A stretch of DNA of 56,046 nucleotides, taken from assembly GCA_947628845.1 (NCBI GenBank), contig CANRBK010000001.1, forward strand, positions 1-56,046. Reading direction: 5' to 3'. Numbering within the stretch: position 1 is the first letter of the stretch; each line of letters starts with the position of its first letter. Source of the stretch: an uncultured Clostridia bacterium. GTDB lineage: Bacteria > Bacillota > Clostridia > TANB77 > CAG-508. Below the pieces are notes generated by a model, which saw only the letters and a list, made by a program, of their open reading frames with translations, was not told the origin of the DNA and searched no databases. Below, in pieces: positions 1-56,046 of this stretch. The position numbers were made by a program, and so were the translations under genes.

Positions 1-2
1 AT

Positions 3-3000
3 ATAATTGTAAGAATAACAGAACAAACACCAAAAGTAGGCTATTTAGTAGATAATAAAACAAAAGAGATAATAATAAATAGAGTAAATGGAGAAGTAAC
101 AGTATTACGTATAGATCCTACAGACTTAGATGTAGAACAAAATGGAAATAAAGATAATCTTCAAGTTAATTTATATAGCAAAAAGAAAGAAGAACAAAAT
201 GTAGTAAAAGTAAAATTGGTTGATAGTGAAGAACAAGATGTAGCTGTTGGAGCAGGAATAGTTTACACATTAGAAGATACAGAGACAGGAACTACTTATG
301 GTCCATCAGTTTCAGATAGAAACGGAGAATTATCATTTATAATAGGAACAAAAGGAGAAGGATCACATCAATACAGATTAATATTAGATAATAATACTAT
401 ACCAACAGAATATGACAAAACAGAGAATTTAGGAGATATAACATTTAATCTAATATTTGATCAGGGTGGATATATCATAGATAAAAATACAATAGATAAT
501 AAGCTTGTAGTAAAAGAATATTGTTCAGTTGTAGATAATCAACAAACTAAAGAATATACAGCATTTATACACATTGGTTATGAAATGGAAAAAAGTAATA
601 CAATTGAATTTAAAGTAAACTTAAAAGAGTATGAAGCGAGTACACCAATTGAAGGAGCATCATACAATCTTGATATAGAGTGGGAAGTAAATGGAATAAC
701 TAGAACAAAAACAATTGTAGGAAGAAAAACAAATAATTCAGGAGAACTATCTACACGTATAGTAAAAGGTAATAATCTAAGAATTAATGTTACAGAAGTA
801 TCAGCAAGTGTTGGATATACAATGGATAGTACAACACAAGAGATAGAATTACAATTTCTAAATAATAGTAATATAAAAATAACACAATCACCTTATGATT
901 ATACTAAAGCAGATGCTAAAGGAAAATATCAAGGTGCACATGAAACTACTACAGATGTTGTTGTATATGAACATTTGAATAGACTAAGATCAACAGAAGA
1001 CACATATATAAACTTAACAGTAAATAAGCAAGACATGAATGGAGCATATGTTAGTGGAATACCATTACTTATAACATCTGATACATTACAAGATAAACAA
1101 CAACAACAATTAAAATTAGTAGCTACTACAGATGTTAATGGAACAGTTGCTATAGATTATTCTCAATATTTAAAAGATATGATAAACGAAGAAACTATTA
1201 GAGCTCCAGGAATAAAAACGGATTCTGATGAAATAGTTTACTACTTAAATGTATCTGAGGCAGAGTTAGTACCACAATCAAGTGAATATGTTGAAAAAGC
1301 AGGAACAAGAGTAACATTAAGATTAATATTCAGATATGCAGATGGTAGAGTAAGATTAACAAATGTAGAAACAATCTATGGAAATAGATTATTAGTTAAA
1401 TCACAAAATGGTGGCAAGATATTCTCAAGTTCTTCAGATACTGCTGCAGGACAACAACTTGAAAATTCTTTAGGAATATTTTTAGCAAATATAACATTGG
1501 ATTTATACACAAACTATGATGAAATAGGAAACTTGTCTTTAGATTTCAAAAAGATAAATGATATTAATGAAGAATTAGTGGGAGCTAAATATAATATAAA
1601 AGTTACAAATCCAGATGGTACAGTAGTTAGAAAAGAAATGGAAATTTCAAATGGACAATTTAGCTCAGATATAGAAATATCAGGAGTAAACGTAAATCAA
1701 GATAGTATAATAGAATTAACAGAAATAGAAGCACCAGTAGGATATGAAGTAAATGAAAATACAGAAACATTAGAAGTAACAAGTATAGCACAAGATGGAA
1801 CAATTACATTAACACACAAAGATCAATCATATAGTCCTAGCAGATTAAACTTACAACAGAAAGCATCAACTAATACAGCATCAGGAAATGTAAAAACAAA
1901 CTATGAAATAACATTTGTAGATTATCAATTAGATACATTCCAATTTGAAATAACAACAAAAGATTCAAAAGATAAAAGTGCTGTAGGAGGATATGGATTT
2001 AAAGTAGATACAAGTAAAGGTGCTACAAAAATAATAACAACATCTTCATCTGGAGTGGGCTCAGCAAAAGTCGGAGGAAGTGTAGAAAGTAACCAAATTA
2101 CATATACTATTTCAGTTAATAAAGTTGCAGAATATTATAAGCCATTAAGTGGTTTAATACATGTAATAGTAGAATTTGATCAATTTGGAAATGTTGATTT
2201 TGCTAAAACAAAAGCAGCACAGACTGATCCTGGACATGGTAAAATTTGGGACATAATAGCATTAGAAGATCAAAAAATTGGAATACAAATTTTAGTAGAT
2301 CATCAAGATCCATTAGTTGTAAAAGTAAAAACATTAGATAAAATAACAGAGGCACCAATACAAGAAGTTGATTATAAAGTACAACCATCAATGCAATTAG
2401 AAGCAATTGGAAAAACTGATATACAAGTAGGATATGTTTTAGAAAATGGTATTAAAACATACACTATTACACAAACACAAATAAAAGATTCATATCAAAT
2501 GGCAGAACCAAAAACATTTACAATAACATATCAAAATGAAGATGTAGATAGTGTGACTTTAGAAGGTCAAGCTAGTGGTACAACTGGTAAAAATGATAGT
2601 ATACAAAAAACAGGAACAAGAGAAGTAACCATAACAATATATGTTGAACCAAAAGTACCATTTGAAATAAAAGATGTATATTATTTTAATGAAACTCAAG
2701 GATTACAAGGAGCAAGTTTTGAAATAACATCATTAAGAAATAATGATACAGCTAGAGGAACAACAGATGCCCAAGGAATATTAGGGTTATATTCAGATAT
2801 ATTAGGTAAGCAAAATAATGATAAAGTTATGTACAAAGTTAGACAAACTAAAGCTGCTAGTGGATATGCAACAGTAGAGGATTTCTATGTAGAGGTTACA
2901 TATGATCAAGACAGAAAAATACAAGATGCAAAATTAGTAACTGAACATGGAGATGATGTATCAAATAATAGATTTGTAAAGGTAGGAAAGAGAACATCAA

Positions 3001-6000
3001 CATTAACAGAATATAATAAAAATGAACAAGGGGTAGTAACAATAACAATAAAACATTACCCAGAATTTCAAATATTAATTAAAGACTTAGATAGAAGAAA
3101 TGGAACAGATCCAGTAGCTGGTACTGAATATAGCGTTAAATCTACATATGAACAAGATAATAATGTAGTTGACTTTACTCAGACATCAGGAGTTGTAACT
3201 GATAGCACAGGGCTTGGAACAGCACATTTAGATAGGACAAAAGATGATACAACTGTAACATATGTTGTAAAAGAAACATCTCCAGCAACAGATTACCAAA
3301 CATTAGGAACAGATATAGAAATAGAAGTAGAATTTGATAGTAGTGGATATGTAAAAAATGTTCAAGTAAAAAATGATACTATTCTAAACAAGATAGAGCA
3401 TGCAAGTTTAAGAAGTAATATTAATAATCAACTTAATCCAGAAGATCATTTCAGAGTTGATTTGGAATTAAAAAATAATCCAATATTACAATTTAATTTA
3501 ACAGCACAAGATAGTGTGAACTCTAATACAAAAATAAAAGATATAGGATTCCAAATTGTAAGTAAACAAGATGGTGATGAAGATACAATATATTCAAATT
3601 CAGCGAATATAAACAAAGTAAATTTAACAGGAACTCCACAAACATCATATACAGATGGTAAAGGAGAGACACAATCATATTTGGATAGAACTTTGGATAA
3701 TGAAGTAATGCTTTATACAATTAAAGAAGTGCAAAAATCTCCAGGATATGAATGGAATGATACAGATATAGTAATAAAAGTCACATACGATAATAATGGA
3801 CAAATATCACAAACAGCAATAGATAAAGGAAATGGATTTATAAGTATAGATTCATATAATAAAAATGAATTCGAAATTAATATAACAATATTAAATGACG
3901 AAATAAAAGAATTTGGTATACATTTAACAACAGAAGATACATATGATACATCTAAAAGATTAAATGATATCGAAGTAGAAGCCTTTTTAACAGAAGGAAA
4001 TGCATATCAATCAGATGGTGAATATGAACTGATTGGAGACAATAGTTTAAAAACAGGTGCAGATAGAAACCAAGATGGTATACCAGACATAACATATGGA
4101 GAAGATTATGAGTCAATAGGACAATATATAGAAGGGGCAGGAGAAAGGACATTAAGATTAATAGTAAAAAATGATGCCTCAGACAAAGGTGGATATTATT
4201 TAGATAGTACAGATAATTCAAAATCTGGAGATAATATAGGATACTATTTAGGAAACCAATATTTTGAAAATGCAAAATATCAAGCACATAGTTATTGCTA
4301 TATAATAAATGTCAAATTTTCAGATGAAGGGAAAATAGAGGAAGCAAAATTAGTATCTGGAGGTCTAATAACAGGAATAGGACAATGGTCTGCAAATACA
4401 GATTATGTGCAAACAATAGGAGATACATTAAATATATTACATACGGATTATAAATTAAATATTACTATGAAATTTTTCCCAATGTTTAACTTAAATGTAA
4501 ATGCAATGGATAATTACACATATTCAAGTGAAATTAAAACAAATATAGATCAGTTACCAAATGTATTACCAGGAGCTAAATATAGAATAAGTACATCAAG
4601 ACATGATTTAGGTATTCATCCAGATGAATATGTCAAAGCAGGATATATAGGAAATTCATCTTATGGTGGTGTAATTTATGAAGGTATAGATGAAATGTTT
4701 GTACCAATAGAGAAAGGTAAATCAAGATTGTTCTTTGTATTTGAAGAAAATGAACCAACAAATTACCAAACATATACAGACAGATATATGACATTATATA
4801 GTCAAAGATTAGTTGCAATTATAAGTGTAACATTTAATGAAAAAGGAGAAATTGATCAACAGAAAACTCAGTCAGGAGAGAGAATAGATGAAAATGGTAA
4901 TATAACTAAACCTTATCTAGGTGAAGGTGGAGAGATATTATCAAGTAATAACTTACAAGAATATAATTATTTGGCAAAATTTGACAGCTGTGGAGAAGCT
5001 GGAAATGTATCTACTAAAATGAAATTTTACATTGGATATGCTTTAACCACAACTTTAAATGTAACAGCAATAGATGATATATCAGGAAATCCAATATCAA
5101 ACATAAAAATGTATCCTTTTGAAAATAAACAGACATATCCAATTAACAATAATATATGTGTAACAAACACATCTTATGAATATAATGTTTATTCATATAG
5201 ATATACCAATAGCCAAGGAAAATTTAGTATAAAATACTGGGGAGCAGCGCATAATGCCAACTCAAATCAATACATAATAGGATCTGAAAGACAAGGAAAC
5301 GATTATAATGGATATCTATTCCCAGACGATATGGCAAGTGCACAATTAGGAGGAAATGGAGATAAAAAATCTTATTATGCAAAAATAGATGTAACATATG
5401 ATGCAAATGGAAAAATTGCAAGTGTAACATCTCTAGGAAAAGACTTATGGGGAGATAACAATGCAATAGATATATCTTGGGATTCTGAAACAGGTAATGT
5501 ATACGTTAAGATGTTATATAGTAGAAAATTCCAAATGACATTAAACAAAGTAGACTTTTACGATAGTACAATAAATGGATTATTTGCAACATTTAATGTA
5601 ACATCAGATAAAGGTTTAACAACAACAATTAATGCTAAAAAAATGACACCTATGGGAAAAGTATATAAAAATCAAACAGTTAAATATACATTATCAGAAA
5701 CAGAAACTCCAGATAAATATTATCCAATAGGACAAAATATAGATTTCAATGTAACATTTGATGAAAATGGAAATATAGGAAAAAATACAATAAAATCTAA
5801 GAATGAATATTTTGAAGTAGAAATGACTACAAATGATACAGAAAAAATAAATAAAACACAACCAGATTTGACAATAAATATTAAGAACAAACCAGCATTT
5901 TGTATTGATTTAAAAATAATAGATAAATTTTATAGGAGTGAAGGAATACCAAACATTAATTTATCTGTTACAAATAGCAAAAATGATAAAGCACTAGGAA

Positions 6001-9000
6001 GCCCACAAACAGATAAAAATGGATATGCAAAAATTATTATAGGACCTGCATATATAAATGAAACAGTAACGTATGAAATAAGTCAAAATAGTCAAGCACC
6101 AGGTTATTATATGAATAACACTACTGTAAAATTAGAAGTTGAATTTAATGAAGTTGGAAAAATACAAAGATATAGCATAATAGCTGGAGATGATGTAGTA
6201 TATCAATTTAGTCCAGATGCATATTTAAATACAAGAGAAATTTCAATGCAAATTATGAATATGCCAGAAAATTTAAAAATAGGTCTATATAAATATGATA
6301 AGATAAAAGATGAACCTATGGCAGGAATAGGATTTACAATAACAAAAACAAATATAAGTTCAATGCAAACAACTAATAAAACAATAACAACTACTCAAGA
6401 TGGTACAATAGTTGAAAATATAGATACATTTACTAAAACAAATCAAGGAGAAGTTATTAAATATACAATACATGAAGATAAAACACCAGAGACATATAGA
6501 GGAATGGAAGATGTAGAATTTTTAGTAAGGTATAATGCAGATGGAAGTATAGCGTCATTTAACCAAGTACCAAATGCTAAAGGAATTTTGAATACAAAAG
6601 TTGACCTAGAAGTAGCAATAGGAACAATGAAAACTTTAAATGACCAAAAAGTACACTTTGTTGCAAAAATTCCAAATGATAATGCATTTGATATTATAAT
6701 AAAAAATGAGGATACTAACTATAGTAAATTGGGAATAGAAGATTCTATATTTGACTTAAGTATAAATGGAGTAGAATATCAACTTGAACCAACAGATGAA
6801 AATGGACAAACATCAGTTACAGATATAACTGAATCAGGAATAATAGATATTCAAGTTTCTCAAAAAACAGTAGGAGAAGGGTATAGATCAGACATAGCAA
6901 ATAATACTCATATAAAATTAGACAAAGGAATAACTACATATAGTTTAAACTTAGTTACTGGAACAGATGGATTAGTAAATGATAAACAAGCTACGACATT
7001 AAAAGCTAATGTAGAAGTTGACGAAGAATATGGAACAATAACAATAACATTTAAAAATGAAACACTAACAGAGTTAACATTAATAAAACAAGATAAAGAT
7101 AAAAAAGAAACTTTAGAAGGAATACAATTTGAAGTAAAAGCAAGACAAGTTAATGATCAAGGACAATCACTTAATAATGAAAGAACATTAACAGTTACAG
7201 GAAAAGATACTACAGATGCAAATGGAGAAATATACTTTGATTTAGGTGTTGCACCAAAACAAGAAATATGGGAATATAGCTTTGTAGAAGTATCAACACC
7301 ACCAGAATATCAAGAAAATGGCGAATTAGTAATGACAGTAAGATATGACCAATATGGTAGAATTATTAGCCAAGAATCAAATAAACAAAGTAAACTAGTT
7401 CCAACATTAAAAAATGATAATGAAAATTGCAGAAATATGTATGTAGTTATATACAATGAAAAGATTCAAGAGCCAGAAATAGGAGATGATGGACAGCCTA
7501 TAATACCACCACCAACATATACGGTAAAAGTTGTTACTGAAGATGTTGATACAGGAAAAAGAATAAGTGGTTCAAGTATATATATAAACATGACAGATGC
7601 AAATGGAGATTTAATAACAGTAGAACCAAAAACATCAGCATCAGCAAATAATGGAACTACATCTGTAACAGGAAATTTGGGAATAGATGGAAGTATGTAT
7701 ACAGATGAACAAATAGAAGAAGGAGCTCCAATTATAATAGAAAAAGGTTTAACTTATATAGATAACATAGATTATGAAGGAACTCTAAATATAGATGTAA
7801 GCCAACAAAAAACAGCAGAAGGATATGTATTTGGAGACCATACATCTGGAAATGTTCAAGTAGATGTTAAATATATACCACCAGTAGTTCAAAATGGAGA
7901 GCCAACATTAACATTCAATGTAACACAAAATGCAGGCTTTACTGTAATAGCTGATCAAACAAATAGAATAATAACAATAAAAATAACAAATAAATCACAA
8001 GTTCTATTTGATATAACTACACAAGAATATAAAACAAAGGCAGAATCAGAAACTGTATATATACAAGGAGTAAATTATATTATTACATCTGAAATTTTAT
8101 CAGCAATAAATAGTGAACCAACAGACTTAAATGAAACAACACAAATCTCAGATGAAAAAGGTAAAACTCAAGGAAATGTTGGTCGTGCATATGCAGGACA
8201 AACAATACTATATACTTTACATCAAAATACACCATTAGGATATAAGCCTATAGATGATATACAAGTAGAGGTAACATATGACTCTAGAGGATATATAAAA
8301 TACTATGAAGTATTAAGCTCAGAAGATAATTGCTATATTGATGAAGAAAATACAGAAGATAGACATTTAGCATTAATAGTTGTAAATAAAAAAGAAATAG
8401 TTCCATATAGAGTTAATGTAGAAAAACGTGCTGAAGATACAGATGAAGAACAAGATGCATACTCAAAATTATTGCAAGGAGCTAAATATAGAATAACTGT
8501 AAATCAAGCATATGGAGGGGCAGAGACTACAACATGGACTGATGTTACAGATACAGAAGGGTTAATAAAAGGTTTAGTATTTAATGGATTCGGATATATA
8601 ACAATAACAATTGAAGAAATAGAAGCACCAGATGGATACCAAATAGATATTACAAGAAAATATGAATTATATAGAGATCCAATTACAGGAGATATAAGGA
8701 CAATAAATTCTAATGTTAACCTAAGTGACAAAATAGAAACAGACGAACAAGGTAATATGATAATAAAACTTATACCAGTAGATAGACAATTAAATAACAA
8801 ATTTACGTTAATACTTAATAAATATTCAGCATTAACAGATAAGTATATAACAGAAAGTCAAGCATTATTTAATGCACAATTAATAAGAAAAGATGAAGAT
8901 GGTAATGTTATTTATCAAGATAAAATAGACAATATATACACAGATAAAAATGGTAAAGCAATAATAGACAATCAAGATATGCCAGATGAAGAAGGAACAT

Positions 9001-10466
9001 ACACATTAGTAATTACTGAAGTTGAAGCACCAGAAGGATACGAAAAATTAGTAGATTCTATAGAGATACCAGTAACATTTGGAAAAGATTCAGAAGACAA
9101 TATAATAATTACTGGAGTAAATGTAGATGGATTACAAAATGTAAAAACTACAAAAGTTAACAAACAATTGATAGGAATAAGCATTGGAAATGAAGCTGTA
9201 GGAGAAGAAATTTTAGAGGATGAATATTCTCTTGATATAACAAAAGTAGATGGAAAAACTGGTGAAGCAATAGAAAATATGGCAATATTCAAAGTTCTAT
9301 TACCAGATGAAAATAAAACTTCAGTTTATACAGAAACAATGGAAACAATATTAGGACCTGGTAAATTAGATTATTGTTATATTGAACAAGATAAAGATTA
9401 TCAAGTAAGATTAACACATATGAAATTGCCAACAGAAGAAACAACTTTAAAATATGTATTTAAAGAGATAGTACCACCTGATGGATATAGTGGCATAGAA
9501 GATGAAATGGAATTAGCAATACAATTTAAGTATGATGATACAACACAAAAAATGTATATAGCAAGTGCTAAATCAAATAGTCAATATCTAAGAGTAAATA
9601 CTATAACTCCTTGTCAAACAGATACAAGACTAAGTATAGATATCTTAAATGATGAAGGATTACCAATTGTAGTTCACTATGATGCAAATGATAATGGGGA
9701 AGGAACTCAAGTTCCAGCTGATCAAACAAAAGAAAGAGGTACAGACCTACAATTAAGTAATGATCAACCACAAAGAAAAGGATATATCTTTAGAGGTTGG
9801 GCAAAGACAGCAGATGCAACACAAGCTCAATATCAACCTGGAGGAATATTCACAGAAGATGAAAGTACAACATTATATGCAGTATGGGAAGAAGAACCAT
9901 TATATCTAAGATCAGATGTATATATAATCTCTAATGAAGACAATTATGCAGAAGATAGCAACTATTCAGAGTATGTAGATGGAGACACATATATATTTGG
10001 TATAATACCTGCTATAGGAAATAAAAGAGATGAACCAGAACTTTTAGGAACAGATAAAGCTAAATTTTTAGAAAATATACAAACAAATGCTGATCATATC
10101 TCAATAATAGATATAGATAATAGTGAATTAGAAAATGATGACGGACTAATAGTAACAGAAATGAAACTTGTATTAACTAAAGGAAATGACACAATAGAAG
10201 TAACACTAATTGTAATGGGAGATACAAATTCAGATGGTATATTAAATGGAGCTGATACATCAAACTCTGCAAACAATATAACAAAGGGAGATAAATCACA
10301 TTTTACAAAAGCACAAGAGTTAGCATTAGATGTTGATTTAGATGGAATAATAAGAGGATCAGATTTGAGTAAAATAAGAAATGTAAAAACAAATGAAATG
10401 CAAGGTGCCGAAATGCTAAGAGATGAAATTAAAAAATTAAAAGACTATCTTAATGGAAAAGTATAA
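3..10466 (+). CDS. Giant surface stalk adhesin-like protein, 5'-truncated by the window (>3,480 aa visible): tandem SpaA/Cna-B-like Ig-fold units, one Listeria-Bacteroides repeat, X-module, C-terminal dockerin
   Basis: The frame is open from base 3, with no stop before the caller's TTG at 216, to the TAA at 10464-10466. At least 15 tandem units carry the motif (I/V)TE-x-x-AP-x-GY (LTEIEAPVGYEVN, IEEIEAPDGYQID, ITEVEAPEGYEKL, and others). 9668-9894 encodes VVHYDANDNGEG...KGYIFRGWAKT...LYAVWEE, a Listeria-Bacteroides repeat. The C-terminus carries two EF-hand-like loops. Confidence 0.85.
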   Translation: MIVRITEQTPKVGYLVDNKTKEIIINRVNGEVTVLRIDPTDLDVEQNGNKDNLQVNLYSKKKEEQNVVKVKLVDSEEQDVAVGAGIVYTLEDTETGTTYGPSVSDRNGELSFIIGTKGEGSHQYRLILDNNTIPTEYDKTENLGDITFNLIFDQGGYIIDKNTIDNKLVVKEYCSVVDNQQTKEYTAFIHIGYEMEKSNTIEFKVNLKEYEASTPIEGASYNLDIEWEVNGITRTKTIVGRKTNNSGELSTRIVKGNNLRINVTEVSASVGYTMDSTTQEIELQFLNNSNIKITQSPYDYTKADAKGKYQGAHETTTDVVVYEHLNRLRSTEDTYINLTVNKQDMNGAYVSGIPLLITSDTLQDKQQQQLKLVATTDVNGTVAIDYSQYLKDMINEETIRAPGIKTDSDEIVYYLNVSEAELVPQSSEYVEKAGTRVTLRLIFRYADGRVRLTNVETIYGNRLLVKSQNGGKIFSSSSDTAAGQQLENSLGIFLANITLDLYTNYDEIGNLSLDFKKINDINEELVGAKYNIKVTNPDGTVVRKEMEISNGQFSSDIEISGVNVNQDSIIELTEIEAPVGYEVNENTETLEVTSIAQDGTITLTHKDQSYSPSRLNLQQKASTNTASGNVKTNYEITFVDYQLDTFQFEITTKDSKDKSAVGGYGFKVDTSKGATKIITTSSSGVGSAKVGGSVESNQITYTISVNKVAEYYKPLSGLIHVIVEFDQFGNVDFAKTKAAQTDPGHGKIWDIIALEDQKIGIQILVDHQDPLVVKVKTLDKITEAPIQEVDYKVQPSMQLEAIGKTDIQVGYVLENGIKTYTITQTQIKDSYQMAEPKTFTITYQNEDVDSVTLEGQASGTTGKNDSIQKTGTREVTITIYVEPKVPFEIKDVYYFNETQGLQGASFEITSLRNNDTARGTTDAQGILGLYSDILGKQNNDKVMYKVRQTKAASGYATVEDFYVEVTYDQDRKIQDAKLVTEHGDDVSNNRFVKVGKRTSTLTEYNKNEQGVVTITIKHYPEFQILIKDLDRRNGTDPVAGTEYSVKSTYEQDNNVVDFTQTSGVVTDSTGLGTAHLDRTKDDTTVTYVVKETSPATDYQTLGTDIEIEVEFDSSGYVKNVQVKNDTILNKIEHASLRSNINNQLNPEDHFRVDLELKNNPILQFNLTAQDSVNSNTKIKDIGFQIVSKQDGDEDTIYSNSANINKVNLTGTPQTSYTDGKGETQSYLDRTLDNEVMLYTIKEVQKSPGYEWNDTDIVIKVTYDNNGQISQTAIDKGNGFISIDSYNKNEFEINITILNDEIKEFGIHLTTEDTYDTSKRLNDIEVEAFLTEGNAYQSDGEYELIGDNSLKTGADRNQDGIPDITYGEDYESIGQYIEGAGERTLRLIVKNDASDKGGYYLDSTDNSKSGDNIGYYLGNQYFENAKYQAHSYCYIINVKFSDEGKIEEAKLVSGGLITGIGQWSANTDYVQTIGDTLNILHTDYKLNITMKFFPMFNLNVNAMDNYTYSSEIKTNIDQLPNVLPGAKYRISTSRHDLGIHPDEYVKAGYIGNSSYGGVIYEGIDEMFVPIEKGKSRLFFVFEENEPTNYQTYTDRYMTLYSQRLVAIISVTFNEKGEIDQQKTQSGERIDENGNITKPYLGEGGEILSSNNLQEYNYLAKFDSCGEAGNVSTKMKFYIGYALTTTLNVTAIDDISGNPISNIKMYPFENKQTYPINNNICVTNTSYEYNVYSYRYTNSQGKFSIKYWGAAHNANSNQYIIGSERQGNDYNGYLFPDDMASAQLGGNGDKKSYYAKIDVTYDANGKIASVTSLGKDLWGDNNAIDISWDSETGNVYVKMLYSRKFQMTLNKVDFYDSTINGLFATFNVTSDKGLTTTINAKKMTPMGKVYKNQTVKYTLSETETPDKYYPIGQNIDFNVTFDENGNIGKNTIKSKNEYFEVEMTTNDTEKINKTQPDLTINIKNKPAFCIDLKIIDKFYRSEGIPNINLSVTNSKNDKALGSPQTDKNGYAKIIIGPAYINETVTYEISQNSQAPGYYMNNTTVKLEVEFNEVGKIQRYSIIAGDDVVYQFSPDAYLNTREISMQIMNMPENLKIGLYKYDKIKDEPMAGIGFTITKTNISSMQTTNKTITTTQDGTIVENIDTFTKTNQGEVIKYTIHEDKTPETYRGMEDVEFLVRYNADGSIASFNQVPNAKGILNTKVDLEVAIGTMKTLNDQKVHFVAKIPNDNAFDIIIKNEDTNYSKLGIEDSIFDLSINGVEYQLEPTDENGQTSVTDITESGIIDIQVSQKTVGEGYRSDIANNTHIKLDKGITTYSLNLVTGTDGLVNDKQATTLKANVEVDEEYGTITITFKNETLTELTLIKQDKDKKETLEGIQFEVKARQVNDQGQSLNNERTLTVTGKDTTDANGEIYFDLGVAPKQEIWEYSFVEVSTPPEYQENGELVMTVRYDQYGRIISQESNKQSKLVPTLKNDNENCRNMYVVIYNEKIQEPEIGDDGQPIIPPPTYTVKVVTEDVDTGKRISGSSIYINMTDANGDLITVEPKTSASANNGTTSVTGNLGIDGSMYTDEQIEEGAPIIIEKGLTYIDNIDYEGTLNIDVSQQKTAEGYVFGDHTSGNVQVDVKYIPPVVQNGEPTLTFNVTQNAGFTVIADQTNRIITIKITNKSQVLFDITTQEYKTKAESETVYIQGVNYIITSEILSAINSEPTDLNETTQISDEKGKTQGNVGRAYAGQTILYTLHQNTPLGYKPIDDIQVEVTYDSRGYIKYYEVLSSEDNCYIDEENTEDRHLALIVVNKKEIVPYRVNVEKRAEDTDEEQDAYSKLLQGAKYRITVNQAYGGAETTTWTDVTDTEGLIKGLVFNGFGYITITIEEIEAPDGYQIDITRKYELYRDPITGDIRTINSNVNLSDKIETDEQGNMIIKLIPVDRQLNNKFTLILNKYSALTDKYITESQALFNAQLIRKDEDGNVIYQDKIDNIYTDKNGKAIIDNQDMPDEEGTYTLVITEVEAPEGYEKLVDSIEIPVTFGKDSEDNIIITGVNVDGLQNVKTTKVNKQLIGISIGNEAVGEEILEDEYSLDITKVDGKTGEAIENMAIFKVLLPDENKTSVYTETMETILGPGKLDYCYIEQDKDYQVRLTHMKLPTEETTLKYVFKEIVPPDGYSGIEDEMELAIQFKYDDTTQKMYIASAKSNSQYLRVNTITPCQTDTRLSIDILNDEGLPIVVHYDANDNGEGTQVPADQTKERGTDLQLSNDQPQRKGYIFRGWAKTADATQAQYQPGGIFTEDESTTLYAVWEEEPLYLRSDVYIISNEDNYAEDSNYSEYVDGDTYIFGIIPAIGNKRDEPELLGTDKAKFLENIQTNADHISIIDIDNSELENDDGLIVTEMKLVLTKGNDTIEVTLIVMGDTNSDGILNGADTSNSANNITKGDKSHFTKAQELALDVDLDGIIRGSDLSKIRNVKTNEMQGAEMLRDEIKKLKDYLNGKV
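10217..10385 (+). other. Dockerin module (class B) of the giant adhesin
   Basis: Two 12-residue Ca-loop signatures, DTNSDGILNGAD and DVDLDGIIRGSD (D/N at positions 1, 3, 5, G at 6, D at 12), each followed by a short helix. Confidence 0.7.
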
Positions 10467-10500
10467 AAGGTTATATTAAGAAATGAAGGAGGTGTATAAA

Positions 10501-11499
10501 ATGAATAAAAAGCGATTAATATTATTAGCAATAATTATAGTGTTAATTGTTACAATATTAGGTTTATACACAAGTAAAATACAAAACATATCAAAGGTTG
10601 CAAGTCAAACACAACAAAAGCAAGCATTAGAAGAAGATACAGAGGAACCAGCTATAGAAATCATTCAAGATACTTCAAATTTTCAAAAAGATAGAACTAT
10701 TATTCTTACAATTAAATATAAAAATCTAACTGAAAAAATATCATATGCAGATATATATATAGAATATGATAAAGAGATTTTTAAAGAAGTAGAAAATATA
10801 GATTTTAGCTATGATTTTACTGAAGATGATTTAAATTATTTCAGCTATAATAAGGAAAGAAAAGAAATAATGTTTGAATTTTATGAAGACATTGATGTTG
10901 AAACTTTATGTACCTTAAAATTAAAAGTATTAGATAGTATAACAGAACCAAAAGAGACATATTTTAATGTTATATATCCTTATATATATAATTATGAAAA
11001 TCAAGACCAAGTATTTCTTAAAGATTGTACAGAAACTATAAAATTACCTATTGGAAGCGAGGAATTATATTTATCAAGTAAACCATATAAAATAGGAGAT
11101 AATGACATAGACAAATATGAGGATGGAGATAAATATATATCAAGAGTACAAAGAGAAACAACTAAGGAAGAATTTATAAGTAACTTAGATACAAATGGAG
11201 ATATAACAATATTAAAAGCTGATGGAACACAATTAGGTGAGAATGAATTAGTTGGAACTGGAATGACACTAGTTGTAACAAAAGATGATGAAAAAATTGA
11301 ACTTAAAATAGCAGTAATGGGAGATGTAGACGGAAATGGTAAAGTTACGATATCAGATTTTGCAACAATAAATAAAGTATTAGCAAAAATCTCTACATTG
11401 AAAAATGAATATAAAATCGCAGGAGACTTAGACGAAAATGGAAATATAACAATTTCAGATTTTGCAACAATCAATAAGATATTGGCAAAACTAATATAG
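10501..11499 (+). CDS. Small cohesin-X-dockerin adaptor (scaffoldin-like) protein with N-terminal signal/anchor helix
   Basis: GGAGG at 10488-10492 lies 8 nt before the ATG at 10501 (MNKKRLILLAIIIVLIVTILG), so that start is preferred over the caller's 10483. It is followed by a cohesin-like beta-sandwich segment, the LYLSSKPYKIGDNDIDKYEDGD X-module, and a dockerin. Confidence 0.75.
   Translation: MNKKRLILLAIIIVLIVTILGLYTSKIQNISKVASQTQQKQALEEDTEEPAIEIIQDTSNFQKDRTIILTIKYKNLTEKISYADIYIEYDKEIFKEVENIDFSYDFTEDDLNYFSYNKERKEIMFEFYEDIDVETLCTLKLKVLDSITEPKETYFNVIYPYIYNYENQDQVFLKDCTETIKLPIGSEELYLSSKPYKIGDNDIDKYEDGDKYISRVQRETTKEEFISNLDTNGDITILKADGTQLGENELVGTGMTLVVTKDDEKIELKIAVMGDVDGNGKVTISDFATINKVLAKISTLKNEYKIAGDLDENGNITISDFATINKILAKLI
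10654..11055 (+). other. Cohesin-like module
   Basis: IEIIQDTSNFQKDRTIILTIKYKNL...ADIYIEYDKEIFKEVENIDF. This shows the cohesin-type alternating-strand pattern with the x-Y-D-x-x-x-F-E strand. Confidence 0.55.
11319..11496 (+). other. Dockerin module (class A)
   Basis: GDVDGNGKVTISDFATINKVLAKI...GDLDENGNITISDFATINKILAKLI is a duplicated Ca loop plus helix. Confidence 0.8.
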
Positions 11500-11527
11500 G
11501 ATATACTAGTATAATATACAAAATATT

Positions 11528-11560
11528 TGTTAGCACTTAGGGAAGTCCTAAGTGCTAGCA
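11528..11560 (+). terminator. Strong hairpin between the adaptor gene and the next gene (partial terminator/attenuator)
   Basis: In tgttagcacttagg-gaagt-cctaagtgctagca, an 11-bp perfect stem extends to about 14 bp with one G-U pair. The downstream T-tract is weak (ttgtttta). Confidence 0.45.
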
Positions 11561-11709
11561 AATAAATAAATTGTTTTATCATTTAGATATTATATTTAAA
11601 ATTTGTAAAAATAATGTAATATAAATATAATATTTAAGTGATAAAACAAATAAAAATATTTTCCGTAAGAGAAATTAGGCATATAATTTTTTTATAAGAA
11701 AAATGATAG

Positions 11710-11737
11710 TTGAAAAAAAATACTCAAATGTTAAAAT
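11710..11737 (+). promoter_or_regulatory. Candidate sigma-A promoter for the 1,365-aa gene
   Basis: TTGAAA (11710-11715), a 16-nt spacer containing an A8 run, then the TG-extended -10 tgtTAAAAT (11729-11737). Confidence 0.4.
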
Positions 11738-11772
11738 AATAACAAACTAATGATTAAAAAGGGGGAAATATT

Positions 11773-14700
11773 ATGTATAAGTTAAAAACAAAACATGATT
11801 ATATAAAATTAATAGCAATATTAGCCACATTAGTTTTAATTTGTATGTCGGTTATATTATTAATTAATAGACATAATGAAAATACTTTGAAAATAGCTGC
11901 AAATGATGGAGAAATTAAAGCTTTAGGTAGAAATGAGCTAGAAATAGAAAAATCACCATTGAATATTGAATTAAAATCAGATGCAACAGAAATTAAAGTA
12001 GGACAACCAATTGAAATAAAGATTTATGTAACAGGAGGAAACATTTCTTATTTTGATGGATATTTAGATTATAATCAGGATGAATTTGAGACATTCAGTA
12101 GAGGCAATATAAAAATAAATACAAAATTAACACAAGATGATGATACTTATGGTATGTGGGGAAAAAACTATGATACTACTAGAAAGCTGGTAAGTATATC
12201 TGAAAACTATGGTGACAATTATAAGATTCCTGATGATGGATATCTAGGAAGTATACAACTTACACCCAAAAAAAATATGGAAACTACAAAAATAACATTG
12301 ACAGATTTGTCAGTAGTTGATAAAGATGGAATAAATGTAATTATGAAAGAACTTTCTATAGATATTCCAAAACCATTAATTTCATATACAATAACATATG
12401 ATGATAATGTTGATGATGATTCAGTACAAAGTATGCCTGCAAATGGTAAAAAAAATCAAAATGAAGATTATACTATACAAGGAACACCAACAAGAAAAGG
12501 ATATACATTTAAAGGATGGAATACAGATAAAGGAGGAAATGGAACATCATATCAACCTGGAGATACATATAATGGAAATGCTAATTTAGAACTATATGCA
12601 AAATGGGAGAGAAAAACATCACAATTATTTGTAAATCCAAATGGAGGTGTATGGAATAGCAAATCTAGTACACAAAAATTTACAGAGCAAAGTGGAGAAA
12701 CAAAAGATATTCCAAACCCAACATCTGGACCTAATGGATACACAGTTAAGTTTAATGCTAATGGAGGACAAGAAGATAATTTACAAATCACACAAACAAA
12801 AAAATTTAAAAACTGGACAAAAGATGGTGATGGAACTTTAAATGGAACTTTATTTACATTTGGAGAAACAGATACAACATTAACAGCAAATTATGAAGGA
12901 GAAAGTATAACATTACCAGGCGCTACAAAAACAGGTGCAACTTTCAAAGGATGGTTTACATCAGCAGTAGGAGGAAATAAAGTAGGAGATGCTGGTACAT
13001 CATATACCCCAGATAGAGATAATATTACTCTATTTGCACAATGGGATGAAATACAATATAAATTAATAATAGATCCAGATGAAGGAACATATAATGGAGA
13101 GACTACTATATATGGAGCATATAATTCTACTATTCCAGTAAAAAAACCAACACCTCCAAAAGGTTTTACAGTAAGATTGAATAACGAAGGACAAATATCC
13201 GAAGTTGTACAAACGAAGAAATTTGTAGAATGGGTAAAAACTGGAAAAGGAAACTTAGATGATATGGTTTACACATTTGAAGATGGCGATGGAAGATTAA
13301 CAGCTAAATATATAGATAATGATGTAGAATTAGGGACTCCTTCAAGACCAGGATATAAATTTGATGGTTGGTATACATTACCATCAGGGGGAGAAAAAAT
13401 AGAGTCACCATATAAGCCAGAATCAGATATAACATTATATGCACGTTGGACACCAAATAAATATACTATAACATTTGATGCAGGTGATGATGCAACTGTA
13501 TACCCTACAACTAAAGAGGTAACATATGATCAACCTTATGGAGAATTACCAACACCAAATAGACCAGGACATACATTTAAAGGTTGGTATTATAAAGGAC
13601 AACTAGTTACAGACAAAGATACAGTAAAAATAACAGATAATGTAACACTAACAGCTTATTGGGAAGGAGAAACATATACATTAACAATAGATCCTAATGG
13701 CGGAACATACGATGGAAAAAAGGAGAAAACAATTTTAGATGGGCAATATGAACAAGAAGTAGAGATACAAGATCCAGTAGCACCAGATGGATATAAAGTA
13801 ACATTATTTAGAAATGATGGTACAGAAGATAAACAAGAAATTATGCAAGAAATAGAATTTACAGAATGGACTAAAGGAGAAAAAGGAACACTAGAAAATA
13901 ATATTTATACATTCGGAGATGGTAATGGAACTTTAACAGCACAATATGAAAAGAAATCAGTGGATTTACCACAAATTGAAAGAACAGGATATGAATTTTT
14001 AGGATGGTTTACAGATCCAACAGGAGGAGAGAAAAAAGAGGATACATTTACACCAACAAGCGATATTACATTATATGCACATTGGGAAGCAAAAAAATTC
14101 AAATTAAAATTTGAGCCAGGACCAGGTGCAGAAGAACTTGAGGAAAAAGATAAGGAAAAAGAAGTAACATATGGAGAAAAGTATGGGGATTTACCAACAC
14201 CAAAAAAAGATGGATACATATTTGAAGGTTGGTATGATGGAGAAAATAGAATAAATCCAGAGGATGATGTTGATATAACTGAAGATAAAACATTAACTGC
14301 TAAATGGGGAAAAGTAAAAGCAATGTTAAGAGTAAATCCAAATGGAGGAGAATGGGAAGGAAGCAGAGAGCCACAAGAATTTATTGAAGAATATGGAGAA
14401 GTAAAAGATATACCAGATCCAACAACAAACAGAGATGGATTTACAGTAACATTTGATAAATGTGATGGTTCAGCAAGAACTCAAGTTACGCAAACAACAA
14501 CTTTTGAACGTTGGGAATTAGATGGAGATGGAAAATTTGAAAATAAGAAATATACATTTGAAGAAGCAAATGGAACATTAACAGCAATATATAAAGGAGA
14601 CGAAGTTGAATTAGAACAACCAGAAAGACCAGGATATGACTTCGATTGTTGGTATACAGATACTGGTGTAGAAGTAAGAGAAGACTCATTTATACCTGAA

Positions 14701-15870
14701 AAAGATACTTTATTACATGCACATTGGAAGCCTAAACACTATAATGTAACATTTGAAACAGGAAGTGAGGATGCTATATTAGATGAAGATCAAAAGACAA
14801 AAGAGGTAACGCATGGAGATAAATACGGAACATTACCAGAACCAACAAGACCAGGTTATGAATTTAATGGTTGGTATGATGAAGATGGAAATAGAATTAC
14901 AGAAGATAATATAGTAGATATAACAGATGACACAACTCTTACAGCTAAATGGTTAGGAGCAACATTCACTGTATATTTCGATTATAGAGAAGGAACAGGA
15001 ATAACAGCAAAAAAAGAGGTAAGAAATGAAGGAACATATGGAGAATTACCACGAGCAACAAGAAAGGGATATACATTTGTAGGTTGGTATAATCCTGATG
15101 AAGAACTAGTAACAGAGTCAACAATAGTAGATCTTACAGACGACATTACACTACATGCAAAATATAAAGTAAATGAATATACAATTACATATGAAAATTT
15201 AATGGATAGTGATAATTCACAAAATCCAAAGAAATATACAATTGAAGATAAAGGACCATTAACATTATATAATTTACCAGACAAAGATGGTTATACATTC
15301 TTAGGTTGGTATACAACAAATGACGAAAATGGAGAGAAAGTTACAAGTATAGATACATCAAATTTGGGCAATATAACATTATATGCAAGATGGGAAAAAG
15401 AGGATGACTTATATTTAAGATCAGAAAAATATAAAGTTGGTGAAAAAGATATTGACAATTATGAACAAGGTGATATATACTTAGACAAAATAGAACCAGA
15501 AACGACAGTTGCAGAGCTAATAAGAAACTGCGAAACTAATGGAACAATGGTAGTTTTAGATTCAAGGGGAAATCCAGTACCAGAAAATAGTCTTGTCGGA
15601 ACAGGAATGACAATTAAGGTAACAAAAGATAATAAAGAAATTAGATTAACAGCAGTTGTAATGGGAGATTTAGATGGAAATGGAAAAGTAACAATATCAG
15701 ATTTTGCAACAATAAACAAAGTCCTTGCTAAATTAACAACACTTGAAGGAGCAGAATTTTTAGCTGCAGACTTAGATGACAATAAAGATATAACAATATC
15801 AGATTTTGCAACGATAAATAAAGTTCTTGCTAAACTAACTACATTAACTTATACAAAGAAAAAAAATTAA
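11773..15870 (+). CDS. Cohesin / Listeria-Bacteroides-repeat array / X-module / dockerin surface protein with N-terminal membrane anchor
   Basis: GGGGGA RBS before the ATG. The TM helix is LIAILATLVLICMSVILLI. A cohesin-like segment follows, then at least 10 copies of the G(Y/H)-x-F-x-GW(Y/F/N) repeat. The C-terminal module LYLRSEKYKVGEKDIDNYEQGD...LVGTGMT...VMGD precedes the dockerin. Confidence 0.85.
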   Translation: MYKLKTKHDYIKLIAILATLVLICMSVILLINRHNENTLKIAANDGEIKALGRNELEIEKSPLNIELKSDATEIKVGQPIEIKIYVTGGNISYFDGYLDYNQDEFETFSRGNIKINTKLTQDDDTYGMWGKNYDTTRKLVSISENYGDNYKIPDDGYLGSIQLTPKKNMETTKITLTDLSVVDKDGINVIMKELSIDIPKPLISYTITYDDNVDDDSVQSMPANGKKNQNEDYTIQGTPTRKGYTFKGWNTDKGGNGTSYQPGDTYNGNANLELYAKWERKTSQLFVNPNGGVWNSKSSTQKFTEQSGETKDIPNPTSGPNGYTVKFNANGGQEDNLQITQTKKFKNWTKDGDGTLNGTLFTFGETDTTLTANYEGESITLPGATKTGATFKGWFTSAVGGNKVGDAGTSYTPDRDNITLFAQWDEIQYKLIIDPDEGTYNGETTIYGAYNSTIPVKKPTPPKGFTVRLNNEGQISEVVQTKKFVEWVKTGKGNLDDMVYTFEDGDGRLTAKYIDNDVELGTPSRPGYKFDGWYTLPSGGEKIESPYKPESDITLYARWTPNKYTITFDAGDDATVYPTTKEVTYDQPYGELPTPNRPGHTFKGWYYKGQLVTDKDTVKITDNVTLTAYWEGETYTLTIDPNGGTYDGKKEKTILDGQYEQEVEIQDPVAPDGYKVTLFRNDGTEDKQEIMQEIEFTEWTKGEKGTLENNIYTFGDGNGTLTAQYEKKSVDLPQIERTGYEFLGWFTDPTGGEKKEDTFTPTSDITLYAHWEAKKFKLKFEPGPGAEELEEKDKEKEVTYGEKYGDLPTPKKDGYIFEGWYDGENRINPEDDVDITEDKTLTAKWGKVKAMLRVNPNGGEWEGSREPQEFIEEYGEVKDIPDPTTNRDGFTVTFDKCDGSARTQVTQTTTFERWELDGDGKFENKKYTFEEANGTLTAIYKGDEVELEQPERPGYDFDCWYTDTGVEVREDSFIPEKDTLLHAHWKPKHYNVTFETGSEDAILDEDQKTKEVTHGDKYGTLPEPTRPGYEFNGWYDEDGNRITEDNIVDITDDTTLTAKWLGATFTVYFDYREGTGITAKKEVRNEGTYGELPRATRKGYTFVGWYNPDEELVTESTIVDLTDDITLHAKYKVNEYTITYENLMDSDNSQNPKKYTIEDKGPLTLYNLPDKDGYTFLGWYTTNDENGEKVTSIDTSNLGNITLYARWEKEDDLYLRSEKYKVGEKDIDNYEQGDIYLDKIEPETTVAELIRNCETNGTMVVLDSRGNPVPENSLVGTGMTIKVTKDNKEIRLTAVVMGDLDGNGKVTISDFATINKVLAKLTTLEGAEFLAADLDDNKDITISDFATINKVLAKLTTLTYTKKKN
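11959..12370 (+). other. Cohesin-like module
   Basis: LNIELKSDATEIKVGQPIEIKIYVTGGNISYFDGYLDYNQDEFETF...ITLTDLSVVDKDG. Confidence 0.55.
12375..15405 (+). repeat. Array of Listeria-Bacteroides (Flg_new-type) repeats, alternating canonical and variant units
   Basis: Canonical units include KGYTFKGWNTD..LELYAKWE, PGYKFDGWYTL..ITLYARWT, PGHTFKGWYYK, TGYEFLGWFTD, DGYIFEGWYDG, PGYEFNGWYDE, KGYTFVGWYNP and DGYTFLGWYTT. They are interleaved with (V/I)(N/D)P(N/D)GG-x-(W/Y)-(N/D/E)-G variant units. Confidence 0.8.
15664..15846 (+). other. Dockerin module (class A)
   Basis: GDLDGNGKVTISDFATINKVLAKLTTL...ADLDDNKDITISDFATINKVLAKLTTL. Confidence 0.8.
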
Positions 15871-15929
15871 AATGTTATTAAATTTTTAAATTTTTATAAA
15901 AAAAAATAAAACAAAAGAAAGGAGAAAAA

Positions 15930-16703
15930 ATGGAAAAGAATGTAAAAACAAAGATTCTTATTGTAATAGCAGCTATAGTAATGATTATTACAGCAACTAA
16001 TACATTAGTAATGGCAGCAGAAGGAAATGATAAAGGATATTCAGTAAACATCACAGCAAGTAGTGATTCTAAATTAAAAGCGGGAGATGTAGTAACAGTA
16101 AAATTGAATTTACAAAGTGTTAATGCTGGAGGAATGGGTATTAACTCATTTGAAGCTACGATTAAATATGATACTAATGTTTTTGAAGAATTAACACAAT
16201 CAGATTTCCAAGGAAGTAATCCATGGGCAGTAATGTGGACACCACAAACAAATTATTTATCAGTATATGAACTTGGTGCAGATATAAAAGATCCACAAAC
16301 TATGGTAACAATAAATTTTAAAGTTAAATCTTCAATTGATATGGATTCTACAATAATCGGATTTGAATCTTGTAAAGCTTCAAATGGAGGAATTAATGAT
16401 GGAGGAACAGGTGATATAGATGTTAATAATATTTCTATAACAATAGACAAAGAAGCAGAGCCAGTTCCAAGTGAAACACAACCAGAAAATACTGCAGCAC
16501 CTAGCACTACTACACCAACTAATACAGCAAAAACACCTACAACAACTTCAAAAAATGTTGTAAAAGACAATACAGTTACAAAAACAGCAACTTTACCAAA
16601 AACAGGAATTGCACAATATAGTGTAGTAGCAATCGTAGTAATAGCAATAATAGCAATATTTAGTTATGTACTATATAAAAAAACATCAAAAGATGTAAAA
16701 TAG
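15930..16703 (+). CDS. Sortase-anchored cohesin protein (anchoring-scaffoldin-like)
   Basis: AAAGGAG RBS and a signal peptide ending VMAAEG. The cohesin at 16038-16451 reads YSVNITASSDSKLKAGDVVTVKLNLQSV...ATIKYDTNVFEEL. A Pro/Thr linker follows. LPKTG is at 16593-16607, then the hydrophobic helix IAQYSVVAIVVIAIIAIFSYVLY and a KKTSKDVK tail. Confidence 0.85.
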   Translation: MEKNVKTKILIVIAAIVMIITATNTLVMAAEGNDKGYSVNITASSDSKLKAGDVVTVKLNLQSVNAGGMGINSFEATIKYDTNVFEELTQSDFQGSNPWAVMWTPQTNYLSVYELGADIKDPQTMVTINFKVKSSIDMDSTIIGFESCKASNGGINDGGTGDIDVNNISITIDKEAEPVPSETQPENTAAPSTTTPTNTAKTPTTTSKNVVKDNTVTKTATLPKTGIAQYSVVAIVVIAIIAIFSYVLYKKTSKDVK

Positions 16704-16723
16704 AACATATAATTAAAAGATAG

Positions 16724-16760
16724 AGGGAAATGAGGCAATGCCTCAAATCCCTTTTTTTTC
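16724..16760 (+). terminator. Rho-independent terminator of the cohesin-dockerin operon
   Basis: gggaaatgaggca-a-tgcctcaaatccc hairpin followed by a T8 run. Confidence 0.7.
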
Positions 16761-16811
16761 GATATTATATAATTGACTTTAGGAAGAAGTATTCAAAAAA
16801 TAATGTTTGTA

Positions 16812-16840
16812 TTGTTAAAATATAATAAATAATGTATAAT
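16812..16840 (+). promoter_or_regulatory. Candidate promoter for the antiporter gene
   Basis: TTGTTA, a 17-nt spacer, then TATAAT (16835-16840). Confidence 0.35.
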
Positions 16841-16889
16841 TTAAAAAAACAAAAATAATATTAAATAACGAAAGGAAAGAAGGAAAGAA

Positions 16890-17870
16890 ATGCTATTAAA
16901 CATTATACTTATAATAATAGGCTTTATACTACTAATAAAAGGAGCTGACTTTTTAGTAGATGGAGCAAGTGAAATTGCAAAAAAATTTCACATACCAGAA
17001 ATAGTCATTGGGTTAACAATAGTCGCAGTAGGAACATCGATGCCAGAATTAGTAGTAAGTGTAACATCAGCATTAGAAGGTCACTCTGATTTGGCAATTG
17101 GAAATGTAGTTGGAAGCAACATAGCAAATATGTTTTTAATATTAGGAGTATGTGCAGTAATAAAACCATTGATTTTTAAAAAAGAAACAAGAATATTTGA
17201 AATACCATTTACTATATTTGCAACAATACTATTATTCTTTTTATGCGTAAATGGAAGCAATCAACAAATAAATACAATAACAAAAGAAGAAGGAATAATG
17301 TTATTATTATTTTGTATATTGTTTATAATCTATAATTTGGTAATGGCAAAAAAAGGAGAAGAATTTGATAAAGAAGAAAGCATACTACAAATAAAAACAA
17401 ATGAAAAACAAGTATCACCAGTATGGGAATCATTATTTGGAATAGTTTTAGGAATAATAGGACTAAAATTAGGAGGGGATTTAGTAGTAGATAGCTCTGT
17501 AGAAATTGCAAGAATACTTGGAATAAGTGAGAAACTAATAAGCTTAACAATAGTAGCTTTTAGTACAAGTTTACCAGAATTAATAACATCAATTGCCGCC
17601 ACTAGAAAAGGAGAAACTGATATGGCAATTGGGAATATAATAGGATCACAAATATTTAACATATTGCTAATTATAGGAGTTTCTGCAACATTAGCACCAA
17701 TAGCATATTCAAAAAGTTATGACAGCAATATAATATTATTAATAGTAGGAACAATTTTATTAGGTTTATTCCCATTTATAGGAAAGAAAAATGAAATGAC
17801 CAGATTTAATGGCTTAATATTTGTAGTTATATATATATTATATTTAATAAGTATAGTTTGTTTTGCATAA
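16890..17870 (+). CDS. CaCA-family cation/Ca2+ antiporter (YrbG-like)
   Basis: Polytopic membrane protein with the two alpha-repeat signatures GLTIVAVGTSMPELVVSV and SLTIVAFSTSLPELITSI, followed by GNV(I)GS-x-I-x-N. Confidence 0.8.
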   Translation: MLLNIILIIIGFILLIKGADFLVDGASEIAKKFHIPEIVIGLTIVAVGTSMPELVVSVTSALEGHSDLAIGNVVGSNIANMFLILGVCAVIKPLIFKKETRIFEIPFTIFATILLFFLCVNGSNQQINTITKEEGIMLLLFCILFIIYNLVMAKKGEEFDKEESILQIKTNEKQVSPVWESLFGIVLGIIGLKLGGDLVVDSSVEIARILGISEKLISLTIVAFSTSLPELITSIAATRKGETDMAIGNIIGSQIFNILLIIGVSATLAPIAYSKSYDSNIILLIVGTILLGLFPFIGKKNEMTRFNGLIFVVIYILYLISIVCFA

Positions 17871-17873
17871 GTT

Positions 17874-17906
17874 GTTACAAAGGATGAACCTTTTAACAGC
17901 TTTTTT
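17874..17906 (+). terminator. Rho-independent terminator
   Basis: gttacaaagg-atgaa-ccttttaac hairpin (one mismatch) followed by a T6 run. Confidence 0.5.
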
Positions 17907-18019
17907 ATATTGTAGGAAAGTTCTCCAAATTTCCTATAATATAAATCGACTAGACATTCAAATTTGAAAAAATATGTATTTTTATGTATAATAATATATG
18001 AAAAATCTAAAAAGAGGTA

Positions 18020-19879
18020 ATGAAAATGGATTTGAGTAACATTAAAATACCAAAGATGAAATTTAAAAAGATGAAAATGAATATGGTAGAAGAACTAAAT
18101 GAAATAGACTACGAGAAAATTGAAAAGAAAAATTTAAAGAAAAAAAGAGAGACACCATATGAAGATACTACATATTATAAAACAGTAAAAGAATTTTTCT
18201 TAAAATCAATAAATGAATATTCAAGTAGGCCATGCATATTAGAAAAACCAAGTCATAAAGAACCATATAAAACAATTACATATAAAGAATTTGGAGAAGA
18301 TGTGTTAGGATTAGGAACTGCTTTAATAAATATTTTAAACTTAAAAGATAAAAAAGTAATAATTATTGGAGAAACACAATATGGATGGTATGTATCATAT
18401 ATGGCAATGTTATGTGGAGTTGGAATTGCAGTACCAACAGATAGAGAATTGCCAATAAATGAATTAGAAAGCATAATAAGAAGATCTAGAGCATCTGCAA
18501 TAATTTATTCACCAAAAAAATATGAAGACATAAAGAAAATAAAAGAAAGAGTTCCAGAAGTTGAATATTTTATAGAAATGAAATCTGACAAACCAATAAA
18601 ACAAAAAGAAGTAGGCTTAGAACACTTAATAGATTTAGGAAAAACGTTAATAAAATCAGGAAATAATAGTTTTGAGCAAATAGAAATAGATCCAGAAGAA
18701 TTTAAGATATTATTTTTTACATCTGGAACAACATCAAATTCAAAAGGAGTAATGCTAAATAACAGAAACCTAGCAGAAAATATAAATGCAGTATCAGCTT
18801 ATGTAAAAATATATCCTATAGATAGGCTATTTTCTGTATTACCACTACACCATTGTTACGAATCCACAATAGGATTTTTATTACCAATCGCTTGTGGAGC
18901 ATCTGTTGCAATTTGTGAGGGCTTAAGATATATAGTGCCAAATATACAAGAGTCAAAACCAACTGGAATTTTAACAGTACCACTTTTAGTAGAAAGCCTA
19001 TATAAAAAAATAAATGAAAAAATAGTAAAAAATAAAAAAGATAAGATGGTAAATACAATGATATCAGTGACCAATGCCTTAAAAGGAGCTGGAATTGATA
19101 TAAAGAAAAAAGTATTTAGAGAGATATATGATAATTTGGGAGGAAATTTAAGAATAATAGTATCAGCAGCAGCTCCAATAGATAAGAAAGTAGGAACATG
19201 GCTAGAAGATATAGGAATTTCTTTTTTACAAGGATATGGTTTAACAGAAACAGCCCCAATATCAGCTTTGACTCCAGAATATAAAACTTGTGTAGGTTCA
19301 GCAGGAAAAGCTATTGTTCAAGCAGATATAAAAGTAAAAGACCCAAATGAAAATGGAGAAGGAGAATTATTGATTAAATCACCAACTTTAATGCTAGGTT
19401 ACTATGAAGATGAGGAAGAAACTAAAAAAGTAATTGATGAAGATGGATATTTTAATTCTGGAGATATAGGATATATAGACGAAGATGGATATATATTTAT
19501 TACAGGCAGAAGCAAAAATGTTATAGTAACACAGAATGGTAAAAATATATACCCAGAAGAAATAGAAATGATTTTAGACAAAGTAGATGAAATAAAAGAA
19601 TCTATGGTATATGGTAAAAAACCTGAAAGTAATAGAAAAAAAGAAGAAAAAGAATTGATTATTACAGCCAGAGTTATACCAGATTATGAAAAAATTGAAG
19701 AAATATACGGAAAAATTTCAAAAGATGAGATATATAATATAATTTGGAAAAAGATTAAAGAAGTAAATAAAAAATTAAATTCATATAAGGCTATAAAATC
19801 TTTAGAAATTAAAGAAGGAGAATTTGAAAAAACTTCTACTATGAAGATAAAAAGGTATAAAGAATTAGTTAATAAATAA
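18020..19879 (+). CDS. AMP-dependent long-chain acyl-CoA synthetase (FadD-like)
   Basis: AMP-binding signature FFTSGTTSNSKGVML, then GYGLTETAP, and SGDIGYIDEDGYIFITGRSKN with a C-terminal K near the end. Confidence 0.8.
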   Translation: MKMDLSNIKIPKMKFKKMKMNMVEELNEIDYEKIEKKNLKKKRETPYEDTTYYKTVKEFFLKSINEYSSRPCILEKPSHKEPYKTITYKEFGEDVLGLGTALINILNLKDKKVIIIGETQYGWYVSYMAMLCGVGIAVPTDRELPINELESIIRRSRASAIIYSPKKYEDIKKIKERVPEVEYFIEMKSDKPIKQKEVGLEHLIDLGKTLIKSGNNSFEQIEIDPEEFKILFFTSGTTSNSKGVMLNNRNLAENINAVSAYVKIYPIDRLFSVLPLHHCYESTIGFLLPIACGASVAICEGLRYIVPNIQESKPTGILTVPLLVESLYKKINEKIVKNKKDKMVNTMISVTNALKGAGIDIKKKVFREIYDNLGGNLRIIVSAAAPIDKKVGTWLEDIGISFLQGYGLTETAPISALTPEYKTCVGSAGKAIVQADIKVKDPNENGEGELLIKSPTLMLGYYEDEEETKKVIDEDGYFNSGDIGYIDEDGYIFITGRSKNVIVTQNGKNIYPEEIEMILDKVDEIKESMVYGKKPESNRKKEEKELIITARVIPDYEKIEEIYGKISKDEIYNIIWKKIKEVNKKLNSYKAIKSLEIKEGEFEKTSTMKIKRYKELVNK

Positions 19880-19894
19880 TTAAAAATATAGACA

Positions 19895-19923
19895 AAAGAT
19901 AGCAATTAATTTGCTATCTTTTA
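19895..19923 (+). terminator. Hairpin terminator
   Basis: aaagatagcaa-ttaat-ttgctatcttt is an 11-bp perfect stem with a short T tail. Confidence 0.5.
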
Positions 19924-19958
19924 ATATATAAATGCAAAGCTAATAAATGTTTAAAATG

Positions 19959-19987
19959 TTGACTTTTGTCGTAAAATCGATTAAAAT
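19959..19987 (+). promoter_or_regulatory. Candidate sigma-A promoter of the giant Zmp-like gene
   Basis: TTGACT (19959-19964), a 17-nt spacer, then TAAAAT (19982-19987). Confidence 0.45.
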
Positions 19988-20048
19988 AATTATGTATTTT
20001 TACGATTATAATTATATATTGCAAAAATTTTAAAAGGTGGATGAAAAT

Positions 20049-23000
20049 ATGAAAAAAATATCAATTTTTTTACTAACAATTATTATTTCTTTAGTAATTA
20101 CAACAAATGTAAAAGCAGCAGATAATGTAATACTAAAATCAACAAAAGATAAGGTAAATTTAGGAGAAGAAATTACTATTTCATTAGACCTAAATGTAGA
20201 GAATATAATATCTTTATATGCTTATACTGCAAAGTTAAGCTATGATAAAGATGTTTTTGAAATTATAGAAAAGGATAATTTTGAAGAAAGCGAAAATTGG
20301 TCTGATATAACATATAATACCAAAAATAACAAATTTGCGTTAATTAATAAAGAAGGAGATACAAAAACAAATTCTTTGCAAATTAAACTAAAAGTAAGGG
20401 AAGATGCTACTCCAGGAAAAACTATTATTGCAGTAAATAGTATAACTGCGTCTGACGGAGAAAAAGATATTAAATTAGATAGTGAATCAGTAGAAGTTAT
20501 GATATTGAAAGATGGATTAGCAGAAAATGAAAGCATTCCAATTAATACAGAAAATGAAGTAACTGAAGAAAATACTATAATAGAAGTAGAAAAAGATTAT
20601 TCATGGATTGCTTATATACTTATTGCATTAATGATAATTATATTCATATTTGTAATCTATTATTATATAAAAAGTGAGCAAGAAGAAACGCCTACAAATA
20701 AAAGAATTACTATTATTTCAACATCAATTATTATATTAATTATTTTATTGATATTTATTATTATTATTTTGGCTGATAAAAAAGCAGATGTTAATAAAGA
20801 TAGTCAAGTGGATTATGAAGATACAAAAGATATAATAGAATATTTATTAGAGATTAAGAATCCAAATGAAGATGAAAATATAAGTGATAAAGATATAAAT
20901 AAAGATGGGCAAATTACAATAGGAGATGTTGCAAAATCTGTAAATCAAGCAACAAATCAAAGCTATAAAAATAGCTCAAGCAATATCAAAAATTCAAACA
21001 AAACGACCAGCTCAAGCGAACAAACAAATCCAAACGAACCAGTAACTCCAAGTGAGCCAACAACTCCAAACGAACCAACAAGCCCAAGCGAACCAGCAAA
21101 CCCAAGCGAACCAACAACTCCAAGTGAACCAATAAAAGCTACTATTATTAGTAGTATGCCAACAAATTATTATGTTGAAAAAGGTAAAAATGTAGAAATA
21201 ACATATACTATTGAAGATAACACAAACGAAGATGTAAAACAAATTCGTATAAATGGTGTAGCAATTGCAGTAACAAAGGTTTCTGATGGAGTTTATAAGA
21301 TAAGTGCTCCAATAGATGGAACAATACCACAAAACAGAAAAGTAAAACTAGAAGTAACTGAAATTATATATACAACAGAAGTAGTATCAACAATTCATAC
21401 AACAGAAGTAGAAATATTAAAATTAGTTCCAACAATAACTGATGACTATATTACTCATAAAGAAGATAAATCAATATTACATTTTAACTTAGTAGATGAA
21501 GATGATACATTTATTAGCGGTAAAGTAGTTGTTATAGCAGAAGATGGAACAAAAACAGAAAAAGAATTTACTCACAATGGAAATAATTCAATAGAAATTG
21601 AAATAAGCGATTTTATAAAATACAATATAAAAATAGAAGTTACTTATGATTTAGATACTAATAAAAATGATAATGTAAATAAAAAAGAAAATGAAATAAT
21701 AAAAGAACATGAGGTACTATTAGAAAAAAATTATAATTTACAAGTAACAGATTTTAAATTAGTATCAGTTACAGAAGATATAGTTACATTACAATTTACA
21801 AGTACTAATGAGACACAAAATAAATATTACATAGAAAATGTTATTATAAATAATAAAGAGTACACAGTAATTAGAGAAGGAAACACTTATATAGTAAATG
21901 TTCCAACAGAAGATTTTGGAAAAGAAAGAAGCAGATTAATATTACAAGAAGTAATAATAAATTATATAGGCTTTGATAAAGAAATATATTTTAACGACAT
22001 AGAAGATATATTAGTATTTAAGACGCATCCAACGGCAACAATAGATGGAATTATTGTAGGAGAAAATCAAAATACAATTAGTGTTAATAATATTAAAATT
22101 ATTGATAATGATAATACCATTAATAAGAAATATGCTGTATTAAAATATGGAGAAAATATAGTAAGTAAAAAAGAAATTACTGAAAATGCAGTAACATTTA
22201 ATACAGAAAATATAGAAAATATTTATAAAGCAGGAAAATATACTATAGAAATAGCAGCAGACTATGATGCAGTTGATGGCAAAGAGCATATTGTAGAAAC
22301 AATTGGAACATCAGAAGAATTTACTATAGCAATTTGTGCACAAATAGTAAGTAGTGAATTAAATACTTATCCAAAGAAAAATGAAAATATGACAATAAAA
22401 TATAAAATTAAGGATAATACAGATGAACAAGTAACAGCAATTTATATAAATGGAGAGAAAAGAGATGCTACAAAAGTAGAAGAAAATGTTTATTCAGTAT
22501 CATATACTGCTCCAGAAACAAGTGGACCAGCTAGCATAACAGCTTCTAAAATATGCTATGGCACAGAAGAAATAGTGGTAACTAACAAAGTTGATAATAT
22601 TGATGTATTAAAAACCAAGCCATATCTATTAAATAAACAAGAAGACGACTTTGAAATATATGAAGATTTTGCTAATAAAACGATAACAGTTGTATTTACA
22701 ATAGTAGACCCTGATAATGCAAGTATAGAGAAAGAAGGATATGTAACTTTAGCAGCAGGACATTTTACAGATACAAGCGGAAACAATATGCCTAAATATA
22801 ATATAGGAGAAAAAACAACTATTACATTTAAAGATGTAACTAATGGATCATATATGTTACAAATATATACTCCTCCATATGATTTAGACTCTAACCCAAA
22901 TGATGATAAAAATCATTATATAGATGTAAGCAATGGAAGTAGAACTGCAATGAGAATTGTAGAATTCATGCAAGATCCTTCACAATTCCATGTAGACAAT

Positions 23001-26000
23001 ATTACTGCAAAAACAGATTTAAAAGGAACTACAAAATATCTAAATAAAAATGAAAAATATAAGTTAAGTTTTACAGCAGATGCTATTAATACAAGTGATC
23101 AATATTATTATCCTCAATATATTCGTATAAAAGGAGATAGTAATATTTCAGAAAGAACATTTGAACTAGAGAGAAATGGAAAAACATATATAACAAAAGA
23201 ATATTTAGATGGATATGATAATATTGGACCAACTGAAGTTGAAATTGAAAGTATAATACTAAACAACAATGAAGTAATTTCTTTGACAGATAAAAAACTA
23301 CAAATAGAAGTTTTGAAAGAGAAGTTAGATATTTCGGATTTTGTAGTAAATATGGATTCACAAGCCGAAAAAGCAACAATAACTTACAATATGACAGATA
23401 CTGATAATAGTTTTATTAGTGGAAAAATTGTAATAACAGATACTGAAAATGAAGAAGAACAAAAGATTATAACTATTGAAAAAGGAAAAACGAGTTATGA
23501 TGTAAAATTAACACCATTTAAAAACTATACTGCAGAATTATTTATAACTTATGATTTAGATGGAGATAATACACTTGGATCAGAGAATCAAAAAGAAGAA
23601 ATATTTGCTACTGCTAATATAGAATTAAAAGTAGACTATGAGCTTTCAATAAGTGATTTGCAAGTAGTAAATATAGATAAAGAAAAATCAGTGGCAACAC
23701 TTACATTTAAATCAACAAATGTATCAAAGCATAAAATATCATTTGTAAAAGTAGAAGGGCAAGAAGAATTATGTGGAGTAGGTTATAATAAAGAAACAGA
23801 TACGTATACATTTGAATACAAGATTAACTCAGAGAAATTAGCAACAAAGGAAAGAACAGAAATTAAAATAAAACAAGTAAAACTAGATAATAATGACGAA
23901 TTAGATATTGCACAAGAAATAGCGGCAATAATATTTAAGAACAAACCAACAATAGAGAATCTAAAACTAGAAGTAATAGATAATATAAAAATTACAGCCG
24001 CATTTGATGTAAAAGATACTGATAATACACTAAATTATTTATATGTTGGCTTAAAAAATAGTGCAGGAAATGAAGTAATAGAAGATACATTAGAACCAAC
24101 AGATAGAGATGTTACTTTTGATATAACAGAGCCAGACAAATATACAATTGTAGTTAAAGGAAGCTTTAATTTAATAGATGGTGAAGAACACAATAAAGAT
24201 GTTCTTAAAGAAAGCGATGAAGTTGCAGAAATACAAGTAAATGCAAAAATATTAGAAAGTATATTACAAAATAAATATCCTAATAAAAATGAGACAATAG
24301 AAATACAATATAAAATAATGTCAAATACTAATTTTAAACCAACAAAAGTTACTATAAATGATAATAAAGAGTATGAGTTAATACCGACTGGAAAACCAGA
24401 TATTTATAAGATTTCATATCAAGTATCAGATGTTCCAGGTCAAGTTGATTTAAAAGTAAGTAAAATATATTTTGAAAATGAACAATTTGTAACTTTAGAA
24501 ACACCTTATATAGATTCTATAGATGTATTAAAAAGTGTACCAATAGTTAATATAACTTCAGAAGATTTTGTAGAAAAAGGTTTAGTAATGTTCAATATTG
24601 ACGTAACTGATCCAGATGGAGCTATGACTTCAGGAAAAGCATTTGTACATGAAAATGAGGGAGTTAAAACACTAGAAAGTGGACCAAATACATTAATAGT
24701 TAATGTTGAACCAGATACATCACATACTTTAACAATAGAAATAGAATATGATTTAGATTCAAACACTATACAAGAAACTGAAAATAAGAATAAATCAACA
24801 ATATCTGAAAAAAGGATATTTACATTAACATCTAATTACAATCTAGAAATTAACAATTTACATGCTATAAATCCAACTACTGGGGAAGATATAAAATATG
24901 TTAATAAAGGTGAACAAATACAATTAAGATTTAATAGTGTAAATAGCACAGAGCTTACACCTAAAAAAGTATTTTTAAATGATATGCAAAACGAAGAATC
25001 TGACGGAACATTATATGATGTTTATCCAGTTGAAAATAGCAAAAATGAATATTATGTTAATTTAACTGCTGAGAATAAGGCTGGTAATCAAAAATTTGAA
25101 ATAGAATCTGTTATATTATCTAGCGGAAAAACTATTAATAAGGAACAATTTAAAGATAATAAAAATCCAATAGTTGATTTAGTAATTTTGAAAACTAAAC
25201 CTACAATAAGTGGTTATACATCATCAAATGTAGGAAATAGTGTTATAGTAACATTTAATATAACAGATAATGATAAAGCATTAAATAATAGTAAAATTAA
25301 GTTAATTAATGAAATAACAAATGTAGAAATAACCTCAAAGGATATCACAGAAGGAACAAATAATCATACATTTGATGCTTTGGAGCCAGGAGTTAAATAT
25401 ATAATAAGACTTGAAAACAGTTACAGATTAAGTGATGATGGAAAAAATGATAATACAGAAATATTTAAAGATGACCATATAGAAATAACCAAAAAAGAGG
25501 AGTCAAATTTCAAAGCTAGAAATCTTAAAGTTACAGAAAGAGTTCCAATAAATAAAAAAGCGCAAGTGTCATTTGAAAATGGAGTAATGTCTTATCAAGA
25601 TGTTGATAAAATAACAATAGATGACGTTGAGTATTCTGTTGAAAAAGACGATAAAGGTGTATATAAGTTAGAATTAGAACCAAAAGAAAAAGGTGTAAAT
25701 ACAATACAAGTTCAAAATGCAAAAATAGGAGAAAAAACATTTCCAATAAATCGTCCACTATCATATACTTATGAATTTGCTATTCCAGAGGCAAAAGAGG
25801 TTACCGAAATTGAAGAAGAAGCAGGTAAGGCAATAATTAAATACAAACTAGAGGATCCAGATAAATCTATTAGAGGTTTAACAGCATACATGAAAAATAG
25901 CTCTGGATCAGTAGCAACACAAATAAATGTAGAAAAATATAGCATTGAAAATGGGGTAGAAAATATAGTAGAAATGTCATTATTAAAATTAAATACATAT

Positions 26001-29000
26001 TCTATTGAATTAAGAGCAACTTGTGATATTGGTAATGGTACAACAGAGGAAAAAACATTATTTGAAAAAGATAAAATTTCTCCACCACAAGTTACAGTTA
26101 TAAAAAATGAAATAGATAAAGAATATGTTGAAAAAGGTGGCAAAGTTGTATTAACATTCGTAATAAATACAAATGTTGATAGTGATGTTAAGAAAATATA
26201 TATAAACCAAGATGGTTATAATGTGGAAAAAGTGTTAGATGAAGATAAGAAAGTAATACCAGATACTTATACAGTAACACTAGAAGCTCCTAAAGAAGCA
26301 GGAGTATTTGAACAAAATGTAACAAGCATAAAAATTGGAGATAGCCAGATAGATGCAGATTATGACAAAGACCTTGAAAAAAATAAAGTTTGCATTAAAG
26401 TACTAAAAGATGTTCCAACACTTACACACTTTATAGTAAATGAACAAGAAGGAAAAATTACATTTAAAGTAAATGATGAAGATAAAGCTTTATCAAAAAG
26501 TATAAATTCAAAATTAATAGTTAAACAAGAAGATAGGGAAGTTGGTACAGCAGAATTAAATAAAGGTGGAACAGAATATGATTTAGACTTAGAAAAAATA
26601 GGAATGACTGCAAAAAGTTACCCACAACCATATAATGTAGTTGTTAATTCAACTTATGATTTAAGACCAGATGCACCTGAAAATATGAATATATTCCAAA
26701 AAATAAAGAACTTCTTTACTGGAAATAAAAATGAGGTAAAAACTATAGCAAATGGAGATACGACAGAGAACGAAGATGGCGAAGAAGAACCAGAAGAACC
26801 AAAAGAGGGCATTAGAGTATCAGATATATTTAATAAAAATATTGAATTGACAGGAAATATTTCATACAATTTAGATTTTGAAGATAAAGGACGTTATTAT
26901 TTATTTAATATGAAAACTCCTGTAGAAGTAGAATTTGATTGTTCAACAGGTACTAGATATAAAGTTGAAAAAGTAATTCTTGAAGGAAAAGAATATCCTG
27001 TTGTAATAACAAAAGAACTTGGAGACAATAAATATACATATCAAGCTATGTACATACCAAGTTCATATTCTCAAGAATCAATACAATATAATAAGATAAT
27101 ATTAGAAAATGGTAAAGCTTTCGATATAAATGAAACTATACCATGTATGATTGTTCAAGCAGAACCAACATTTAGTATAACAAACTTTACAGAGGATACA
27201 AAGGAAAGAAAAGTTAGATTTGGTTATAAATTAGTAGATGATGATAAAAAATTAGCTGATAGTCCTACATTTACATTAAAAGATTCACAAGGTAGCATTC
27301 TTCAAACTATAAAGGCAAAAGATGGGGAAAATATGGTTGAATTTGATATACCAGATCCACCTACATCAATATATAATTTAAGTGTTACAGTGCCAAAATA
27401 TGTAGTAAGTGGTTGGGATTATACAGAAATATGGGAAGCATATAATGATTCACATAAATCAAGTGTTACAACATCAATTTTAAGTAGTGAAATTCAAAAT
27501 AAATACCCTAAAAAAGGTGAGACAATTGAAATTATATATAACATTAGTAGTACAAGGGTAGTACTTATAGATAAAGAAGACCATACAAACCAAGATAAAG
27601 CAGTAAGTATTACAAAAATGATAATAAACGGAAAAGAGTATGATGTTGAAACATTAGATGAAAAAGATTATGGAAAAGAAAAATACAGAGTATATTATAC
27701 TGCTAAAGATGATGATGGAATAGAGGAGATTAATGTTTCAAAAATCTTGTTCTCAAATGGAGATGAAGAAGAATTTCCAAGAAAAGATAAAATAGATATA
27801 TTAAAAGAAACTCCACAAATTGTAGACTTTAAAACTGAAAATAATATAGAAACGGGAAAAGTTACATTTAAATTTAAAGTTTTAGATCCTGATAGTGTAT
27901 TAGGAACGAATTCAATTTATGCACAAGTAGATGAAAATGGTGAAACACAACCGGTAAATATTGGAGAGAATACACTTACATTTGATGCTAAATTAAACCA
28001 ATTATCTAAATTTAAAGTAAAAGCTACTTATGATTTGGATTCAGATCAATTAACAACTGAAACTGATGATAATTCTTATGAGATGAATACAATATTTGAA
28101 AAACCATTTATACTTACAGAAGAATATGCAATTAATTTCAGTAATATAAAGAAATACAACTCAAAAGGTGAAGAAACAGAGTACTTTGAAAAGAATGAAG
28201 ATATAAAACTTACTTATGAATGTACTACAAATTGGCAAGAAATATATCCAGAATTAATTGTTATAAATGGTGAAAATTATACACCACAAAAAGTAGATAA
28301 TGAACCAAATACATATTTTGTTAAATTAAAATCTGCTAATAATGCAGGAAAAGCGGATATTACATTTGATAGAATATTATTAAATAGTGGAAATGAAGTT
28401 TCACTAACAGGTCAAAAAACAACATATGAAGTATTAAAAGATATAGTTGCAGTTGACGAATTTACATATACTATTGGAGATAATAACGATAAAATTCAGT
28501 TACAAATAAATATTAAAGATATTGATAGTTCAAATAAAAATTTAACATTAGAAATTAAAGATGAATATGATCATCCAATAAATATAAATAAAAGTACTTT
28601 GAATGTGGGCAAAAATATAATTGAATTTGATAAAACAAGTGCTGGAAAATATTTTGCATCAATCTATTCAACTTATGATAGAGATATGGATGAAAATAAT
28701 TCAAAGAATAATGCAACTAATGAAAGAATACATTATTCTATTATTACAGTAAATACTAGATATATTGAAATGAAAGATATAGTTGATATTGAGCTATATA
28801 AATATGGAAAAACCGGAGAAGCAGAAAGAGTTGATAGTATAACACCAGAAAGTTTAAATCCTATAGAAAATTGCCTAGTTAAAGTAATAATGAAAGATAT
28901 ACCAGAATTTTATAGTAATATTACAAAATATAGTATAGAAGATAATAAATTAAAATTAGTTCTAGAATATACAGATGCAATGGTATTTAATGGAAATGCA

Positions 29001-32000
29001 GAATTAAAACCATTAGAGGTTACACTAGAATTATCATCTAATGGAACAGCTGAATATCAATATGATAAATCATTTAACTCATTAATAGATGAGATGAAAG
29101 CAAATCCAGAGGGCACATTTAATTTAACTAAAGATTATGATTTAGCAGGATATGCAGCAAATAATGATGATTCTACATCAATTATAGATTTCGAATTTAA
29201 AGGTATTTTAAATGGTAATGGACACAGAATATATAATTTAGGAAAGCCTTTATTCAATACACTAAAAGATGCAACAATTGAAAATATTATAATTGATAAG
29301 CCAGAACCTAAAATTTTAAGTAATACAGCGATTCTTGCTAAATTAGTAGAAGGTACTACAATTAAAAATGTTCATATCATGAATCCTATTTGTAATTTTA
29401 CTGGTCATGCCGGTATAATAGCATTTGATGTAAAGAATAAATCTGTTATAGAAAGTTGCAGTGTTACTAACATAGTAGGTAACTATAATGGATATGCGCA
29501 ACTTACGAGTGGTTTTGTAACTAATTTATATGATTCTACAATTAAAAATTGTTATCTACAAGGAAAAATTGGTGGAGGATGGCATTTTAATGCAGCATTT
29601 GTTAAATCAGCAGATAAATATTCTGAAATATCTAACAATATAGTTAATGTAACATACACACCAAGTTGGGATAATAACTATGGCGGTAATGGAGGATTAA
29701 CATACACACCAGATGGTGCATTACTAAAAAATAACTTATGTTTAATAGAAAGTGGTAAAGCAAGTATAATACATTATAATGGTTCTCTTAATAAAGATTC
29801 AAAAAATAATTATCAATTAGAAGAATCAACAGCACCAAAAAATGAAAACGAAAAGGGTATTGAAACAATATCTAAAAAAGATATTACATCAGAGTTCTTT
29901 AAAAACATATTAGAATTTTCAAGTGAAATTTGGAATATACCAAATGATGCTTCAATTAGCAATTTACCAACATTAAAAAGTGTATCAGAATCATATAGTG
30001 ACAATGGAGTACAGCCAGAAAATTCTAAAGTTTATATACCAGATTATAATAGAGTTACTAAGTTAGCTGAATATAAGAAAAATAAAGAAATTACATATCA
30101 TAATATGTATAAGATAATGCCATTTTATGATGCAAAAGAATTAATAAATGATGGAAATAAGATACCAGATGGAAACATTTTAAATACAAAACTAATTAAA
30201 TACATAGTTCCATATAACAAAGACGGAAAAATGGTTACGTATTTAACAACAGAAAATTATAATAGTTTAGGTAAAATCAAGATGGTATTCGAAGATGGTA
30301 CAACTCAAGAACATCATATAGATTTTGACGATTATTATGGAAACGTAGCTTCTTATATGATTTCTGATTTAAAAATAGGATATAATTATAATAGGTATGT
30401 AATAGATACAAAATTGAAAATAGTTCAAGAACTTATTGAAGAAGCGTCAAAATATGAATTTACTAGAGATTTAGAACCTCTTACTACAAAAATAGAAGAT
30501 AGTAGATTATATAAAGAGCACTTTGAAAAAGTAACTAAAAACCATATTCCAGAATTTGTAGTAAATAGTTTAGTAAACTTAGGATATACACCAGCATTTG
30601 AAAGTGACGTATTAGATAATAAAATAAGACAAGAACTTATAGATACAAATAAATTAAAACAATTATTATTTGCATATAATTATTTTACTTACTGGTATAA
30701 TCTAGATATGCAAGGTATAAATCTTGCAGATGCAGTTATGTTCCAAGCTAACCAAATGTTTGATGATAGAATGAATTTAGAAAATATGTCTTCAAACTTA
30801 ATAAATGAAAGCAACTCCGCAACAAATGGAACAGCAGGATTTTATAATAATTATTTAGCATCTTTAACAAAATGTAGCAATTTAGGATTATTCTTAGACT
30901 ATTATGTAACAACATTAACAGATTATAAAGATGGAAATGAGTGGTTTAAAGATAACTTTAAAGGTGGTATATATGAAACTGTAGATATCGAAAGAAATGG
31001 AACTGATTATACAATTTGGGATCATGTTAAAAAAGATGGTAAAGTACAAAATGATATATTACCAGCTCTAACAGTGCCAGAAAACTCTATGTTTATAATA
31101 AGTGCACCAACACAAGTATGTTTCGGTTCATTACGTGTATATGTAAATAATCCAAATGATGAAAAACAAATAGAACAATTTAGAGAAAATAAATTAAAGC
31201 TATATTTAGATCAGATAAAATCTTTCTATGTATTTGGATATGATTTTTGGGGAGCAGATACATTGAACAAGTATTGTGATGTACAATATGATATGAGAAC
31301 AACATATACAGGTAGACGTGAAGAAACAGTTTACAACAATCCATTAACGACAGAAGAAAATTATCATAAATACTTTATAGAAGCAATTAACAGATGGGCA
31401 GGAACATCTGGAGGAGCTTATGCTAATGGTAGTGAGGTATTCTGGAATGTAATTAAAATGCTAGATGGTGGATTCAGAGTTTCAACACATGAAACATTAC
31501 ATAATCAGGATAGTAAAATATTCATGAATAATTATGGTCGTAGAGGTGGAGCAGAAGATTATGCAGCTGGATTCTTACAACAATATTATAGAGATGGATG
31601 GGTAAGTCCAAATATATTTGATGAAGAACCAAATAAAGAAAACACTACACAAAACCTTCATCGTTCAACTGTAAATACTAATGATAAGTTAACAAAATTC
31701 TATAGAAACTATTTTAGAACAAATGACTTTTTAGATTATATAGAAGCACAAGCATTCTTTAAACTAAGTGATGAAGAAAAAGCTAAACTTGTTACACAAG
31801 TATCTTATCCAAAAAAGAGTGATGCAGAGCAAGACGAAGGAGATAGTACAGTAGCATATCAACCTCTAACACTTGATACAGTAAAAGCTATGAAATTAGA
31901 TAGCATAGAAAAACTTTGGGATAATCGTATAATGTTAAGACCTAAAAATAAAGAATATGAAGTACATTCACCAGGAGCAGATACAGATTCAATCTTCAAT

Positions 32001-32540
32001 ATTCACTGGTATCAACCACATGCTGATAACGATCGTCCAGATGGAGCAAACTTTAAATATTTAGCATGGCAAATGGCAGGTGAAAAAGGTTACTATGATG
32101 GTTTAACTGCATACTATAGTTTATCTTATGTAGGTCAAAAAACACAAAGACCAGGCTTAAAAACAACTGACTTAATAGCATTACAATATATAACTGGTGA
32201 TAATACAATGACATATAAGAGATTTAAGATTGAAAGATATAATGAATTAGCAGAGTACTATAATAGACAAGATACTTATATAGATGCACAACAAATTTGT
32301 AAAGAATATTATAATGCCTTACAAGCAGATGCTAAAAACAATGATAGAAATCTTACATTGAGTACAGCAGTTAAGAGAAAGTACTTCAGCTTGCTAAGAA
32401 GTGAAACACAAGACTTCACAATAGATCCATTTAGCCAAAAGACAAATGCAGCAGTGTATAAGACAGAAAATATAGTAAATAATTTAAATGGAAACGAATC
32501 AGAAAGTGTTATAGAGAATCAAGCAGAAACAATTGAATAA
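20049..32540 (+). CDS. Giant (4,163 aa) surface protein: signal peptide, cohesin, TM hairpin, dockerin, Pro/Thr linker, Ig-like super-repeats, C-terminal M26 (Zmp/IgA1-protease-like) zinc metallopeptidase
   Basis: AAGGTGG RBS lies 8 nt before the ATG at 20049 (MKKISIFLLTIIISLVITTNVKA), so that start is preferred over the caller's GTG at 20037. Domain evidence is given in the sub-features and findings. HETLH is at 31488-31502. Confidence 0.9.
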   Translation: MKKISIFLLTIIISLVITTNVKAADNVILKSTKDKVNLGEEITISLDLNVENIISLYAYTAKLSYDKDVFEIIEKDNFEESENWSDITYNTKNNKFALINKEGDTKTNSLQIKLKVREDATPGKTIIAVNSITASDGEKDIKLDSESVEVMILKDGLAENESIPINTENEVTEENTIIEVEKDYSWIAYILIALMIIIFIFVIYYYIKSEQEETPTNKRITIISTSIIILIILLIFIIIILADKKADVNKDSQVDYEDTKDIIEYLLEIKNPNEDENISDKDINKDGQITIGDVAKSVNQATNQSYKNSSSNIKNSNKTTSSSEQTNPNEPVTPSEPTTPNEPTSPSEPANPSEPTTPSEPIKATIISSMPTNYYVEKGKNVEITYTIEDNTNEDVKQIRINGVAIAVTKVSDGVYKISAPIDGTIPQNRKVKLEVTEIIYTTEVVSTIHTTEVEILKLVPTITDDYITHKEDKSILHFNLVDEDDTFISGKVVVIAEDGTKTEKEFTHNGNNSIEIEISDFIKYNIKIEVTYDLDTNKNDNVNKKENEIIKEHEVLLEKNYNLQVTDFKLVSVTEDIVTLQFTSTNETQNKYYIENVIINNKEYTVIREGNTYIVNVPTEDFGKERSRLILQEVIINYIGFDKEIYFNDIEDILVFKTHPTATIDGIIVGENQNTISVNNIKIIDNDNTINKKYAVLKYGENIVSKKEITENAVTFNTENIENIYKAGKYTIEIAADYDAVDGKEHIVETIGTSEEFTIAICAQIVSSELNTYPKKNENMTIKYKIKDNTDEQVTAIYINGEKRDATKVEENVYSVSYTAPETSGPASITASKICYGTEEIVVTNKVDNIDVLKTKPYLLNKQEDDFEIYEDFANKTITVVFTIVDPDNASIEKEGYVTLAAGHFTDTSGNNMPKYNIGEKTTITFKDVTNGSYMLQIYTPPYDLDSNPNDDKNHYIDVSNGSRTAMRIVEFMQDPSQFHVDNITAKTDLKGTTKYLNKNEKYKLSFTADAINTSDQYYYPQYIRIKGDSNISERTFELERNGKTYITKEYLDGYDNIGPTEVEIESIILNNNEVISLTDKKLQIEVLKEKLDISDFVVNMDSQAEKATITYNMTDTDNSFISGKIVITDTENEEEQKIITIEKGKTSYDVKLTPFKNYTAELFITYDLDGDNTLGSENQKEEIFATANIELKVDYELSISDLQVVNIDKEKSVATLTFKSTNVSKHKISFVKVEGQEELCGVGYNKETDTYTFEYKINSEKLATKERTEIKIKQVKLDNNDELDIAQEIAAIIFKNKPTIENLKLEVIDNIKITAAFDVKDTDNTLNYLYVGLKNSAGNEVIEDTLEPTDRDVTFDITEPDKYTIVVKGSFNLIDGEEHNKDVLKESDEVAEIQVNAKILESILQNKYPNKNETIEIQYKIMSNTNFKPTKVTINDNKEYELIPTGKPDIYKISYQVSDVPGQVDLKVSKIYFENEQFVTLETPYIDSIDVLKSVPIVNITSEDFVEKGLVMFNIDVTDPDGAMTSGKAFVHENEGVKTLESGPNTLIVNVEPDTSHTLTIEIEYDLDSNTIQETENKNKSTISEKRIFTLTSNYNLEINNLHAINPTTGEDIKYVNKGEQIQLRFNSVNSTELTPKKVFLNDMQNEESDGTLYDVYPVENSKNEYYVNLTAENKAGNQKFEIESVILSSGKTINKEQFKDNKNPIVDLVILKTKPTISGYTSSNVGNSVIVTFNITDNDKALNNSKIKLINEITNVEITSKDITEGTNNHTFDALEPGVKYIIRLENSYRLSDDGKNDNTEIFKDDHIEITKKEESNFKARNLKVTERVPINKKAQVSFENGVMSYQDVDKITIDDVEYSVEKDDKGVYKLELEPKEKGVNTIQVQNAKIGEKTFPINRPLSYTYEFAIPEAKEVTEIEEEAGKAIIKYKLEDPDKSIRGLTAYMKNSSGSVATQINVEKYSIENGVENIVEMSLLKLNTYSIELRATCDIGNGTTEEKTLFEKDKISPPQVTVIKNEIDKEYVEKGGKVVLTFVINTNVDSDVKKIYINQDGYNVEKVLDEDKKVIPDTYTVTLEAPKEAGVFEQNVTSIKIGDSQIDADYDKDLEKNKVCIKVLKDVPTLTHFIVNEQEGKITFKVNDEDKALSKSINSKLIVKQEDREVGTAELNKGGTEYDLDLEKIGMTAKSYPQPYNVVVNSTYDLRPDAPENMNIFQKIKNFFTGNKNEVKTIANGDTTENEDGEEEPEEPKEGIRVSDIFNKNIELTGNISYNLDFEDKGRYYLFNMKTPVEVEFDCSTGTRYKVEKVILEGKEYPVVITKELGDNKYTYQAMYIPSSYSQESIQYNKIILENGKAFDINETIPCMIVQAEPTFSITNFTEDTKERKVRFGYKLVDDDKKLADSPTFTLKDSQGSILQTIKAKDGENMVEFDIPDPPTSIYNLSVTVPKYVVSGWDYTEIWEAYNDSHKSSVTTSILSSEIQNKYPKKGETIEIIYNISSTRVVLIDKEDHTNQDKAVSITKMIINGKEYDVETLDEKDYGKEKYRVYYTAKDDDGIEEINVSKILFSNGDEEEFPRKDKIDILKETPQIVDFKTENNIETGKVTFKFKVLDPDSVLGTNSIYAQVDENGETQPVNIGENTLTFDAKLNQLSKFKVKATYDLDSDQLTTETDDNSYEMNTIFEKPFILTEEYAINFSNIKKYNSKGEETEYFEKNEDIKLTYECTTNWQEIYPELIVINGENYTPQKVDNEPNTYFVKLKSANNAGKADITFDRILLNSGNEVSLTGQKTTYEVLKDIVAVDEFTYTIGDNNDKIQLQINIKDIDSSNKNLTLEIKDEYDHPININKSTLNVGKNIIEFDKTSAGKYFASIYSTYDRDMDENNSKNNATNERIHYSIITVNTRYIEMKDIVDIELYKYGKTGEAERVDSITPESLNPIENCLVKVIMKDIPEFYSNITKYSIEDNKLKLVLEYTDAMVFNGNAELKPLEVTLELSSNGTAEYQYDKSFNSLIDEMKANPEGTFNLTKDYDLAGYAANNDDSTSIIDFEFKGILNGNGHRIYNLGKPLFNTLKDATIENIIIDKPEPKILSNTAILAKLVEGTTIKNVHIMNPICNFTGHAGIIAFDVKNKSVIESCSVTNIVGNYNGYAQLTSGFVTNLYDSTIKNCYLQGKIGGGWHFNAAFVKSADKYSEISNNIVNVTYTPSWDNNYGGNGGLTYTPDGALLKNNLCLIESGKASIIHYNGSLNKDSKNNYQLEESTAPKNENEKGIETISKKDITSEFFKNILEFSSEIWNIPNDASISNLPTLKSVSESYSDNGVQPENSKVYIPDYNRVTKLAEYKKNKEITYHNMYKIMPFYDAKELINDGNKIPDGNILNTKLIKYIVPYNKDGKMVTYLTTENYNSLGKIKMVFEDGTTQEHHIDFDDYYGNVASYMISDLKIGYNYNRYVIDTKLKIVQELIEEASKYEFTRDLEPLTTKIEDSRLYKEHFEKVTKNHIPEFVVNSLVNLGYTPAFESDVLDNKIRQELIDTNKLKQLLFAYNYFTYWYNLDMQGINLADAVMFQANQMFDDRMNLENMSSNLINESNSATNGTAGFYNNYLASLTKCSNLGLFLDYYVTTLTDYKDGNEWFKDNFKGGIYETVDIERNGTDYTIWDHVKKDGKVQNDILPALTVPENSMFIISAPTQVCFGSLRVYVNNPNDEKQIEQFRENKLKLYLDQIKSFYVFGYDFWGADTLNKYCDVQYDMRTTYTGRREETVYNNPLTTEENYHKYFIEAINRWAGTSGGAYANGSEVFWNVIKMLDGGFRVSTHETLHNQDSKIFMNNYGRRGGAEDYAAGFLQQYYRDGWVSPNIFDEEPNKENTTQNLHRSTVNTNDKLTKFYRNYFRTNDFLDYIEAQAFFKLSDEEKAKLVTQVSYPKKSDAEQDEGDSTVAYQPLTLDTVKAMKLDSIEKLWDNRIMLRPKNKEYEVHSPGADTDSIFNIHWYQPHADNDRPDGANFKYLAWQMAGEKGYYDGLTAYYSLSYVGQKTQRPGLKTTDLIALQYITGDNTMTYKRFKIERYNELAEYYNRQDTYIDAQQICKEYYNALQADAKNNDRNLTLSTAVKRKYFSLLRSETQDFTIDPFSQKTNAAVYKTENIVNNLNGNESESVIENQAETIE
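20124..20510 (+). other. Cohesin-like module at the N-terminus of the giant Zmp-like protein
   Basis: NVILKSTKDKVNLGEEITISLDLNVENIISLYAYTAKLSYDKDVFEIIEKDNFEE...IIAVNSITASDGEKDIKLDSESVEVMI. Confidence 0.6.
20604..20774 (+). other. Two-helix membrane hairpin
   Basis: WIAYILIALMIIIFIFVIYYYI, then the charged loop KSEQEETPTNKR, then ITIISTSIIILIILLIFIIIILA. Confidence 0.75.
20784..20950 (+). other. Dockerin module (class C)
   Basis: Ca-loop signatures DVNKDSQVDYED and DINKDGQITIGD, each followed by a helix (TKDIIEYLL and VAKSVNQA). Confidence 0.6.
21027..21132 (+). repeat. About six tandem 18-bp (6-aa) Pro/Thr/Ser/Glu linker repeats
   Basis: The protein reads NPNEPV-TPSEPT-TPNEPT-SPSEPA-NPSEPT-TPSEPI. 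The DNA is ccaa(g/a)cgaaccaacaa(c/g)(t/c) with small variations. Confidence 0.8.
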
Positions 32541-32543
32541 GAA

Positions 32544-32578
32544 AAAGAGAATGTTCGCAAAAACATTCTCTTTTTTTA
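32544..32578 (+). terminator. Rho-independent terminator of the giant gene
   Basis: aaagagaatgtt-cgcaaaa-aacattctcttt hairpin running into a T7 run. Confidence 0.8.
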
Positions 32579-32630
32579 AGTTAATTGCAAACCTTCCTAC
32601 AAAGTAAGTAAAAGTTTGTTTTTTAAAATT

Positions 32631-32682
32631 TGGTTGCGGGGGGTAGACTCGAACTACCGACCTTTGGGTTATGAGCCCGACC
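32631..32682 (-). pseudogene. 3' half of a disrupted initiator tRNA-fMet gene (element-chromosome junction)
   Basis: The reverse complement reads GGTCGGGCTCATAA-CCCAA-AGGTC-GGTAG-TTCGAGT-CTACC-CCCCGCA-A-CCA. That gives the anticodon loop (CAU), variable loop, T arm, acceptor 3' strand and CCA, but no D arm or 5' acceptor strand. Confidence 0.8.
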
Positions 32683-32780
32683 ATTTCCCAGTATTTTTAT
32701 ATTTTAAAAATATTATATATTCTTACTCTTGCAACCATTTCGGAAGTATTTAATACTTCGATTTTTTATATAAATTTATC

Positions 32781-32802
32781 AATGTCCCTTTAATGTCCCT
32801 TA
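32781..32802 (+). repeat. Tandem arm-type repeat (A/T)TGTCCCTT(T/A)A x2 near the integrase end
   Basis: aatgtcccttt-aatgtccctta. The 19-mer tgtccctttaatgtccctt (32783-32801) recurs identically at 42434-42452. Confidence 0.6.
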
Positions 32803-32811
32803 AAATGTATT

Positions 32812-34071
32812 TTAAGTACAGACATTACATTTCATTCCCTTTAAAATTTCAGGTACTATTTGAATATTATTTATAGGCTCTAGCTTTTCGATTTCAGCTT
32901 TATTTGTATCTTCGTCATATTCAACATAGTAATCCATTGTTGTACTGGCTAAGGTATGACCTAAATATTGTTTTATCTGATTTACAGGTATGTTTACATC
33001 TATACATCTTGTTGCAAATAGATGTCTTAATTGATATACACTTAAATGTTTAAAATTATGTCTTTTCAAAATCTTATCAAGTGTGTCCCATAAATAATCA
33101 CTACTTAAAGCATGTCCTAGACTATTCATAAAAATATACTCGTCATCTAGTTGTTTTTTATTTGTATATCCCTTTTGTTGCATAACATATAGCATATATG
33201 TATGCATTAAATTGTTTAACCATTTTTGCAATGGTATATTTCTATAACTAGATAGTGTTTTTAAGTCTTTTTCTTCAAATGTGGACTTAACTTTTTCAAA
33301 GTTATCATCATAATAGGTTATTTTCCCATAATTATCTCTTACTTTTACATTAGCATCTTCATAGCTGTAATGTTTCCATTTCATACCACCACTTTCTCCT
33401 GGTCTAACACCTGTATTCATTATAAAGATGTAGCATAATCCATTCGTTTCAGAAAGTAATATTTCTATCAACTGCTGTTGTTCTGTTGGTGATATTGTAG
33501 GTTTCTTTTTCTGCCTTTGAACTTTTGGTGTACGAATCGTTGGAATAGGGTTAAATTTTATTATTTTATCAATTTCTGCATCTGCAAATGCCATATTTAA
33601 AATACTTTTTATTTCCTTTATTGTTTTAGGAGAATATTTTTTTATGCCTTTATTTTCGTTGCCAGTTGTTAAGTCAGAGAAATATTCTTGAAGAATTAAC
33701 CTATCTAAAGATTGCATAGGGTAGTTACCTAAATAGGGAATAATGTTTGTTTTTATTTTTTCAATGTACCCTTGTAGAGTTCTAGGCTTAACAAACGACT
33801 TTTTATGAATACGAATCCATTTCTTTAACCATTCTTCTAAAGTTATTTTGTCTTTTTCTACATATTCATTATCGTTTGCTTCTTGTTTTGCTTTTATCAT
33901 TTCTTGTACTAGAATTCTCTTATCTTTATTAAATAAAGATATTTGCTTTGATTTTCCATTTACTTTTATTGTTATTCTACCTTCATATCCACCATTTTTT
34001 GGTCTAATAGAGCCCATTCCTCTGGTGTTTCTTTTTTTCTTTACAGACTGATTTTGTGAAGTTTTTACCAT
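32812..34071 (-). CDS. int: Tyrosine site-specific integrase
   Basis: GGAGG lies 7 nt before the ATG at 34071 (MVKTSQNQS...), preferred over the caller's 34116. The N-terminal arm-binding-type segment is RGMGSIRPKNGGYEGRITIKVNGK. The C-terminal catalytic signature is VYQLRHLFATR...YLGHTLASTTMDYY (R..H-x-x-R..Y). Confidence 0.9.
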   Translation of the reverse strand: MVKTSQNQSVKKKRNTRGMGSIRPKNGGYEGRITIKVNGKSKQISLFNKDKRILVQEMIKAKQEANDNEYVEKDKITLEEWLKKWIRIHKKSFVKPRTLQGYIEKIKTNIIPYLGNYPMQSLDRLILQEYFSDLTTGNENKGIKKYSPKTIKEIKSILNMAFADAEIDKIIKFNPIPTIRTPKVQRQKKKPTISPTEQQQLIEILLSETNGLCYIFIMNTGVRPGESGGMKWKHYSYEDANVKVRDNYGKITYYDDNFEKVKSTFEEKDLKTLSSYRNIPLQKWLNNLMHTYMLYVMQQKGYTNKKQLDDEYIFMNSLGHALSSDYLWDTLDKILKRHNFKHLSVYQLRHLFATRCIDVNIPVNQIKQYLGHTLASTTMDYYVEYDEDTNKAEIEKLEPINNIQIVPEILKGMKCNVCT

Positions 34072-34164
34072 AACTTTGCCTCCATTCAATACAGAGAACA
34101 TTAAAAGTAAAAGCACAATATTTAATGTTCTCTATTATAGGGCAAATTTCATTGGAAAGCAATG

Positions 34165-34362
34165 TTAAACAAAAAATCTTCCAGAATTTTGATCAAACCA
34201 GTCTTGTAATTTTTTCTTGTTAATAACAATTCTTCTTTTAAACTTAATGCAAGGAAAATCTGGGTACTTTATTAATTCACTCATTAAGTTTTTGCTAATA
34301 CCTAACATATTAGCTGCTTCACTAACATTTAAGCCTATTTTTTCATTAAAATTTTCATTCAT
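34165..34362 (-). CDS. Excisionase / MerR-type helix-turn-helix DNA-binding protein
   Basis: 65 aa, LNVSEAANMLGISKNLMSELIKYPDFPCIKFKRRIVINKKKLQDWF, immediately upstream of int on the same strand. Confidence 0.6.
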   Translation of the reverse strand: MNENFNEKIGLNVSEAANMLGISKNLMSELIKYPDFPCIKFKRRIVINKKKLQDWFDQNSGRFFV

Positions 34363-35665
34363 TTATATCACTTCCATATATAGATTAGGCACATTTATCA
34401 TAAACTGCCTTATGGAAGGGCAAACTTTTCGGGTCAACACATACTTTTATTAATTTTTTTAGCAAATCACTTCCTTTCTCATATATAATTTTATAACCTT
34501 TTTTTATTAATTTCAATAAGCACGGCTAAAAAAATTTTTTCGTTGATATTTAGGGTTTTTTAAGCACTTTTAGTATGGAATTTTAAATTCCTTAGGCATT
34601 TTTTTATTATAACTTATGGTATTTGTTTTAATTAAAAATAAAAACTATAAAGGCTAATTTTAAAGCATAAGACTTAAACAATTTATTTAAAATTGTAAGT
34701 GCTTTTTCAAAGAAAAATAGTAGTATCCTCCAGTTAGAAACAACAAATATAACTTGTCTTACAAAAATTTTAGCCAAATTTAATAATTATCCACATTTTC
34801 TTAACAATGTATTGATAAGAACAACAGAAATCAAAGAAAATAACAAAAAGATTTATCCTATTTAATGAGAATTCTTTAAAAAAGGATATTATGGTGATAA
34901 GTTAAAAGTAATAAATTTTTTACAAGATTTTGGCTGTGCTTAAGTTAAGCCGTTTACAAAAGTTATTTAGAGATAAAAACGATAATTTTAGAAATATTTT
35001 ATATAGTAATATGGTAAGTAAAAAAGGTGATATATTCGTTCATAATACACGAAAAATCAATGATAATACGTTAGTAGCAAGATATATTATGCAAGTATAA
35101 AAAACGACTTATAAGATTTTATCAAGGCTATTAGCCAGTATATATAACTTTTCTTACAAATGAACATTTATTATATCATATTATTGTAGCAACTGAAGAT
35201 AATAAAAAAGGAATTGTAAAATTTATAAATTCCTATCCCTTTTCACTCCTTAAAACTGATAAATTAATTTTGGCATTTCCTAATAGTGGAGAGCTAGAAA
35301 ATATTGACTGTGAAATACCATTTTTATATACTACATATCCTGAACTTGTGGTATTAAATAATGATGGAGATGAGGAAAATAAGGAAATTTAACTTTTTTT
35401 ATATTTTATACTCTTTTATAGTTTTTGTCTAGAATTCTAAAATTACTTTTCCTATTTATATAGTTTGCAACTATATAAATAAAATATTTACTAAATATTT
35501 TAAGTTGATTTTTATTATTATTTGATGAATAAAAATAGTATGATACTTGAGAGTATGATATAATCAATAAAGATAAATATATCATCTTACTTATTTTTTA
35601 TAAGAAAATTTTTTTGAAACTTTTTTTTAATTAATGGGTATGTATTATTGAGAGTAGGGTAAAAT

Positions 35666-37282
35666 ATGGAAAAAGATTTGGATATGAAATTATATAATGA
35701 ATATTTACAAGGAAAAGAAGAAGCTTTTGAATTATTATACAATAAATATAAAGATAAAATAAAATATTTTATTTTTAATTTAATAAAAGACTATCAGAAA
35801 GCTGAAGATATTACTCAGGAAGTTTTTATATATATATTACAAAATAAAGTAAGGGAAGGCTATAGTTTTAAATATTATATATATCTAATTGCGAAGAGTA
35901 GAGCACTAAATCATATAGATAAAGAAAAAAGAAGGTCAATAATATCAGAAAAATATTTTCTAGAAAAAACAGAGGAAACGGAAAAAGATATAAGTGATAT
36001 TATAACACAAAAAGAAACAGAGAAAGAACTTATCAAAGCTATAGATATGTTAGATGAAAAATATAGAAATGCAATATATTTAGTAAAAATAGAAGAATTT
36101 TCTTATAAAGAAACAGCAGATATACTGGGAGAATCAGTTCAAAATATAAAAAATCTTATCCATAGGGGCAAAAAAGAATTACGTAAAAACTTAATAAAGA
36201 AAGGATTCGATGAAATGAATAAAGTCTCAAAAATGCTAATCATTATATTGTGTATAAGTATTGTATTATCAGGAGTTGTTTATGCTACAATGAAAATTTA
36301 TAAAAATATAAAAAGCAAAGCAGAAATGACTCCTACATATACAAGTAAAATTTCTACAATAGATACTAACAAGGTTTGGATAGGAACGTTTAATTTAGTT
36401 TGGAATGACTTTATGAATGATGTAATTGGAGGGAAAATTGAATTTGAGAATGAATATTCTGAATTAGCAAATGAATTAAATAAACAGAGTTTCACAGTAG
36501 AAAATTTATCAGAAGAAGATTATTTTAAAATGCATGGAGTTGCAACTTTCGATTTAAAAAATATAATTGAAAAAGGTATAAGCCAAAAGTTTAATGAAGA
36601 AAGCAAAATATTAGAAGAAGTAGAATGGGGAAATCCAGATGGTTATGTCTTGTATGCAATGTTAAGAAAAAAATTTAATTATTTAGAAAATTTTCCAACG
36701 TTACAAGCAAAGACATTTGGTAATACAGAAGAGAAAATTAAATACTTTGGAATAGAACCTAATACTAATCAAGATGCAAGTAAAAATATAGAAATTCTAT
36801 TTTATAATTCAAAAGATGATTTTTCAATAAAGTTAAAAACAATAGAGGGAGAAGAAATTTATTTATATCGAACATCTGGAGAAAATAAATCATTTGAGGA
36901 AAATTATCATGAAATGTTGGAAAAACAATTACAATATTCAGGAAATAAAAAGTGGCAAAAAAATGATATCTTAAGAATACCTTTTATAAAAATAAACGAA
37001 GAAATAAATTATGATGAATTATGTGGCAAATATATAAAAGGTACAGATTGGTATATTAGACAAGCTTTACAAACAATAGAATTTGAATTGAATAATTATG
37101 GTGGATGTGTTAAAAGTGAGGCATTAATAGAAGCGTTAAAAAATAGCATAAGCAAAGTAGATAGAGAATTTATATTTGATGATACATTTTTATTATATTT
37201 AAAAGAAGAACATAAAGAAAAACCATATTTTGCATTAAAAGTTGATAATACAGATATATTGATAACATATAATGAAAATTAA
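35666..37282 (+). CDS. ECF-type sigma-70 factor fused through one TM helix to a ~330-aa serpin-like extracytoplasmic domain
   Basis: Sigma region 2: YKDKIKYFIFNLIKDYQKAEDITQEVFIYIL. Region 4: YRNAIYLVKIEEFSYKETADILGESVQNIKNLIHRGKKELRKNL. The TM helix is MLIIILCISIVLSGVVYA (~36221-36283). The C-terminal domain shows serpin-like motif order: GYVLYAMLRKKFNYLENF, IEILFYNSKDDFSIKL, ILRIPFIKINEEINYDEL, ALQTIEFELNNYGG, FIFDDTFLLYLKE. Confidence 0.6.
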   Translation: MEKDLDMKLYNEYLQGKEEAFELLYNKYKDKIKYFIFNLIKDYQKAEDITQEVFIYILQNKVREGYSFKYYIYLIAKSRALNHIDKEKRRSIISEKYFLEKTEETEKDISDIITQKETEKELIKAIDMLDEKYRNAIYLVKIEEFSYKETADILGESVQNIKNLIHRGKKELRKNLIKKGFDEMNKVSKMLIIILCISIVLSGVVYATMKIYKNIKSKAEMTPTYTSKISTIDTNKVWIGTFNLVWNDFMNDVIGGKIEFENEYSELANELNKQSFTVENLSEEDYFKMHGVATFDLKNIIEKGISQKFNEESKILEEVEWGNPDGYVLYAMLRKKFNYLENFPTLQAKTFGNTEEKIKYFGIEPNTNQDASKNIEILFYNSKDDFSIKLKTIEGEEIYLYRTSGENKSFEENYHEMLEKQLQYSGNKKWQKNDILRIPFIKINEEINYDELCGKYIKGTDWYIRQALQTIEFELNNYGGCVKSEALIEALKNSISKVDREFIFDDTFLLYLKEEHKEKPYFALKVDNTDILITYNEN

Positions 37283-37496
37283 GAAAAATTTTAGAGTAAC
37301 TATTAAGAATTTATCATATATTTTGTTAGATACTTAATAGTTACATATAGATTCTTCGGAAAATTACTTGACAAAGTAAGACTATCATAAAAGTTGTGTA
37401 AATCGGATTTCTGTTCGACTCTGTCAAGTAAAGTGTGTAATTTTTTTTTGATTTTAAAATTTTTACAAAATCGATGACTAAAAATAGCCATCGGTT

Positions 37497-38201
37497 TTAT
37501 TTTTTTAATGTTTCTATACAATTTGTAATAATATCTTTTGCAGTTGGGCAAGATTTGTTCTCTTTTCCATATGTTTTGCTAATATAAGTTCTATCTTCAG
37601 TATATCTCCACATAGATTTTATTGCTCTATTAATATTCCATTTGACTTTTTGATTGGTAGTATTAAATTGCGTTGCTACTAGTGAGTATAGGCTATTTTC
37701 CATTTTTAATAATAATTTTTCATTTTTATTTGCCTCTAGAATAGCTTTTATTAGATATTGAGTACCAGAAGCACTCATATTAAATTTCAGATCTTTAAAA
37801 ATTGTTATAATATTTTTTCTATATACATCTTCTTCTAAATCTATCGCAAGTCTGTTTACATAGTTAGTTAACAGAGATAAATCTTTTGTTTTTGAGAATA
37901 TGAAATCTATATTTTCTTTATTTGATATTTTATAGATATAGTCTGAATATCCAGAAACGATAATAATTCTAGAATTTATATCTTCTTTTTGAATTTTAGT
38001 AATAACTTCTATTCCATCCATCTTAGGCATATTTAAATCTAATATTACAATATCAGGTTTTAATTCTAAAATTGAGTTGTAAGTACTTAGTCCATCAGTA
38101 GTTATATCTACTATTTTTAAATTTTCATTTCCTCTAATTATACTATTAAATAAATACTTCAAAAAATGAGTATTGTCATCTGCAATTAATATATTAACCA
38201 T
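37497..38201 (-). CDS. Spo0A-like response regulator (receiver domain plus Spo0A_C-type DNA-binding domain)
   Basis: GAGGAG lies 6 nt before the ATG at 38201 (MVNILIADDN...), preferred over 38222. Receiver residues are DD, ILDLNMPKMDG and a conserved K. The C-terminus GTQYLIKAIL...LYSLVATQFNTTNQKVKWNINRAIKSMWRY...PTAKDIITNCIETL parallels Spo0A ([28 protein letters not shown]...PTNSEFI). Confidence 0.65.
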   Translation of the reverse strand: MVNILIADDNTHFLKYLFNSIIRGNENLKIVDITTDGLSTYNSILELKPDIVILDLNMPKMDGIEVITKIQKEDINSRIIIVSGYSDYIYKISNKENIDFIFSKTKDLSLLTNYVNRLAIDLEEDVYRKNIITIFKDLKFNMSASGTQYLIKAILEANKNEKLLLKMENSLYSLVATQFNTTNQKVKWNINRAIKSMWRYTEDRTYISKTYGKENKSCPTAKDIITNCIETLKK

Positions 38202-38489
38202 AATATTCTCCTCAAAAATCATATAATATCTTTTAATGTAAAATACCGATTAAAATCAAAAAGGTTTCAAAATTGTCTATTTTTGTCTATTTTTTTAAAA
38301 ATAATATTTAAAAGATGTATTATATACAATATATATCTTGATTTTCAAAATCAATTTAGTTAAATTTAAAAACTTTCTTAAGAAGGGAGGGGATGAATTA
38401 TTATTTGTCTAGAGAAAATTGCAGAAATAGATTAAATGTAATTTTTTTGATTTTGTAATATAAAAAGTTATATTGAAAGGGGAATAATT

Positions 38490-39392
38490 ATGAATATGAA
38501 AAAATTTTTCATTATTTTTGCACTTATAGTATTGTTACTTTTATTAACTTTTGGTTGTGTATTAGCATCTAAGGATACTAAGTCTTTTGAATATCAACAA
38601 TATGAAAATATAGTTGATACATATAGCATTTCTACAAGGGCATCACAACAAGATGTAATACAAAAAGGAAATGAAATACTTGATATATTAAATGCAAATT
38701 CGTTGGCTAGAACTGCAAATCCATCAAATGATGACTACACTGTTGAAAAAATTATAAAAGATAATAATTACAATACTCAAAGCTATTTATATACAAACAA
38801 TAAGAATTATGAGATTCAATTAGATACTACAGATTTAAGTTTAACAGGAATTAATTCATTAGATATAAATTATAATCTTTCTTCAGAAAATATAGACAAA
38901 GAATACGTGCAAGAATATATCAATAGTATTTACACAAATTTAAACTTAGATAGTAGCTACAAACTAGTATACTTAGAGAAATTTGATGGTGCATTATGGG
39001 AAGCAGACTATCAAAAAGAATATGATGGAATTTATAATCCATATGAAGCAGTTAAAATAATATTTTCACCTATTGAAAAAAAGATTGCTAGTCTAAAAGT
39101 TTTTAAAATGAAATATACTGCTAATCAACAAAATAATACTACTAAAGAGATGGCTAAATCAACTTTTAACACTAAATTTGCAAATACAAAAGCAAATAGT
39201 ATATCAGAACTTAAGACTGAAATTGTATTTATAAGACCCAATAATTTAGTGGATTCTAATAGAGATGATGGTTCAAAAGCATTATTTAATAATAACATAA
39301 AAAAAGCATGGAAAGTTACAAATAATGAAGGTCTTTCTTTATATATTGATATAGAATCTGGTGAAGTTATAGGAGGTGAGCAGTTAAGATGA
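38490..39392 (+). CDS. Secreted (possibly lipid-anchored) PepSY-like domain protein
   Basis: Signal peptide MKKFFIIFALIVLLLLLTFGC. The C-terminal segment KKAWKVTNNEGLSLYIDIESGEVIGGEQL resembles the PepSY signature (W-x-V...Y-(I/V)-D-x-x-(T/S)-G-E-(V/I)). Confidence 0.5.
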   Translation: MNMKKFFIIFALIVLLLLLTFGCVLASKDTKSFEYQQYENIVDTYSISTRASQQDVIQKGNEILDILNANSLARTANPSNDDYTVEKIIKDNNYNTQSYLYTNNKNYEIQLDTTDLSLTGINSLDINYNLSSENIDKEYVQEYINSIYTNLNLDSSYKLVYLEKFDGALWEADYQKEYDGIYNPYEAVKIIFSPIEKKIASLKVFKMKYTANQQNNTTKEMAKSTFNTKFANTKANSISELKTEIVFIRPNNLVDSNRDDGSKALFNNNIKKAWKVTNNEGLSLYIDIESGEVIGGEQLR

Positions 39393-40021
39393 GAAAACAT
39401 ATAAAAATGTTATTATTATTTTCTATATTATTATCTTTAATATCATTTTCTGGTAATAAAACTTATGCTGCTGAAGGAGCAAAGGCATTTGGAAACAGTG
39501 CTATTAGTACATATATAGACGATATGGATTTTGCCTATGGAGGGTTTAGAAAATTAGGATATAGTGCTTCTACTAGTACAGCATATTATAATAATGTAAT
39601 GAATTGGATTAATACAAGTAGTAACAACTATGGTTTCTATATTACTACACATGGTCCAAGCAATGCATCTGCTGCAGCTGGCACAAGTTTCTTTGTTACT
39701 CAAGAAGGAAATTATATTTATCCTAGTAATATAACTGGTAATTGGCATCTAGTATATATTGATGCTTGCAATAGTAAAAGATCTGATTCATTTGCGAATG
39801 CTTTTAGAATATCAGGGTATTCAAATAGAGCTTATCTAGGATGGGCAACAGAAGTTGGTATGTCATCTGCAAACCAATTTAATGATTATTTTTGGAATAC
39901 ATATGTAACCACTCGTTCAATTCAAGCTGCTGCCGTTGCAGCTGCTGGACAAGTTCCTGGCTCGGGAACTACTCCTATTAGATTTGCAGGAGATACTGGT
40001 TGGTATGGATATTCATCATAA
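39389..40021 (+). CDS. Small secreted clan-CD (gingipain C25 / caspase-fold-like) cysteine peptidase candidate
   Basis: The start ATG overlaps the upstream TGA (ATGA at 39389-39392). The signal peptide ends TYAAEG. The His-Gly and Ala-Cys dyad context is FYITTHGPS...(39 aa)...LVYIDACNSKRSDSFANAF, compared with gingipain NYTGHGS...FDVACVNGDF...FAEAL. Confidence 0.4.
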   Translation: MRKHIKMLLLFSILLSLISFSGNKTYAAEGAKAFGNSAISTYIDDMDFAYGGFRKLGYSASTSTAYYNNVMNWINTSSNNYGFYITTHGPSNASAAAGTSFFVTQEGNYIYPSNITGNWHLVYIDACNSKRSDSFANAFRISGYSNRAYLGWATEVGMSSANQFNDYFWNTYVTTRSIQAAAVAAAGQVPGSGTTPIRFAGDTGWYGYSS

Positions 40022-40042
40022 GAATAAATACCTATAAAACAA

Positions 40043-40068
40043 AGGGGCTGTAAAAAAGTCCCTTTTTA
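40043..40068 (+). terminator. Rho-independent terminator
   Basis: aggggct-gtaaaaa-agtccct hairpin (one G-U pair) followed by a T5 run. Confidence 0.55.
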
Positions 40069-40343
40069 TTAATATCTTATCTATTTTAAAATATAATTTT
40101 TATTACTATTTTTTTAAAAATTATAACATTAGTCTAAATAAAAAACAGCTTATTTTTCAAAAGAATAGACCATTATATTTAAGTTTCTTTATTTAATGTA
40201 TTATAACTAATATTAAAATCATCTTTAAAAAAATCTTTATAATTAGCCCCATACTTAGTATCTAAATTATATACAAGTGGAATTAACTCACGAAAATACA
40301 ATTTATAATATAATCCAAATTACATAAATTATTATTTTTTCAA

Positions 40344-41267
40344 CTAGCAATAATATTTTCTTTCTTTATCAATATATTTTTCCAAATCTATCACACAATA
40401 ATTGGCACCAGGTAGTTCTTTTCGTAATCTTGTTTCCAACTCTGTATTACAAATAATACATGCATTTTTAGTAGAATTCTCCCTTATAAAATATTTGAAT
40501 CTTGTAATTTTTTCAGTATCTATAAAATAAAACATATTAATAAATTTATCTTTATTATTTGTATATTCACAAAAACTATATTCAGATAAATAAGCTCCTT
40601 TATAGCATTTATCTATAACTTCTTTCCATCTTATACTATGTAAATATTTTAATTTTTCTCTATTAATAGCATTATCTTCAATTATTAATATTTGATTCAA
40701 CCCAAAAGCAAAATCATTCAAATTTATTCTATTTATATCATCTACTAAAATAATAATATTTTTGTATTTCATTTCTTTTTGTATATCATAAGCTACAGAT
40801 TCAATATATTTACTATCATACTCTTTAGGAATTTGATAAGCTAGGTATTCAAATCCGTTTATATTAAATATTCCTATAAATCTTCTACCTGTTGTTGTAA
40901 ATACTCTTTTATCTTTTATTGCAAATGATGGTATAAAATCGACTGTTTTACAATTATGATAAAAAGCAGCTATATTACTTAACCTTAATAATCTTTCTCT
41001 ATATTCTTGATTTTTATTTAATTTATTATATTCAAAGTTTAATAATTTTACATATTGGATTCCTGATCCACCCAATACTAACATCCACCTAATTTTTCTT
41101 AAGAAATCTTTATCTATTAAATTTTTAATTCTATTTCTATAATACCTACTACTATTGAAAAAATACTTTGCATCACTTACATTTAAATACTGATATTTTG
41201 CAATAAATTTTATCAAAGAAATCTCATCTTCATTTGTCGGAAAATAACTCACACTTATCACCTCCAA
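40344..41267 (-). CDS. Mobile-element protein, replication-relaxation-family-like (winged-helix N-terminus)
   Basis: The N-terminus EDEISLIKFIAKYQYLNVSDAKYFF...RNRIKNLIDKDFLRKI has the pattern of Replic_Relax-type proteins on Firmicutes plasmids and ICEs. No catalytic motif was recognised. Confidence 0.4.
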   Translation of the reverse strand: MEVISVSYFPTNEDEISLIKFIAKYQYLNVSDAKYFFNSSRYYRNRIKNLIDKDFLRKIRWMLVLGGSGIQYVKLLNFEYNKLNKNQEYRERLLRLSNIAAFYHNCKTVDFIPSFAIKDKRVFTTTGRRFIGIFNINGFEYLAYQIPKEYDSKYIESVAYDIQKEMKYKNIIILVDDINRINLNDFAFGLNQILIIEDNAINREKLKYLHSIRWKEVIDKCYKGAYLSEYSFCEYTNNKDKFINMFYFIDTEKITRFKYFIRENSTKNACIICNTELETRLRKELPGANYCVIDLEKYIDKERKYYC

Positions 41268-41480
41268 TACTAACTAATAATTTACCAATAAATTGTCCGT
41301 TGGTAAGATATTCGATAGCTACGCTATCAAATACTTACCTCCACTTCAAAAACTATATCATTAAAATCATAAAACACTTGAAATATAAGCATTTTCTTGT
41401 AATTTGAAATATGCCAAATTTCTTTAATAAAAAAAGTTAATTTTGCTACATTTTTTGTAACTATAAAATTCACATTTTTT

Positions 41481-42170
41481 TCATTTTGTACTACCATTTA
41501 TGATAGATTTTTTATAATAATTTAATAAATTATCTGGATTATTACTCAATGCTAAAAAATATAAATTTACTAAATTTTCTCTATTTACATTTTGAAGTAT
41601 AAATTGAAAATTGTTATTATATAAATCATACAAGACATATATGATATCTTTTATCATATTAATTTTATCTTCTTTCATATATTGAAGCATATAAGAATCA
41701 TAATTAAAATCTAATCTTTCAATTATTGCTAAAAATTCCTTTGGAATTTCGTTACTATTATTTATAATTAAATAAAATAAATCATCTATATTAGATTTTA
41801 TATTATTATCTTTAACAATTTTGTTAATACACTCTTTACTTTTTGGTATATAGGGGTATTGATTTTTTTGATAATAGGGTAGATCTACAATATAAATATT
41901 TCTTGATACTATTTCTTTGTTTTCATTTCTTATAACTTCTGTTTTTATATATCCAAGTTCTTGTAAATGTGAAATCCATCTACTAACTGAGACGGCTGTT
42001 ACATTATATAAATCTGCAAAGTATTTATTTTGAGCATAACAATAACCATTTTTATTGGCTAATGCTGTAATTTCTCCATATAATAACTTTTCGGCATATT
42101 TTAAATTAGTGTCATACCTAACTGTAGCAGGTATTATTGCATAATAATTTGGTTGTTCTTTTTTATTCAT
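41481..42170 (-). CDS. Helix-turn-helix (HTH_36-type) replication-initiator/replisome-organiser-like protein
   Basis: NYYAIIPATVRYDTNLKYAEKLLYGEITALANKNGYCYAQNKYFADLYNVTAVSVSRWISHLQELGYI. This N-terminal pattern is typical of phage and plasmid Rep-type HTH proteins. Confidence 0.55.
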   Translation of the reverse strand: MNKKEQPNYYAIIPATVRYDTNLKYAEKLLYGEITALANKNGYCYAQNKYFADLYNVTAVSVSRWISHLQELGYIKTEVIRNENKEIVSRNIYIVDLPYYQKNQYPYIPKSKECINKIVKDNNIKSNIDDLFYLIINNSNEIPKEFLAIIERLDFNYDSYMLQYMKEDKINMIKDIIYVLYDLYNNNFQFILQNVNRENLVNLYFLALSNNPDNLLNYYKKSIINGSTK

Positions 42171-42242
42171 ATATTATGCGCCTCCATATCTTTAAATTTT
42201 GCTGAAGGGCAAATTTATAAAGTATGAAAGTATTTATAAACG

Positions 42243-42278
42243 AAAAAAAGAGACTTTACTTTTTATAGTAAAATCTCT
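42243..42278 (-). terminator. Rho-independent terminator downstream of the element-borne tRNA-fMet
   Basis: On the minus strand, the agagattttact-ataaaa-agtaaagtctct hairpin is followed by a T7 run. Confidence 0.55.
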
Positions 42279-42330
42279 GTATTAAAAATTACACTTAAAG
42301 GGACATCCCTTTAGGTAAAAACTTCCGAAT

Positions 42331-42406
42331 TGGTTGCGGGAGAAGGACTCGAACCTTCGACCTTCGGGTTATGAGCCCGACGAGCTGCCAACTGCTCCAT
42401 CCCGCG
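42331..42406 (-). tRNA. tRNA-fMet (CAU), initiator type, complete, carried inside the element
   Basis: The reverse complement folds as CGCGGGA-TG-GAGC-AGTTGGCA-GCTC-G-TCGGG-CTCATAA-CCCGA-AGGTC-GAAGG-TTCGAGT-CCTTC-TCCCGCA-A-CCA (76 nt). The C1:A72 mismatch and three consecutive G:C pairs closing the anticodon stem are the bacterial initiator hallmarks. Confidence 0.9.
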
Positions 42407-42433
42407 ATGTTTCATTAAATATTGTGCTTTTTT

Positions 42434-42452
42434 TGTCCCTTTAATGTCCCTT
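42434..42452 (+). repeat. Second copy of the tandem arm-type repeat
   Basis: tgtccctttaatgtccctt is identical to 32783-32801. An inverted single copy, ttaaagggacat, lies at 42295-42306. Confidence 0.6.
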
Positions 42453-42595
42453 TATAATTTGATTTTTAATAATTTTTATTAAGTTTTAATAAGCTTAAAA
42501 GTTTTATTAAAGGTTTGAGCAAAATATATAATTTTCAACGTTTTTTTGTGTTATCAACGGTTTTGGACTTTAGCAATTCTTCGGTGCTACTCTGT

Positions 42596-42633
42596 TTATG
42601 AGCCCAACGAGCTGCCAACTGCTCCACCCCGCG
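42596..42633 (-). pseudogene. 5' half of the disrupted chromosomal tRNA-fMet gene
   Basis: The reverse complement reads CGCGGGG-TG-GAGC-AGTTGGCA-GCTC-G-TTGGG-CTCATAA and then diverges (ACAGAGTAGC...). Confidence 0.8.
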
Positions 42634-42732
42634 ATATTTGGACAATTTTTATTATATAACAAGATATACATATTTGTCAATAGTTTTTGAAAAAAATAAT
42701 GAAGAATATAAGAAAAAATATTTATAAATAAA

Positions 42733-42761
42733 TTGTCAAAAAAAAGTTGTTATGGTAAAAT
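42733..42761 (+). promoter_or_regulatory. Candidate promoter of the AAA+/VWA cassette
   Basis: TTGTCA (42733-42738), a 17-nt spacer, then the TG-extended -10 tggTAAAAT (42753-42761). Confidence 0.45.
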
Positions 42762-42803
42762 ATTTTTAGAGATAAGTCTTGAAGATTAAGGAGGGAAAAA
42801 AGT

Positions 42804-45038
42804 ATGAGTAATCTTACTTTTTTAACACAAGAGCAGTGTTTTGGAAGTGATAAATTAGATATATTACGAAAAAGAGGAACAGAGGCAGCAATAACAGATT
42901 TTTCTATTCTTTTAGGAGGATATGTTTCAGACTATCACATAGATGGTGATGATTCTTTAGAGAGTAGAACAGGTTATTATTGGACTAAATCAGATGACTG
43001 GGAAAACGACGCGCGCGTGGTTAACGCCGATGGTCGTAGATCTTGGAACGGTGTTCGTCTACGCAATGGTGGGGCGCGCCCAGCTTTACCGTTCTCATCA
43101 ATCTCTAGCATCCCCACGAACGGAGTGAGTGGGAAAAGAGCAAGAGATGGGATTCTTGAAGTAGAATATGGATACTATCCACAAAAAGCAGTATCAAAAG
43201 ATATGCAATTAAAATTAGAACAAGCATTTAAAAGTGGAAGATTATCAAGAACTGGAAAAGGATATACAACAGACTCAAAAAAAGATAATGATACTGATGA
43301 AAAATTTGAGCCAAAAAGACACTGGGAATATCAATATAACGGAAAAAGATATGTGAGAGTTGAAGCTAATTCAGTTTTTGGTGGAGGTGAATTTCAACTT
43401 TCAAATGGAGAAAAATATAGAGATGGAGATAATGTATGGGTAGAAGTATCTCCAGTAAAATGGTTAGTTGATGAAAAAGCAAGAATTATGCTAACAGAGA
43501 AATTGATTTTTGCAGGAGTTCAATTTAATCATACAAGAGATTATCATACAAGAGATTTTGACAAAACAGATATAAAAACATTTATGGATAAATATTTATC
43601 CAAAGAGTTAGAACAATCAAGAGGAACAATAAATTTAGGGGAACAACAAGAAGAAACAGAGGAAATAGAGGATACTGGAACTAGAAAATCAAGATTGCAA
43701 AAATTAAATCCAGATGATACGAAGCCTTCTTCAAGAACAAATATGACAGATACAGAAATAATACATAATTGGATAGAATCAGGAGAATCTGTATTGCTTC
43801 GAGGACCATCTGGAATAGGAAAAACAGAAAGAATAAAATCATTATACCCAGATTTAATATATATAAAATTAACAAATAATATGTTTCCAGAAAAAGTAGT
43901 GGGATCTGTTAATTTACAAACGGGGCAAAGCATACCACCAGACTTTGCTAAAACTGTAATTATGCAAGAAGCAACAGAAAAAGAAAGAAAATTAATTGAA
44001 GAAAATATACAAAGTATATACGATATAGCAGATATAGTTTATGAAAGATCAAAAGAAAGTAGAAAAAAAGTAGTAATATTGCTAGATGAGCTTTTAAATG
44101 TAAAACCAGCAGTTCAAAGTTTAGTATATACTTTAGTATTGAATAGAATGGTAGAGATAGGAAAAGGACTTAAACTACCAGATAATGTTGTGGTTGTTGC
44201 AACTGGAAATCAAAAAAAGTATTCAAGTGTAGCAGAGGATTTGGCAGAGCCATTAGAAAAAAGGTTTGACCATATACTAGATATGGAGCCAAAAGTTGGA
44301 GAATGGATAACAGAATATGCAATACCACATAAAATACATCCAGCAATAATAGGATATATGTTATCTAAATATAATAATTCTGGTAAAAGTGAGGATATAC
44401 AAGATATAGGTTATTTTTATGAGGAGCCAGAAGTAGGAGAAGAACATTTGGATAAAAATGGATGTAGAGGAAGGACAAATGATCCACGTGGATGGACTTC
44501 AATTTCAAACACACTTTACAATTTTGAAAGAAATTTAGAAGCAGGTAAATATAAAGGAAGAAATGTGGAAGATATAATTCAGAGGTCAATAGAGTCTAAA
44601 CTTCGTATGGAATGGGCAAGTGAATTTTTTGATTTTTATAATCTTCCAACATTAACTCCAGAAGAAGTAGTAAAAGGAATGGGTAAAGGATATACACAAG
44701 CAGATTTACCAAGAGATATAAGCGAGAGATTTGCATATATGACAGCATTGATAACAGCAGATAAAAAACAAGTAGAGGCCTGTAGAGAATTTATAAGAAA
44801 ACATTGTGATTCAGAATATCTTTCAATTTATGACATATATTGGGCAGGAAATGATGAAAGAAAAATGGAAAGAATATCAGAGTTACAAGAAATGACATTA
44901 TCTTTACATATAGCAGATGAGTCAAAACAATATGCTGAAGAAGGAGCTAAAGCTTATACTAAGATAGGTCAAATGTATAGTAGATATTTAGCAAGAAAAA
45001 ACACTAAAAAAAGAGGTGAAAATAATGAAAGAAGTTGA
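42804..45038 (+). CDS. Cytoplasmic fusion of a DUF6273-like (W-x-x-S...G-x-RPAL) N-terminal domain and a MoxR/AAA_5-type ATPase
   Basis: GGAGGG RBS and no signal peptide. The N-terminus contains EAAITDFSILLGGYV...YYWTKSDDWENDARVVNADG...GARPALPF and VWVEVSPVKWLVDEKARIMLTEKLIF. Walker A is GPSGIGKT (43803-43826). Walker B is VVILLDEL. Sensor-1 is VVVVATGN. LEKRFDHI follows. Confidence 0.75.
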   Translation: MSNLTFLTQEQCFGSDKLDILRKRGTEAAITDFSILLGGYVSDYHIDGDDSLESRTGYYWTKSDDWENDARVVNADGRRSWNGVRLRNGGARPALPFSSISSIPTNGVSGKRARDGILEVEYGYYPQKAVSKDMQLKLEQAFKSGRLSRTGKGYTTDSKKDNDTDEKFEPKRHWEYQYNGKRYVRVEANSVFGGGEFQLSNGEKYRDGDNVWVEVSPVKWLVDEKARIMLTEKLIFAGVQFNHTRDYHTRDFDKTDIKTFMDKYLSKELEQSRGTINLGEQQEETEEIEDTGTRKSRLQKLNPDDTKPSSRTNMTDTEIIHNWIESGESVLLRGPSGIGKTERIKSLYPDLIYIKLTNNMFPEKVVGSVNLQTGQSIPPDFAKTVIMQEATEKERKLIEENIQSIYDIADIVYERSKESRKKVVILLDELLNVKPAVQSLVYTLVLNRMVEIGKGLKLPDNVVVVATGNQKKYSSVAEDLAEPLEKRFDHILDMEPKVGEWITEYAIPHKIHPAIIGYMLSKYNNSGKSEDIQDIGYFYEEPEVGEEHLDKNGCRGRTNDPRGWTSISNTLYNFERNLEAGKYKGRNVEDIIQRSIESKLRMEWASEFFDFYNLPTLTPEEVVKGMGKGYTQADLPRDISERFAYMTALITADKKQVEACREFIRKHCDSEYLSIYDIYWAGNDERKMERISELQEMTLSLHIADESKQYAEEGAKAYTKIGQMYSRYLARKNTKKRGENNERS

Positions 45039-45441
45039 ATATAGTGAAGCAGCAACACAAGTATTAGATATATTAAATTATACAAGACAAGAAGATGTAA
45101 AAAAAATTCCACAAAGTTTTATAAAGTTTTTAAATAATATTTCAAATAAACAGGATACCCCAAAATTTAATCATGAGTATACAATAAGTGCATTAAACCT
45201 AACAAAGAGAACCAAAGAACTTTTAGGTTTTATGTATATTACTTGGTGGTGTAATGAAAGTGAAAGAAAAAAATATAAAAGTATAATACACTCTAATAGT
45301 ATAAAGACAGAAAAAATTACAGATTATAATGCAAATGATATACTTAATAAAAAAATAGAAAAGAAACCTAATATAACTAATAATACATTAGAAACCTCTA
45401 TCATTGAAGACAAGAAAGAAAATTTATTTAAAAAATTATAA
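45025..45441 (+). CDS. Hypothetical 138-aa protein (overlaps the upstream stop by 14 nt)
   Basis: AAGAGG lies 8 nt before the ATG at 45025, preferred over the caller's GTG at 45016. No motif was recognised beyond IPQSFIKFLNN...LLGFMYITWWCNESE. Confidence 0.5.
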   Translation: MKEVEYSEAATQVLDILNYTRQEDVKKIPQSFIKFLNNISNKQDTPKFNHEYTISALNLTKRTKELLGFMYITWWCNESERKKYKSIIHSNSIKTEKITDYNANDILNKKIEKKPNITNNTLETSIIEDKKENLFKKL

Positions 45442-45479
45442 AATTTCTTTGCAAATAAAAATGAAAGGGGTAAGATATA

Positions 45480-45842
45480 ATGATAAACAAAGAATTAATT
45501 GAGTTGCAAAAAGGTTGCAATGCTACTTGTGTTGTAATTCAAAATGAGGATATAAAAGAACTAGAATCAAATATTTTAGTGAACTCAACTTACAATATAA
45601 ATGATTTAATTAAAATTTTTAAAGAAAATATAAGTAGTAAAAAATATGATTATTTTGTAATAGAAGAAATTGATAAAATAAATTCAAATGAGCAAGATAA
45701 ATACTACCAAATTATCAAAGATAGAGAATTTTGTGGATATAGATTACCAGAAGATATAATCATTGTTCTTACAGTAAAAAGTAAAGAAACTTTAAAGAAT
45801 ATATCACAAAAACTTTATAATCTTTGCGTTGTTGCTTTTTAA
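45480..45842 (+). CDS. Hypothetical 120-aa protein resembling a P-loop-less fragment of an AAA core
   Basis: AAGGGG RBS. YDYFVIEEIDKINSNEQDKYYQIIKDREF...LPEDIIIVLTVKS has Walker-B/sensor-1-like spacing, but there is no GxxGxGK. Confidence 0.45.
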   Translation: MINKELIELQKGCNATCVVIQNEDIKELESNILVNSTYNINDLIKIFKENISSKKYDYFVIEEIDKINSNEQDKYYQIIKDREFCGYRLPEDIIIVLTVKSKETLKNISQKLYNLCVVAF

Positions 45843-45867
45843 GGTTTGAAGAAAGGAAGTGCCGCGA

Positions 45868-47241
45868 ATGGATGCTAGTATGATTTATGATATAAAAATA
45901 AAAATGCTAACGAAGTATCCTAGATTTGGAAGTGAAATAGCAAAAGCAAATATTGAATTCAAAAATGATTTACCTTACCATACTGTAGCAACTGATGGAC
46001 AAAATATCTATATTGATCCAAATTATTTTGCAAGTTTAAGTGAAAGTGATAGATTATTTACATTAGCACACGAAATAATGCACATGAAATTTTTACACGC
46101 TTTTAGATTAAAAGATAAAGAGGGTAAAATAAGGGATTTAGAATTATGGAATATAGCAACAGATGCTATTATAAATGCAAATCTAGAAAGAGATGGATTT
46201 ACAATTAAAAAAGGAGATGTAAATATACCAGAAGCATTAAATTATTCAGCAGAAGAATTTTATCAAATTTTATTACAAGAAAAAGAAAAGAAAAAACAAG
46301 AGCAACAACAAAGCCAAAATGGTGATGAACAAAATCAAGAAGAAAATGGGCAGACATCTAGACAAGGTGATGACCATAGCTTATGGGAACAAGCATTTAA
46401 AAATAGAGAACAAAATAAAAAGCAAGGTGAAAAAAAACAAAAAACTCAAAGAGATTCAAAAGAAGAACAGACGCCAGTAGAAGAACAAGAAATGGGACTT
46501 GATGAAAAAGATGAATTTACAGAAAATAGAAAAGAAAAAAGGGAGAAATTTAAAGCAAGACGTAAAAAAACAGAGCAAGACATAAGGGAAAAACCAGAGC
46601 AAGACATAAGGGAAAAAACTGGTGAAGCAATAAAATTAGATAACATAGGAGAAAGCAAAGAAGAAATTGATTGGAAAGTTCTAATACGAAGGGAAGTAGA
46701 AAAGACCGAAACAATATGGAGTCAAAGAAGATCAATTGCAGAAAATAATTATGCTTATAGATTAGAAGAAAATGACATTGAAGATGATGCTGAAACAGAA
46801 ATTATGATTGATGTTTCTGGATCTGTAGAATTAGATTTAGTTAAGGCTTTTTTAAGACAAATAAAACCATTATTAAAGCAATCTAAATTAAGAGTTGGAT
46901 GCTTTGATGTAAATTTTTTTGACTTTATAAATATTAAAAATATGAAGGATATAGATAATTTTACTATACCAGAAGGAGCAGGAGGATATACAGATTTAGA
47001 TTTACCAGTTAGATGTTTTACAAAAAAAAGAGAAATAAATAAAATAGTATTTACTGATGGCTACCCAAGTTTTGATAAGATGCCAAAAGAAGATTTGAAA
47101 AAAGAAAATATTATTTGGCTTGTATATGGAAATAAGGATTTCAAGCCCTGTTGTGGTAAAGTTATAAATATTACAGAAAGACAACTAGAACAGTTACATT
47201 TAATTAATACAGACTTTTCAATGGAAGATATAAGTAGATAA
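45868..47241 (+). CDS. DUF2201-type putative metallopeptidase domain plus VWA-like domain protein (MoxR partner)
   Basis: AAGGAAG lies 8 nt before the ATG at 45868, preferred over the GTG at 45859. HEIMH sits in LFTLAHEIMHMKFLH. WNIATDAIINANL follows, then a K/E/Q-rich linker. The C-terminal segment EIMIDVSGSV...VFTDGY is the VWA-like (MIDAS-type D-x-S-G-S) pattern. Confidence 0.7.
   Translation: MDASMIYDIKIKMLTKYPRFGSEIAKANIEFKNDLPYHTVATDGQNIYIDPNYFASLSESDRLFTLAHEIMHMKFLHAFRLKDKEGKIRDLELWNIATDAIINANLERDGFTIKKGDVNIPEALNYSAEEFYQILLQEKEKKKQEQQQSQNGDEQNQEENGQTSRQGDDHSLWEQAFKNREQNKKQGEKKQKTQRDSKEEQTPVEEQEMGLDEKDEFTENRKEKREKFKARRKKTEQDIREKPEQDIREKTGEAIKLDNIGESKEEIDWKVLIRREVEKTETIWSQRRSIAENNYAYRLEENDIEDDAETEIMIDVSGSVELDLVKAFLRQIKPLLKQSKLRVGCFDVNFFDFINIKNMKDIDNFTIPEGAGGYTDLDLPVRCFTKKREINKIVFTDGYPSFDKMPKEDLKKENIIWLVYGNKDFKPCCGKVINITERQLEQLHLINTDFSMEDISR
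46571..46618 (+). repeat. 24-bp tandem duplication (23/24 identical) in the low-complexity linker
   Basis: cagagcaagacataagggaaaaac / cagagcaagacataagggaaaaaa encodes EQDIREKP EQDIREKT. Confidence 0.9.
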
Positions 47242-47266
47242 AGTACCTAAATGGTGCTTTATTTTT
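47240..47266 (+). terminator. Hairpin terminator
   Basis: aaagtacc-taaat-ggtgcttt (one G-U pair) followed by atttttaa. Confidence 0.45.
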
Positions 47267-47352
47267 AATGATATTAAAAAATTATATTCAAAAAATTCAC
47301 AGATAGTGATATAATTGTGGAAAATATTATATAAATAGAAAGGAAATAAAAA

Positions 47353-47892
47353 ATGAAAGCATTAGTTATATCAGATATACATGGATCAGGGTATTATGCA
47401 CAAAAAATAAAAGAAATAAATGAAAGAGAAAAACCAGACAAAATAATAGTGCTAGGAGATTTATATTATCATGGACCAAGAAATGATTTGACGCAAGAAT
47501 ATTCACCTATGAAAGTAGCACAAATTTTAAATTCTTTAAAAGAAAAGTTATTAGTAGTTAAAGGGAATTGTGATGCAGAAGTAGACCAGATGATATCAGA
47601 ATTCGAATTTCAAGACCATATACTAATGGAAATAAACGAAAAAAAAATTTATTTTACACATGGGCATAAATATAATATAGAAAAAATTCCTTACGAAGAT
47701 TTTGATATAATGATATATGGACATATACATCAAGGTTTTATAGAAGAAAAAGAAGGATATATATTTGCAAATCCAGGTTCAATATCACTTCCTAAATGTA
47801 ATACAGAACATAGTTATATAATATTAGAACCTAATAAAATCATATTGAAAAGTGTTAATGGAGAAGTATTACAAAAACTTTCCTTGCCATAA
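47353..47892 (+). CDS. YfcE/MJ0936-type metallophosphoesterase
   Basis: Signatures in order: ISDIHG, GDLYYHGPRN, KGNCD, THGH, GHIH. Confidence 0.8.
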   Translation: MKALVISDIHGSGYYAQKIKEINEREKPDKIIVLGDLYYHGPRNDLTQEYSPMKVAQILNSLKEKLLVVKGNCDAEVDQMISEFEFQDHILMEINEKKIYFTHGHKYNIEKIPYEDFDIMIYGHIHQGFIEEKEGYIFANPGSISLPKCNTEHSYIILEPNKIILKSVNGEVLQKLSLP

Positions 47893-48777
47893 ATCTTGTT
47901 CTTTTAAAATTTTATCAAATCCATTTAAAACCCATTTTTTATGAATGTTCCAGTCAGGAGCTATAAGCAAATCCTTTGGTGCATCAGCAGAAATTCTATG
48001 AATTACAATATTAGGAGAAATATGAGTAATAATATATGTAAGGCAATTTAAATAATATTCTAATGATATAGGTTCATATTCTCCTTTAAAGTATAGGTCG
48101 GCCAAGATAGTATTTTTAATAACATAAGTAGAATGAATTTTTATACCTTGAATATCATGCATATTTATAAAATTAACAATATTTTTTATATCTTCAAAGG
48201 TTTCATTAGGAAGCCCAACCATAATATGCACAACTACATCAATTTGATATTTATTTAAAAGTTCAACAGCCTTAGTAAATTGAATATTGGTATATCCTCT
48301 ATTTATAAATCTGCCAATATTTTCGTTAGAAGTTTGTAATCCTAATTCAACACATACATAATATTTATCAGTATAAGATTTTAATAATTTAACAATGTCT
48401 TCATTTATACAATCAGGACGTGTAGCCACTTCTAATCCAACAATTCTATCATCAATTAAAGCAGAATCATATTTTGATTTTAGATTTTCAATAGTATCAT
48501 AAGTATTAGTAAAATTTTGAAAGTAAGCTATAAATTTATTGGCACGTTTACTTTTGTAACTTGAAAAATAGTCAGTTACTTGTTTACTGATACTTTCATT
48601 ATATTTTATTAAATCTCCAGCTCCTTTTTGACTGCAAAAAATACAGCCACCTGTACTAATAGTTCCATCTCTATTAGGACATGTAAAGCCACCATCAATA
48701 CATATTTTTAAAGTCCTTTCTCCAAACTTTTCCTTTAAATATTTGTTTAAATGTTTATATCTTTCTTTATATTCCAT
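47869..48777 (-). CDS. Radical SAM protein, TIGR01212 (YhcC-like) family
   Basis: CPNRDGTISTGGCIFCS cluster near the N-terminus and a TIM-barrel-type layout (GLQTSNE...). Confidence 0.75.
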   Translation of the reverse strand: MEYKERYKHLNKYLKEKFGERTLKICIDGGFTCPNRDGTISTGGCIFCSQKGAGDLIKYNESISKQVTDYFSSYKSKRANKFIAYFQNFTNTYDTIENLKSKYDSALIDDRIVGLEVATRPDCINEDIVKLLKSYTDKYYVCVELGLQTSNENIGRFINRGYTNIQFTKAVELLNKYQIDVVVHIMVGLPNETFEDIKNIVNFINMHDIQGIKIHSTYVIKNTILADLYFKGEYEPISLEYYLNCLTYIITHISPNIVIHRISADAPKDLLIAPDWNIHKKWVLNGFDKILKEQDLWQGKFL

Positions 48778-48910
48778 AGTGAAAATAGTATAGCAAAAAT
48801 TAGTATAAAAATCAAATATTGTAATATTGTTATTATAGGTGTATACTATATTAGCAAATAATTTGGAAAGGAGATGCCAAATAAATAATATATATTTGGT
48901 GCAAAATAAG

Positions 48911-49537
48911 ATGGAAGAATGTAGAACAAAAAATTTATATAACTTAGAAGAAACAATAGCAAAAGATATATTTAAAGGAGTAACATATCCATGGGAAGTG
49001 CTTCCAAAGATAGGAGATTATATTATAAAATTAGGGAATACTCTAAGTGAAGAAGAATATGAAAAAGTAGGAGAGGATATATGGATTGCAAAGTCAGCAA
49101 CAATATCACCTACTGCATATATAAAAGGGCCAACAATAATTGATAAAAATGCAGAAGTAAGACATTGTGCATTTATAAGAGGAAAAGCCATTGTAGGAGA
49201 AGGAGCTGTTGTTGGAAATTCTACAGAATTAAAAAATGTAATATTATTTAATAAGGTTCAAGTACCACATTACAATTATGTAGGAGATTCAATATTAGGA
49301 TATAAATCACACATGGGAGCAGGTTCTATAACATCAAATGTAAAATCAGATAAAAAGCTCGTAGTTGTAAAAGATGATACGGAGAAAATAGAAACAGGAC
49401 TAAAAAAATTTGGAGCAATGATAGGTGATGAAGTAGAAGTAGGATGTGGATCAATATTAAATCCAGGAGCGATAATACGGAAGAAATTCAAATATTTATC
49501 CGTTATCATCAGTAAGAAAGGTAGTTCCAGCAAATAG
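48911..49537 (+). CDS. Left-handed beta-helix (hexapeptide-repeat, GlmU C-terminal-like) transferase; C-terminus apparently frameshifted at 49478
   Basis: Hexapeptide turns include IIDKNAEVRHCAFIRGKAIVGEGAVVGNSTELKNVILFNKVQV...IGDEVEVGCGSILNPGAII. The start at 48911 (MEECRTKNLYNLEETIAK) was chosen over the caller's 48839, on weak evidence. See the frameshift finding. Confidence 0.6.
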   Translation: MEECRTKNLYNLEETIAKDIFKGVTYPWEVLPKIGDYIIKLGNTLSEEEYEKVGEDIWIAKSATISPTAYIKGPTIIDKNAEVRHCAFIRGKAIVGEGAVVGNSTELKNVILFNKVQVPHYNYVGDSILGYKSHMGAGSITSNVKSDKKLVVVKDDTEKIETGLKKFGAMIGDEVEVGCGSILNPGAIIRKKFKYLSVIISKKGSSSK

Positions 49538-49586
49538 TATATACAAAAATCAAAATGAAATTGTTGAAAAATTTTAGGGGGAAAAT

Positions 49587-50207
49587 ATGAAAGTAATTTT
49601 AGTAAATGGTAGTCCAAATAAACAAGGCTGTACTTACACAGCTTTAACAGAAGTTAAGAAAACATTAGAAAAAAATGGGATAGAAACAGAAGAATTTTGG
49701 ATAGGAAATAAGCCAACAGCAGGTTGTATAGGATGTGGAAATTGTTTAGAAACAGGAAAGTGCTTTGTTGATGATAATGTAAATGAGTTTTTAGAAAAAG
49801 TGCCAAATGTAGATGGCTTTGTTTTTGGAACACCAGTACATTTTGCTTCTGGAAGCGGAATGATAACATCATTTATGGATAGAATATTTTATGGAAGAAG
49901 AAATTTATTTAAAAACAAATTAGCAGCATGTGTAGTAAGTTGCAGGAGAGGTGGAGCAACATCAACATTTGACCAAATAAATAAATATTTTGCCATGAAT
50001 AATATGCCAATTGTAACTTCACAATATTGGAATATGGTACATGGAAGCAAGCCAGAAGATGTTTTAAAAGACGAAGAAGGAATGCAAACTATGAGAACTC
50101 TTGGAAATAATATGGCATGGCTATTGAAATGTATAGAAGTAGGTAAGCAAGCAGGAATAAAAGAACCAGAAAATGAAAAAGTAATATTTACTAATTTTAT
50201 AAAATAA
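49587..50207 (+). CDS. Flavodoxin-fold NAD(P)H-dependent FMN reductase / iron-sulfur flavoprotein-like
   Basis: MKVILVNGSPNKQGCTY N-terminus and the Cys cluster CIGCGNCLETGKC. Confidence 0.65.
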   Translation: MKVILVNGSPNKQGCTYTALTEVKKTLEKNGIETEEFWIGNKPTAGCIGCGNCLETGKCFVDDNVNEFLEKVPNVDGFVFGTPVHFASGSGMITSFMDRIFYGRRNLFKNKLAACVVSCRRGGATSTFDQINKYFAMNNMPIVTSQYWNMVHGSKPEDVLKDEEGMQTMRTLGNNMAWLLKCIEVGKQAGIKEPENEKVIFTNFIK

Positions 50208-50219
50208 GAGGTAATAAAA

Positions 50220-51386
50220 ATGGAATACAAATATTTACTAGATATAGGACTAATAATTTTAGTAGTTAAAATATTTACAATAATAACACAAAAGATAAAG
50301 ATGCCTAAAGTATTAGGAGGACTAATTGCAGGTATAGTATTAGGACCAGCAATGCTAAATATTGTACAGAATAGTACAATATTAGAAGCATTATCTAAAT
50401 TTGGAATTATTTTAATTATGTTCTTGGCTGGAATGGAAACTAGTATTAAAAAATTTATGGCAAATAGTAATAAATATATAGTAATAGCAGTTATAGGAGT
50501 AATAGTTCCATTAATTTTAGGAACATTATTTAGCTTGATATATGTACAAGATTTAAAAACAAATTTATTTTTTGGAGCAGTTATAACAGCAACATCAGTT
50601 AGTATAACAGTAGAAGCATTGATAGAAATGAAAAAAATAAAATCTAGTGTAGGCTTAACAATATTAGGTGCCGGAGTTGTTGATGATGTAATAGGAATAA
50701 TATTCTTAACGATAATAATGAATAGTGGAAATCTACATATATCAACATTTATATTTATGATTTTGAAGATAATATTATTCTTTGGAATTGCTACAATTTC
50801 AGGACTATTATTATTTAAAGTTTTTGAAAAGATAGAAAGAAAAGATGTAAAAACAGAACAGATGCCAACATATTCAATAGCATTTGCATTAATATTAGCA
50901 TATATTGCTGAAAGACTAGGAGTAAGTGGAATAATAGGAGCCTATATAGCAGGACTAGTTATAGGAAATACTGAAAAAGGAAGAAAAGTAAAAGGAAAGA
51001 TAGATTTAGTAGTACATATGATATTTTCACCAATATTTTTTGCCAGTGTAGGATTAAATTTAACAACACTAAACTTCAGCAGACCTGTGTGGATATTTAT
51101 AATAATATTTACAGCAGTTACAATATTAAGTAAAGTAATAGGAAATGGATTAGGGGCTAAACTATGTGGGTATTCTAATGATAAAGCTATTCAAATTGGT
51201 ATAGGAATGGCTACAAGAGGAGAAGTAGCACTTATTATGGCAAATGAGGCCAAAAAGTTAGAATTAATAAATGAAGAAGCATTTTCAATTGTATTAATAA
51301 CAATATTATTAGTAACATTGATTACACCAATATTACTACATTATAGTTTTGAGAAAAAGAATATAGTTGAAGGAGAAAATGTATGA
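50220..51386 (+). CDS. Cation:proton antiporter (CPA2/NapA-KefB-like membrane domain)
   Basis: About 12 hydrophobic segments, with LGGLIAGIVLGP, FLAGMET, ATSVSIT and GVVDDVIGI motifs. Confidence 0.8.
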   Translation: MEYKYLLDIGLIILVVKIFTIITQKIKMPKVLGGLIAGIVLGPAMLNIVQNSTILEALSKFGIILIMFLAGMETSIKKFMANSNKYIVIAVIGVIVPLILGTLFSLIYVQDLKTNLFFGAVITATSVSITVEALIEMKKIKSSVGLTILGAGVVDDVIGIIFLTIIMNSGNLHISTFIFMILKIILFFGIATISGLLLFKVFEKIERKDVKTEQMPTYSIAFALILAYIAERLGVSGIIGAYIAGLVIGNTEKGRKVKGKIDLVVHMIFSPIFFASVGLNLTTLNFSRPVWIFIIIFTAVTILSKVIGNGLGAKLCGYSNDKAIQIGIGMATRGEVALIMANEAKKLELINEEAFSIVLITILLVTLITPILLHYSFEKKNIVEGENV

Positions 51387-52276
51387 ATTTAAAAACAATA
51401 TTTTTTAATGCAACAGATGGAGTAGAACTTAAAGGACTAATGTACAAAACACAGAGAAGTACACAAAAAGTTCTAATATCAATACATGGAATGGCAACAA
51501 ATTGTATAAAAAAAAGAGATGAAAAAATAGCAGAAAAAGTAAATGAATTAAATATTGATTTTTTTACATTTAATAATAGAGGACATGACTTAGTAAATTA
51601 TATCAAAAAAAGTAATGCAGAAAGAGAAGAATTGGCAGGAACAGCTTATGAAGAAATATCAGAATGTTATGAAGATATTTTAGGAGCAATATATTATGCA
51701 ATAAAGAATGATTATAATGAGATATATTTAATGGGACATAGTTTAGGATCAACAAAAACAATATATGCTTATAATAAAATTTTAAAAGAAAATAAGGATG
51801 TAATAGAAAAAATAAAAAGTGTAATTTTACTATCATTAGTAGATATACCATTGGCTACAAAAATTTATTTACAAGATAAATTCCCATCAATGGTGACCTA
51901 TGCGAAAAATATGAAGAAGGAAAATATGGAATACAATTTAATGCCAGAAAATAGTTTTATACATCCTATTAGCGTTAAGAATTTTTTAAGATATGCTGTA
52001 TATAATGAAGATATTGATTTTGCAAGATTTTCTGATAGTTCATATAACTTTGAACAAATAAATAATATACAAGTACCACTATTTATGAGATGGGGAAATG
52101 ACAAAGAACTGATATTACAAACAGCAGATGATCTATGTAAATTTTTGAATAGCAAAATAAAAAATTCTAAATTAGATATAGGATATATAGACGGAGCAAA
52201 TCATAATTATTCAAAAAAAGAAGAAATTTTGGCTGACGAAATAAAAACTTTTTTATTAAAATTTGATAAAAACTAA
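51383..52276 (+). CDS. Alpha/beta-fold hydrolase
   Basis: ATGA start/stop overlap with the antiporter gene. The nucleophile elbow is GHSLGS, with the upstream oxyanion-type segment ISIHGM. Confidence 0.6.
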   Translation: MNLKTIFFNATDGVELKGLMYKTQRSTQKVLISIHGMATNCIKKRDEKIAEKVNELNIDFFTFNNRGHDLVNYIKKSNAEREELAGTAYEEISECYEDILGAIYYAIKNDYNEIYLMGHSLGSTKTIYAYNKILKENKDVIEKIKSVILLSLVDIPLATKIYLQDKFPSMVTYAKNMKKENMEYNLMPENSFIHPISVKNFLRYAVYNEDIDFARFSDSSYNFEQINNIQVPLFMRWGNDKELILQTADDLCKFLNSKIKNSKLDIGYIDGANHNYSKKEEILADEIKTFLLKFDKN

Positions 52277-52403
52277 AGTCGAATAATAAAGAAAAAAGTC
52301 TAATTTTATAAAAAAATAATTATATTTGTCAAAAATTGCGATGAAAAATCCTTGCAAATGATAAAAATTAGTAGTAAGATAGTACATGTTGTGACTAAAA
52401 ACC

Positions 52404-52742
52404 ATGAAAAGGGGGATTTTTTTGAAAACATTTTTTGGAGGTATATTTATAGAAAGAGAAAAATTAGAGGAAGCAGGAATAAACCATCCAATAAAATTAG
52501 AATATTACAAACAAATAAATGAAGAAGATGTGAACTATTATGATAAAGCAAGATATGGTATACAAATAGTGAAAACAGAATATTTAAAAGATGATGTAAA
52601 AGTAGAAACAAAACATATAAAATATGTAACAAATGATGAACTAGAAGAAAACAATATTTTGAATATTTTTAAAGATAGTCAAGTTACTCCAGTAAATTGT
52701 GAAGAAATACTTTCGGATTTACTTAGGAAAAAATTCTTATAA
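52404..52742 (+). CDS. Hypothetical small protein
   Basis: This is the only ORF of size in the gap. The start is uncertain and no motif was recognised. Confidence 0.35.
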   Translation: MKRGIFLKTFFGGIFIEREKLEEAGINHPIKLEYYKQINEEDVNYYDKARYGIQIVKTEYLKDDVKVETKHIKYVTNDELEENNILNIFKDSQVTPVNCEEILSDLLRKKFL

Positions 52743-52902
52743 GAGAGAACCTGAATATATAAAAATCAGGAATTCTCTTTCTTATTTATACCTAATTTAA
52801 AATTATTTATAATACTATTTAATATTTTATGATAAAAAACTTGCAAAATTAAAAAAAATGTTCTAGAATACAAAGAGTACAAAAAAATTCTAAGGAGGAT
52901 TT

Positions 52903-54990
52903 ATGGCTGACAAATTGATAATTGTGGAATCACCAGCAAAAGCAAACACAATAAAAAAATTTTTAGGAGGTAGCACAAAAGTTGTAGCTTCAATGGGACA
53001 TATAAGAGACCTACCTAAATCAAAATTGGGCGTAGATATAGAGAATGATTTTGAACCAGAATATATAAACATTAGAGGAAAAGGGGATTTAATAAAATCA
53101 TTAAGAACAGATGCAAAAAAAGCAAAAAAAGTATATTTAGCAACTGACCCTGATCGTGAAGGTGAAGCAATAGCATGGCACCTATCAAAAATATTAGAAG
53201 AAGATAAAGAAAAGATAACAAGAGTCACATTTAATGAAATAACAAAATCAGCAGTGCAAAAAGCTATTAAAGAGCCAAGAAATATTGACCTAAATATAGT
53301 AGATGCACAGCAGGCAAGAAGAATATTAGACAGAATAGTTGGTTATAAAATTAGTCCATTATTATGGAAAAAGGTAAAAAGAGGATTATCAGCAGGGAGA
53401 GTTCAATCAGTAGCTGTAAAGCTAATAGTTGACAGAGAAAATGAAATTGAAAACTTTATTCCACAAGAATATTGGAATATATATGCAAATTTAAAAGATG
53501 AAAAAACAAAAAAAGAATTTGAAGCTAGATTTTTTGGAAAAAATGGAAAAAAGCAAGAAATAAATTCAAAAGAGCAAGTGGATGAAATTTTAAAAGATGT
53601 AAAAAAAGCAAAATATATCATTTCAGAAATTAAAAAAGGAGAGAAAAAAAGAAATCCATCACCACCATTTACAACAAGTACAATGCAACAGGAGGCATCA
53701 CGAAAATTGGGATTTACATTAAAGAAAACAATGGCTGTTGCACAAAGTTTGTATGAAGGAGTAAAAATATCAGATAAAGGAACAATAGGTTTAATAACTT
53801 ATATGAGAACAGACTCAACTAGAATATCTGAAGAAGCAAGAGCAACAGCAAAATCTCATATTATTTCAACTTATGGTGAAGAATATTATGAAAATAGATA
53901 TTATAAAACAAATAAAGATGCACAAGATGCGCATGAAGGTATAAGACCAACATATTCAGATATTGAACCAGATCATGTAAAAGATGATCTAACAAAAGAT
54001 CAATATAAATTATATAAATTAATATATAACAGATTTATGGCAAGCCAAATGAAACCAGCAATTTATGACACAATGGCAGTTAATATAAAAGCCAATGAAT
54101 ATGATTTTAAAGCAAATGGACAAAGTTTAAAATTTAAAGGCTTTATGATTTTATATGTTGAAGGTACAGACGAAAAAGAAGAACAAGAAGAAGGCATGTT
54201 ACCAGAATTAGAAGAAAAGCAAGAATTAAAATTAATGAAATTAAATCCAAAGCAAAGTTTTACGGAACCACCAGCAAGATATACAGAAGCGAGCTTAGTA
54301 AAAGCATTAGAAGAAAAAGGAATAGGAAGACCAAGTACTTATTCTCCTACAATTACAACAATCTTAGAGAGAAGATATATCGAAAAAGAACAAAAACAGC
54401 TAATTCCAACAGAACTAGGAAAAATTGTAAATAAATTACTTACAGAAAGTTTTGAAGATATAATAAATGTTGAATTTACAGCTAAAATAGAAGATGGATT
54501 TGATGAAATAGCTGATGGAAAAGAGCAATGGAAAAAAATGATAAGAGAGTTCTATGAACCATTTGCAAAAGAGTTAGAAAAAGCGGAAAAAGAATTAGAA
54601 CATGTGCAATTGGTTGATGAAGTATCAGATGTACAATGTGAAAAATGCGGAAGAATGATGGTTTATAAATTTGGAAGATATGGCAAATTTTTAGCTTGCC
54701 CTGGTTATCCAGAGTGTAAAAATGCAAAACCAATAATTGAAACAATAGATGTTCCTTGTCCAAAATGTGGCGGTGTTGTTCAAGTAAAAAAAACGAAGAA
54801 GAAAAGAAATTATTATATTTGTGAAAATAATCCAGAATCTTGTGATTATATTTCATGGAATAAACCAAAGCTAGGAGAAAAATGGAATCCTGAAGAAGCG
54901 GAGGAAGTAAAAAAAGAAACTACGAAAAAGACAACGAGGAAATCAACAAAAAGGAAGACAACAAAAAATTCTACCAAGAAGAAAAAATAA
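52903..54990 (+). CDS. topA: DNA topoisomerase I
   Basis: AGGAGG RBS. The TOPRIM N-terminus is LIIVESPAKANTIKKFLG...ATDPDREGEAIAWH. The active-site region is GLITYMRTDS. The C-terminal Cys4 zinc ribbons are CEKCGRMMV...CPGYPEC and CPKCGG...CEN, followed by a Lys-rich tail. Confidence 0.95.
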   Translation: MADKLIIVESPAKANTIKKFLGGSTKVVASMGHIRDLPKSKLGVDIENDFEPEYINIRGKGDLIKSLRTDAKKAKKVYLATDPDREGEAIAWHLSKILEEDKEKITRVTFNEITKSAVQKAIKEPRNIDLNIVDAQQARRILDRIVGYKISPLLWKKVKRGLSAGRVQSVAVKLIVDRENEIENFIPQEYWNIYANLKDEKTKKEFEARFFGKNGKKQEINSKEQVDEILKDVKKAKYIISEIKKGEKKRNPSPPFTTSTMQQEASRKLGFTLKKTMAVAQSLYEGVKISDKGTIGLITYMRTDSTRISEEARATAKSHIISTYGEEYYENRYYKTNKDAQDAHEGIRPTYSDIEPDHVKDDLTKDQYKLYKLIYNRFMASQMKPAIYDTMAVNIKANEYDFKANGQSLKFKGFMILYVEGTDEKEEQEEGMLPELEEKQELKLMKLNPKQSFTEPPARYTEASLVKALEEKGIGRPSTYSPTITTILERRYIEKEQKQLIPTELGKIVNKLLTESFEDIINVEFTAKIEDGFDEIADGKEQWKKMIREFYEPFAKELEKAEKELEHVQLVDEVSDVQCEKCGRMMVYKFGRYGKFLACPGYPECKNAKPIIETIDVPCPKCGGVVQVKKTKKKRNYYICENNPESCDYISWNKPKLGEKWNPEEAEEVKKETTKKTTRKSTKRKTTKNSTKKKK

Positions 54991-55002
54991 AGTTTTAATT
55001 TT

Positions 55003-55053
55003 AAAATAAAATAGACAAAACTTAGAAAATCATGCATTTGTCTATTTTATTTT
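55003..55053 (+). terminator. topA terminator hairpin
   Basis: 17-bp perfect arms aaaataaaatagacaaa / tttgtctattttatttt with a 17-nt loop and a T-rich 3' arm. Confidence 0.65.
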
Positions 55054-55065
55054 AAATTAAGGCTA

Positions 55066-55094
55066 TTGACAATATTTATAATTTTTGGTATTAT
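55066..55094 (+). promoter_or_regulatory. Near-consensus sigma-A promoter for the tRNA-Gly/tRNA-Cys pair
   Basis: TTGACA (55066-55071), a 17-nt spacer, then the TG-extended -10 tggTATTAT (55086-55094), about 35 nt upstream of the tRNA. Confidence 0.6.
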
Positions 55095-55129
55095 AGTAAT
55101 TGCTTTTGAATATAATATATTAAGAAAAT

Positions 55130-55205
55130 GCGGGAATAGCTCAGTTGATAGAGCGATGCCTTGCCAAGGCATAGGTCGCGGGTTTGAGCCCCGTTTCCCG
55201 CTCCA
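55130..55205 (+). tRNA. tRNA-Gly (GCC)
   Basis: GCGGGAA-TA-GCTC-AGTTGATA-GAGC-G-ATGCC-TTGCCAA-GGCAT-AGGTC-GCGGG-TTTGAGC-CCCGT-TTCCCGC-T-CCA, 76 nt. Confidence 0.9.
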
Positions 55206-55217
55206 TAATTTAGTAAT

Positions 55218-55291
55218 GGCGCCTTAGCCAAGCGGTAAGGCACGAGTCTGCAAAACTCTGATGATCGGTCCGACTCCGATAGGCGCCTCCA
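55218..55291 (+). tRNA. tRNA-Cys (GCA)
   Basis: GGCGCCT-TA-GCCA-AGCGGTA-AGGC-A-CGAGT-CTGCAAA-ACTCT-GATG-ATCGG-TCCGACT-CCGAT-AGGCGCC-T-CCA, 74 nt. Confidence 0.85.
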
Positions 55292-55302
55292 AAGTATTTA
55301 AA

Positions 55303-55339
55303 AATTCCACAGATTTTTAAGAATTCTGTGGAATTTTTA
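55303..55339 (+). terminator. Rho-independent terminator after the tRNA pair
   Basis: aattccacaga-tttttaagaat-tctgtggaatt hairpin followed by a short T tract (ttt). Confidence 0.7.
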
Positions 55340-55518
55340 AAACTGTCTAAAGCTTTTTATATCAAGCATTTCCATTTCTTTATGATTTCTTTCAATTTTT
55401 CTCAATTTTCCAAAACTACATTAACATTTTTTATGGAAAATATAATTTATTGGTATAAACATATTGACATATGCAAACATTTGTTTTATAATATAAACAA
55501 AATTTACACAAGGAAGGA

Positions 55519-56046
55519 ATGAAGTTATTTATGAATAATCTCACTAATATTGAGCCAGTAAATAGAGAATTAAATTTAGTAAAATATGAAATAGTTGATA
55601 TTAAGAATTTAATTTATTGCATTAGAGGAAAACAAGTTATGCTAGATAGCGACGTAGCAATGTTATATCATTATCAAACTAAAAGAATAAATGAAACAGT
55701 TACTAGAAATAAGGAAAGATTTCCAGAAAATTTTTGTTTTCAGCTAACGGAAGATGAGTTTTCATGTTTAAGGTCGCAAATTGCGACCTTATTGGAAAGC
55801 GAAGATATGCGGTCGCAATTTGCGACCGCATGAGAAAAAAGAGAATAGCAAGAGAAATAAAAGTAAACTTCCTTATGTGTTCACAGAGCAAGGTATAGCA
55901 ATGCTTTCGGGTCTATTAAGAAATGAAATTGCAGTTCAAGTAAGTATAAACATAATGAATGCATTTGTCGAAATGAGAAAATTTATTTCCATAAATGGAC
56001 AAGTTTTTGAAAGATTAACAAATGTTGAATATAGATTATTAGAACA
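55519..56046 (+). pseudogene. ORF6N-domain (KilA-N-related) gene interrupted by a 40-bp insertion; 3' end beyond the window
   Basis: The N-terminal part IRGKQVMLDSDVAMLYHYQTKRINETVTRNKERFPENFCFQLTEDEF..LRSQIAT stops at the TGA at 55831-55833. The expected continuation EKKENSKRNKSKLPYVFTEQGIAMLSGLLRNEIAVQVSINIMNAFVEMRKF runs in the +1 frame to the window end. Confidence 0.6.
55769..55831. repeat. Two perfect palindromes sharing the core GGTCGCAA-N-TTGCGACC
   Basis: 55769-55791 is taaggtcgcaa-a-ttgcgacctta (11-bp arms). 55807-55831 is atgcggtcgcaa-t-ttgcgaccgcat (12-bp arms). Confidence 0.9.

Follow-up and report, generated by a model that had tools for sequence, protein, structure and literature searches.

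A predicted cohesin-dockerin operon for surface display of adhesin-like proteins in uncultured gut Clostridia

Four adjacent genes with a common modular plan

The window analysed here is a 56,046-nt stretch of DNA from an uncultured Clostridia bacterium. It carries four consecutive genes, A to D, all on the + strand and separated by 34, 273, and 59 nt. This spacing matches the first-pass annotation to the nucleotide, and public gene calls agree with the layout. The genes follow a common plan, in which the C-termini of the A, B, and C proteins consist of an X module (~85 aa) followed by a dockerin, and the N-termini of B, C, and D consist of a cohesin, with one cohesin per scaffoldin throughout the window. 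A terminator-like hairpin lies just 3' of D (16731-16745, + strand) and no terminator-like site was seen inside A-D, both by consensus matching, for which the number of sites did not exceed that in shuffled sequences.

Gene A (1-10466) encodes a giant stalk protein, the 5' end of which lies beyond the window; beginning at base 3, the reading frame stays open for 3,487 codons, and it runs off the left edge. At least nine SpaA/prealbumin-fold domains (nine stretches, Pfam E 1.7e-31) are followed by a Listeria-Bacteroides repeat (Flg_new, PF09479, 37.3 bits; 9666-9893) directly before the X module (9894-10217), which carries an insertion of ~20 aa relative to B and C in alignments and hhalign comparisons. 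The divergent, asymmetric dockerin at 10218-10391 has two Ca-loop motifs, GDTNSDGILNGAD and DVDLDGIIRGSD. Taken alone, it scores 17.4 bits against Pfam Dockerin_1, under the cut-off of 22.9, and a profile of six A orthologues matches solved dockerins (4fl4_A, E 4.4e-6). One orthologue (in L016) is 4135 aa long, with VWA_2, SpaA, and Flg_new domains, and in two others (L013 and L014) the dockerin is degenerate.

Gene B (10501-11499) encodes a small adaptor of 332 aa beginning MNKK, with a signal peptide or anchor (10501-10605), a cohesin (10642-11055), an X module (11059-11319), and a dockerin (11320-11496; Dockerin_1 41.3 bits, cut-off 22.9). By its modelled fold and by its family, the N-terminal module of B is a cohesin. 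As a single sequence it scores 23.0 bits against PF00963, slightly under the cut-off of 24.1, and many B homologues have a precomputed PF00963 match; the B-family profile matches 1ohz_B at 1e-11 and 3ul4_A at 1e-4. The AlphaFold2 model of B has block pLDDT values of 86-98 across most of this module, and 38 of its 41 Foldseek matches in the PDB at E <= 0.001 are cohesins, the structurally closest being 2vo8 and 2jh2 (TM 0.73-0.75).

Gene C (11773-15870; 1365 aa) has a hydrophobic N-terminus (11800-11868), a divergent cohesin (11953-12375), ten Flg_new repeats (12379-15402; Pfam E 1.2e-105), an X module (15403-15663), and a dockerin (15664-15852) that scores 23.8 bits against the same Dockerin_1 cut-off of 22.9. 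The N-terminal module has no Pfam match to cohesin as a single sequence. In hhalign comparisons, the profile of its orthologues matches the D cohesin family (98.2% probability, E 3e-14) and B (97.4%), and its best PDB matches are cohesins (5lxv_A, 1.4e-3). By profile methods only, therefore, this module is a divergent cohesin.

Gene D (15930-16703; 257 aa) encodes a predicted wall-anchored base with a signal peptide (15930-16019), a cohesin (16038-16454; Pfam 39.1 bits, cut-off 24.1), and a Pro/Thr-rich linker (16455-16592). It ends in LPKTG (16593-16607) followed by a membrane helix and basic tail (16608-16700), the hydrophobic stretch being IAQYSVVAIVVIAIIAIFSYVLY and the tail KKTSKDVK. The LPXTG anchor model TIGR01167 scores D at 19.8 bits (cut-off 15.9), and orthologues retain LPKTG, with LPKAG in one, so that D is built as a sortase substrate, as had been proposed. 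The description of the system as sortase-based finds its sole basis in this sorting signal; no sortase family was matched among the scanned ORFs of the window. The claim that the N-terminal modules are cohesins is upheld in each case, for D by Pfam, for B by fold and family, and for C by profile-profile comparison, and two proteins, B and C, accordingly carry both a cohesin and a dockerin. The B, C, and D cohesins are only about 20-28% identical to one another.

The X module and dockerin form a cassette in which the motifs LYL.S..Y, Y..GD.Y, TN, T.M, TK, and VMGD are invariant across A, B, and C. The cassettes of B and C are 59% identical, and that of A is 33-36% identical to either; profiles of the A and B families align at 99.8% probability (hhalign, E 1.8e-27), far beyond chance. 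The shared C-terminal cassette seen in the first-pass annotation is thus present in three proteins, but its length of about 190 aa applies to A only, owing to the insertion, with B and C at about 146-158 aa. Dockerin_1 searches bear out the dockerin assignment, B and C passing the Pfam threshold and A being recognized through its orthologue profile, and two Ca-binding loops with conserved residues are visible in alignments of every dockerin protein. The X module itself has no match in Pfam and no sequence match in the PDB, and Foldseek, queried with a model of moderate quality (pLDDT 65), returned nothing better than E 0.18. It lies directly before the dockerin, the position of X modules in known X-dockerin dyads. 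The dockerin parts of both structure models are of low confidence (pLDDT about 40).

Within this genome the dockerins of B and C are 76% identical, compared with 46-59% to their own orthologues, and lineage-specific signatures occur in all four helices of both. For instance, the helix signature is TISDFATINK here, TPTDLS in lineage L012, and SELN in L007. The DNA encoding the two dockerins is only 76% identical, so that the resemblance is not due to a single recent conversion tract. Similarity of this kind would fit a binding specificity common to the two dockerins.

Conservation of the operon and a neighboring peptidase gene

A survey of related genomes, which the first-pass annotation had suggested, found the operon to be conserved among uncultured Clostridia of the mammalian gut, in at least seven species. 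The hosts are low-G+C 'Clostridium sp.' MAGs. Genes in the order A-B-C-D were found again in Clostridium sp. 26_22, in UMGS1516, and in two more gut MAGs; a mouse MAG has the same order and the LPKAG variant of D, a Hadza MAG has B-C-D without A upstream, and a rabbit MAG (L015) has an enlarged array, in which one scaffoldin has two cohesins. A and B are adjacent in nine of the ten species seen, and C and D in seven. The index of the contig collection lists one B orthologue in 202 blocks.

The system had been drawn to end with D. That placement holds for A-D, but a further cohesin and dockerin lie outside it, in gene E (20049-32540, + strand), 3.3 kb downstream. The E protein has a signal peptide, a cohesin (20118-20516; 27.3-31.2 bits, cut-off 24.1), two membrane helices (20598-20669 and 20706-20774), and a dockerin (20775-20948; 24.3-28.3 bits, cut-off 22.9), followed by ~2,500 aa of repeats and an M26 peptidase, of which Peptidase_M26_N lies at 28653-29378 (72.2 bits) and M26_C at 30342-32306 (104.7 bits), the HExxH zinc site being HETLH (31488-31502). 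Because E combines a cohesin, a dockerin, and a peptidase, this enzyme probably joins the system. The unit of signal peptide, cohesin, two membrane helices, and dockerin is found fused or adjacent to an M26 peptidase.

No glycoside hydrolase, CBM, or SLH family was matched in the window ORFs of at least 150 aa that were scanned (all but those at 48839-49537 and 49587-50207), which bears out the earlier statement that the window holds none of these modules. Among 20 sampled X-module proteins, 19 have a dockerin, 18 Flg_new, two SpaA, one Peptidase_C1, and one NPCBM; none has a glycoside hydrolase, and apart from the one NPCBM none has a CBM. The first-pass annotation had also assigned the system adhesin rather than enzyme payloads. 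The adhesin-like character of A and C stands, given the VWA_2, SpaA, and Flg_new domains of the A orthologue and the ten Flg_new repeats of C, but the absence of enzymes does not, in view of the M26 peptidase of E and the one X-dockerin protein in 20 with a papain-family peptidase.

Proposed wiring and alternative readings

Judged from sequence, the A-D genes most likely serve to attach a giant adhesin, along with related surface proteins, to the cell by means of modules familiar from cellulose-degrading complexes. That they constitute a cell-surface display system assembled from cohesin-dockerin parts, wired by predicted binding as follows, is a reading to which we give a probability of roughly 60%. 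The D protein would be secreted, and a sortase encoded elsewhere would cut LPKTG between Thr and Gly and join D to peptidoglycan, with the Pro/Thr linker holding its single cohesin outside the wall. A, B, and C would likewise be secreted, and their X-module and dockerin ends would plug non-covalently, in Ca-bound form, into a cohesin. The dockerins of B and C, which are nearly identical and internally symmetric, would bind the D cohesin, and the divergent dockerin of A would bind the cohesin of B, which is encoded almost always directly after A. The C cohesin would be a further socket that may accept A, the nearby M26 peptidase E with its membrane anchor, or dockerin proteins from elsewhere in the genome. 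The outcome would be a set of wall-tethered, exchangeable adhesin-like proteins and at least one protease, with no carbohydrate-degrading enzymes. This wiring is read from two things only, gene adjacency and dockerin similarity, and the degenerate A dockerins of L013 and L014 speak against it. Because the dockerins of B and C are nearly the same and the three cohesins so dissimilar, one shared partner fits better than three.

The main competitor to the display reading, and a rather less probable one, is that the operon supplies no more than the scaffold and anchor of an amylosome- or mucinolysome-like enzyme complex. The chief task of the B, C, and D cohesins would then be to recruit hydrolases with dockerins (peptidases or glycosidases that attack host glycoproteins) from elsewhere in the genome, and the repeat proteins would be spacers or substrate-binding arms. 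The module content of E, the X-dockerin proteins with Peptidase_C1 and NPCBM, the binding of peptidase dockerins by the ScaE and Sca2 anchors, and the mucin-degrading cohesin-dockerin complexes of gut Limousia are all consistent with such a complex, and since the visible sequence is 56 kb of a genome, dockerin-bearing enzymes may be encoded outside it. However, neither the scanned ORFs nor the 20 X-dockerin proteins, the one NPCBM aside, include a glycoside hydrolase, CBM, or other CAZyme, so that the window does not have the make-up of a cellulosome, amylosome, or mucinolysome. Most scaffoldins here have one cohesin, where enzyme-integrating scaffoldins have many, and the largest conserved payload has the VWA and SpaA build of an adhesin stalk.

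The first-pass annotation had instead favored a polymer, in which B, C, or both chain head-to-tail with dockerins of their own kind on D, giving a long, non-covalent, Ca-dependent fibre in place of a sortase-built pilus. Each of these proteins has the one cohesin and one dockerin that chaining would require, their dockerins are symmetric, as is typical of dual-binding dockerins, and two proteins, Amy4 of Ruminococcus bromii and ScaH of Ruminococcus flavefaciens, are documented to recognize themselves. We nevertheless regard a polymer as improbable, because nearly identical dockerins facing dissimilar cohesins fit a common partner better, and because the single-chain AlphaFold2 model of full-length B leaves its own dockerin, at low confidence, undocked from its own cohesin; chain growth and one-step adaptors like ScaC look the same in sequence. 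As for a sortase-assembled pilus itself, A, B, and C have dockerins at their C-termini where pilins would have LPXTG, and neither a pilin motif nor a pilus sortase was seen in the window. It would be more surprising still if the modules were relics, cohesin-like sandwiches and EF-hand pairs that stabilise or space proteins or bind other ligands and form no complex. Cohesins and carbohydrate-binding modules do have a jelly-roll fold in common, and several modules score at or under Pfam cut-offs, but cohesin and dockerin genes co-occur in fixed order across species, Ca-loop residues are conserved, the dockerin helices of B co-vary with those of C in each genome, and the cohesin-dockerin unit of E keeps company with M26 peptidases.

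Within the display reading, we would venture, tentatively and as somewhat doubtful, that plug-and-socket attachment has replaced covalent LPXTG anchoring of the largest adhesin in widespread gut Clostridia, placing on one sortase-anchored cohesin a SpaA stalk of >4,000 aa with a VWA tip, together with a Flg_new protein and an enzyme of the IgA-protease family. The connection would run through an X-dockerin cassette not described before and through one or two adaptor steps. If true, this would be a third route of adhesin display for Gram-positive cells, beside direct sortase anchoring and pili, and one that is exchangeable, calcium-dependent, and possibly force-resistant.

Comparison with known systems

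The layout of A-D had been thought uncharacterised, but it closely parallels the R. flavefaciens sca cluster and R. bromii Sca2, and ScaE/CttA, Sca2, and Amy4 are precedents for it. The sca cluster, in the order scaC-scaA-scaB-cttA-scaE, ends in scaE, which encodes a cohesin with LPXTG, and the partners of the ScaE cohesin include the X-dockerins of the adhesin CttA and of a peptidase (PMC5301203, PMC4266597). In both clusters, then, a single-cohesin LPXTG protein is terminal and upstream genes end in an X module and dockerin; CttA is an adhesin, not an enzyme, and ScaC is a small cohesin-dockerin adaptor. The X-dockerin dyads of CttA and ScaB bind the ScaE cohesin. The A-D window differs in having no CBM, glycoside hydrolase, or multi-cohesin enzyme-integrating scaffoldin, in its payloads of VWA/SpaA/Flg_new repeat proteins, in an X module that matches solved X modules in neither sequence nor fold, and in hosts that are not Ruminococcus.

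The amylosome of R. bromii is likewise a non-cellulolytic cohesin-dockerin system of the human gut with a sortase-signal anchor, Sca2, which has a cohesin and binds amylases and, in addition, peptidase- and LRR-bearing dockerins; Amy4 has both a cohesin and a dockerin and binds itself (PMC4611034). Its main payloads, however, are GH13 amylases with starch-binding modules, and it has neither an X-dockerin cassette of the A-D type nor a giant stalk adhesin. Both cohesin and dockerin modules are encoded in 4,333 of 289,232 UHGG genomes (PMC12997984), and in 2026 domains of the adhesion type (Ig-like, LRR, MucBP, Flg) were noted in ruminococcal scaffoldins. The mucinolysomes of Limousia resemble A-D as cohesin-dockerin complexes of gut Firmicutes aimed at the host, not at plant fibre, but belong to another genus and comprise multi-cohesin scaffoldins and dockerin-bearing mucin glycosidases, neither of which was seen in the window. 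The cohesin-dockerin pairs of Clostridium perfringens (GH84C, GH33, and others) are also non-cellulosomal and host-directed, and include the cohesins closest in structure to the B model; in contrast to A-D, their modules are built into glycosidases and toxins that are secreted, and join enzymes to one another, with no sortase-anchored base and no adhesin operon.

Like E, the streptococcal M26 enzymes (IgA1 protease, ZmpB, and ZmpC) are very large and have Peptidase_M26_N, M26_C, and HExxH, and the pneumococcal enzymes have two hydrophobic segments close to the N-terminus, as in E. The difference lies in the cohesin before and the dockerin after the two helices of E, in place of the N-terminal LPXTG-type motif of the streptococcal enzymes. 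With the sortase-anchored MSCRAMM adhesins and sortase-built pili of Gram-positive bacteria, A shares a VWA domain, a long run of SpaA/Cna-B-type stalk domains, and the presumed job of holding an adhesive domain far from the wall. Because A ends in an X-dockerin, not in LPXTG, its attachment would be non-covalent and exchangeable.

Module content of the operon

Four neighbouring genes on the forward strand, here called A to D, make up the operon. In the ORF listing the stop codon of A ends at 10466 and its frame is open from base 3, the 5' end lying outside the window. B (10501-11499, 332 aa), C (11773-15870, 1365 aa) and D (15930-16703, 257 aa) follow, as given by the ORF listing and by public gene calls for identical contigs. 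The listing confirms the same-strand arrangement reported in the first-pass annotation, a reading of the sequence alone, with gaps of 34, 273 and 59 nt between A and B, B and C, and C and D. A sequence scan revealed no terminator-like hairpin inside A-D and one 3' of D, at 16731-16745, and in a promoter scan the frequency of promoter-like matches in the 273-nt gap between B and C was not above that in shuffles. The G+C content of the window is ~27%.

The last 146-190 residues of A, B and C can be aligned and carry the motifs described earlier; alignment and dockerin profiles together uphold the claim of a shared C-terminal cassette with a dockerin. The cassette has two parts, a segment of ~85 residues, the X module, and a dockerin in the last ~60 residues. 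Against the Pfam Dockerin_1 cut-off of 22.9 bits, B scores 41.3 bits and C 23.8 bits, and among solved structures the B-family profile matches the Xyn10B dockerin (1ohz_B, E 1e-11). As a single sequence the dockerin of A lies under the cut-off (17.4 bits); a profile built from six orthologues of A finds solved dockerins (4fl4_A, E 4.4e-6), and this profile also matches the B family across X module and dockerin (99.8%, E 1.8e-27). The dockerins of B and C are symmetrical inside, each half carrying TISDFATINK(V/I)LAK, whereas that of A is asymmetric. For the X module, no significant relatives emerged from Pfam (single sequences and 11 members), from a profile search of PDB sequences, or from a Foldseek search with an AlphaFold2 model of the X-dockerin; the best matches, to ubiquitin-like domains and Ig-like folds, are weak only. 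Derivation of the X module from a diverged Flg_new (Listeria-Bacteroides) repeat was ruled out, with an hhalign probability of 0.1%.

B, C and D begin with cohesins. The N-terminal module of D passes the Pfam Cohesin (PF00963) cut-off of 24.1 bits with 39.1 bits. That of B scores 23.0 bits, below the cut-off; many of 150 B homologues have a precomputed PF00963 match, and an AlphaFold2 model of B built from 41 homologues has block pLDDT values of 86-98 across most of residues 48-272. Cohesins account for 38 of the 41 PDB matches to this model at E <= 0.001, with 2vo8 and 2jh2 from C. perfringens at the top (TM 0.73-0.75). The N-terminal module of C has no Pfam match, and a profile of six orthologues matches the D family (98.2%, E 3e-14) and the B family (97.4%), with the cohesins 5lxv_A and 1aoh_A as best PDB matches. 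Because the modules score or fold as cohesins, by Pfam for D, fold for B and profiles for C, the original assignment of all three stands.

At the C-terminal end of D, a linker rich in Pro and Thr leads into a sorting signal, in which LPKTG precedes a hydrophobic stretch and a basic tail; TIGR01167 passes its cut-off. This architecture agrees with the earlier description of D as a putative wall-attached base. No sortase gene was found within the window. A D orthologue in a mouse MAG (L012, 16240-17007) has LPKAG, not LPKTG.

Between D and an AMP-binding (acyl-CoA-ligase-like) gene (18020-19879, forward strand) lies a Na+/Ca2+ exchanger gene (Na_Ca_ex, E 1.9e-71; 16890-17870, forward strand). 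The ligase gene is usually 3' of the operon in other species too (orthologous loci L006-L016), and the exchanger gene is in this position in this genome only, being absent at the orthologous loci. A tie between the exchanger and calcium-dependent dockerins is possible, and coincidence is also conceivable.

Conservation, payloads and the M26 protease

Relatives of B occur in ten species-level genomes, every one from uncultured gut Clostridia (Clostridium sp. 26_22, UMGS1516, CAG:575, and Hadza, mouse and rabbit MAGs), and 202 blocks of the contig collection index one B orthologue. The operon is conserved: the order giant X-dockerin protein, cohesin-X-dockerin, cohesin-Flg_new-X-dockerin, cohesin-LPXTG is shared by L006/L016, L007, L008, L012 and L014, while L010 has B-C-D without A upstream and L011 and L013 have A-B only. 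In a rabbit MAG (L015), six cohesin/X-dockerin genes stand in a row (6566-21010), among them a two-cohesin scaffoldin (8347-9954) and a cohesin-only protein (7816-8337) that lacks LPXTG and has a membrane helix at its N-terminus. At the 3' ends of the A genes of L013 and L014, the dockerin is degenerate and the X module retained. Co-loss of the A dockerin and the B cohesin across species was considered and found inconsistent, L013 having kept its B cohesin despite the degenerate A dockerin.

The payloads are adhesin-like. A full-length A orthologue (4135 aa) contains VWA_2, SpaA and Flg_new. In an exhaustive search of representatives, 461 protein clusters contained the X module, nearly always 60-150 aa before the C-terminus of proteins of ~300 to >5,000 aa; the payload spectrum was taken from this search, a word-indexed X-profile search having returned 19 short proteins only. 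Among 20 mid-sized X-module proteins, Flg_new lies directly upstream of X in 18, and the other domains are dockerin (19), SpaA (2), cohesin (2), Peptidase_C1 (1) and NPCBM (1), with a glycoside hydrolase in none of the 20. Some X-dockerins stand alone as proteins of ~172 aa (P0139, P0141-P0143). A scan with B-derived HMMs missed the cohesin and dockerin of gene E (below) and the X module of full-length A, so absence in that scan is no proof of absence.

A fifth gene, E (20049-32540, forward strand, 4164 aa), lies 3.3 kb downstream of D and was missing from the first-pass list. Its product starts with a signal peptide and a cohesin (27-31 bits), which two membrane helices separate from a dockerin (24-28 bits). 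Next come ~2,500 aa of repeats, and after these the two regions of an IgA1-protease family zinc peptidase, Peptidase_M26_N and M26_C, with a HETLH motif. In L022 (GCA_947631665.1) the part from signal peptide to dockerin is a 314-aa gene of its own (4709-5653), and a 4547-aa M26 peptidase gene with its own signal peptide lies immediately 3' of it (5729-15653). E and the two L022 genes are a fusion/fission pair. This unit and the M26 protease are fused in one genome and adjacent in the other; their association is thus conserved, and the protease very probably belongs to the cohesin-dockerin system. The earlier characterization of the payloads as adhesins rather than enzymes must be altered accordingly: no carbohydrate-active enzyme was found in the window, but E is a protease gene. 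One further protein, P0160, contains an FtsX-like permease domain together with a relative of the E cohesin.

Downstream of E, the region 32812-42170 encodes a tyrosine integrase, a Spo0A-like response regulator and an HTH_36 protein (all on the reverse strand), an ECF-type sigma factor, and three secreted-looking proteins without a Pfam family. GC skew flips at 32-34 kb and 40-42 kb, and the region may be an integrated element. Beyond it (42804-47241, forward strand) are an AAA_5 ATPase gene, two small ORFs and a DUF2201 gene, whose product combines a putative metallopeptidase with a VWA-like domain; AAA_5 and DUF2201 are a MoxR/VWA-type pair with no relation to the operon.

Predicted wiring

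A sortase would anchor D in the wall, where D would present its cohesin; A, B and C would dock into cohesins through their X-dockerins, with calcium. More tentatively, the dockerins of B and C may share the D cohesin as partner, and A may dock onto B as an adaptor. The dockerins of B and C are 76% identical to each other in this genome, as against 46-59% to their orthologues, and have lineage-specific signatures in common in all four helices, a pattern of sequence likeness that points to a single partner for both, with D as the simplest candidate. Recent gene conversion was rejected as its source, since the DNA is also 76% identical with scattered synonymous differences, and hence holds no long identical tract; older conversion may have contributed. 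The suggestion that A docks onto B comes from gene order: A lies next to B in 9 of the 10 species, and C next to D in 7.

The first-pass annotation had also proposed a polymer, in which the two proteins with both modules, B and C, could be chained one to the next. Such a chain is possible by analogy, as Amy4 (PMC4611034) and ScaH bind their own dockerins. However, the AlphaFold2 model of B leaves its dockerin undocked, and the polymer is therefore without support here.

Relation to known systems

Cohesin-dockerin systems have been studied mainly as organizers of plant-fibre enzymes. Here their parts bear adhesin-like proteins and an IgA1-protease-family protease, in an operon conserved in human, mouse and rabbit gut species. 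Should the predicted complexes form, gut commensals would attach to host or particles through exchangeable, non-covalent anchoring, the X-dockerin cassette would amount to a compact targeting tag of a new type, and surface-display engineering would gain natural orthogonal cohesin-dockerin pairs.

Full-text literature searches found no published account of the operon or of the cohesin-dockerin genes of these MAGs. The first-pass annotation had overstated the novelty, with ScaE/CttA and Sca2 already known as precedents. The closest known system is the R. flavefaciens sca cluster, whose last gene, scaE, encodes a cohesin with LPXTG; the partners of this cohesin are the X-dockerins of ScaB, the adhesin CttA and a peptidase, and few known bonds withstand as much force as that between CttA and ScaE (PMC5301203, PMC4266597). 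Another sortase-anchored cohesin is R. bromii Sca2, which takes non-amylase dockerins that include peptidase- and LRR-bearing ones (PMC4611034). Publications of 2025-2026 describe the mucinolysome, a set of host-directed cohesin-dockerin complexes (PMC12997984), and adhesion-type domains in scaffoldins; cohesin and dockerin are both encoded in 1.5% of human gut genomes (PMC12997984). Unlike these systems, the one described here belongs to another lineage, has an undescribed X module and a Flg_new-X-dockerin triad, and within the window is without CAZymes and multi-cohesin scaffoldins. Furthermore, its VWA/SpaA stalk is capped by a dockerin rather than by LPXTG, and its M26 protease is flanked by cohesin and dockerin.

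Follow-up and report, generated by a model that had tools for sequence, protein, structure and literature searches.

A 9.9-kb non-phage integrative element that very probably split a Clostridia initiator tRNA gene within its anticodon loop and brings a tRNA-fMet as the likely replacement

Two described modes of integration into tRNA genes resemble the one reported here. In tRNA-dependent lysogeny, shown experimentally and named for mycobacteriophages by Guerrero-Bustamante and Hatfull (mBio 2024, PMC10865867), attB lies over the anticodon loop of a host Lys, Ile2 or Leu elongator tRNA gene, a tyrosine integrase with flanking arm-type sites acts at a short core of 8-17 bp, no tRNA is rebuilt at attL or attR, and an intact tRNA gene is carried inside the phage; integration without this spare tRNA is lethal. 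The described cases are the actinobacteriophages Fionnbharth (K4), Cluster L, Gaia and others, with the Lactobacillus johnsonii prophage Lj965 cited as a likely one, and in Fionnbharth the spare tRNA, driven by a strong promoter of its own, is found in another part of the genome, where it overlaps gene 37 (PMC10865867). Classical islands of the Islander type (PMC4383910) also combine a tyrosine integrase near one end with a tRNA target, the anticodon loop being one sublocation, and a displaced 3' fragment of the gene; in their attP, by contrast, the 3' portion of the tRNA is present, with ~40-50 bp of identity, and integration restores a hybrid gene.

The window analysed here, a stretch of 56,046 nucleotides from an uncultured Clostridia bacterium, holds an element of 9,927 bp in which genes for a tyrosine integrase, an excisionase and a replication-initiator-like protein accompany regulatory cargo and an intact tRNA-fMet gene (Table 1). 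Very probably this element is inserted site-specifically within a chromosomal initiator tRNA gene, at its anticodon loop, and the tRNA-fMet gene that it carries would be a spare replacing the one destroyed. It shares with the phage system the tyrosine integrase with flanking arm-type sites, an attB deduced to lie over a host tRNA at the anticodon loop, a short core (~10 bp here) that leaves attL and attR without a rebuilt tRNA, and an element-borne intact tRNA gene; with this published precedent (PMC10865867) the mechanism is not a new principle. New here are the non-phage island of 9.9 kb without structural genes, in a low-GC Clostridia lineage instead of an actinobacterium, the initiator tRNA as target, which is a gene needed by every cell, and a co-oriented spare gene that lies 190 bp from the core and follows closely on the host promoter. 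The need for a spare tRNA is proven in the phage system, whereas here we infer it. In contrast to the classical islands, the ~10 bp of identity fall 5' of the crossover, and in place of forming a hybrid the element brings a whole gene. tRNA-dependent integration would thereby be extended beyond actinobacteriophages to small non-phage islands of uncultured gut Clostridia.

Table 1. Features of the element and its junctions, in coordinates of the window
Feature	Position	Strand	Details
3' half of host tRNA-fMet, including CCA	32631..32668	-	nt 39-76, read directly
Element side of attR	32669..32682	-	GGTCGGGCTCATAA mimics nt 26-38 of a tRNA-fMet with a TCGGG stem
P-arm repeats	32783..32801	-	two direct AAGGGACA copies ~100 bp from core; conserved in L131, L132, L146, L148
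Tyrosine integrase	32812..34116	-	434 aa from first GTG (true start may be a few codons downstream); Pfam Phage_int_SAM_3 + Phage_integrase
Excisionase-like HTH_17 protein	34165..34362	-	65 aa; Pfam HTH_17 2e-8; weak Tn916-Xis match
ECF-type sigma factor, cargo	35666..37282	+	with membrane segment and ~340-aa C-terminal domain; Pfam Sigma70_r2, r4_2; NCBIfam sigma70-ECF; translation
Orphan Spo0A-like response regulator, cargo	37497..38222	-	Pfam Response_reg + Spo0A_C
Two cargo genes	38490..40021	+	300 aa and 210 aa; signal-peptide-like N termini (translations)
Element protein	40344..41267	-	307 aa; no match in Pfam, PHROGs, PADLOC, NCBIfam
Replication-initiator-like protein HTH_36 (rep)	41481..42170	-	229 aa; Pfam HTH_36 2e-12; PHROGs replication initiation families 7e-24
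Palindrome	42296..42313	.	TAAAGGGATGTCCCTTTA, inverted pair of the arm motif, directly after intact tRNA
Element initiator tRNA-fMet	42331..42406	-	stems TCGGG/CCCGA (anticodon) and GAAGG/CCTTC (T); pair A7:U66; Rfam tRNA 65 bits
Element spacer, P' arm of attP	42407..42595	-	189 bp; two direct AAGGGACA repeats at 42434-42452
Weak candidate promoter inside spacer	42557-42528	-	TTGATA, 18 nt, AATTAT; 9/12 in promoter scan
Common core at attL	42596..42605	-	GGGCTCATAA; homology breakpoint between independent copies falls here
5' half of host tRNA-fMet, host side of attL	42596..42633	-	nt 1-38, ends in anticodon loop CTCATAA
Host promoter of split tRNA-fMet	42680-42651	-	TTGACA, 18-nt spacer, TATAAT; sole 12/12 promoter match within 32400-42900

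Read directly on the minus strand, the two halves of the host gene lie where the preliminary description had placed them: the 5' half (nt 1-38, 42633-42596) reads CGCGGGGTGGAGCAGTTGGCAGCTCGTTGGGCTCATAA and is followed by ACAGAGTAGCACC, and at the other junction GGTCGGGCTCATAA (32682-32669) is followed by CCCAAAGGTCGGTAGTTCGAGTCTACCCCCCGCAACCA (nt 39-76, 32668-32631). Joined in silico, they make the expected 76-nt cloverleaf, which ARAGORN called as tRNA-Met(CAT), and their origin from one gene, as had been claimed, is borne out by locus L088, where the exact joined 76-mer is a contiguous gene; the 38-mer of the 3' half has exact matches inside contiguous tRNAs both there and in L030. The earlier account of the junctions required only small corrections, in that CTCATAA at the left junction is followed by an A and the two cores lie 9,927 bp apart. 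The core GGGCTCATAA occurs three times in the window, at attL, at attR and in the intact tRNA, and as this is all that attL and attR have in common, neither junction rebuilds a tRNA; none was called at either junction by ARAGORN or Rfam on the window. That the halves join, and that a contiguous gene exists in L088, places the deduced attB over the host tRNA-fMet gene. The attP would share only the ~10 bp of GGGCTCATAA with this target, the 7-nt anticodon loop CTCATAA is likely to be the overlap region, and the 5' strand of the anticodon stem would be one core-type site. A tRNA intron or a trans-spliced split tRNA was ruled out, the insert being 9.9 kb long with a recombination module and Rfam reporting no intron; by eye, moreover, the DNA after the 5' half has no complementarity to the DNA before the 3' half.

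The intact tRNA-fMet gene does lie inside the inserted DNA, 190 bp from the junction, as first described, and was called by ARAGORN as one tRNA-Met(CAT) (42331-42406, minus strand) and reported by Rfam, at 65 bits, as the sole tRNA. The intrinsic terminator of its own that had been ascribed to it was recovered in a terminator scan at 42278-42249 (minus strand), with a 12-pair stem followed by a T run. According to their sequences and ARAGORN cloverleaves, the joined and the intact genes both have a CAU anticodon, C1xA72, A11:U24 and three consecutive G:C pairs closing the anticodon stem. The C1xA72 mismatch, A11:U24 and the three G:C anticodon-stem pairs are identity features of bacterial initiator tRNAs. 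The two genes differ at 10 nucleotides, which form five pairs (7:66, 28:42, 50:64, 51:63 and 52:62), all compensated within their own gene; G7 and T28 of the 5' half find their partners in C66 and A42 of the distant 3' half instead of in the intact copy. The covariation argued from the anticodon stem and 7:66 therefore holds, two of the five pairs having been spotted at that stage.

These pairs also bear on the reading of the locus as a classical reconstructing island, in which the intact tRNA would combine a 5' part from the host with a 3' part from the island, and the extra 5' half and the spacer would be debris left by a previous element or a local duplication. At all five pairs the intact gene is consistent within itself and unlike the split gene, and the orphan 5' half has its counterpart in the distant 3' half. 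Furthermore, the spacer has integrase arm repeats and is conserved with the element across unrelated hosts, with homology beginning at the core, and the DNA that follows CTCATAA at the left junction, ACAGAGTAGCACC, is not a tRNA 3' half and yields no tRNA call, so that the feature expected of reconstruction is absent. By Islander-type logic (PMC4383910) an intact tRNA with a downstream 3' fragment would nevertheless be read as a classical island, and in L069 the host promoter leads straight into a contiguous tRNA-fMet with a G7.U66 wobble, followed directly by palindrome, terminator and rep with no spacer, a layout suggesting that a reconstructing form of the element family may exist. For the window itself we consider reconstruction very improbable. 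Island finders that look for an intact tRNA together with a displaced 3' fragment would set the left boundary ~230 bp inside the true one, and would take the element's tRNA for a regenerated host gene.

Further copies of the architecture (L069, L070, L079, L088, L099 and L114) were among the matches listed when genome contigs were scanned with the 30-nt 5' half, the TTGGG variant of which is, again among the matches listed, widespread in Clostridia and Bacteroidota. L079 and L114 present the order host promoter, 5' half, CTCATAA, ACAGAGTAGCA spacer, tRNA-fMet, palindrome, terminator and rep, and L099 has the same architecture but with a diverged spacer start, so that the module stands behind unrelated host promoters in at least three other genomes. 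Consensus promoters equivalent to that at 42680-42651 precede the 5' half in all three, the remaining flank being unrelated. Between independent copies homology begins exactly at GGGCTCATAA, host flanks being ~50-57% identical as against 90-99% for the spacer. An intact tRNA-fMet was found at the same position relative to the core in L079, L114, L099, L144, L145 and L133, the palindrome TAAAGGGATGTCCCTTTA is conserved in L079, L114, L144, L145 and L069, and the rep gene travels with the tRNA module in L079, L144, L145 and L069. In L144 and L145, the sole matches of a metagenome scan with the arm and junction patterns, the same spacer and tRNA module is preceded by non-tRNA DNA that shares GGGCTCATAA only, which pins the element boundary to the core; this upstream DNA is not an int arm either, no integrase lies within 7 kb, and the two loci may represent tandem-array junctions or a different arm.

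The insertion could be real and the element's tRNA could still be a passenger, an attB landing pad on which further elements integrate, a decoy against defences that target tRNA or a booster of translation, in a host with other tRNA-fMet genes. An anti-defence role has been raised also in PMC10865867. In L005, L076 and L038 other elements split the same tRNA at the same nucleotide, with no tRNA in the adjacent 2-4.4 kb, and some hosts may thus tolerate the loss of one tRNA-fMet copy (the left ends in L005 and L038 gave no informative Pfam matches). L134, the closest relative of the right flank (94% identical AAA protein), is without a tRNA-fMet at this locus, which indicates that another copy is probably present elsewhere in this lineage, and in related Clostridia (L054) several tRNA-fMet genes lie inside one 8-kb block. 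Against this, in every copy seen the tRNA adjoins the core and is oriented like the gene that was destroyed, and it is intact even where diverged, its changes being compensated; in the relic locus L070, moreover, the intact tRNA is retained behind a decayed 5' half and spacer, with no element following. A role other than replacement accordingly appears unlikely to us. It is conceivable, and we advance it only tentatively, that the element family has two usable crossover sites, one in the short mimic beside int and one in the anticodon loop of the tRNA it carries, and by means of these switches between non-reconstructing and reconstructing integration, swaps tRNA cassettes with its hosts and leaves an initiator tRNA behind on departure. 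The tRNA cassette is far more diverged than its flanks (84-89% identity between elements with spacer and downstream DNA at 94-100%), which would fit such exchange, as would the hybrid-looking tRNA of L069 and the relic in L070. Were this so, the element would be a vehicle by which initiator tRNA alleles are replaced horizontally among gut Clostridia.

Integration places the spare gene 227 bp downstream of the strong host tRNA promoter, which then points along the 5' half and across the spacer towards the element's tRNA. The spare tRNA may be transcribed from this host promoter, from the weak internal promoter or from both, and would be released by normal tRNA processing to stand in for the lost gene; its position behind the host tRNA promoter suggests a simple takeover of essential-gene expression by an element. 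The anatomy, the comparative copies and the integrase family agree with the proposal of the preliminary description that the target is destroyed, that no tRNA is rebuilt and that a whole substitute tRNA-fMet is supplied. Its suggestion of an addiction or stabilisation device fares less well and is unlikely, because Int/Xis, in excising the element precisely within CTCATAA, would make the host gene whole again, and because the known dependency works the opposite way, with integration being lethal where a spare tRNA is lacking.

The integrase family is specific for the tRNA-fMet anticodon loop. Integrase relatives were gathered at 64-96% identity (n=52), and all 11 distinct ones examined (69-94% identity) have the core and a tRNA-fMet 3' half ~130-150 bp past the int stop codon, at which site no tRNA was called; the motif before CTCATAA is GCTCGGG, AGTCGGG, GGTCGGG, GGTTGGG or TTGTCGGG. 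Pairs of AAGGGACA flank the inferred attP core on both sides, and the five copies in the 56-kb window all fall within ~100-300 bp of a junction, with 1.7 expected by chance from shuffles. In L146 and L147 the int-side arm is joined directly to the palindrome/rep side, as expected of an attP-type junction that later lost ~350 nt. The integrase, with SAM_3 and catalytic domains, and the small HTH_17 Xis-like gene immediately upstream resemble the modules of the Tn916/Tn1549 family; the two genes adjoin the right junction, the Xis-like gene adjoins int in all relatives, and the closest solved structure to the integrase is Tn1549 Int, with weak similarity (E = 3e-6). Tn916 and Tn1549 integrate into AT-rich DNA with low site specificity, in contrast to the specificity of the present family for the tRNA-fMet loop, and the window element differs from them also in having no detected relaxase or conjugation genes. 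The short, highly conserved attB and its cognate integrase could serve as an integration tool for Clostridia, if activity is confirmed.

The element is not a phage: PHROGs revealed no capsid, tail, terminase or lysis genes, its matches with annotated function being integrase, Xis-like, sigma factor and replication initiator. With Pfam, PHROGs and NCBIfam no element protein was assigned to a relaxase or T4SS family, but three proteins match no family and a mobilisation protein of a new kind is conceivable among them; the 300-aa and 210-aa cargo products gave no family matches of note in Pfam, PHROGs, PADLOC and NCBIfam, PADLOC identified no defence system among the cargo, and the Spo0A-like regulator scored under the cut-off of NCBIfam spore_0_A. 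Phage and plasmid collections matched the tRNA alone and nothing else of the element. The predicted empty site was constructed in silico and compared by BLAST with all loci gathered, none of which has both window flanks. An exact look-up of the right-flank AAA protein returned nothing; among its homologues, L133 is the same strain with the site occupied, and L136-L143 are 84% relatives with transposase remnants upstream. Homologues of the C-terminus of the giant left-flank protein were too few and too distant to give an empty site. The arm and junction patterns had no match in IMG/VR, no contig with an intact attP beside int was present among the IMG/VR and metagenome scans, and the circular form was not seen in them.

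Integrase relatives recovered from IMG/VR by profile search are at most 28% identical, and none adjoins a tRNA-fMet fragment. When the closer relatives were viewed with 10-kb flanks, those at 69-84% identity proved to belong to larger elements in which Sigma70_r4 and HTH_16 genes also occur, the left ends of L121, L124, L127, L128, L132 and L149 lying outside the region viewed. Defence cargo accompanies some of these integrases, namely CBASS in L132 and an AAA_15/RloB pair in L128, so that in these bacteria tRNA-fMet loci appear to be hot spots of island turnover. In L124 a T4SS gene cluster lies just beyond the 3' half.

The insertion of an integrative element into the anticodon loop of tRNA-fMet, with destruction of the target and provision of a whole substitute gene, was proposed in the preliminary description and is supported by tRNA prediction and sequence comparison. 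The window holds three tRNAs, of which ARAGORN called only tRNA-Met(CAT) in the junction region; Rfam likewise reported the intact tRNA alone, and the split halves were left uncalled. When joined at the shared CTCATAA the two halves make a 76-nt cloverleaf, which ARAGORN called as tRNA-Met(CAT), and the exact joined 76-mer is a contiguous gene in an uncultured Eubacteriales MAG (L088; L-numbers denote comparison loci from public genomes and metagenomes). The joined gene departs from the intact one at 10 nucleotides, forming five pairs (7:66, 28:42, 50:64, 51:63 and 52:62) which are all compensated, each inside its own gene, so that the orphan halves belong together and not with the intact gene, which is marked by C28/G42 and A7/U66; the pairs on which this assignment had originally been based are among the five. 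Both genes carry C1xA72, A11:U24 and a GGG/CCC anticodon stem, which are hallmarks of initiator tRNA. The intact copy was confirmed to lie inside the inserted DNA, 190 bp from the core, in the same orientation as the destroyed gene and followed by a terminator.

Features of the split tRNA-fMet locus, of the inserted element and of comparison loci
Feature	Position	Strand	Remarks
Host promoter TTGACA-18-TATAAT	42680-42651	-	perfect sigma-70; only 12/12 match within 32400-42900
Host tRNA-fMet 5′ half, nucleotides 1-38	42633-42596	-	ends in anticodon loop CTCATAA; sequence reading
Spacer, 189 bp	between 5′ half and intact tRNA	-	begins ACAGAGTAGCACC; sequence reading
AAGGGACA direct pair	42434-42452		~150 bp inside attL
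Intact tRNA-fMet	42406-42331	-	ARAGORN, Rfam
Palindrome TAAAGGGATGTCCCTTTA	between intact tRNA and terminator		sequence reading
AAGGGACA single copy	in palindrome behind tRNA
Terminator after palindrome	42278-42249	-	scan
Replication-initiator-like HTH_36 protein (rep)	42170-41481	-
307-aa protein without assigned function	41267-40344	-
Two proteins with signal-peptide-like N termini	38490-40021	+
Orphan Spo0A-like response regulator	38222-37497	-
ECF-type sigma factor fused to membrane segment and C-terminal domain	35666-37282	+	C-terminal domain ~340 aa
Xis-like HTH_17 protein, 65 aa	34362-34165	-
Tyrosine integrase, 434 aa (int)	34116-32812	-	Phage_int_SAM_3 + Phage_integrase
AAGGGACA direct pair	32783-32801		~100 bp inside attR
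attR element side GGTCGGGCTCATAA	32682-32669	-	sequence reading
Host tRNA-fMet 3′ half, nucleotides 39-76	32668-32631	-	with CCA; directly after GGTCGGGCTCATAA; sequence reading
AAA_5/DUF2201 module	window 42804-47241; L134 8871-9896; L136-L143 7679-9730
Foreign-DNA junctions at tRNA-fMet 5′ half	L005 near 4433; L076 near 33; L038 near 2003
Second integrase gene	L121 11730-12923; L122 6189-7382; L128 11707-12900; L149 11507-12577
Arm-palindrome fusion	L146 2340-2420; L147 1800-1880

The core-to-core distance between the halves is 9,927 bp, and no virion, lysis, relaxase or type IV secretion genes were found in this interval, nor did PADLOC detect a defence system in the cargo. Among solved structures, Tn1549 Int is the closest to the integrase, with a weak similarity (E-value 3e-6). 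Spo0A-like regulators on a mobile element might disturb host sporulation control (cargo at 35666-38222).

attL and attR have GGGCTCATAA in common, and one base further left the host side reads T and the element side C, which places the crossover inside these 10 bp. The predicted attP is ...AATACTGGGAAATGGTCGGGCTCATAA|ACAGAGTAGCACCGAAG... and the predicted attB consists of the promoter followed by CGCGGGG...GTTGGGCTCATAA|CCCAAAGGTCGG...; were the element instead an island that reconstructs its target, attP would read the core and then CCCGAAGG directly. Public assemblies contain 52 integrase relatives (64-96% identity), and the DNA downstream of int is readable for eleven distinct relatives of 69-94% identity (L121-L132, L148, L149). 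In all eleven a short non-tRNA lead-in lies ~130-150 bp past the int stop codon and is followed directly by the tRNA-fMet 3′ half, and no tRNA was called at any of these junctions, indicating that the integrase family is specific for the tRNA-fMet anticodon loop and that none of these right junctions is rebuilt. The lead-in ends (T/C)(C/T)GGGCTCATAA, or GGGATCATAA in L131 (1740-1790) and L132 (7970-8020), where the integrase is 92% identical, the attR core is GGGATCATAA and the anticodon stem of the target 3′ half reads CCCTG. The cargo of these relatives includes CBASS (SAVED, SMODS, E2-CBASS; L132), an AAA_15/RloB pair with a helicase (L128) and, in the larger elements L121, L124, L127 and L149, Sigma70_r4 and HTH_16 genes, and in L124 a T4SS cluster lies directly beyond the tRNA-fMet 3′ half. 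In four loci the opposite strand encodes a further, unrelated tyrosine integrase (356-397 aa) directly after the displaced 3′ half, and tRNA-fMet appears to be a stacking site for islands in these bacteria.

The motif AAGGGACA is present in five copies in the 56-kb window as compared to 1.7 expected by chance, all five close to the junctions, and the circularised element would have AAGGGACA sites on both core flanks, the arm-type layout of a lambda-like attP. An intact int-attP-tRNA joint was not found on any contig, and apart from the tRNA nothing related came up in IMG/VR or in the phage and plasmid collections. In L146 and L147 (integrase 92% identical) the int-side arm is joined straight to the palindrome, the terminator and a decayed rep gene, with ~350 nt (core, spacer and tRNA) gone between TCGAAGT and TCGGAAGT, two short sequences that match. 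The junction is circularly permuted and resembles the relic of an attP-type joint, as expected had such a joint (in a circle or tandem dimer) existed and later undergone a deletion.

The TTGGG-type 5′ half was located in at least 120 genome blocks and, among the matches listed, mostly sits in a contiguous tRNA, with at least three loci showing the window architecture. In L079 (CANPFR010000003.1) and L114 (JAAVZN010000022.1) the host promoter, 5′ half and CTCATAA are followed by a ACAGAGTAGCA spacer with arm repeats, an intact tRNA-fMet, the palindrome, the terminator and, where the block reaches that far, the rep gene; L099 (CANSOA010000004.1) is organized alike with a diverged spacer start. 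Alignment of these three and the window loci showed the DNA upstream of the 5′ half to be ~50-57% identical, no more than would be expected of unrelated AT-rich DNA with common promoter hexamers, whereas identity is 90-99% in the spacer and 92-100% in the DNA beyond the tRNA; homology therefore sets in at the core, and the tRNA is carried along with the element. The metagenomic loci L144 (ERZ827496 NODE-395) and L145 contain this spacer, tRNA and rep module as well, but there the preceding non-tRNA DNA shares only GGGCTCATAA, again placing the element boundary at the core. Directly before the module, ~200 nt of CA-rich non-coding DNA ends ACGGGCTCATAA (L144 3277-3540, L145 2120-2381). No integrase was found within 7 kb upstream of the module, the upstream genes being a PIN-Spo0A_C fusion, DUF6119 and Fic (L144) or a DEAD-box helicase (L145), and these joints may be tandem-array junctions or represent a different arm. 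At L005, L076 and L038 the same 5′ half continues, from the identical nucleotide behind CTCATAA, into other, unrelated DNA (ATACCGACATACG... or TTCTTCTTTTTATG...); neither a tRNA within the following 2-4.4 kb nor a recognisable integrase in the vicinity was found, and further element families may use the tRNA-fMet site without a nearby spare tRNA.

If it behaves as tRNA-targeting tyrosine integrases are known to do, the integrase would use the 7-nt anticodon loop as overlap region and the 5′ strand of the anticodon stem as a core-type site. The element's attP would copy only the 5′ side of the stem, GTCGGGCTCATAA, identical to its own tRNA, and owing to this one-sided copy integration would destroy the target gene. 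A terminator scan found no terminator-like site between the host promoter and the spare tRNA. Transcription from the strong host promoter should therefore run on through the 38-nt remnant and the spacer and include the spare gene; RNase P and 3′ processing would then free the mature tRNA from this transcript, which would end at the element's terminator. The spacer contains a conserved, weak candidate promoter (TTGATA-18-AATTAT, 9/12; promoter scan and alignment) that could serve the spare tRNA in the excised state, the candidate transcription starts being ~42645 (host promoter) and ~42520 (within the spacer). We infer that the spare tRNA is expressed, and needed. The accompanying suggestion of an addiction or stabilisation device is unlikely as stated, since excision by Int/Xis inside CTCATAA would leave the host gene precisely repaired and only imprecise loss of the element would be penalised.

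Elements with 94-100% identical spacer and downstream DNA carry tRNAs that are only 84-89% identical, the changes being compensated stem changes (L144 and L145: spacer 99%, downstream 100%, tRNA 89%), indicating that exchange of the tRNA cassette by recombination far outpaces the divergence of its flanks. In L069 (MNRS01000001.1) the spacer is missing: the host promoter is followed directly by a tRNA with a G7.U66 pair and then by the element's palindrome, terminator and rep gene. In L070 a decayed 5′ half and decayed spacer precede an intact tRNA, and element DNA is absent behind it; both loci look like by-products of cassette exchange. They match the expected products of recombination between the element's tRNA core and attR, though homologous recombination or deletion could do likewise. 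In view of the cassette turnover and these two loci, it is conceivable, if rather doubtful, that the element has two usable crossover sites, the int-side mimic and the anticodon loop of its own tRNA, and so switches integration modes, swaps host tRNA cassettes and leaves an initiator tRNA behind.

The principle is already published as tRNA-dependent lysogeny (Guerrero-Bustamante and Hatfull, mBio 2024, PMC10865867), in which a tyrosine integrase uses an attB at a host-tRNA anticodon loop with an 8-17 bp common core and no reconstruction, and a phage-encoded cognate tRNA is required for viable lysogens. It was described for several actinobacteriophage clusters targeting tRNA-Lys, tRNA-Ile2 and tRNA-Leu, with the L. 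johnsonii prophage Lj965 cited as a likely case outside actinobacteria (PMC10865867). The present element shows every sequence-level feature of such systems, however, it is not a phage, its host belongs to a low-GC Clostridia lineage and its target is an initiator tRNA. Furthermore, in Fionnbharth the tRNA is located elsewhere in the genome, overlapping gene 37, and is served by a strong promoter of its own (PMC10865867), whereas the spare gene here lies inside or adjoining attP, downstream of the host promoter; and while the dependency was studied experimentally in that work, integration being lethal without the spare tRNA (PMC10865867), the need for the tRNA is one we infer for this element. 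What is new is the element type, target, host, promoter-adjacent spare gene and cassette turnover. Unlike classical Islander-type islands the element does not regenerate its target by an island-borne 3′ fragment, and Islander-type tools would probably take its tRNA for the regenerated target.

L133, from the same strain as the window, is likewise occupied, and a search across loci for a relative that has both flanks of the window but lacks the island found none. To the right of the tRNA, a module made up of an AAA_5 ATPase gene, two small ORFs and a DUF2201 gene is conserved, being 80-94% identical at the nucleotide level in relatives. Homology to the nearest, L134 (AAA protein 94% identical), ends at window 42713, and beyond this point the upstream DNA is wholly different: L134 carries a reverse transcriptase gene, the more distant L136-L143 have transposase remnants in place of tRNA-fMet, and the split gene therefore lies at the edge of a variable region. 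L134 has no tRNA-fMet there, so this lineage probably has tRNA-fMet elsewhere. Beyond the 3′ half the window contains three very large plus-strand ORFs (216-10466, 11773-15870 and 20037-32540; 3416, 1365 and 4167 aa), the last of which has few relatives of its C-terminus, with Peptidase_M26_C and Glug Pfam domains, and a stop codon 90 bp from the 3′ half, with a shared hairpin at 32530-32587. tRNA-Gly(GCC) and tRNA-Cys(GCA) lie downstream of topA (window 55130-55291), and the same pair is present in L146.

Follow-up and report, generated by a model that had tools for sequence, protein, structure and literature searches.

An ECF sigma factor and a serpin-like ectodomain in one polypeptide: a candidate transmembrane signalling protein of an uncultured Clostridia bacterium

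The stretch of DNA analysed here, referred to as the window, comprises 56,046 nucleotides from an uncultured Clostridia bacterium. At 35666..37282 (+ strand), its ORF list contains a gene of 538 aa with an ATG start, in which a sigma factor, a membrane segment and a serpin-like domain follow one another. The gene resides in an integrative element of approximately 9.8 kb (32630..42406), which also carries the promoters, the regulator gene and the secreted-protein genes described below. One boundary of the element is a tRNA-Met gene (42331-42406, - strand) found by tRNA search, the other a 61-nt partial copy of it (32630-32690, repeat D1). Pfam and PHROGs identify an integrase (32812-34116, -), an excisionase-like HTH_17 protein (34165-34362, -) and a replication initiator (41481-42170, -). 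The flanking context of the island differs in the related locus L002. No island protein matched the defence-system models, and the fusion gene had no blastn match in the phage collection.

The first-pass annotation had read sigma factor, membrane segment and an ectodomain of about 330 aa as parts of one polypeptide, and ORF, Pfam and hydropathy data bear this out. It knew of no described sigma-serpin fusion, and our literature search likewise found no prior description. The same picture could arise by mis-assembly or read-through, if a sigma gene were thereby joined to an adjacent gene for a secreted protein; split versions do occur, and a few loci carry frameshifted fusions (L055, L063, L065-L068). 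Against this stand identical copies of the 538-aa protein on 11 independent public contigs and a survey of the distribution of the fusion, in which approximately 56 of 73 related loci, each from a species-representative genome and mostly from uncultured gut Clostridia MAGs, have both parts in one frame with a conserved junction. An artefact is thus effectively refuted, its probability being negligible, and the fusion is real because about 56 of the 73 loci encode both parts in a single frame.

The N-terminal part comprises Sigma-70 region 2 (aa 24-90; 35735..35935, +; PF04542 Sigma70_r2, E 7.7e-10) and region 4 (aa 121-172; 36026..36181, +; PF08281 Sigma70_r4_2, E 2.9e-14; PF04545, E 1.7e-7), while regions 1.1 and 3 are absent, the latter without a Pfam match. 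With the NCBIfam model TIGR02937 (sigma70-ECF), the protein reaches 73 bits, well over the cut-off of 42.9, and the two HMM searches agree with the earlier reading of an ECF architecture consisting of regions 2 and 4 only. Judged by its regions, the domain can be placed in the ECF (group 4) sigma-70 factors, and it is intact, with a score above the ECF cut-off. Its best PDB profile matches are SigW, RpoE, SigH and SigK; a profile of close homologs (A1) retrieved sigma factors only from PDB.

Region 4 ends at aa ~176 and the hydrophobic segment starts at aa 187, which leaves a spacing of only ~10 residues, and neither Pfam nor NCBIfam matches an anti-sigma domain in between. The membrane segment (aa 187-209; 36224..36292, +) reaches a hydropathy of 2.56 in its best 19-mer (aa 190-209), and a second hydrophobic segment is absent. 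We infer a membrane topology in which the sigma part lies inside and the remainder outside. The single TM helix proposed earlier at ~186-206 is thus retained, but its signal-peptide anatomy had been overlooked: a Lys-rich n-region (MNKVSK) is followed by a hydrophobic core of ~15-17 residues, a helix-breaking Ser-Gly and the conserved end V-Y-A(207)↓T(208), a candidate site for type I signal peptidase (site-1), as judged by inspection of the -3/-1 pattern alone. Among 47 distinct fusion proteins, 44 read [V/T/A]-Y-A and two V-Y-G at the junction. This pattern points to recognition by signal peptidase where the single TM segment ends on the outside, and cleavage would occur at V-Y-A↓T. In sigma-less relatives (e.g., L021 and P0144), the equivalent segment is an N-terminal signal peptide or anchor. 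The juxtamembrane segment behind it (aa 208-234; 36287..36367, +) carries the motif ...K(A/T)xMTPTYTS, which is conserved in the family and kept in fusions as well as in stand-alone relatives, there as '(I/V)xVxPT(M/Y)xS'. Its model confidence is low, with a pLDDT below 50 at ectodomain residues 1-28.

No anti-sigma domain precedes the membrane segment, and binding of core RNA polymerase is not obviously blocked. The sigma factor might therefore act while tethered, in the manner of ToxR or CadC, with an ectodomain that modulates it by oligomerisation or simply serves to bring an inhibitor and its regulator to one place. We consider this very unlikely, since the ~10 residues between region 4 and the membrane imply steric hindrance to holoenzyme and promoter binding, the junction looks cleavable, and the fused sigma/TM proteins described so far are activated by proteolytic release (PMC8999054).

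The remaining part (aa 235-538, ~305 residues; 36368..37279, +) had been proposed to resemble serpins on the basis of motif order. As a single sequence, it yields no match to Pfam Serpin (E<=1), to NCBIfam (E<=1) or, with phmmer, to PDB sequences, and stays below the gathering threshold of PF00079 (27 bits). Ten 'serpin-looking' relatives first picked for a detailed Pfam scan showed no Serpin match either. In contrast to the query, 29 of 92 diverse relatives match Pfam Serpin weakly (E<=1, best 3.5e-7); those examined reach 19-22 bits over model positions 295-370 only. The family profile, searched against PDB sequences, returned 42 matches, all of them serpins. Aligned by hhalign with human alpha-1-antitrypsin (E 6.7e-5), it is confident over its last ~95 columns only and agrees with the earlier motif pairings for hF, s3A, s6A and s5A-RCL-s4B-s5B, while the pairing of 'IEILFYNSKDDFSIKL' proved to be off by one hairpin.

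An AlphaFold2 model from a 92-sequence MSA reached a pLDDT of 87.6 and a pTM of 0.85; with only 37 sequences of 70-76% identity in the MSA, the pLDDT was 58 and the model could not be used. Serpins are defined by a fold of sheets A, B and C with 8-9 helices. Foldseek against PDB returned 322 matches at E<=1e-3 with the 50 best all serpins (E 1e-8 to 1e-6, probability 1.00), albeit at low TM-scores of 0.35-0.49 (TMq) and an rmsd of 8-12 Å. Because the 50 best matches are serpins only, and at low TM-scores, we describe the ectodomain as a shortened, divergent serpin-like fold. Its remote homology to serpins is supported by three independent routes, namely the weak Pfam matches of relatives, the profile search of PDB and the predicted structure; a canonical serpin it is not. 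Also conserved is a C-terminal core (R-x-F-x-F, F..E, P-Y; 37163..37243, +) equivalent to s1C, s4B and s5B, which aligns in register with alpha-1-antitrypsin 362-391 and with miropin (5ncs). Within the query, aa 502-512 fit the PROSITE serpin signature PS00284 at all positions but one. By comparison, ~70-80 residues of the N-terminal third are missing, and according to the model, helix A and part of the hC-hE/s2A region probably have no counterpart.

With alpha-1-antitrypsin, miropin, the siropins and the Bifidobacterium serpin, the ectodomain shares a remote yet consistent sequence homology over s5A, hinge, RCL, s1C, s4B and s5B, a colinear order of secondary structure elements, a P15-equivalent Gly and, in place of the RCL, a hypervariable loop. 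It differs from them in length (~305 versus ~370-400 residues), in its hinge, G-G-x-(L/V)-K-S-E-A instead of G-T-E-A-A-A-A, and in being membrane-tethered and fused to a sigma factor.

The hinge-like segment GGCVKSEALI (aa 479-488, ectodomain 273-282; 37100..37129, +) follows the s5A-like strand and aligns with the serpin P15 Gly and hinge. It is the most conserved stretch among 37 close homologs (entropy 0.07), and in the 92 diverse relatives G273 is kept in 98%, S278 in 85%, E279 in 91% and A280 in 86%. Directly behind it lies the reactive-centre-loop-like segment EALKNSISKVD (aa 489-499, ectodomain 283-293; 37130..37162, +), the most variable 11-residue window of 322 in close fusion homologs, with an entropy of 1.64 versus a mean of 0.60. 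Across the whole family, the loop reaches 3.2-3.9 bits and varies in length. The only internal stretch of low pLDDT in the model, 282-286, falls into the loop region. Alignment and model thus put an exposed, variable loop where serpins carry the reactive-centre loop, between s5A and s1C.

Inhibitory serpins are marked by a metastable native state, insertion of the loop once it is cleaved, and a covalent complex with the protease. They follow the hinge consensus E-x-G-T-E-A-A-A-A from P17 to P9, with small residues at P12-P9 (PMC8233489). Aligned in direct register, the query has N-Y-G-G-C-V-K-S-E at these positions, and the consensus of its family is E-K-G-G-K-L-K-S-E; P17-P15 fit the inhibitory consensus, P14-P9 do not. 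In this register and by the usual rule, G-G-C-V-K-S-E in place of G-T-E-A-A-A-A predicts a non-inhibitory serpin. An alternative register with a 4-residue insertion brings S-E-A-(A/G/V)-(I/M) into a position where it resembles T-E-A-A-A, and the loop up to s1C is then one residue shorter than that of alpha-1-antitrypsin. The model shows a strand at 273-279 behind s5A (262-269), which could represent a partial loop insertion or one bent strand.

Non-inhibitory serpins are known as binding scaffolds, e.g., CBG/TBG, HSP47 and PEDF. A serpin-derived ligand sensor is conceivable here as well, in which the binding of a host or microbial molecule gates site-1 cleavage and the loop is not proteolysed. 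The departure of the hinge from the inhibitory consensus (PMC8233489), the shortened and divergent fold with a TM-score below 0.5, and the fusion of other family members to the protein-interaction modules Sel1, ankyrin and Big_14 are consistent with such a sensor, and RsiV sets a precedent for ligand-gated signal-peptidase cleavage (PMC4183432, PMC6066255). However, a hypervariable, length-variable loop beside an invariant hinge is the pattern expected of a protease bait, one relative has a sub-threshold match to a chagasin-like inhibitor, and at several loci the fusion is accompanied by a putative Cys-peptidase-like protein. We regard a sensor of this kind as unlikely.

Upstream of the fusion gene, a predicted ECF promoter (35615..35641, +) consists of the -35 element TGAAAC (35615-35620), a T-rich spacer of 16 nt and the -10 element GGTAT (35637-35641), and ends 24 nt before the ATG. 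The 56-kb window contains exactly two copies of its pattern, TGAAACYTTT-N13-GTNT, where 0.03 would be expected. In 945 kb of related loci, the motif was found 48 times, compared with 0-4 times in shuffled sequences, and 43 of these copies lie directly upstream of sigma/ectodomain genes; only five are non-self copies near related genes. The family form is TGAAAC-N16-(T/A/G)GT(T/A/C)T. With its AAC-containing -35 and GT-containing -10 elements, the site is predicted to be a cognate ECF promoter of the usually autoregulatory type. The 1.3-kb gap upstream of the fusion gene holds nothing else in Rfam (E<=0.1) or the ORF list.

The second copy in the window, TGAAAC-N16-GGTAT (38243..38269, -), is located directly upstream of a gene for a Spo0A-like response regulator of 234 aa (37497..38201, -; Response_reg E 1.7e-17, Spo0A_C E 7.6e-15), whose ATG at 38201 is preceded by a GAGGAG RBS and which is called with the same length in L001-L004. 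A sigma-70-like promoter, TTGAAA-18-TATAAT, lies further upstream (38348-38319). By its promoter, the Spo0A-like regulator is a candidate target of the sigma factor; this extra promoter copy is specific to the island. The first-pass annotation had overlooked both copies.

The ectodomain belongs to a family of short serpin-like secreted proteins, which comprises 1,827 clusters at 50% identity. Its hosts are gut Clostridia as well as Gastranaerophilaceae and Elusimicrobiaceae, and several related loci are located on mobile elements. The family is unannotated wherever a source name is given, and the member in the window is recognised by neither Pfam nor NCBIfam. Besides the fusions, there are split relatives in which a sigma factor of the same ECF clade (40-41% identity, E~1e-34) and a separate membrane partner are encoded in overlapping-gene operons behind a near-identical promoter. 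In this partner, a short cytoplasmic N-terminus leads into a TM segment and then the serpin-like domain. As the split relatives possess this separate membrane partner, we take the serpin-like domain to be the sensor module of a sigma/anti-sigma system. Sigma-less ectodomains with an ordinary N-terminal signal peptide also exist (L021, 73% identical; P0144; P0152). One relative combines a dockerin, a sub-threshold chagasin-like I42 match and the serpin-like domain; other members are fused to Sel1, ankyrin or Big_14 modules.

These relatives bear on a simpler explanation, a constitutive, secretion-coupled pro-sigma factor. In every molecule, signal peptidase would cut the internal signal peptide co-translocationally and S2P would free the sigma factor, with an ectodomain that is no sensor. 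The serpin-like protein would end up secreted or attached to the wall and might act as a protease inhibitor or as a binding protein, while the autoregulatory promoter would turn the system into a bistable on/off circuit. The canonical signal-peptide anatomy, with its core of ~15-17 residues and a site of the A-x-A type that 46 of 47 fusions share, is in agreement with this, and so are the near-identical sigma-less ectodomains that use the segment as a signal peptide, the clearing of signal peptides by S2P (PMC8144685) and the conserved autoregulatory promoter. The segment behind the site is predicted to be disordered, probably accessible, and V-Y-A↓T is not visibly masked; processing could be constitutive. 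Still, unregulated release combined with positive feedback has no obvious input, the split relatives are laid out like regulated sigma/anti-sigma pairs, and a functional coupling of the two halves is suggested by how strongly the fusion is conserved and by the bait-like variable loop. Overall, we judge constitutive release unlikely.

The two overlapping secreted-protein genes of the island (38490..40021, +) encode 300 and 210 aa, and neither product matches Pfam, PHROGs, PADLOC or PDB sequences. The 210-aa product contains a suggestive candidate pair, His88/Cys127, and this pair is kept in 16 of 21 relatives and jointly lost in the other five. Relatives of both genes are fused in a 495-aa gene of L008 (blastp 2e-12). 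Relatives adjoin fusion genes in L008, L035, L037, L058 and L069, some of them directly downstream of the fusion homolog. As a putative Cys-peptidase-like secreted protein, the neighbour is found beside the fusion at six to seven loci, a minority. An earlier assignment of a peptidase at 39389 was dropped in view of the missing database matches, the loss of the His/Cys pair in five of 21 relatives and the minority of loci concerned. More generally, neighbouring genes are not conserved across the related loci: the putative peptidase, the 300-aa protein and the Spo0A-like regulator each accompany the fusion in a minority of the 73 loci only. A tie between the secreted-protein genes and the sigma-serpin-like gene is thus possible, not general.

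Precedents for a sigma factor that has a membrane-spanning extension and depends on regulated intramembrane proteolysis (RIP) for its activation are IutY and ECF48/52/53; IutY of Pseudomonas putida belongs to ECF243, SCO4117 of Streptomyces coelicolor to ECF52 (PMC8999054). They share with our fusion the arrangement of an N-terminal ECF sigma factor, TM segment(s) and an extracytoplasmic sensor in one polypeptide, and their activation by a site-1 protease and S2P has been proposed or shown (PMC8999054). Unlike the fusion, in which ~10 residues and no detectable ZAS, FecR-like or class I ASD domain separate sigma factor and membrane, these proteins have an anti-sigma domain (ZAS or FecR-like) at this position. 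Their ectodomains are FecR-like or carbohydrate-binding instead of serpin-like, and their hosts are Proteobacteria or Actinobacteria instead of Clostridia. The 2021 ECF classification describes 19 extension-bearing groups and no serpin among them (PMC7826278).

In terms of release, further precedents are RsiV and RsiP, for which signal peptidase is the site-1 protease (PMC4183432, PMC6066255, PMC8844934); RseP and RasP, moreover, remove signal peptides (PMC8144685, PMC5381017). Both anti-sigma factors are, like the fusion, single-pass Firmicutes membrane proteins with a cryptic signal-peptidase site at the outer TM end. Their site-1 cut follows the binding of a ligand; for RsiV, lysozyme gates it. 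RasP cleavage comes next in RsiV and RsiP; in the fusion, the signal-peptidase cut is predicted from the -3/-1 pattern. SigV and SigP, as predicted also for the fused sigma factor, are autoregulated ECF factors with TGAAAC-type -35 elements, but they and their anti-sigma factors are separate proteins. The ectodomains of RsiV and RsiP, a DUF4179 lysozyme-binding fold and a penicillin-binding-protein-dependent domain, are unrelated to serpins, and the fusion ectodomain has no Pfam match to DUF4179 or RsiV-related families. RsgI, an anti-sigma factor of Bacillota, offers an analogy for a cleaved serpin-like domain that gates RIP: its juxtamembrane SEAL domain is autoproteolytic and, once cleaved, stays non-covalently assembled until a later event licenses intramembrane proteolysis (PMC10556640). 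Its fold differs, its sigma factor SigI is a separate protein, and cleavage leaves a short membrane-proximal fragment, while after an RCL cut in the fusion the membrane-proximal part would still number ~290 residues.

From these observations we propose, with about even confidence, that a single polypeptide here does transmembrane signalling of the sigma/anti-sigma type, and that the sigma factor is freed by membrane proteolysis as set by the ectodomain. The sigma factor would be held at the membrane by its tether. A first cut would be made on the outer face, at or near V-Y-A↓T, by type I signal peptidase or another site-1 protease, and the resulting stub of sigma factor plus signal peptide would be cut by an S2P intramembrane protease of the RasP/RseP type. 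The timing of cleavage would be set by the state of the serpin-like ectodomain, the best candidate cue being an extracellular protease that attacks or binds the bait-like loop. Free sigma factor would then act via TGAAAC-N16-GGTAT promoters on its own gene, as positive feedback, and on the adjacent Spo0A-like regulator. Cleavage, cue and direction of regulation are steps that we infer, and the exposed C-terminus left by the S2P cut might send the sigma factor to degradation.

Sensing of a protease by the loop is plausible. A cut in the RCL, however, leaves nearly the whole ectodomain on the membrane and therefore creates no S2P substrate by itself, so that an extra coupling step is needed. By analogy with RsiV, the signal-peptide-like junction offers a simpler, precedented route through signal peptidase and S2P, and release of this kind is at least as likely as protease sensing. 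The two could be joined in a serpin-built, protease-activated receptor, in which cutting or binding of the loop by a specific extracellular protease of the host, of a competitor or of the element itself causes a serpin-type conformational change that exposes V-Y-A↓T, before signal peptidase and S2P free the sigma factor. This combination is rather unlikely in our view. If it were true, the mobile element would reprogram its host through the Spo0A-like regulator, the hypervariable loops of the paralogs would form a repertoire of protease specificities, and the 'mini-serpin' family would constitute an unrecognised prokaryotic serpin branch of inhibitors and sensors.

Serpins are regarded as sparse in prokaryotes, and their functions there as enigmatic. 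According to a recent phylogeny of the superfamily, the networks of proteolytic signalling that eukaryotic serpins take part in are missing from prokaryotes (PMC8233489). The coupling of a serpin-like domain to a sigma factor, be it by fusion or as an operon partner, would be the first direct link of this fold to bacterial transcriptional signalling. The analysis also brings to light an unannotated family of short serpin-like secreted proteins, with weak Pfam Serpin matches in some relatives only, and adds to ECF biology a fused architecture that dispenses with an anti-sigma domain and appears to use a signal-peptide-like segment as its tether, which would make for a simple way of release. Since integrative and conjugative elements of gut bacteria in humans and animals carry these genes, which here would drive a Spo0A-like regulator, they may matter for how such elements sense the protease-rich gut environment. 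As a minor observation, weak pointers to proteases are given by the relative with the chagasin-like I42 match and by the Cys-peptidase-like neighbour at six to seven loci.

The fusion gene (35666-37282, + strand) starts with ATG and encodes 538 aa in an AT-rich window (21-32% G+C in 2-kb windows); the identical protein was found on 11 independent public contigs. Pfam places Sigma70_r2 at aa 24-90 and Sigma70_r4_2 at aa 121-172, and nothing else between or ahead of these two domains. The ECF superfamily model TIGR02937 of NCBIfam reaches 73 bits (cut-off 42.9), and a profile of the close homologs matches the solved ECF sigmas SigW, RpoE, SigH and SigK. A hydropathy scan reveals a single strong hydrophobic segment (top 19-mer 2.56, aa 190-209) with approximately 330 residues C-terminal to it. 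This is in good agreement with the first-pass annotation, which had described sigma regions 2 and 4 only, one TM helix and a remainder of that length.

From motif order, the same annotation aligned this remainder, the ectodomain, with the C-terminal two-thirds of serpins. Here, we observe that it is serpin-like by remote homology, without being a canonical serpin. Searched alone, the ectodomain (aa 207-538; ectodomain residue 1 is aa 207) matches no Pfam or NCBIfam model at E<=1, the Serpin model included, and nothing meaningful among the PDB sequences. It leads, however, to a large unannotated serpin-like family: an exhaustive HMMER search of 1.84 billion representative proteins collected 1,827 clusters at E<=1e-3. 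Most members stand alone, measure 330-400 aa and carry a signal peptide, lipoprotein signal or anchor at the N-terminus. When 92 diverse members were scanned singly, 29 matched Pfam Serpin (best E 3.5e-7), while every other non-sigma Pfam family was matched by at most three of the same 92. The Serpin scores of the members inspected are 19-22 bits at model positions ~295-370, below the gathering threshold of 27. When the 92 sequences were combined into a profile and compared with all PDB sequences, there were 42 matches, all of them serpins, with miropin (5ncs, E 0.013) and alpha-1-antitrypsin (E 0.024) at the top and in register across s5A, hinge, reactive-centre loop (RCL), s1C, s4B and s5B. 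Using a human alpha-1-antitrypsin sequence verified against PDB, hhalign aligned ectodomain residues 227-323 to residues 283-391 (E 6.7e-5, probability 64%). A permissive alignment is colinear from end to end and reproduces the motif pairings proposed in the first pass for hF, s3A, s6A and the C-terminal core.

Structure prediction points in the same direction. With the 92-sequence alignment, AlphaFold2 modelled the ectodomain at pLDDT 87.6 and pTM 0.85, compared with a pLDDT of only 58 from a shallow alignment. Foldseek found 322 PDB matches of the model at E<=1e-3, and the best 50 are serpins throughout (E 1e-8 to 1e-6, probability 1.00), but with TM-scores of only 0.35-0.49 and an rmsd of 8-12 Å. 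The folded part comprises approximately 305 residues, compared with 370-400 in serpins. From the order of secondary structures and the hhalign map we infer that helix A and part of hC-hE/s2A probably have no counterpart in the ectodomain.

In the hinge of the 92 relatives, the Gly aligned with serpin P15 is 98% conserved and precedes the motif G-x-(L/V)-K-S-E-A (S 85%, E 91%, A 86%). The next ~11 residues vary in length and have entropies of 3.2-3.9 bits, and beyond them conservation resumes with R-x-F-x-F, F...E and P-Y. The same holds at short range: in 37 fusion homologs that are 70-76% identical, ectodomain residues 283-293 (aa 489-499 of the full protein) are the most variable 11-residue window of 322, with an entropy of 1.64 against a mean of 0.60, and the adjoining hinge is the most conserved stretch (0.07). 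This loop is also the sole internal low-confidence stretch of the AlphaFold2 model. A conserved hinge followed by a variable loop is the pattern of a serpin RCL. The hinge consensus of inhibitory serpins, ExGTEAAAA (PMC8233489), does not fit the hinge of the fusion protein in direct register, and fits partially only if a 4-residue insertion is assumed. Because a bait-like hypervariable loop sits on a serpin-derived scaffold, an extracellular protease would be the leading candidate for the cue, with a sensor for a non-protease ligand as a rival explanation. If a protease is the cue, a cut in the RCL would leave ~290 residues on the membrane side; it would therefore have to act by a conformational change that licenses a juxtamembrane cut, and not by shortening the ectodomain.

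A candidate site for such a cut lies in the membrane segment. In 47 distinct fusions, the membrane segment has a Lys-rich n-region (MNKVSK), a hydrophobic core of 15-17 residues and a helix-breaking Gly, followed by (V/T/A)-Y-A in 44 and V-Y-G in two. Judged by sequence, it has the anatomy of a signal peptide and satisfies the -3/-1 rule of type I signal peptidase; relatives that lack a sigma have this segment as their N-terminal signal peptide. The first-pass annotation, which saw a plain transmembrane helix, was right about the hydrophobic segment but overlooked this anatomy and the (V/T/A)-Y-A motif. A constitutively processed, secretion-coupled pro-sigma is a rival reading of a segment of this kind. 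Between region 4 and the membrane segment lie only ~10 residues, with no detectable anti-sigma domain, and a sigma that is active while tethered is a further rival. The best-supported interpretation is a one-polypeptide signalling protein of sigma/anti-sigma type, whose sigma would be freed by proteolysis at the membrane. Signal peptidase would make the first cut as site-1 protease, as it does in Bacillota, C. difficile among them, when RsiV and RsiP are cleaved (PMC4183432, PMC6066255, PMC8844934, PMC9044953), and an RseP/RasP-type protease would then remove the liberated signal peptide, a role documented for RseP and RasP (PMC8144685, PMC5381017). Sigmas fused to membrane-spanning extensions and activated by RIP are known, e.g., IutY and ECF48/52/53 (PMC8999054).

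A separate motif follows the membrane segment at 36302-36331 (aa 213-222). Fusions have '...KA.MTPTYTS' here, and distant relatives that stand alone have '(I/V)xVxPT(M/Y)xS'; the motif is kept across the whole serpin-like family although it lies outside the fold at low model confidence. Conceivable roles are those of a docking strand, a partner-binding site and a processing site.

Once freed, the sigma would activate its own gene and that of a Spo0A-like response regulator (Response_reg and Spo0A_C domains). Nearly all fusion genes carry an ECF-type promoter, TGAAAC-N16-(T/A/G)GT(T/A/C)T, 20-30 nt upstream, and the sequence ahead of it is unrelated between loci. This conserved promoter had been overlooked in the first pass. 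We counted 48 occurrences of the motif over 945 kb of loci, compared with 0-4 in shuffles, and 43 of the 48 are self-promoters. Exactly two copies are present in the window (0.03 expected), one before the fusion gene (35615-35641, +) and one before the regulator gene (38243-38269, -), whose RBS and ATG (38201) follow ~40 nt downstream. The regulator has a second promoter-like site of sigma-70 type at 38319-38348 (-), TTGAAA-18-TATAAT, with 11 of 12 consensus matches; the tandem sites suggest a putative combination of basal and induced expression.

Two secreted proteins of 300 and 210 aa are encoded at 38490-40021 by genes overlapping by 4 bp, and neither has a family match. The 210-aa protein, the 'peptidase at 39389' of the first-pass annotation, shows a suggestive His ('THG') and Cys ('DAC') pair, kept in 16 of 21 relatives and jointly lost in five, a pattern as of a putative catalytic dyad with pseudo-enzyme offshoots. 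Relatives carry both parts as one fused protein, and the whole family is small (29 proteins without annotation). Several of these relatives lie directly downstream of fusion homologs in five related loci of public genomes (L008, L035, L037, L058, L069), e.g., as a 495-aa fused gene at 11769-13256 in L008. This is suggestive of a putative peptidase partner of the fusion, which is not general across loci.

Scanning one genome per species, we found 73 loci, nearly all in MAGs of uncultured gut Clostridia from humans, rabbits, goats and deer. Sigma and ectodomain share one frame in approximately 56 of them, and a few are frameshifted; the fusion is a family trait. Three loci (L062, L073, L074) have a split form, in which an ECF sigma gene (178-195 aa) overlaps the start of a ~400-aa gene whose product begins with a short cytoplasmic stretch ('MDNKEFI..IY.KY') and continues with a TM segment and a serpin-like domain. 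The three sigmas share 40-41% identity with the fused sigma (E~1e-34), the partner ectodomains share 41-50% with the one studied here, and the promoters read TGTAAC-N16-TGTAT; the L062 partner itself matches Pfam Serpin (19 bits). L061 has a similar partner gene with a far more distant sigma (22% identical). The anchor-only protein of L021 lacks a sigma and shares 73% identity with the ectodomain. Because of these split and sigma-less relatives, the serpin-like domain is probably the membrane sensor module of this ECF clade, and the domain can also function without a sigma.

Several variants were seen among the loci. In some genomes, two fusion paralogs form a tandem or have a few kb between them, and some fusions are long (683-697 aa); a DUF3221-like addition was seen at the C-terminus of both long fusions scanned (L040, L047). 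Loci with paired or long fusions are L011 (3728-7296), L058 (5407-8993) and L069 (4225-13175), as well as L040, L047, L051, L054 and L071. Besides the serpin-like domain, a 796-aa relative in L080 (368-2758) has a signal peptide, a type I dockerin and a sub-threshold match to the chagasin-type inhibitor I42 (22 bits, cut-off 27.2), and is possibly a cellulosome-borne double inhibitor. In L005 (12398-13998), a second, unrelated ECF sigma (174 aa) lies beside the fusion homolog and is followed by a single-pass membrane protein of 355 aa without serpin-like character; thus, these elements can carry several ECF systems close together.

ECF sigmas with a fused transmembrane regulatory extension are a known class, and the architecture described here is alike; it differs in its new sensor domain and its unusual signal-peptide-like tether. 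The first-pass annotation knew of no sigma-serpin fusion, and full-text literature searches likewise found no relevant paper combining a sigma factor, ECF sigma or anti-sigma with a serpin or serpin-like protein. The word serpin is absent from a review of non-canonical ECFs that covers many extension types, and no serpin is among the many extension types listed in the ECF reclassification. In the serpin superfamily phylogeny, which describes the function of prokaryotic serpins as enigmatic, fusions and truncated forms go unmentioned and 'transmembrane' is used only once (PMC8233489). Retrievable public names are 'hypothetical protein', 'uncharacterized protein' or 'sigma-70 family RNA polymerase sigma factor', and none other.

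The fusion gene is located on a ~9.8-kb integrative element (32630-42406) with an integrase, an HTH_17 excisionase-like gene and a replication initiator; defence-system models matched none of its proteins. The island is bounded by a tRNA-Met (42331-42406, -) and a partial copy of it (32630-32690, 61 nt, 80% identical). An exact 19-nt repeat, TGTCCCTTTAATGTCCCTT, lies near both ends (32783-32801 and 42434-42452), and a tRNA-like fragment at 42591-42639 is 90% identical to 42364-42412. These complex ends (32630-32801, 42330-42639) suggest that integration at tRNA-Met may have occurred repeatedly. The same island has a different flanking context in L002, and elsewhere, fusion homologs are part of ICE-like regions that include relaxase and T4SS genes. 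A 1.3-kb stretch (34363-35665) separates the excisionase-like gene from the fusion gene. It holds no ORF >59 aa, gave no match in Rfam at E<=0.1 and is also uncalled in L001-L003; an origin, an oriT, a regulatory RNA and a decayed gene are all possible.

Upstream of the island, giant ORFs of 3416 aa (216-10466), 1365 aa (11773-15870) and 4167 aa (20037-32540) occur, the last with Peptidase_M26_C according to precomputed Pfam matches for L001. Genes for a dockerin protein (10483-11499) and for a cohesin protein (15930-16703) are located between them, so that the region 216-32540 looks like a putative cohesin-dockerin surface assembly of a gut Clostridium with a huge M26-type metalloprotease. 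Just outside the island, 42804-47241 encodes an AAA_5/MoxR-like ATPase (744 aa), small ORFs and then a DUF2201 protein (460 aa; putative metallopeptidase and VWA-like domain). MoxR-like ATPases and DUF2201/VWA-like proteins are a commonly paired module.

Follow-up and report, generated by a model that had tools for sequence, protein, structure and literature searches.

Organization of the four-gene cassette

A compact group of genes in an uncultured gut Clostridia bacterium raises the question of what kind of machine would combine a soluble AAA+ ATPase, a putative zinc peptidase and an N-terminal domain that falls under every Pfam threshold, and whether that machine would act for its host or for a mobile element. 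The window considered here is the whole stretch of 56,046 nucleotides that was analyzed (contig CANRBK010000001.1, assembly GCA_947628845.1). Four intact open reading frames, g1 to g4, are tightly packed on the plus strand (Table 1). The g1/g2 overlap is 14 nt (g2 ATG at 45025) or 23 nt (g2 GTG at 45016), the g2-g3 spacing is 38 nt, and the g3-g4 spacing is 25 nt (g4 ATG at 45868) or 16 nt (g4 GTG at 45859). An earlier sequence-only reading of this DNA had described the same four frames with the 14-nt overlap and the 38- and 25-nt gaps, and our check of the window confirmed this layout.

Table 1. Features of the cassette and their positions in the window.
Feature	Position	Strand	Description
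Conserved operon leader	42712..42803	+	holds promoter-like site 42733-42761 and RBS
g1	42804..45038	+	744 aa: variable N-terminal head aa 1-275, linker, AAA_5 ATPase core aa ~320-500, helical C-terminal region
N-terminal head of g1	42804..43631	+	aa 1-276; one compact domain
Orphan DGR variable region (VR)	43009..43083	+	75 nt, GC-rich, adenine-poor; inside g1 head
AAA+ core of g1	43761..44303	+	Walker A GPSGIGKT aa 334-341; Walker B ILLDEL 425-430; sensor-1 ATGN 466-469; R487
g2	45016..45441	+	141 aa; without family match
g3	45480..45842	+	120 aa; degenerate AAA fragment, without P-loop
g4	45859..47241	+	460 aa; DUF2201_N zincin-like peptidase, E/K-rich linker and VWA-like domain
g4 motifs			HEIMH aa 71-75; MIDAS DVSGS aa 318-322; TDG aa 399-401
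Terminator-like hairpin	47236..47265	+	12-bp stem overlapping g4 stop codon, then T-run

A single promoter near 42733 and a terminator near 47240 had also been proposed. The promoter-like site is present (10 of 12 matches, extended -10) and lies inside a stretch conserved across many related loci; such sites are no more frequent in this AT-rich DNA than in shuffles. The leader is the counterpart of the intergenic region between the reverse transcriptase (RT) gene and g1 in relatives that carry a DGR. The hairpin at the distal end (-15.2 kcal/mol, z -4.55) agrees with the proposed terminator and was not called by a consensus scan; similarity to related cassettes stops just beyond it, at about 47266-47280. 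Neither a transmembrane segment nor a signal-like stretch was detected in the cassette (maximum KD(19) = 1.37), and its products are predicted to be cytoplasmic, as had been suggested. Judged by their sequences, the four genes form a real operon for a putative cytoplasmic, ATP-driven machine with a zinc-protease partner.

The ATPase, its peptidase partner and the small genes

The core of g1 matched the AAA_5 profile at 27.2 bits (cutoff 22) and phrog_1297 at 6.5e-33, and its Walker A motif, Walker B glutamate, sensor-1 N469 and R487 are invariant among 24 g1 homologues. It thus carries the core motifs and the family-model match of a MoxR-type AAA+ protein, and a VWA/MIDAS partner is encoded alongside. 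Just two observations, the AAA_5 match at 27 bits and the VWA partner, point to the MoxR family. Signals for MoxR subgroups were weak (GvpN, E 0.007; NorQD, Foldseek rank 31), and the ATPase had no significant sequence match to any solved structure.

The N-terminal, zincin-like domain of g4 contains the HExxH motif and matched DUF2201_N at 3.1e-23 (83 bits against a cutoff of 23), with a further weak match around HExxH to the minimal metallopeptidase MJ1213. The VWA-like match to DUF2201, at 25.4 bits, is slightly below its cutoff of 26.4. This protein also matched phrog_1314 (1.3e-50), and HExxH, DxSxS and TDG are invariant in 43 g4 homologues. The family matches and invariant motifs uphold the earlier assignment of an AAA_5 ATPase of MoxR/CbbQ-NorQ-like type with a partner that joins a DUF2201-type HExxH peptidase to a VWA-like domain.

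The genes g1 and g4 co-occur in nearly all loci, and g3 is kept together with them in related loci. The product of g3 carries a Walker-B-like FVIEEID and continues through a sensor-1-like region; it aligns to g1 residues 369-471, from Walker B to sensor 1 (25% identity, E 0.003), in agreement with its earlier description as an AAA core lacking the P-loop. Profile searches with g2 gave no family match, and this gene is the least conserved of the four, missing from divergent Christensenellales-type loci.

The N-terminal head of g1

The AF2 model of the head reached a pLDDT of 94.6 and a pTM of 0.92, and Foldseek found no match for it in PDB or BFVD. The sequence-only reading had associated this domain with DUF6273. 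Its motifs do belong to DUF6273, which was matched by 5 of 48 family members (best E among divergent relatives, 4.8e-10), but their order is circularly permuted, and the window's own protein stays below the Pfam thresholds, with no DUF6273 (PF19789) match even at E<=10. Four of the 48 members matched Fib_succ_major. In one relative, P0124, which has two heads in tandem, the DUF6273 match runs across their junction and reveals the permuted order. At the level of sequence, the head is a circular permutation of DUF6273. A C-type-lectin fold is not confirmed for it; Foldseek gave no match, and the links that suggest such a fold are those to DUF6273 and Fib_succ_major. A study of gut phages reports DUF6273 as a DGR target there and describes it as C-type-lectin-like (PMC10743442).

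A variable region written by a retroelement

In relatives with a complete DGR, the g1 homologue is directly preceded by a bAvd-like gene, a template repeat (TR) and an RVT_1 reverse transcriptase. The RVT_1 scores range from 2.6e-18 to 5.5e-17, the bAvd-like match (1e-4) is below the Pfam cutoff, and both genes occur together in 13 of 39 informative related loci. Comparison of 11 TR/VR pairs from these relatives revealed that TR adenines were unlike the VR at 121 of 282 positions, against 7 of 554 for the other bases (Fisher p 7e-57). The VR of the window follows the same pattern: relative to the TR of L087, the nearest DGR-bearing relative (g1 94% identical), it differs at 14 of the 26 adenines and at none of the 49 other bases, and its W81 (TGG) stands at an in-frame TGA of that TR. 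Across 120 g1 homologues, twelve codons within aa 74-88 (43023-43067) are hypervariable with an AAC-type residue spectrum, framed by the invariant G77, V84, R87 and GGARPALPF.

Read against the TRs of relatives, the VR therefore has the mark of a DGR target, with changes almost only at TR adenines. This bias in the relatives, together with the window's own VR, identifies the N-terminal domain of g1 as a DGR-written variable domain, which the sequence-only reading had overlooked. The DGR reading also accounts for the GC-rich, adenine-poor patch within the head, for the seemingly "novel" N-terminal domain and for the small AAA-fragment gene.

Loss of the writing module

Neither a TR nor an RVT_1 match was found in the window's own genome (97% complete assembly), which also lacks a homologue of the L087 RT, so that the combination of RT and Avd gene expected of a DGR is found neither in this locus nor elsewhere in the assembly. 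Homology between the window and L087 starts just after the position of the RT stop codon. Without a TR in the same genome, the VR is left as an orphan, and the absence of both TR and RT leaves the head of g1 frozen in one version. The DGR is absent here and in 18 of the 39 informative loci, 8 more have RT pieces only, and one DGR-less lineage keeps an identical VR and an unchanged cassette in >300 assemblies. By these sequence comparisons, the cassette is almost certainly the target operon of a DGR whose writing module (bAvd-like gene, TR and RT) has been lost from the genome, with the head fixed in the last version written. The operon appears to be recently orphaned. The cassette is maintained under purifying selection in the window, with dN/dS of 0.06-0.42 for its genes.

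Possible functions of the cassette

Our best guess from these sequences is that the cassette encodes a programmable intracellular sensor-ATPase-protease conflict system. The g1 protein would form a cytoplasmic AAA+ ring bearing lectin-like, retroelement-programmable heads. Docking of g4 on this ring would use its VWA/MIDAS domain, in the manner of the VWA proteins that partner CbbQ, NorQ and RavA, and would bring in the zinc peptidase; g2 and g3, the latter a dead AAA fragment, may be accessory subunits. Binding of a matching cytoplasmic ligand by the head, most likely a phage or rival mobile element protein, would trigger ATP-driven remodeling that delivers the ligand to the peptidase or else activates the peptidase. 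Where a DGR is present, the head repertoire would be renewable, whereas in this genome the specificity would be fixed. We give the complete statement, DGR-target identity plus mechanism, a probability of about 0.5; the programmable sensor-ATPase-protease mechanism taken by itself has a little under an even chance. A broader proposal is tentative and rather less likely than not: the family could be a retroelement-programmable intracellular protease machine, in which an AAA+ unfoldase ring carries new heads written by the DGR, and the captured invader protein is destroyed by a zinc peptidase docked through its VWA domain. Gut Clostridia and their mobile elements would then possess an antibody-like immune (or counter-immune) system of an anticipatory kind; the TR stop codon might serve as an on/off switch, and copies like that of the window would be specificities fixed after loss of the writer.

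Two other explanations are less favored. A housekeeping role as a MoxR-VWA chaperone pair for the maturation or repair of a single, fixed client enzyme, like CbbQ/O, NorQ/D or RavA/ViaA, would be consistent with the general AAA_5 and VWA-MIDAS architecture and with the weak GvpN and NorQD signals. However, g4 occurs in a patchy 13 of 201 genomes of the family and 8 of 50 genera, and the ORFs flanking the cassette in other genomes fall into 343 clusters among 399, with no constant client gene beside it; the cassette is accessory, and the universal conservation beside a defined client that would have spoken against the sequence-only reading is not seen. A hypermutated binding head is, moreover, the opposite of a fixed-client adaptor, and the VWA partner here includes a fused peptidase domain, making this explanation highly improbable. 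Alternatively, this copy might be a functionless relic decaying after DGR loss, as the frequency of DGR-less loci and RT remnants and the split or frameshifted g1 of some relatives could suggest. We regard this as quite improbable, given that the four ORFs are intact with all catalytic motifs kept, the dN/dS values are low, the VR has not drifted at non-adenine sites, and the other DGR-less lineage carries its cassette unchanged.

An unlikely but more substantial alternative is that the module serves a mobile element, its head capturing host defense or competing-element proteins that the ATPase-peptidase then inactivates, in counter-defense or inter-element competition. In other genomes the neighbors of the cassette are variable, with many recombinases, and include serine recombinases, integrases, ParAB and relaxase, a mobile setting that also counts for the conflict-system reading; complete versions adjoin ParAB, relaxase, C5 methylase and serine recombinases. 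A related pair (phrog_1297 and phrog_1314), with an ATPase core and an HExxH-VWA protein homologous to g1 and g4, is found widely among virulent N4-like, Vi1-like and jumbo phages, and Enterobacter phage SABI has the ATPase, two small genes and DUF2201 in the same order as the cassette. These phage ATPases are headless, matching only g1 residues ~312-666, and no DGR was seen beside the pairs; by analogy, this headless version would fit a mobile-element-serving role at least as well as host defense. Conversely, the cassette is intact and under purifying selection with no mobility genes in the window, no anti-defense family match was found, and in L030 AbiQ and pVip (viperin) genes directly after g4 suggest a defense island. 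The last is one example of the association with defense islands that the earlier reading had envisaged, and defense-gene neighbors were listed without comparison to a background rate. Points against the conflict-system reading are that searches of PADLOC-DB v2 gave only a weak DolB match on the g1 AAA core (3e-6) and no match for g2-g4, and that no separate toxic effector domain was found in the cassette.

The conflict-system reading would place DGR writing in an unusual setting. DGRs are best known for diversifying phage tail fibers and surface proteins; here the hypervariable head belongs to a soluble motor protein with a protease as its partner, and its hosts are abundant uncultured gut Clostridia. 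Should the head recognize invader proteins, the cassette would be a compact, cloneable case of anticipatory protein-level recognition inside bacteria. The DGR-less copies are natural experiments with a single fixed specificity each, so that the ligand could be fished out.

Comparison with known systems

CbbQ-CbbO, NorQ-NorD and RavA-ViaA pair a MoxR/CGN-type AAA+ protein with a MIDAS-bearing VWA partner and serve one fixed client enzyme. The cassette resembles them in having an AAA_5-type ATPase gene beside a MIDAS VWA gene; to our knowledge, those pairs lack both hypervariability and a peptidase.

MoxR-vWA systems linked to sensors that a DGR diversifies have been described (Kaur 2020, PMC7159879; Dore 2024, PMC10907252). 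In these VMAP-ternary systems of cyanobacteria, gammaproteobacteria and Thiohalocapsa, the target of diversification is a lectin-type binding domain whose partners are a MoxR-type AAA+ ATPase, a vWA domain and a peptidase, in a predicted cytoplasmic setting with proposed invader sensing. The cassette shares this plan, with a putative lectin-type domain in g1; the comparison is one of architecture, made without a VMAP-specific model. In contrast, the variable domain is fused here to the N-terminus of the ATPase and there to the vWA protein, and the vWA domain is joined here to a DUF2201_N zincin instead of having a VMAP or trypsin-like component as a distinct partner. No VMAP protein was found, nor did the cassette contain a third protein bearing a peptidase, cyclase or adaptor domain, g2 and g3 being without such families. 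The hosts also differ, those of the cassette being small-genome, non-multicellular gut Clostridia and their mobile elements, and the window lacks the DGR itself.

Tentaclins and Mtd-like proteins, the DUF6273 proteins that DGRs target in gut phages (Baykov et al. 2023, PMC10743442; bioRxiv 10.1101/2024.10.15.618418), share with the cassette a sequence-related head (through the five DUF6273-matching members), a VR ending in ...G-x-RPAL, gut Firmicutes hosts and the occurrence of DGR-less target copies. They are virion receptor-binding proteins with Ig-like domains, whereas the g1 head is fused to a cytoplasmic ATPase, is circularly permuted and has a beta-rich insert. As far as the account in PMC10907252 goes, the CLec-AAA ATPases that are DGR targets in CPR bacteria (Paul et al. 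2017, cited there) likewise have a DGR-diversified domain, there of lectin type, fused to an AAA ATPase, but with RTs that belong to a different phylum and form a separate clade. Of the known systems, the DGR-linked MoxR-vWA systems and the DUF6273 DGR targets come closest to the cassette.

A diversified ATPase head

The N-terminal head (residues 1-275) of g1, the ATPase gene of the cassette, is the variable domain of a diversity-generating retroelement (DGR). Alignment of 120 homologues (81-99% identical) placed hypervariability at positions 74, 75, 76, 78-83, 85, 86 and 88, with a residue spectrum of N/D/S/Y/H/T/I/L/F/R/G/C, and left G77, V84, R87 and the string GGARPALPF invariant. A DNA search of 200 same-family genomes recovered, in several of them, a second copy (~80 nt) of the variable region (VR) ~1.6 kb upstream, at loci ordered as bAvd-like accessory gene, template repeat (TR), RVT_1 reverse transcriptase (RT) and g1 homologue. 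Across 11 TR-VR pairs, TR adenines differed from the VR at 121 of 282 positions and other bases at 7 of 554. Such a pattern is the hallmark of mutagenic retrohoming, and it therefore identifies the head as a DGR target.

The source genome (1.3 Mb, from an uncultured gut Clostridia bacterium) keeps the target without its writer. Its assembly, a MAG that is 97% complete, holds a single g1, and searches of it returned no second VR copy, no RVT_1 match and nothing homologous to the RT found in the relatives. The presence of an active DGR was therefore rejected for this assembly, with the proviso that in a MAG of 87 contigs the contig in question could be missed. The nearest DGR-bearing relative (locus L087) encodes a g1 94% identical to that of the window, and 12 of the 46 amino-acid differences lie inside the 23-residue VR. 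Of the 26 adenines in the L087 TR, 14 differ in the window VR, as do 0 of its 49 other bases; since the differences are confined to adenines, it can be concluded that the window head was written on essentially the L087 template and has stayed undrifted since.

The L087 TR translates as DARVVNENGNRN*NNVNKRNGGARPA. In-frame TGA codons occur in the TRs of the closest relatives (L087, ~6580-6655; L050, ~8590-8663), and that of L087 corresponds to TGG (W81; 43044-43046) in the window. Unmutated retrohoming would therefore truncate g1, and adenine mutagenesis alone, by converting TGA to TGG, TGT or TGC, keeps the frame open. Column 81 of the homologue alignment is mostly C, with some W.

Homology between the window and L087 begins at ~42712, directly after the RT stop. 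A promoter lies to its left, as does the 5' half of the host gene for initiator tRNA; a separate integrative element of 9.9 kb (32631-42633) interrupts that gene. Only ~30 nt separate the leftward sigma-70 promoter from the left end of the conserved cassette leader. The cassette is flanked by the host tRNA-fMet promoter on one side and by ordinary housekeeping genes on the other; no mobility genes belonging to it were found in the window. A 99%-identical strain (L089) likewise lacks the DGR and shares both the arrangement and the neighbours.

Features of the window cassette and its left edge, with loci carrying two head-ATPase paralogues
Feature	Coordinates	Orientation	Remarks
Orphaned 5' half of host initiator tRNA gene	42591-42639		
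Perfect sigma-70 consensus promoter	42651-42680	-	TTGACA-18-TATAAT; aimed leftwards at tRNA 5' half
Promoter-like site	42733-42761		in leader conserved across related loci
g1	42804-45038	co-directional with g2-g4	744 aa
VR	43009-43083		codons 74-88 hypervariable
g2	45016-45441	co-directional with g1, g3, g4	141 aa
g3	45480-45842	co-directional with g1, g2, g4	120 aa
g4	45859-47241	co-directional with g1-g3	460 aa
Terminator-like hairpin	47236-47265		12 bp + T-run; z -4.55; operon 3' end
Two-paralogue locus L030	10001-15318		g1a/g1b
Two-paralogue locus L029	6913-12217		g1a/g1b
Two-paralogue locus L026	6634-11093		g1a/g1b

Gene products of the cassette

The sequence-only reading had described four tightly packed genes with a single candidate promoter and a single terminator, and these features are all present, the genes as co-directional open reading frames, in the AT-rich window (~27% G+C). 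Its AAA_5 ATPase in g1 is borne out by a profile match of 27.2 bits (cutoff 22); residues ~314-673 also match phrog_1297, a phage ATPase family (6.5e-33). A PDB sequence search gave no match for this ATPase, and Foldseek with the full-length g1 model (pLDDT 66.9) gave generic AAA+ matches only. For g4, proposed as a peptidase with a VWA-like domain, the peptidase part holds (DUF2201_N, 3e-23; phrog_1314, 1.3e-50), while the VWA-like DUF2201 match, at 25.4 bits, falls slightly under the cutoff. The suggestion that g3 is an AAA core devoid of a P-loop also fits: g3 lacks the P-loop, aligns weakly with the Walker-B-to-sensor-1 segment of g1 (25% identity, E 0.003) and is weakly similar to phrog_1297. 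No family match was found for g2, PADLOC and NCBIfam searches of all four proteins were uninformative, and no hydrophobic segment was detected in any of them; g1-g4 are located in the cytoplasm.

The linker of g4 (residues ~140-265; 46270-46660) is E/K/Q-rich and of low complexity, and includes a 24-nt tandem duplication (46565-46612); weak SUMO-1 matches to its E/K-rich sequence (E ~6e-4) are probably compositional. Between window g1 and a 99%-identical homologue (P0001), all 10 of 10 amino-acid differences fall within residues 354-420 (43863-44063), a helical insert of the AAA core, a cluster that looks like a small recombination patch.

Fold of the head

An AlphaFold model of the head, built with 48 sequences, is a single compact domain (pLDDT 94.6, pTM 0.92), for which Foldseek found no significant match in the PDB or BFVD. 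The N-terminal domain had been assigned to the DUF6273 type, and both of the motifs invoked are real; their order is swapped, and a Pfam search of the window domain alone returned no DUF6273 match at E up to 10. Among the 48 head members, 5 match DUF6273 (best 4.8e-10) and 4 match Fib_succ_major. Two heads stand in tandem in the protein P0124, and there the DUF6273 match begins in the tail of the first and continues into the start of the second, so that DUF6273 corresponds to g1 residues ~205-270 followed by 1-97. In sequence, the head is thus a circular permutation of DUF6273. DUF6273 has been published as a C-lectin-like DGR target in gut phages (PMC10743442; bioRxiv 10.1101/2024.10.15.618418), and for this reason a lectin fold of the head is likely.

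A modular and mobile family

We found 55 related loci in gut MAGs from human, rabbit, mouse and chicken. Genes g1, g3 and g4 remain linked in loci as divergent as ~41-50% identity; g2 varies more or is missing. Where at least 2 kb upstream of g1 was available (39 loci), a full RT was present in 13 (with Avd in 12), RT pieces in 8 and neither in 18. The fuller layouts read ParB, Avd, TR, RT, g1a (VR1), g2, g3, g1b (VR2), g4, and many loci hold two such paralogous, diversified head-ATPase genes with one VR apiece. At L029, L031, L047 and L065, g1a and g1b have identical VRs, suggesting that the pair was recently duplicated or underwent gene conversion.

Three loci (L062, L064 and L065) carry nearly the same head, 65-74% identical to that of the window, on a far more divergent AAA+ ATPase; heads and motors have therefore undergone shuffling, and the head is modular. 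The ATPases of these loci have inserts unlike those of window g1. The head family comprises 1815 representative clusters (E<=1e-3); in some of these the head is repeated in tandem or joined to ankyrin or DUF4116 repeats. In one very common lineage (P0303, found in 139 collection blocks; L083 8001-10236, also L085 and L024), the head (283 aa) and the ATPase (466 aa) of g1 are encoded by separate ORFs in overlapping frames (17-nt overlap); this may reflect a true split, a frameshift or recoding.

Purifying selection acts on each of the four genes (dN/dS 0.06-0.42); the HExxH, DxSxS and TDG motifs of g4 are invariant in 43 homologues, as are the ATPase motifs of g1 in 24. In one DGR-less lineage the VR is unchanged across >300 assemblies, indicating that frozen copies are kept.

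Proposed function

The AAA+ ATPase carries a DGR-written head, and its constant partners are a dead AAA fragment and a protein that combines zincin and VWA domains. CbbQ/O, NorQ/D and RavA/ViaA are known pairs that serve as mechanistic models. By analogy, the VWA/MIDAS domain of g4 would dock onto the ATPase ring, ligand capture by the head would be coupled to ATP-driven remodelling, and the predicted peptidase would be the output stage, in that it degrades the captured protein or is switched on by it. This scheme draws on those pairs together with the proposals of Kaur 2020 (PMC7159879) and Dore 2024 (PMC10907252).

Gene g4 occurs in only 13 of 201 genomes of the family and 8 of 50 genera, and flanking ORFs are almost never shared (343 clusters among 399 ORFs). 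On the strength of this patchy distribution and the variable neighbours, the reading of a housekeeping chaperone pair was rejected; the cassette is accessory and mobile in its distribution. Its flanking genes include serine recombinases, integrases, a recombination directionality factor, ParAB, a relaxase and a C5 methylase. By raw occurrence, several PADLOC candidate-defence families are among the neighbours, and in the DGR-bearing locus L030 (17120-20540) g4 is immediately succeeded by genes for an AbiQ-like protein (1.5e-46) and a prokaryotic viperin (1.9e-44). The main rival to the capture-and-remodelling scheme, which we keep alive, is that the cassette serves a mobile element, for example in counter-defence; the occurrence of a headless homologous module with identical gene order in virulent N4-like phages speaks in its favour.

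Comparison with known systems

In the virulent N4-like Enterobacter phage vB_Ecl_SABI (L090, 739-4041), two small genes separate an ATPase homologue from a homologue of DUF2201, the order being that of g1-g4, but the variable head is absent. The gene beside the ATPase in a Vibrio jumbo phage was considered as a g4 counterpart and discarded, as it is not homologous to g4. The literature already contains DGR-linked MoxR-vWA systems as well as CLec-AAA fusions (PMC7159879; PMC10907252). The architecture of the window cassette is not described in Roux 2021 or Belalov 2023, and its layout was not found in the literature searched: an AAA_5 ATPase bearing a permuted DUF6273-like VR at its N-terminus, with a DUF2201 partner, in gut Clostridia hosts. 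The additions specific to the window are an orphan VR that, adenines apart, exactly matches a relative's TR, a breakpoint immediately behind the RT stop, and a head permuted with respect to DUF6273.
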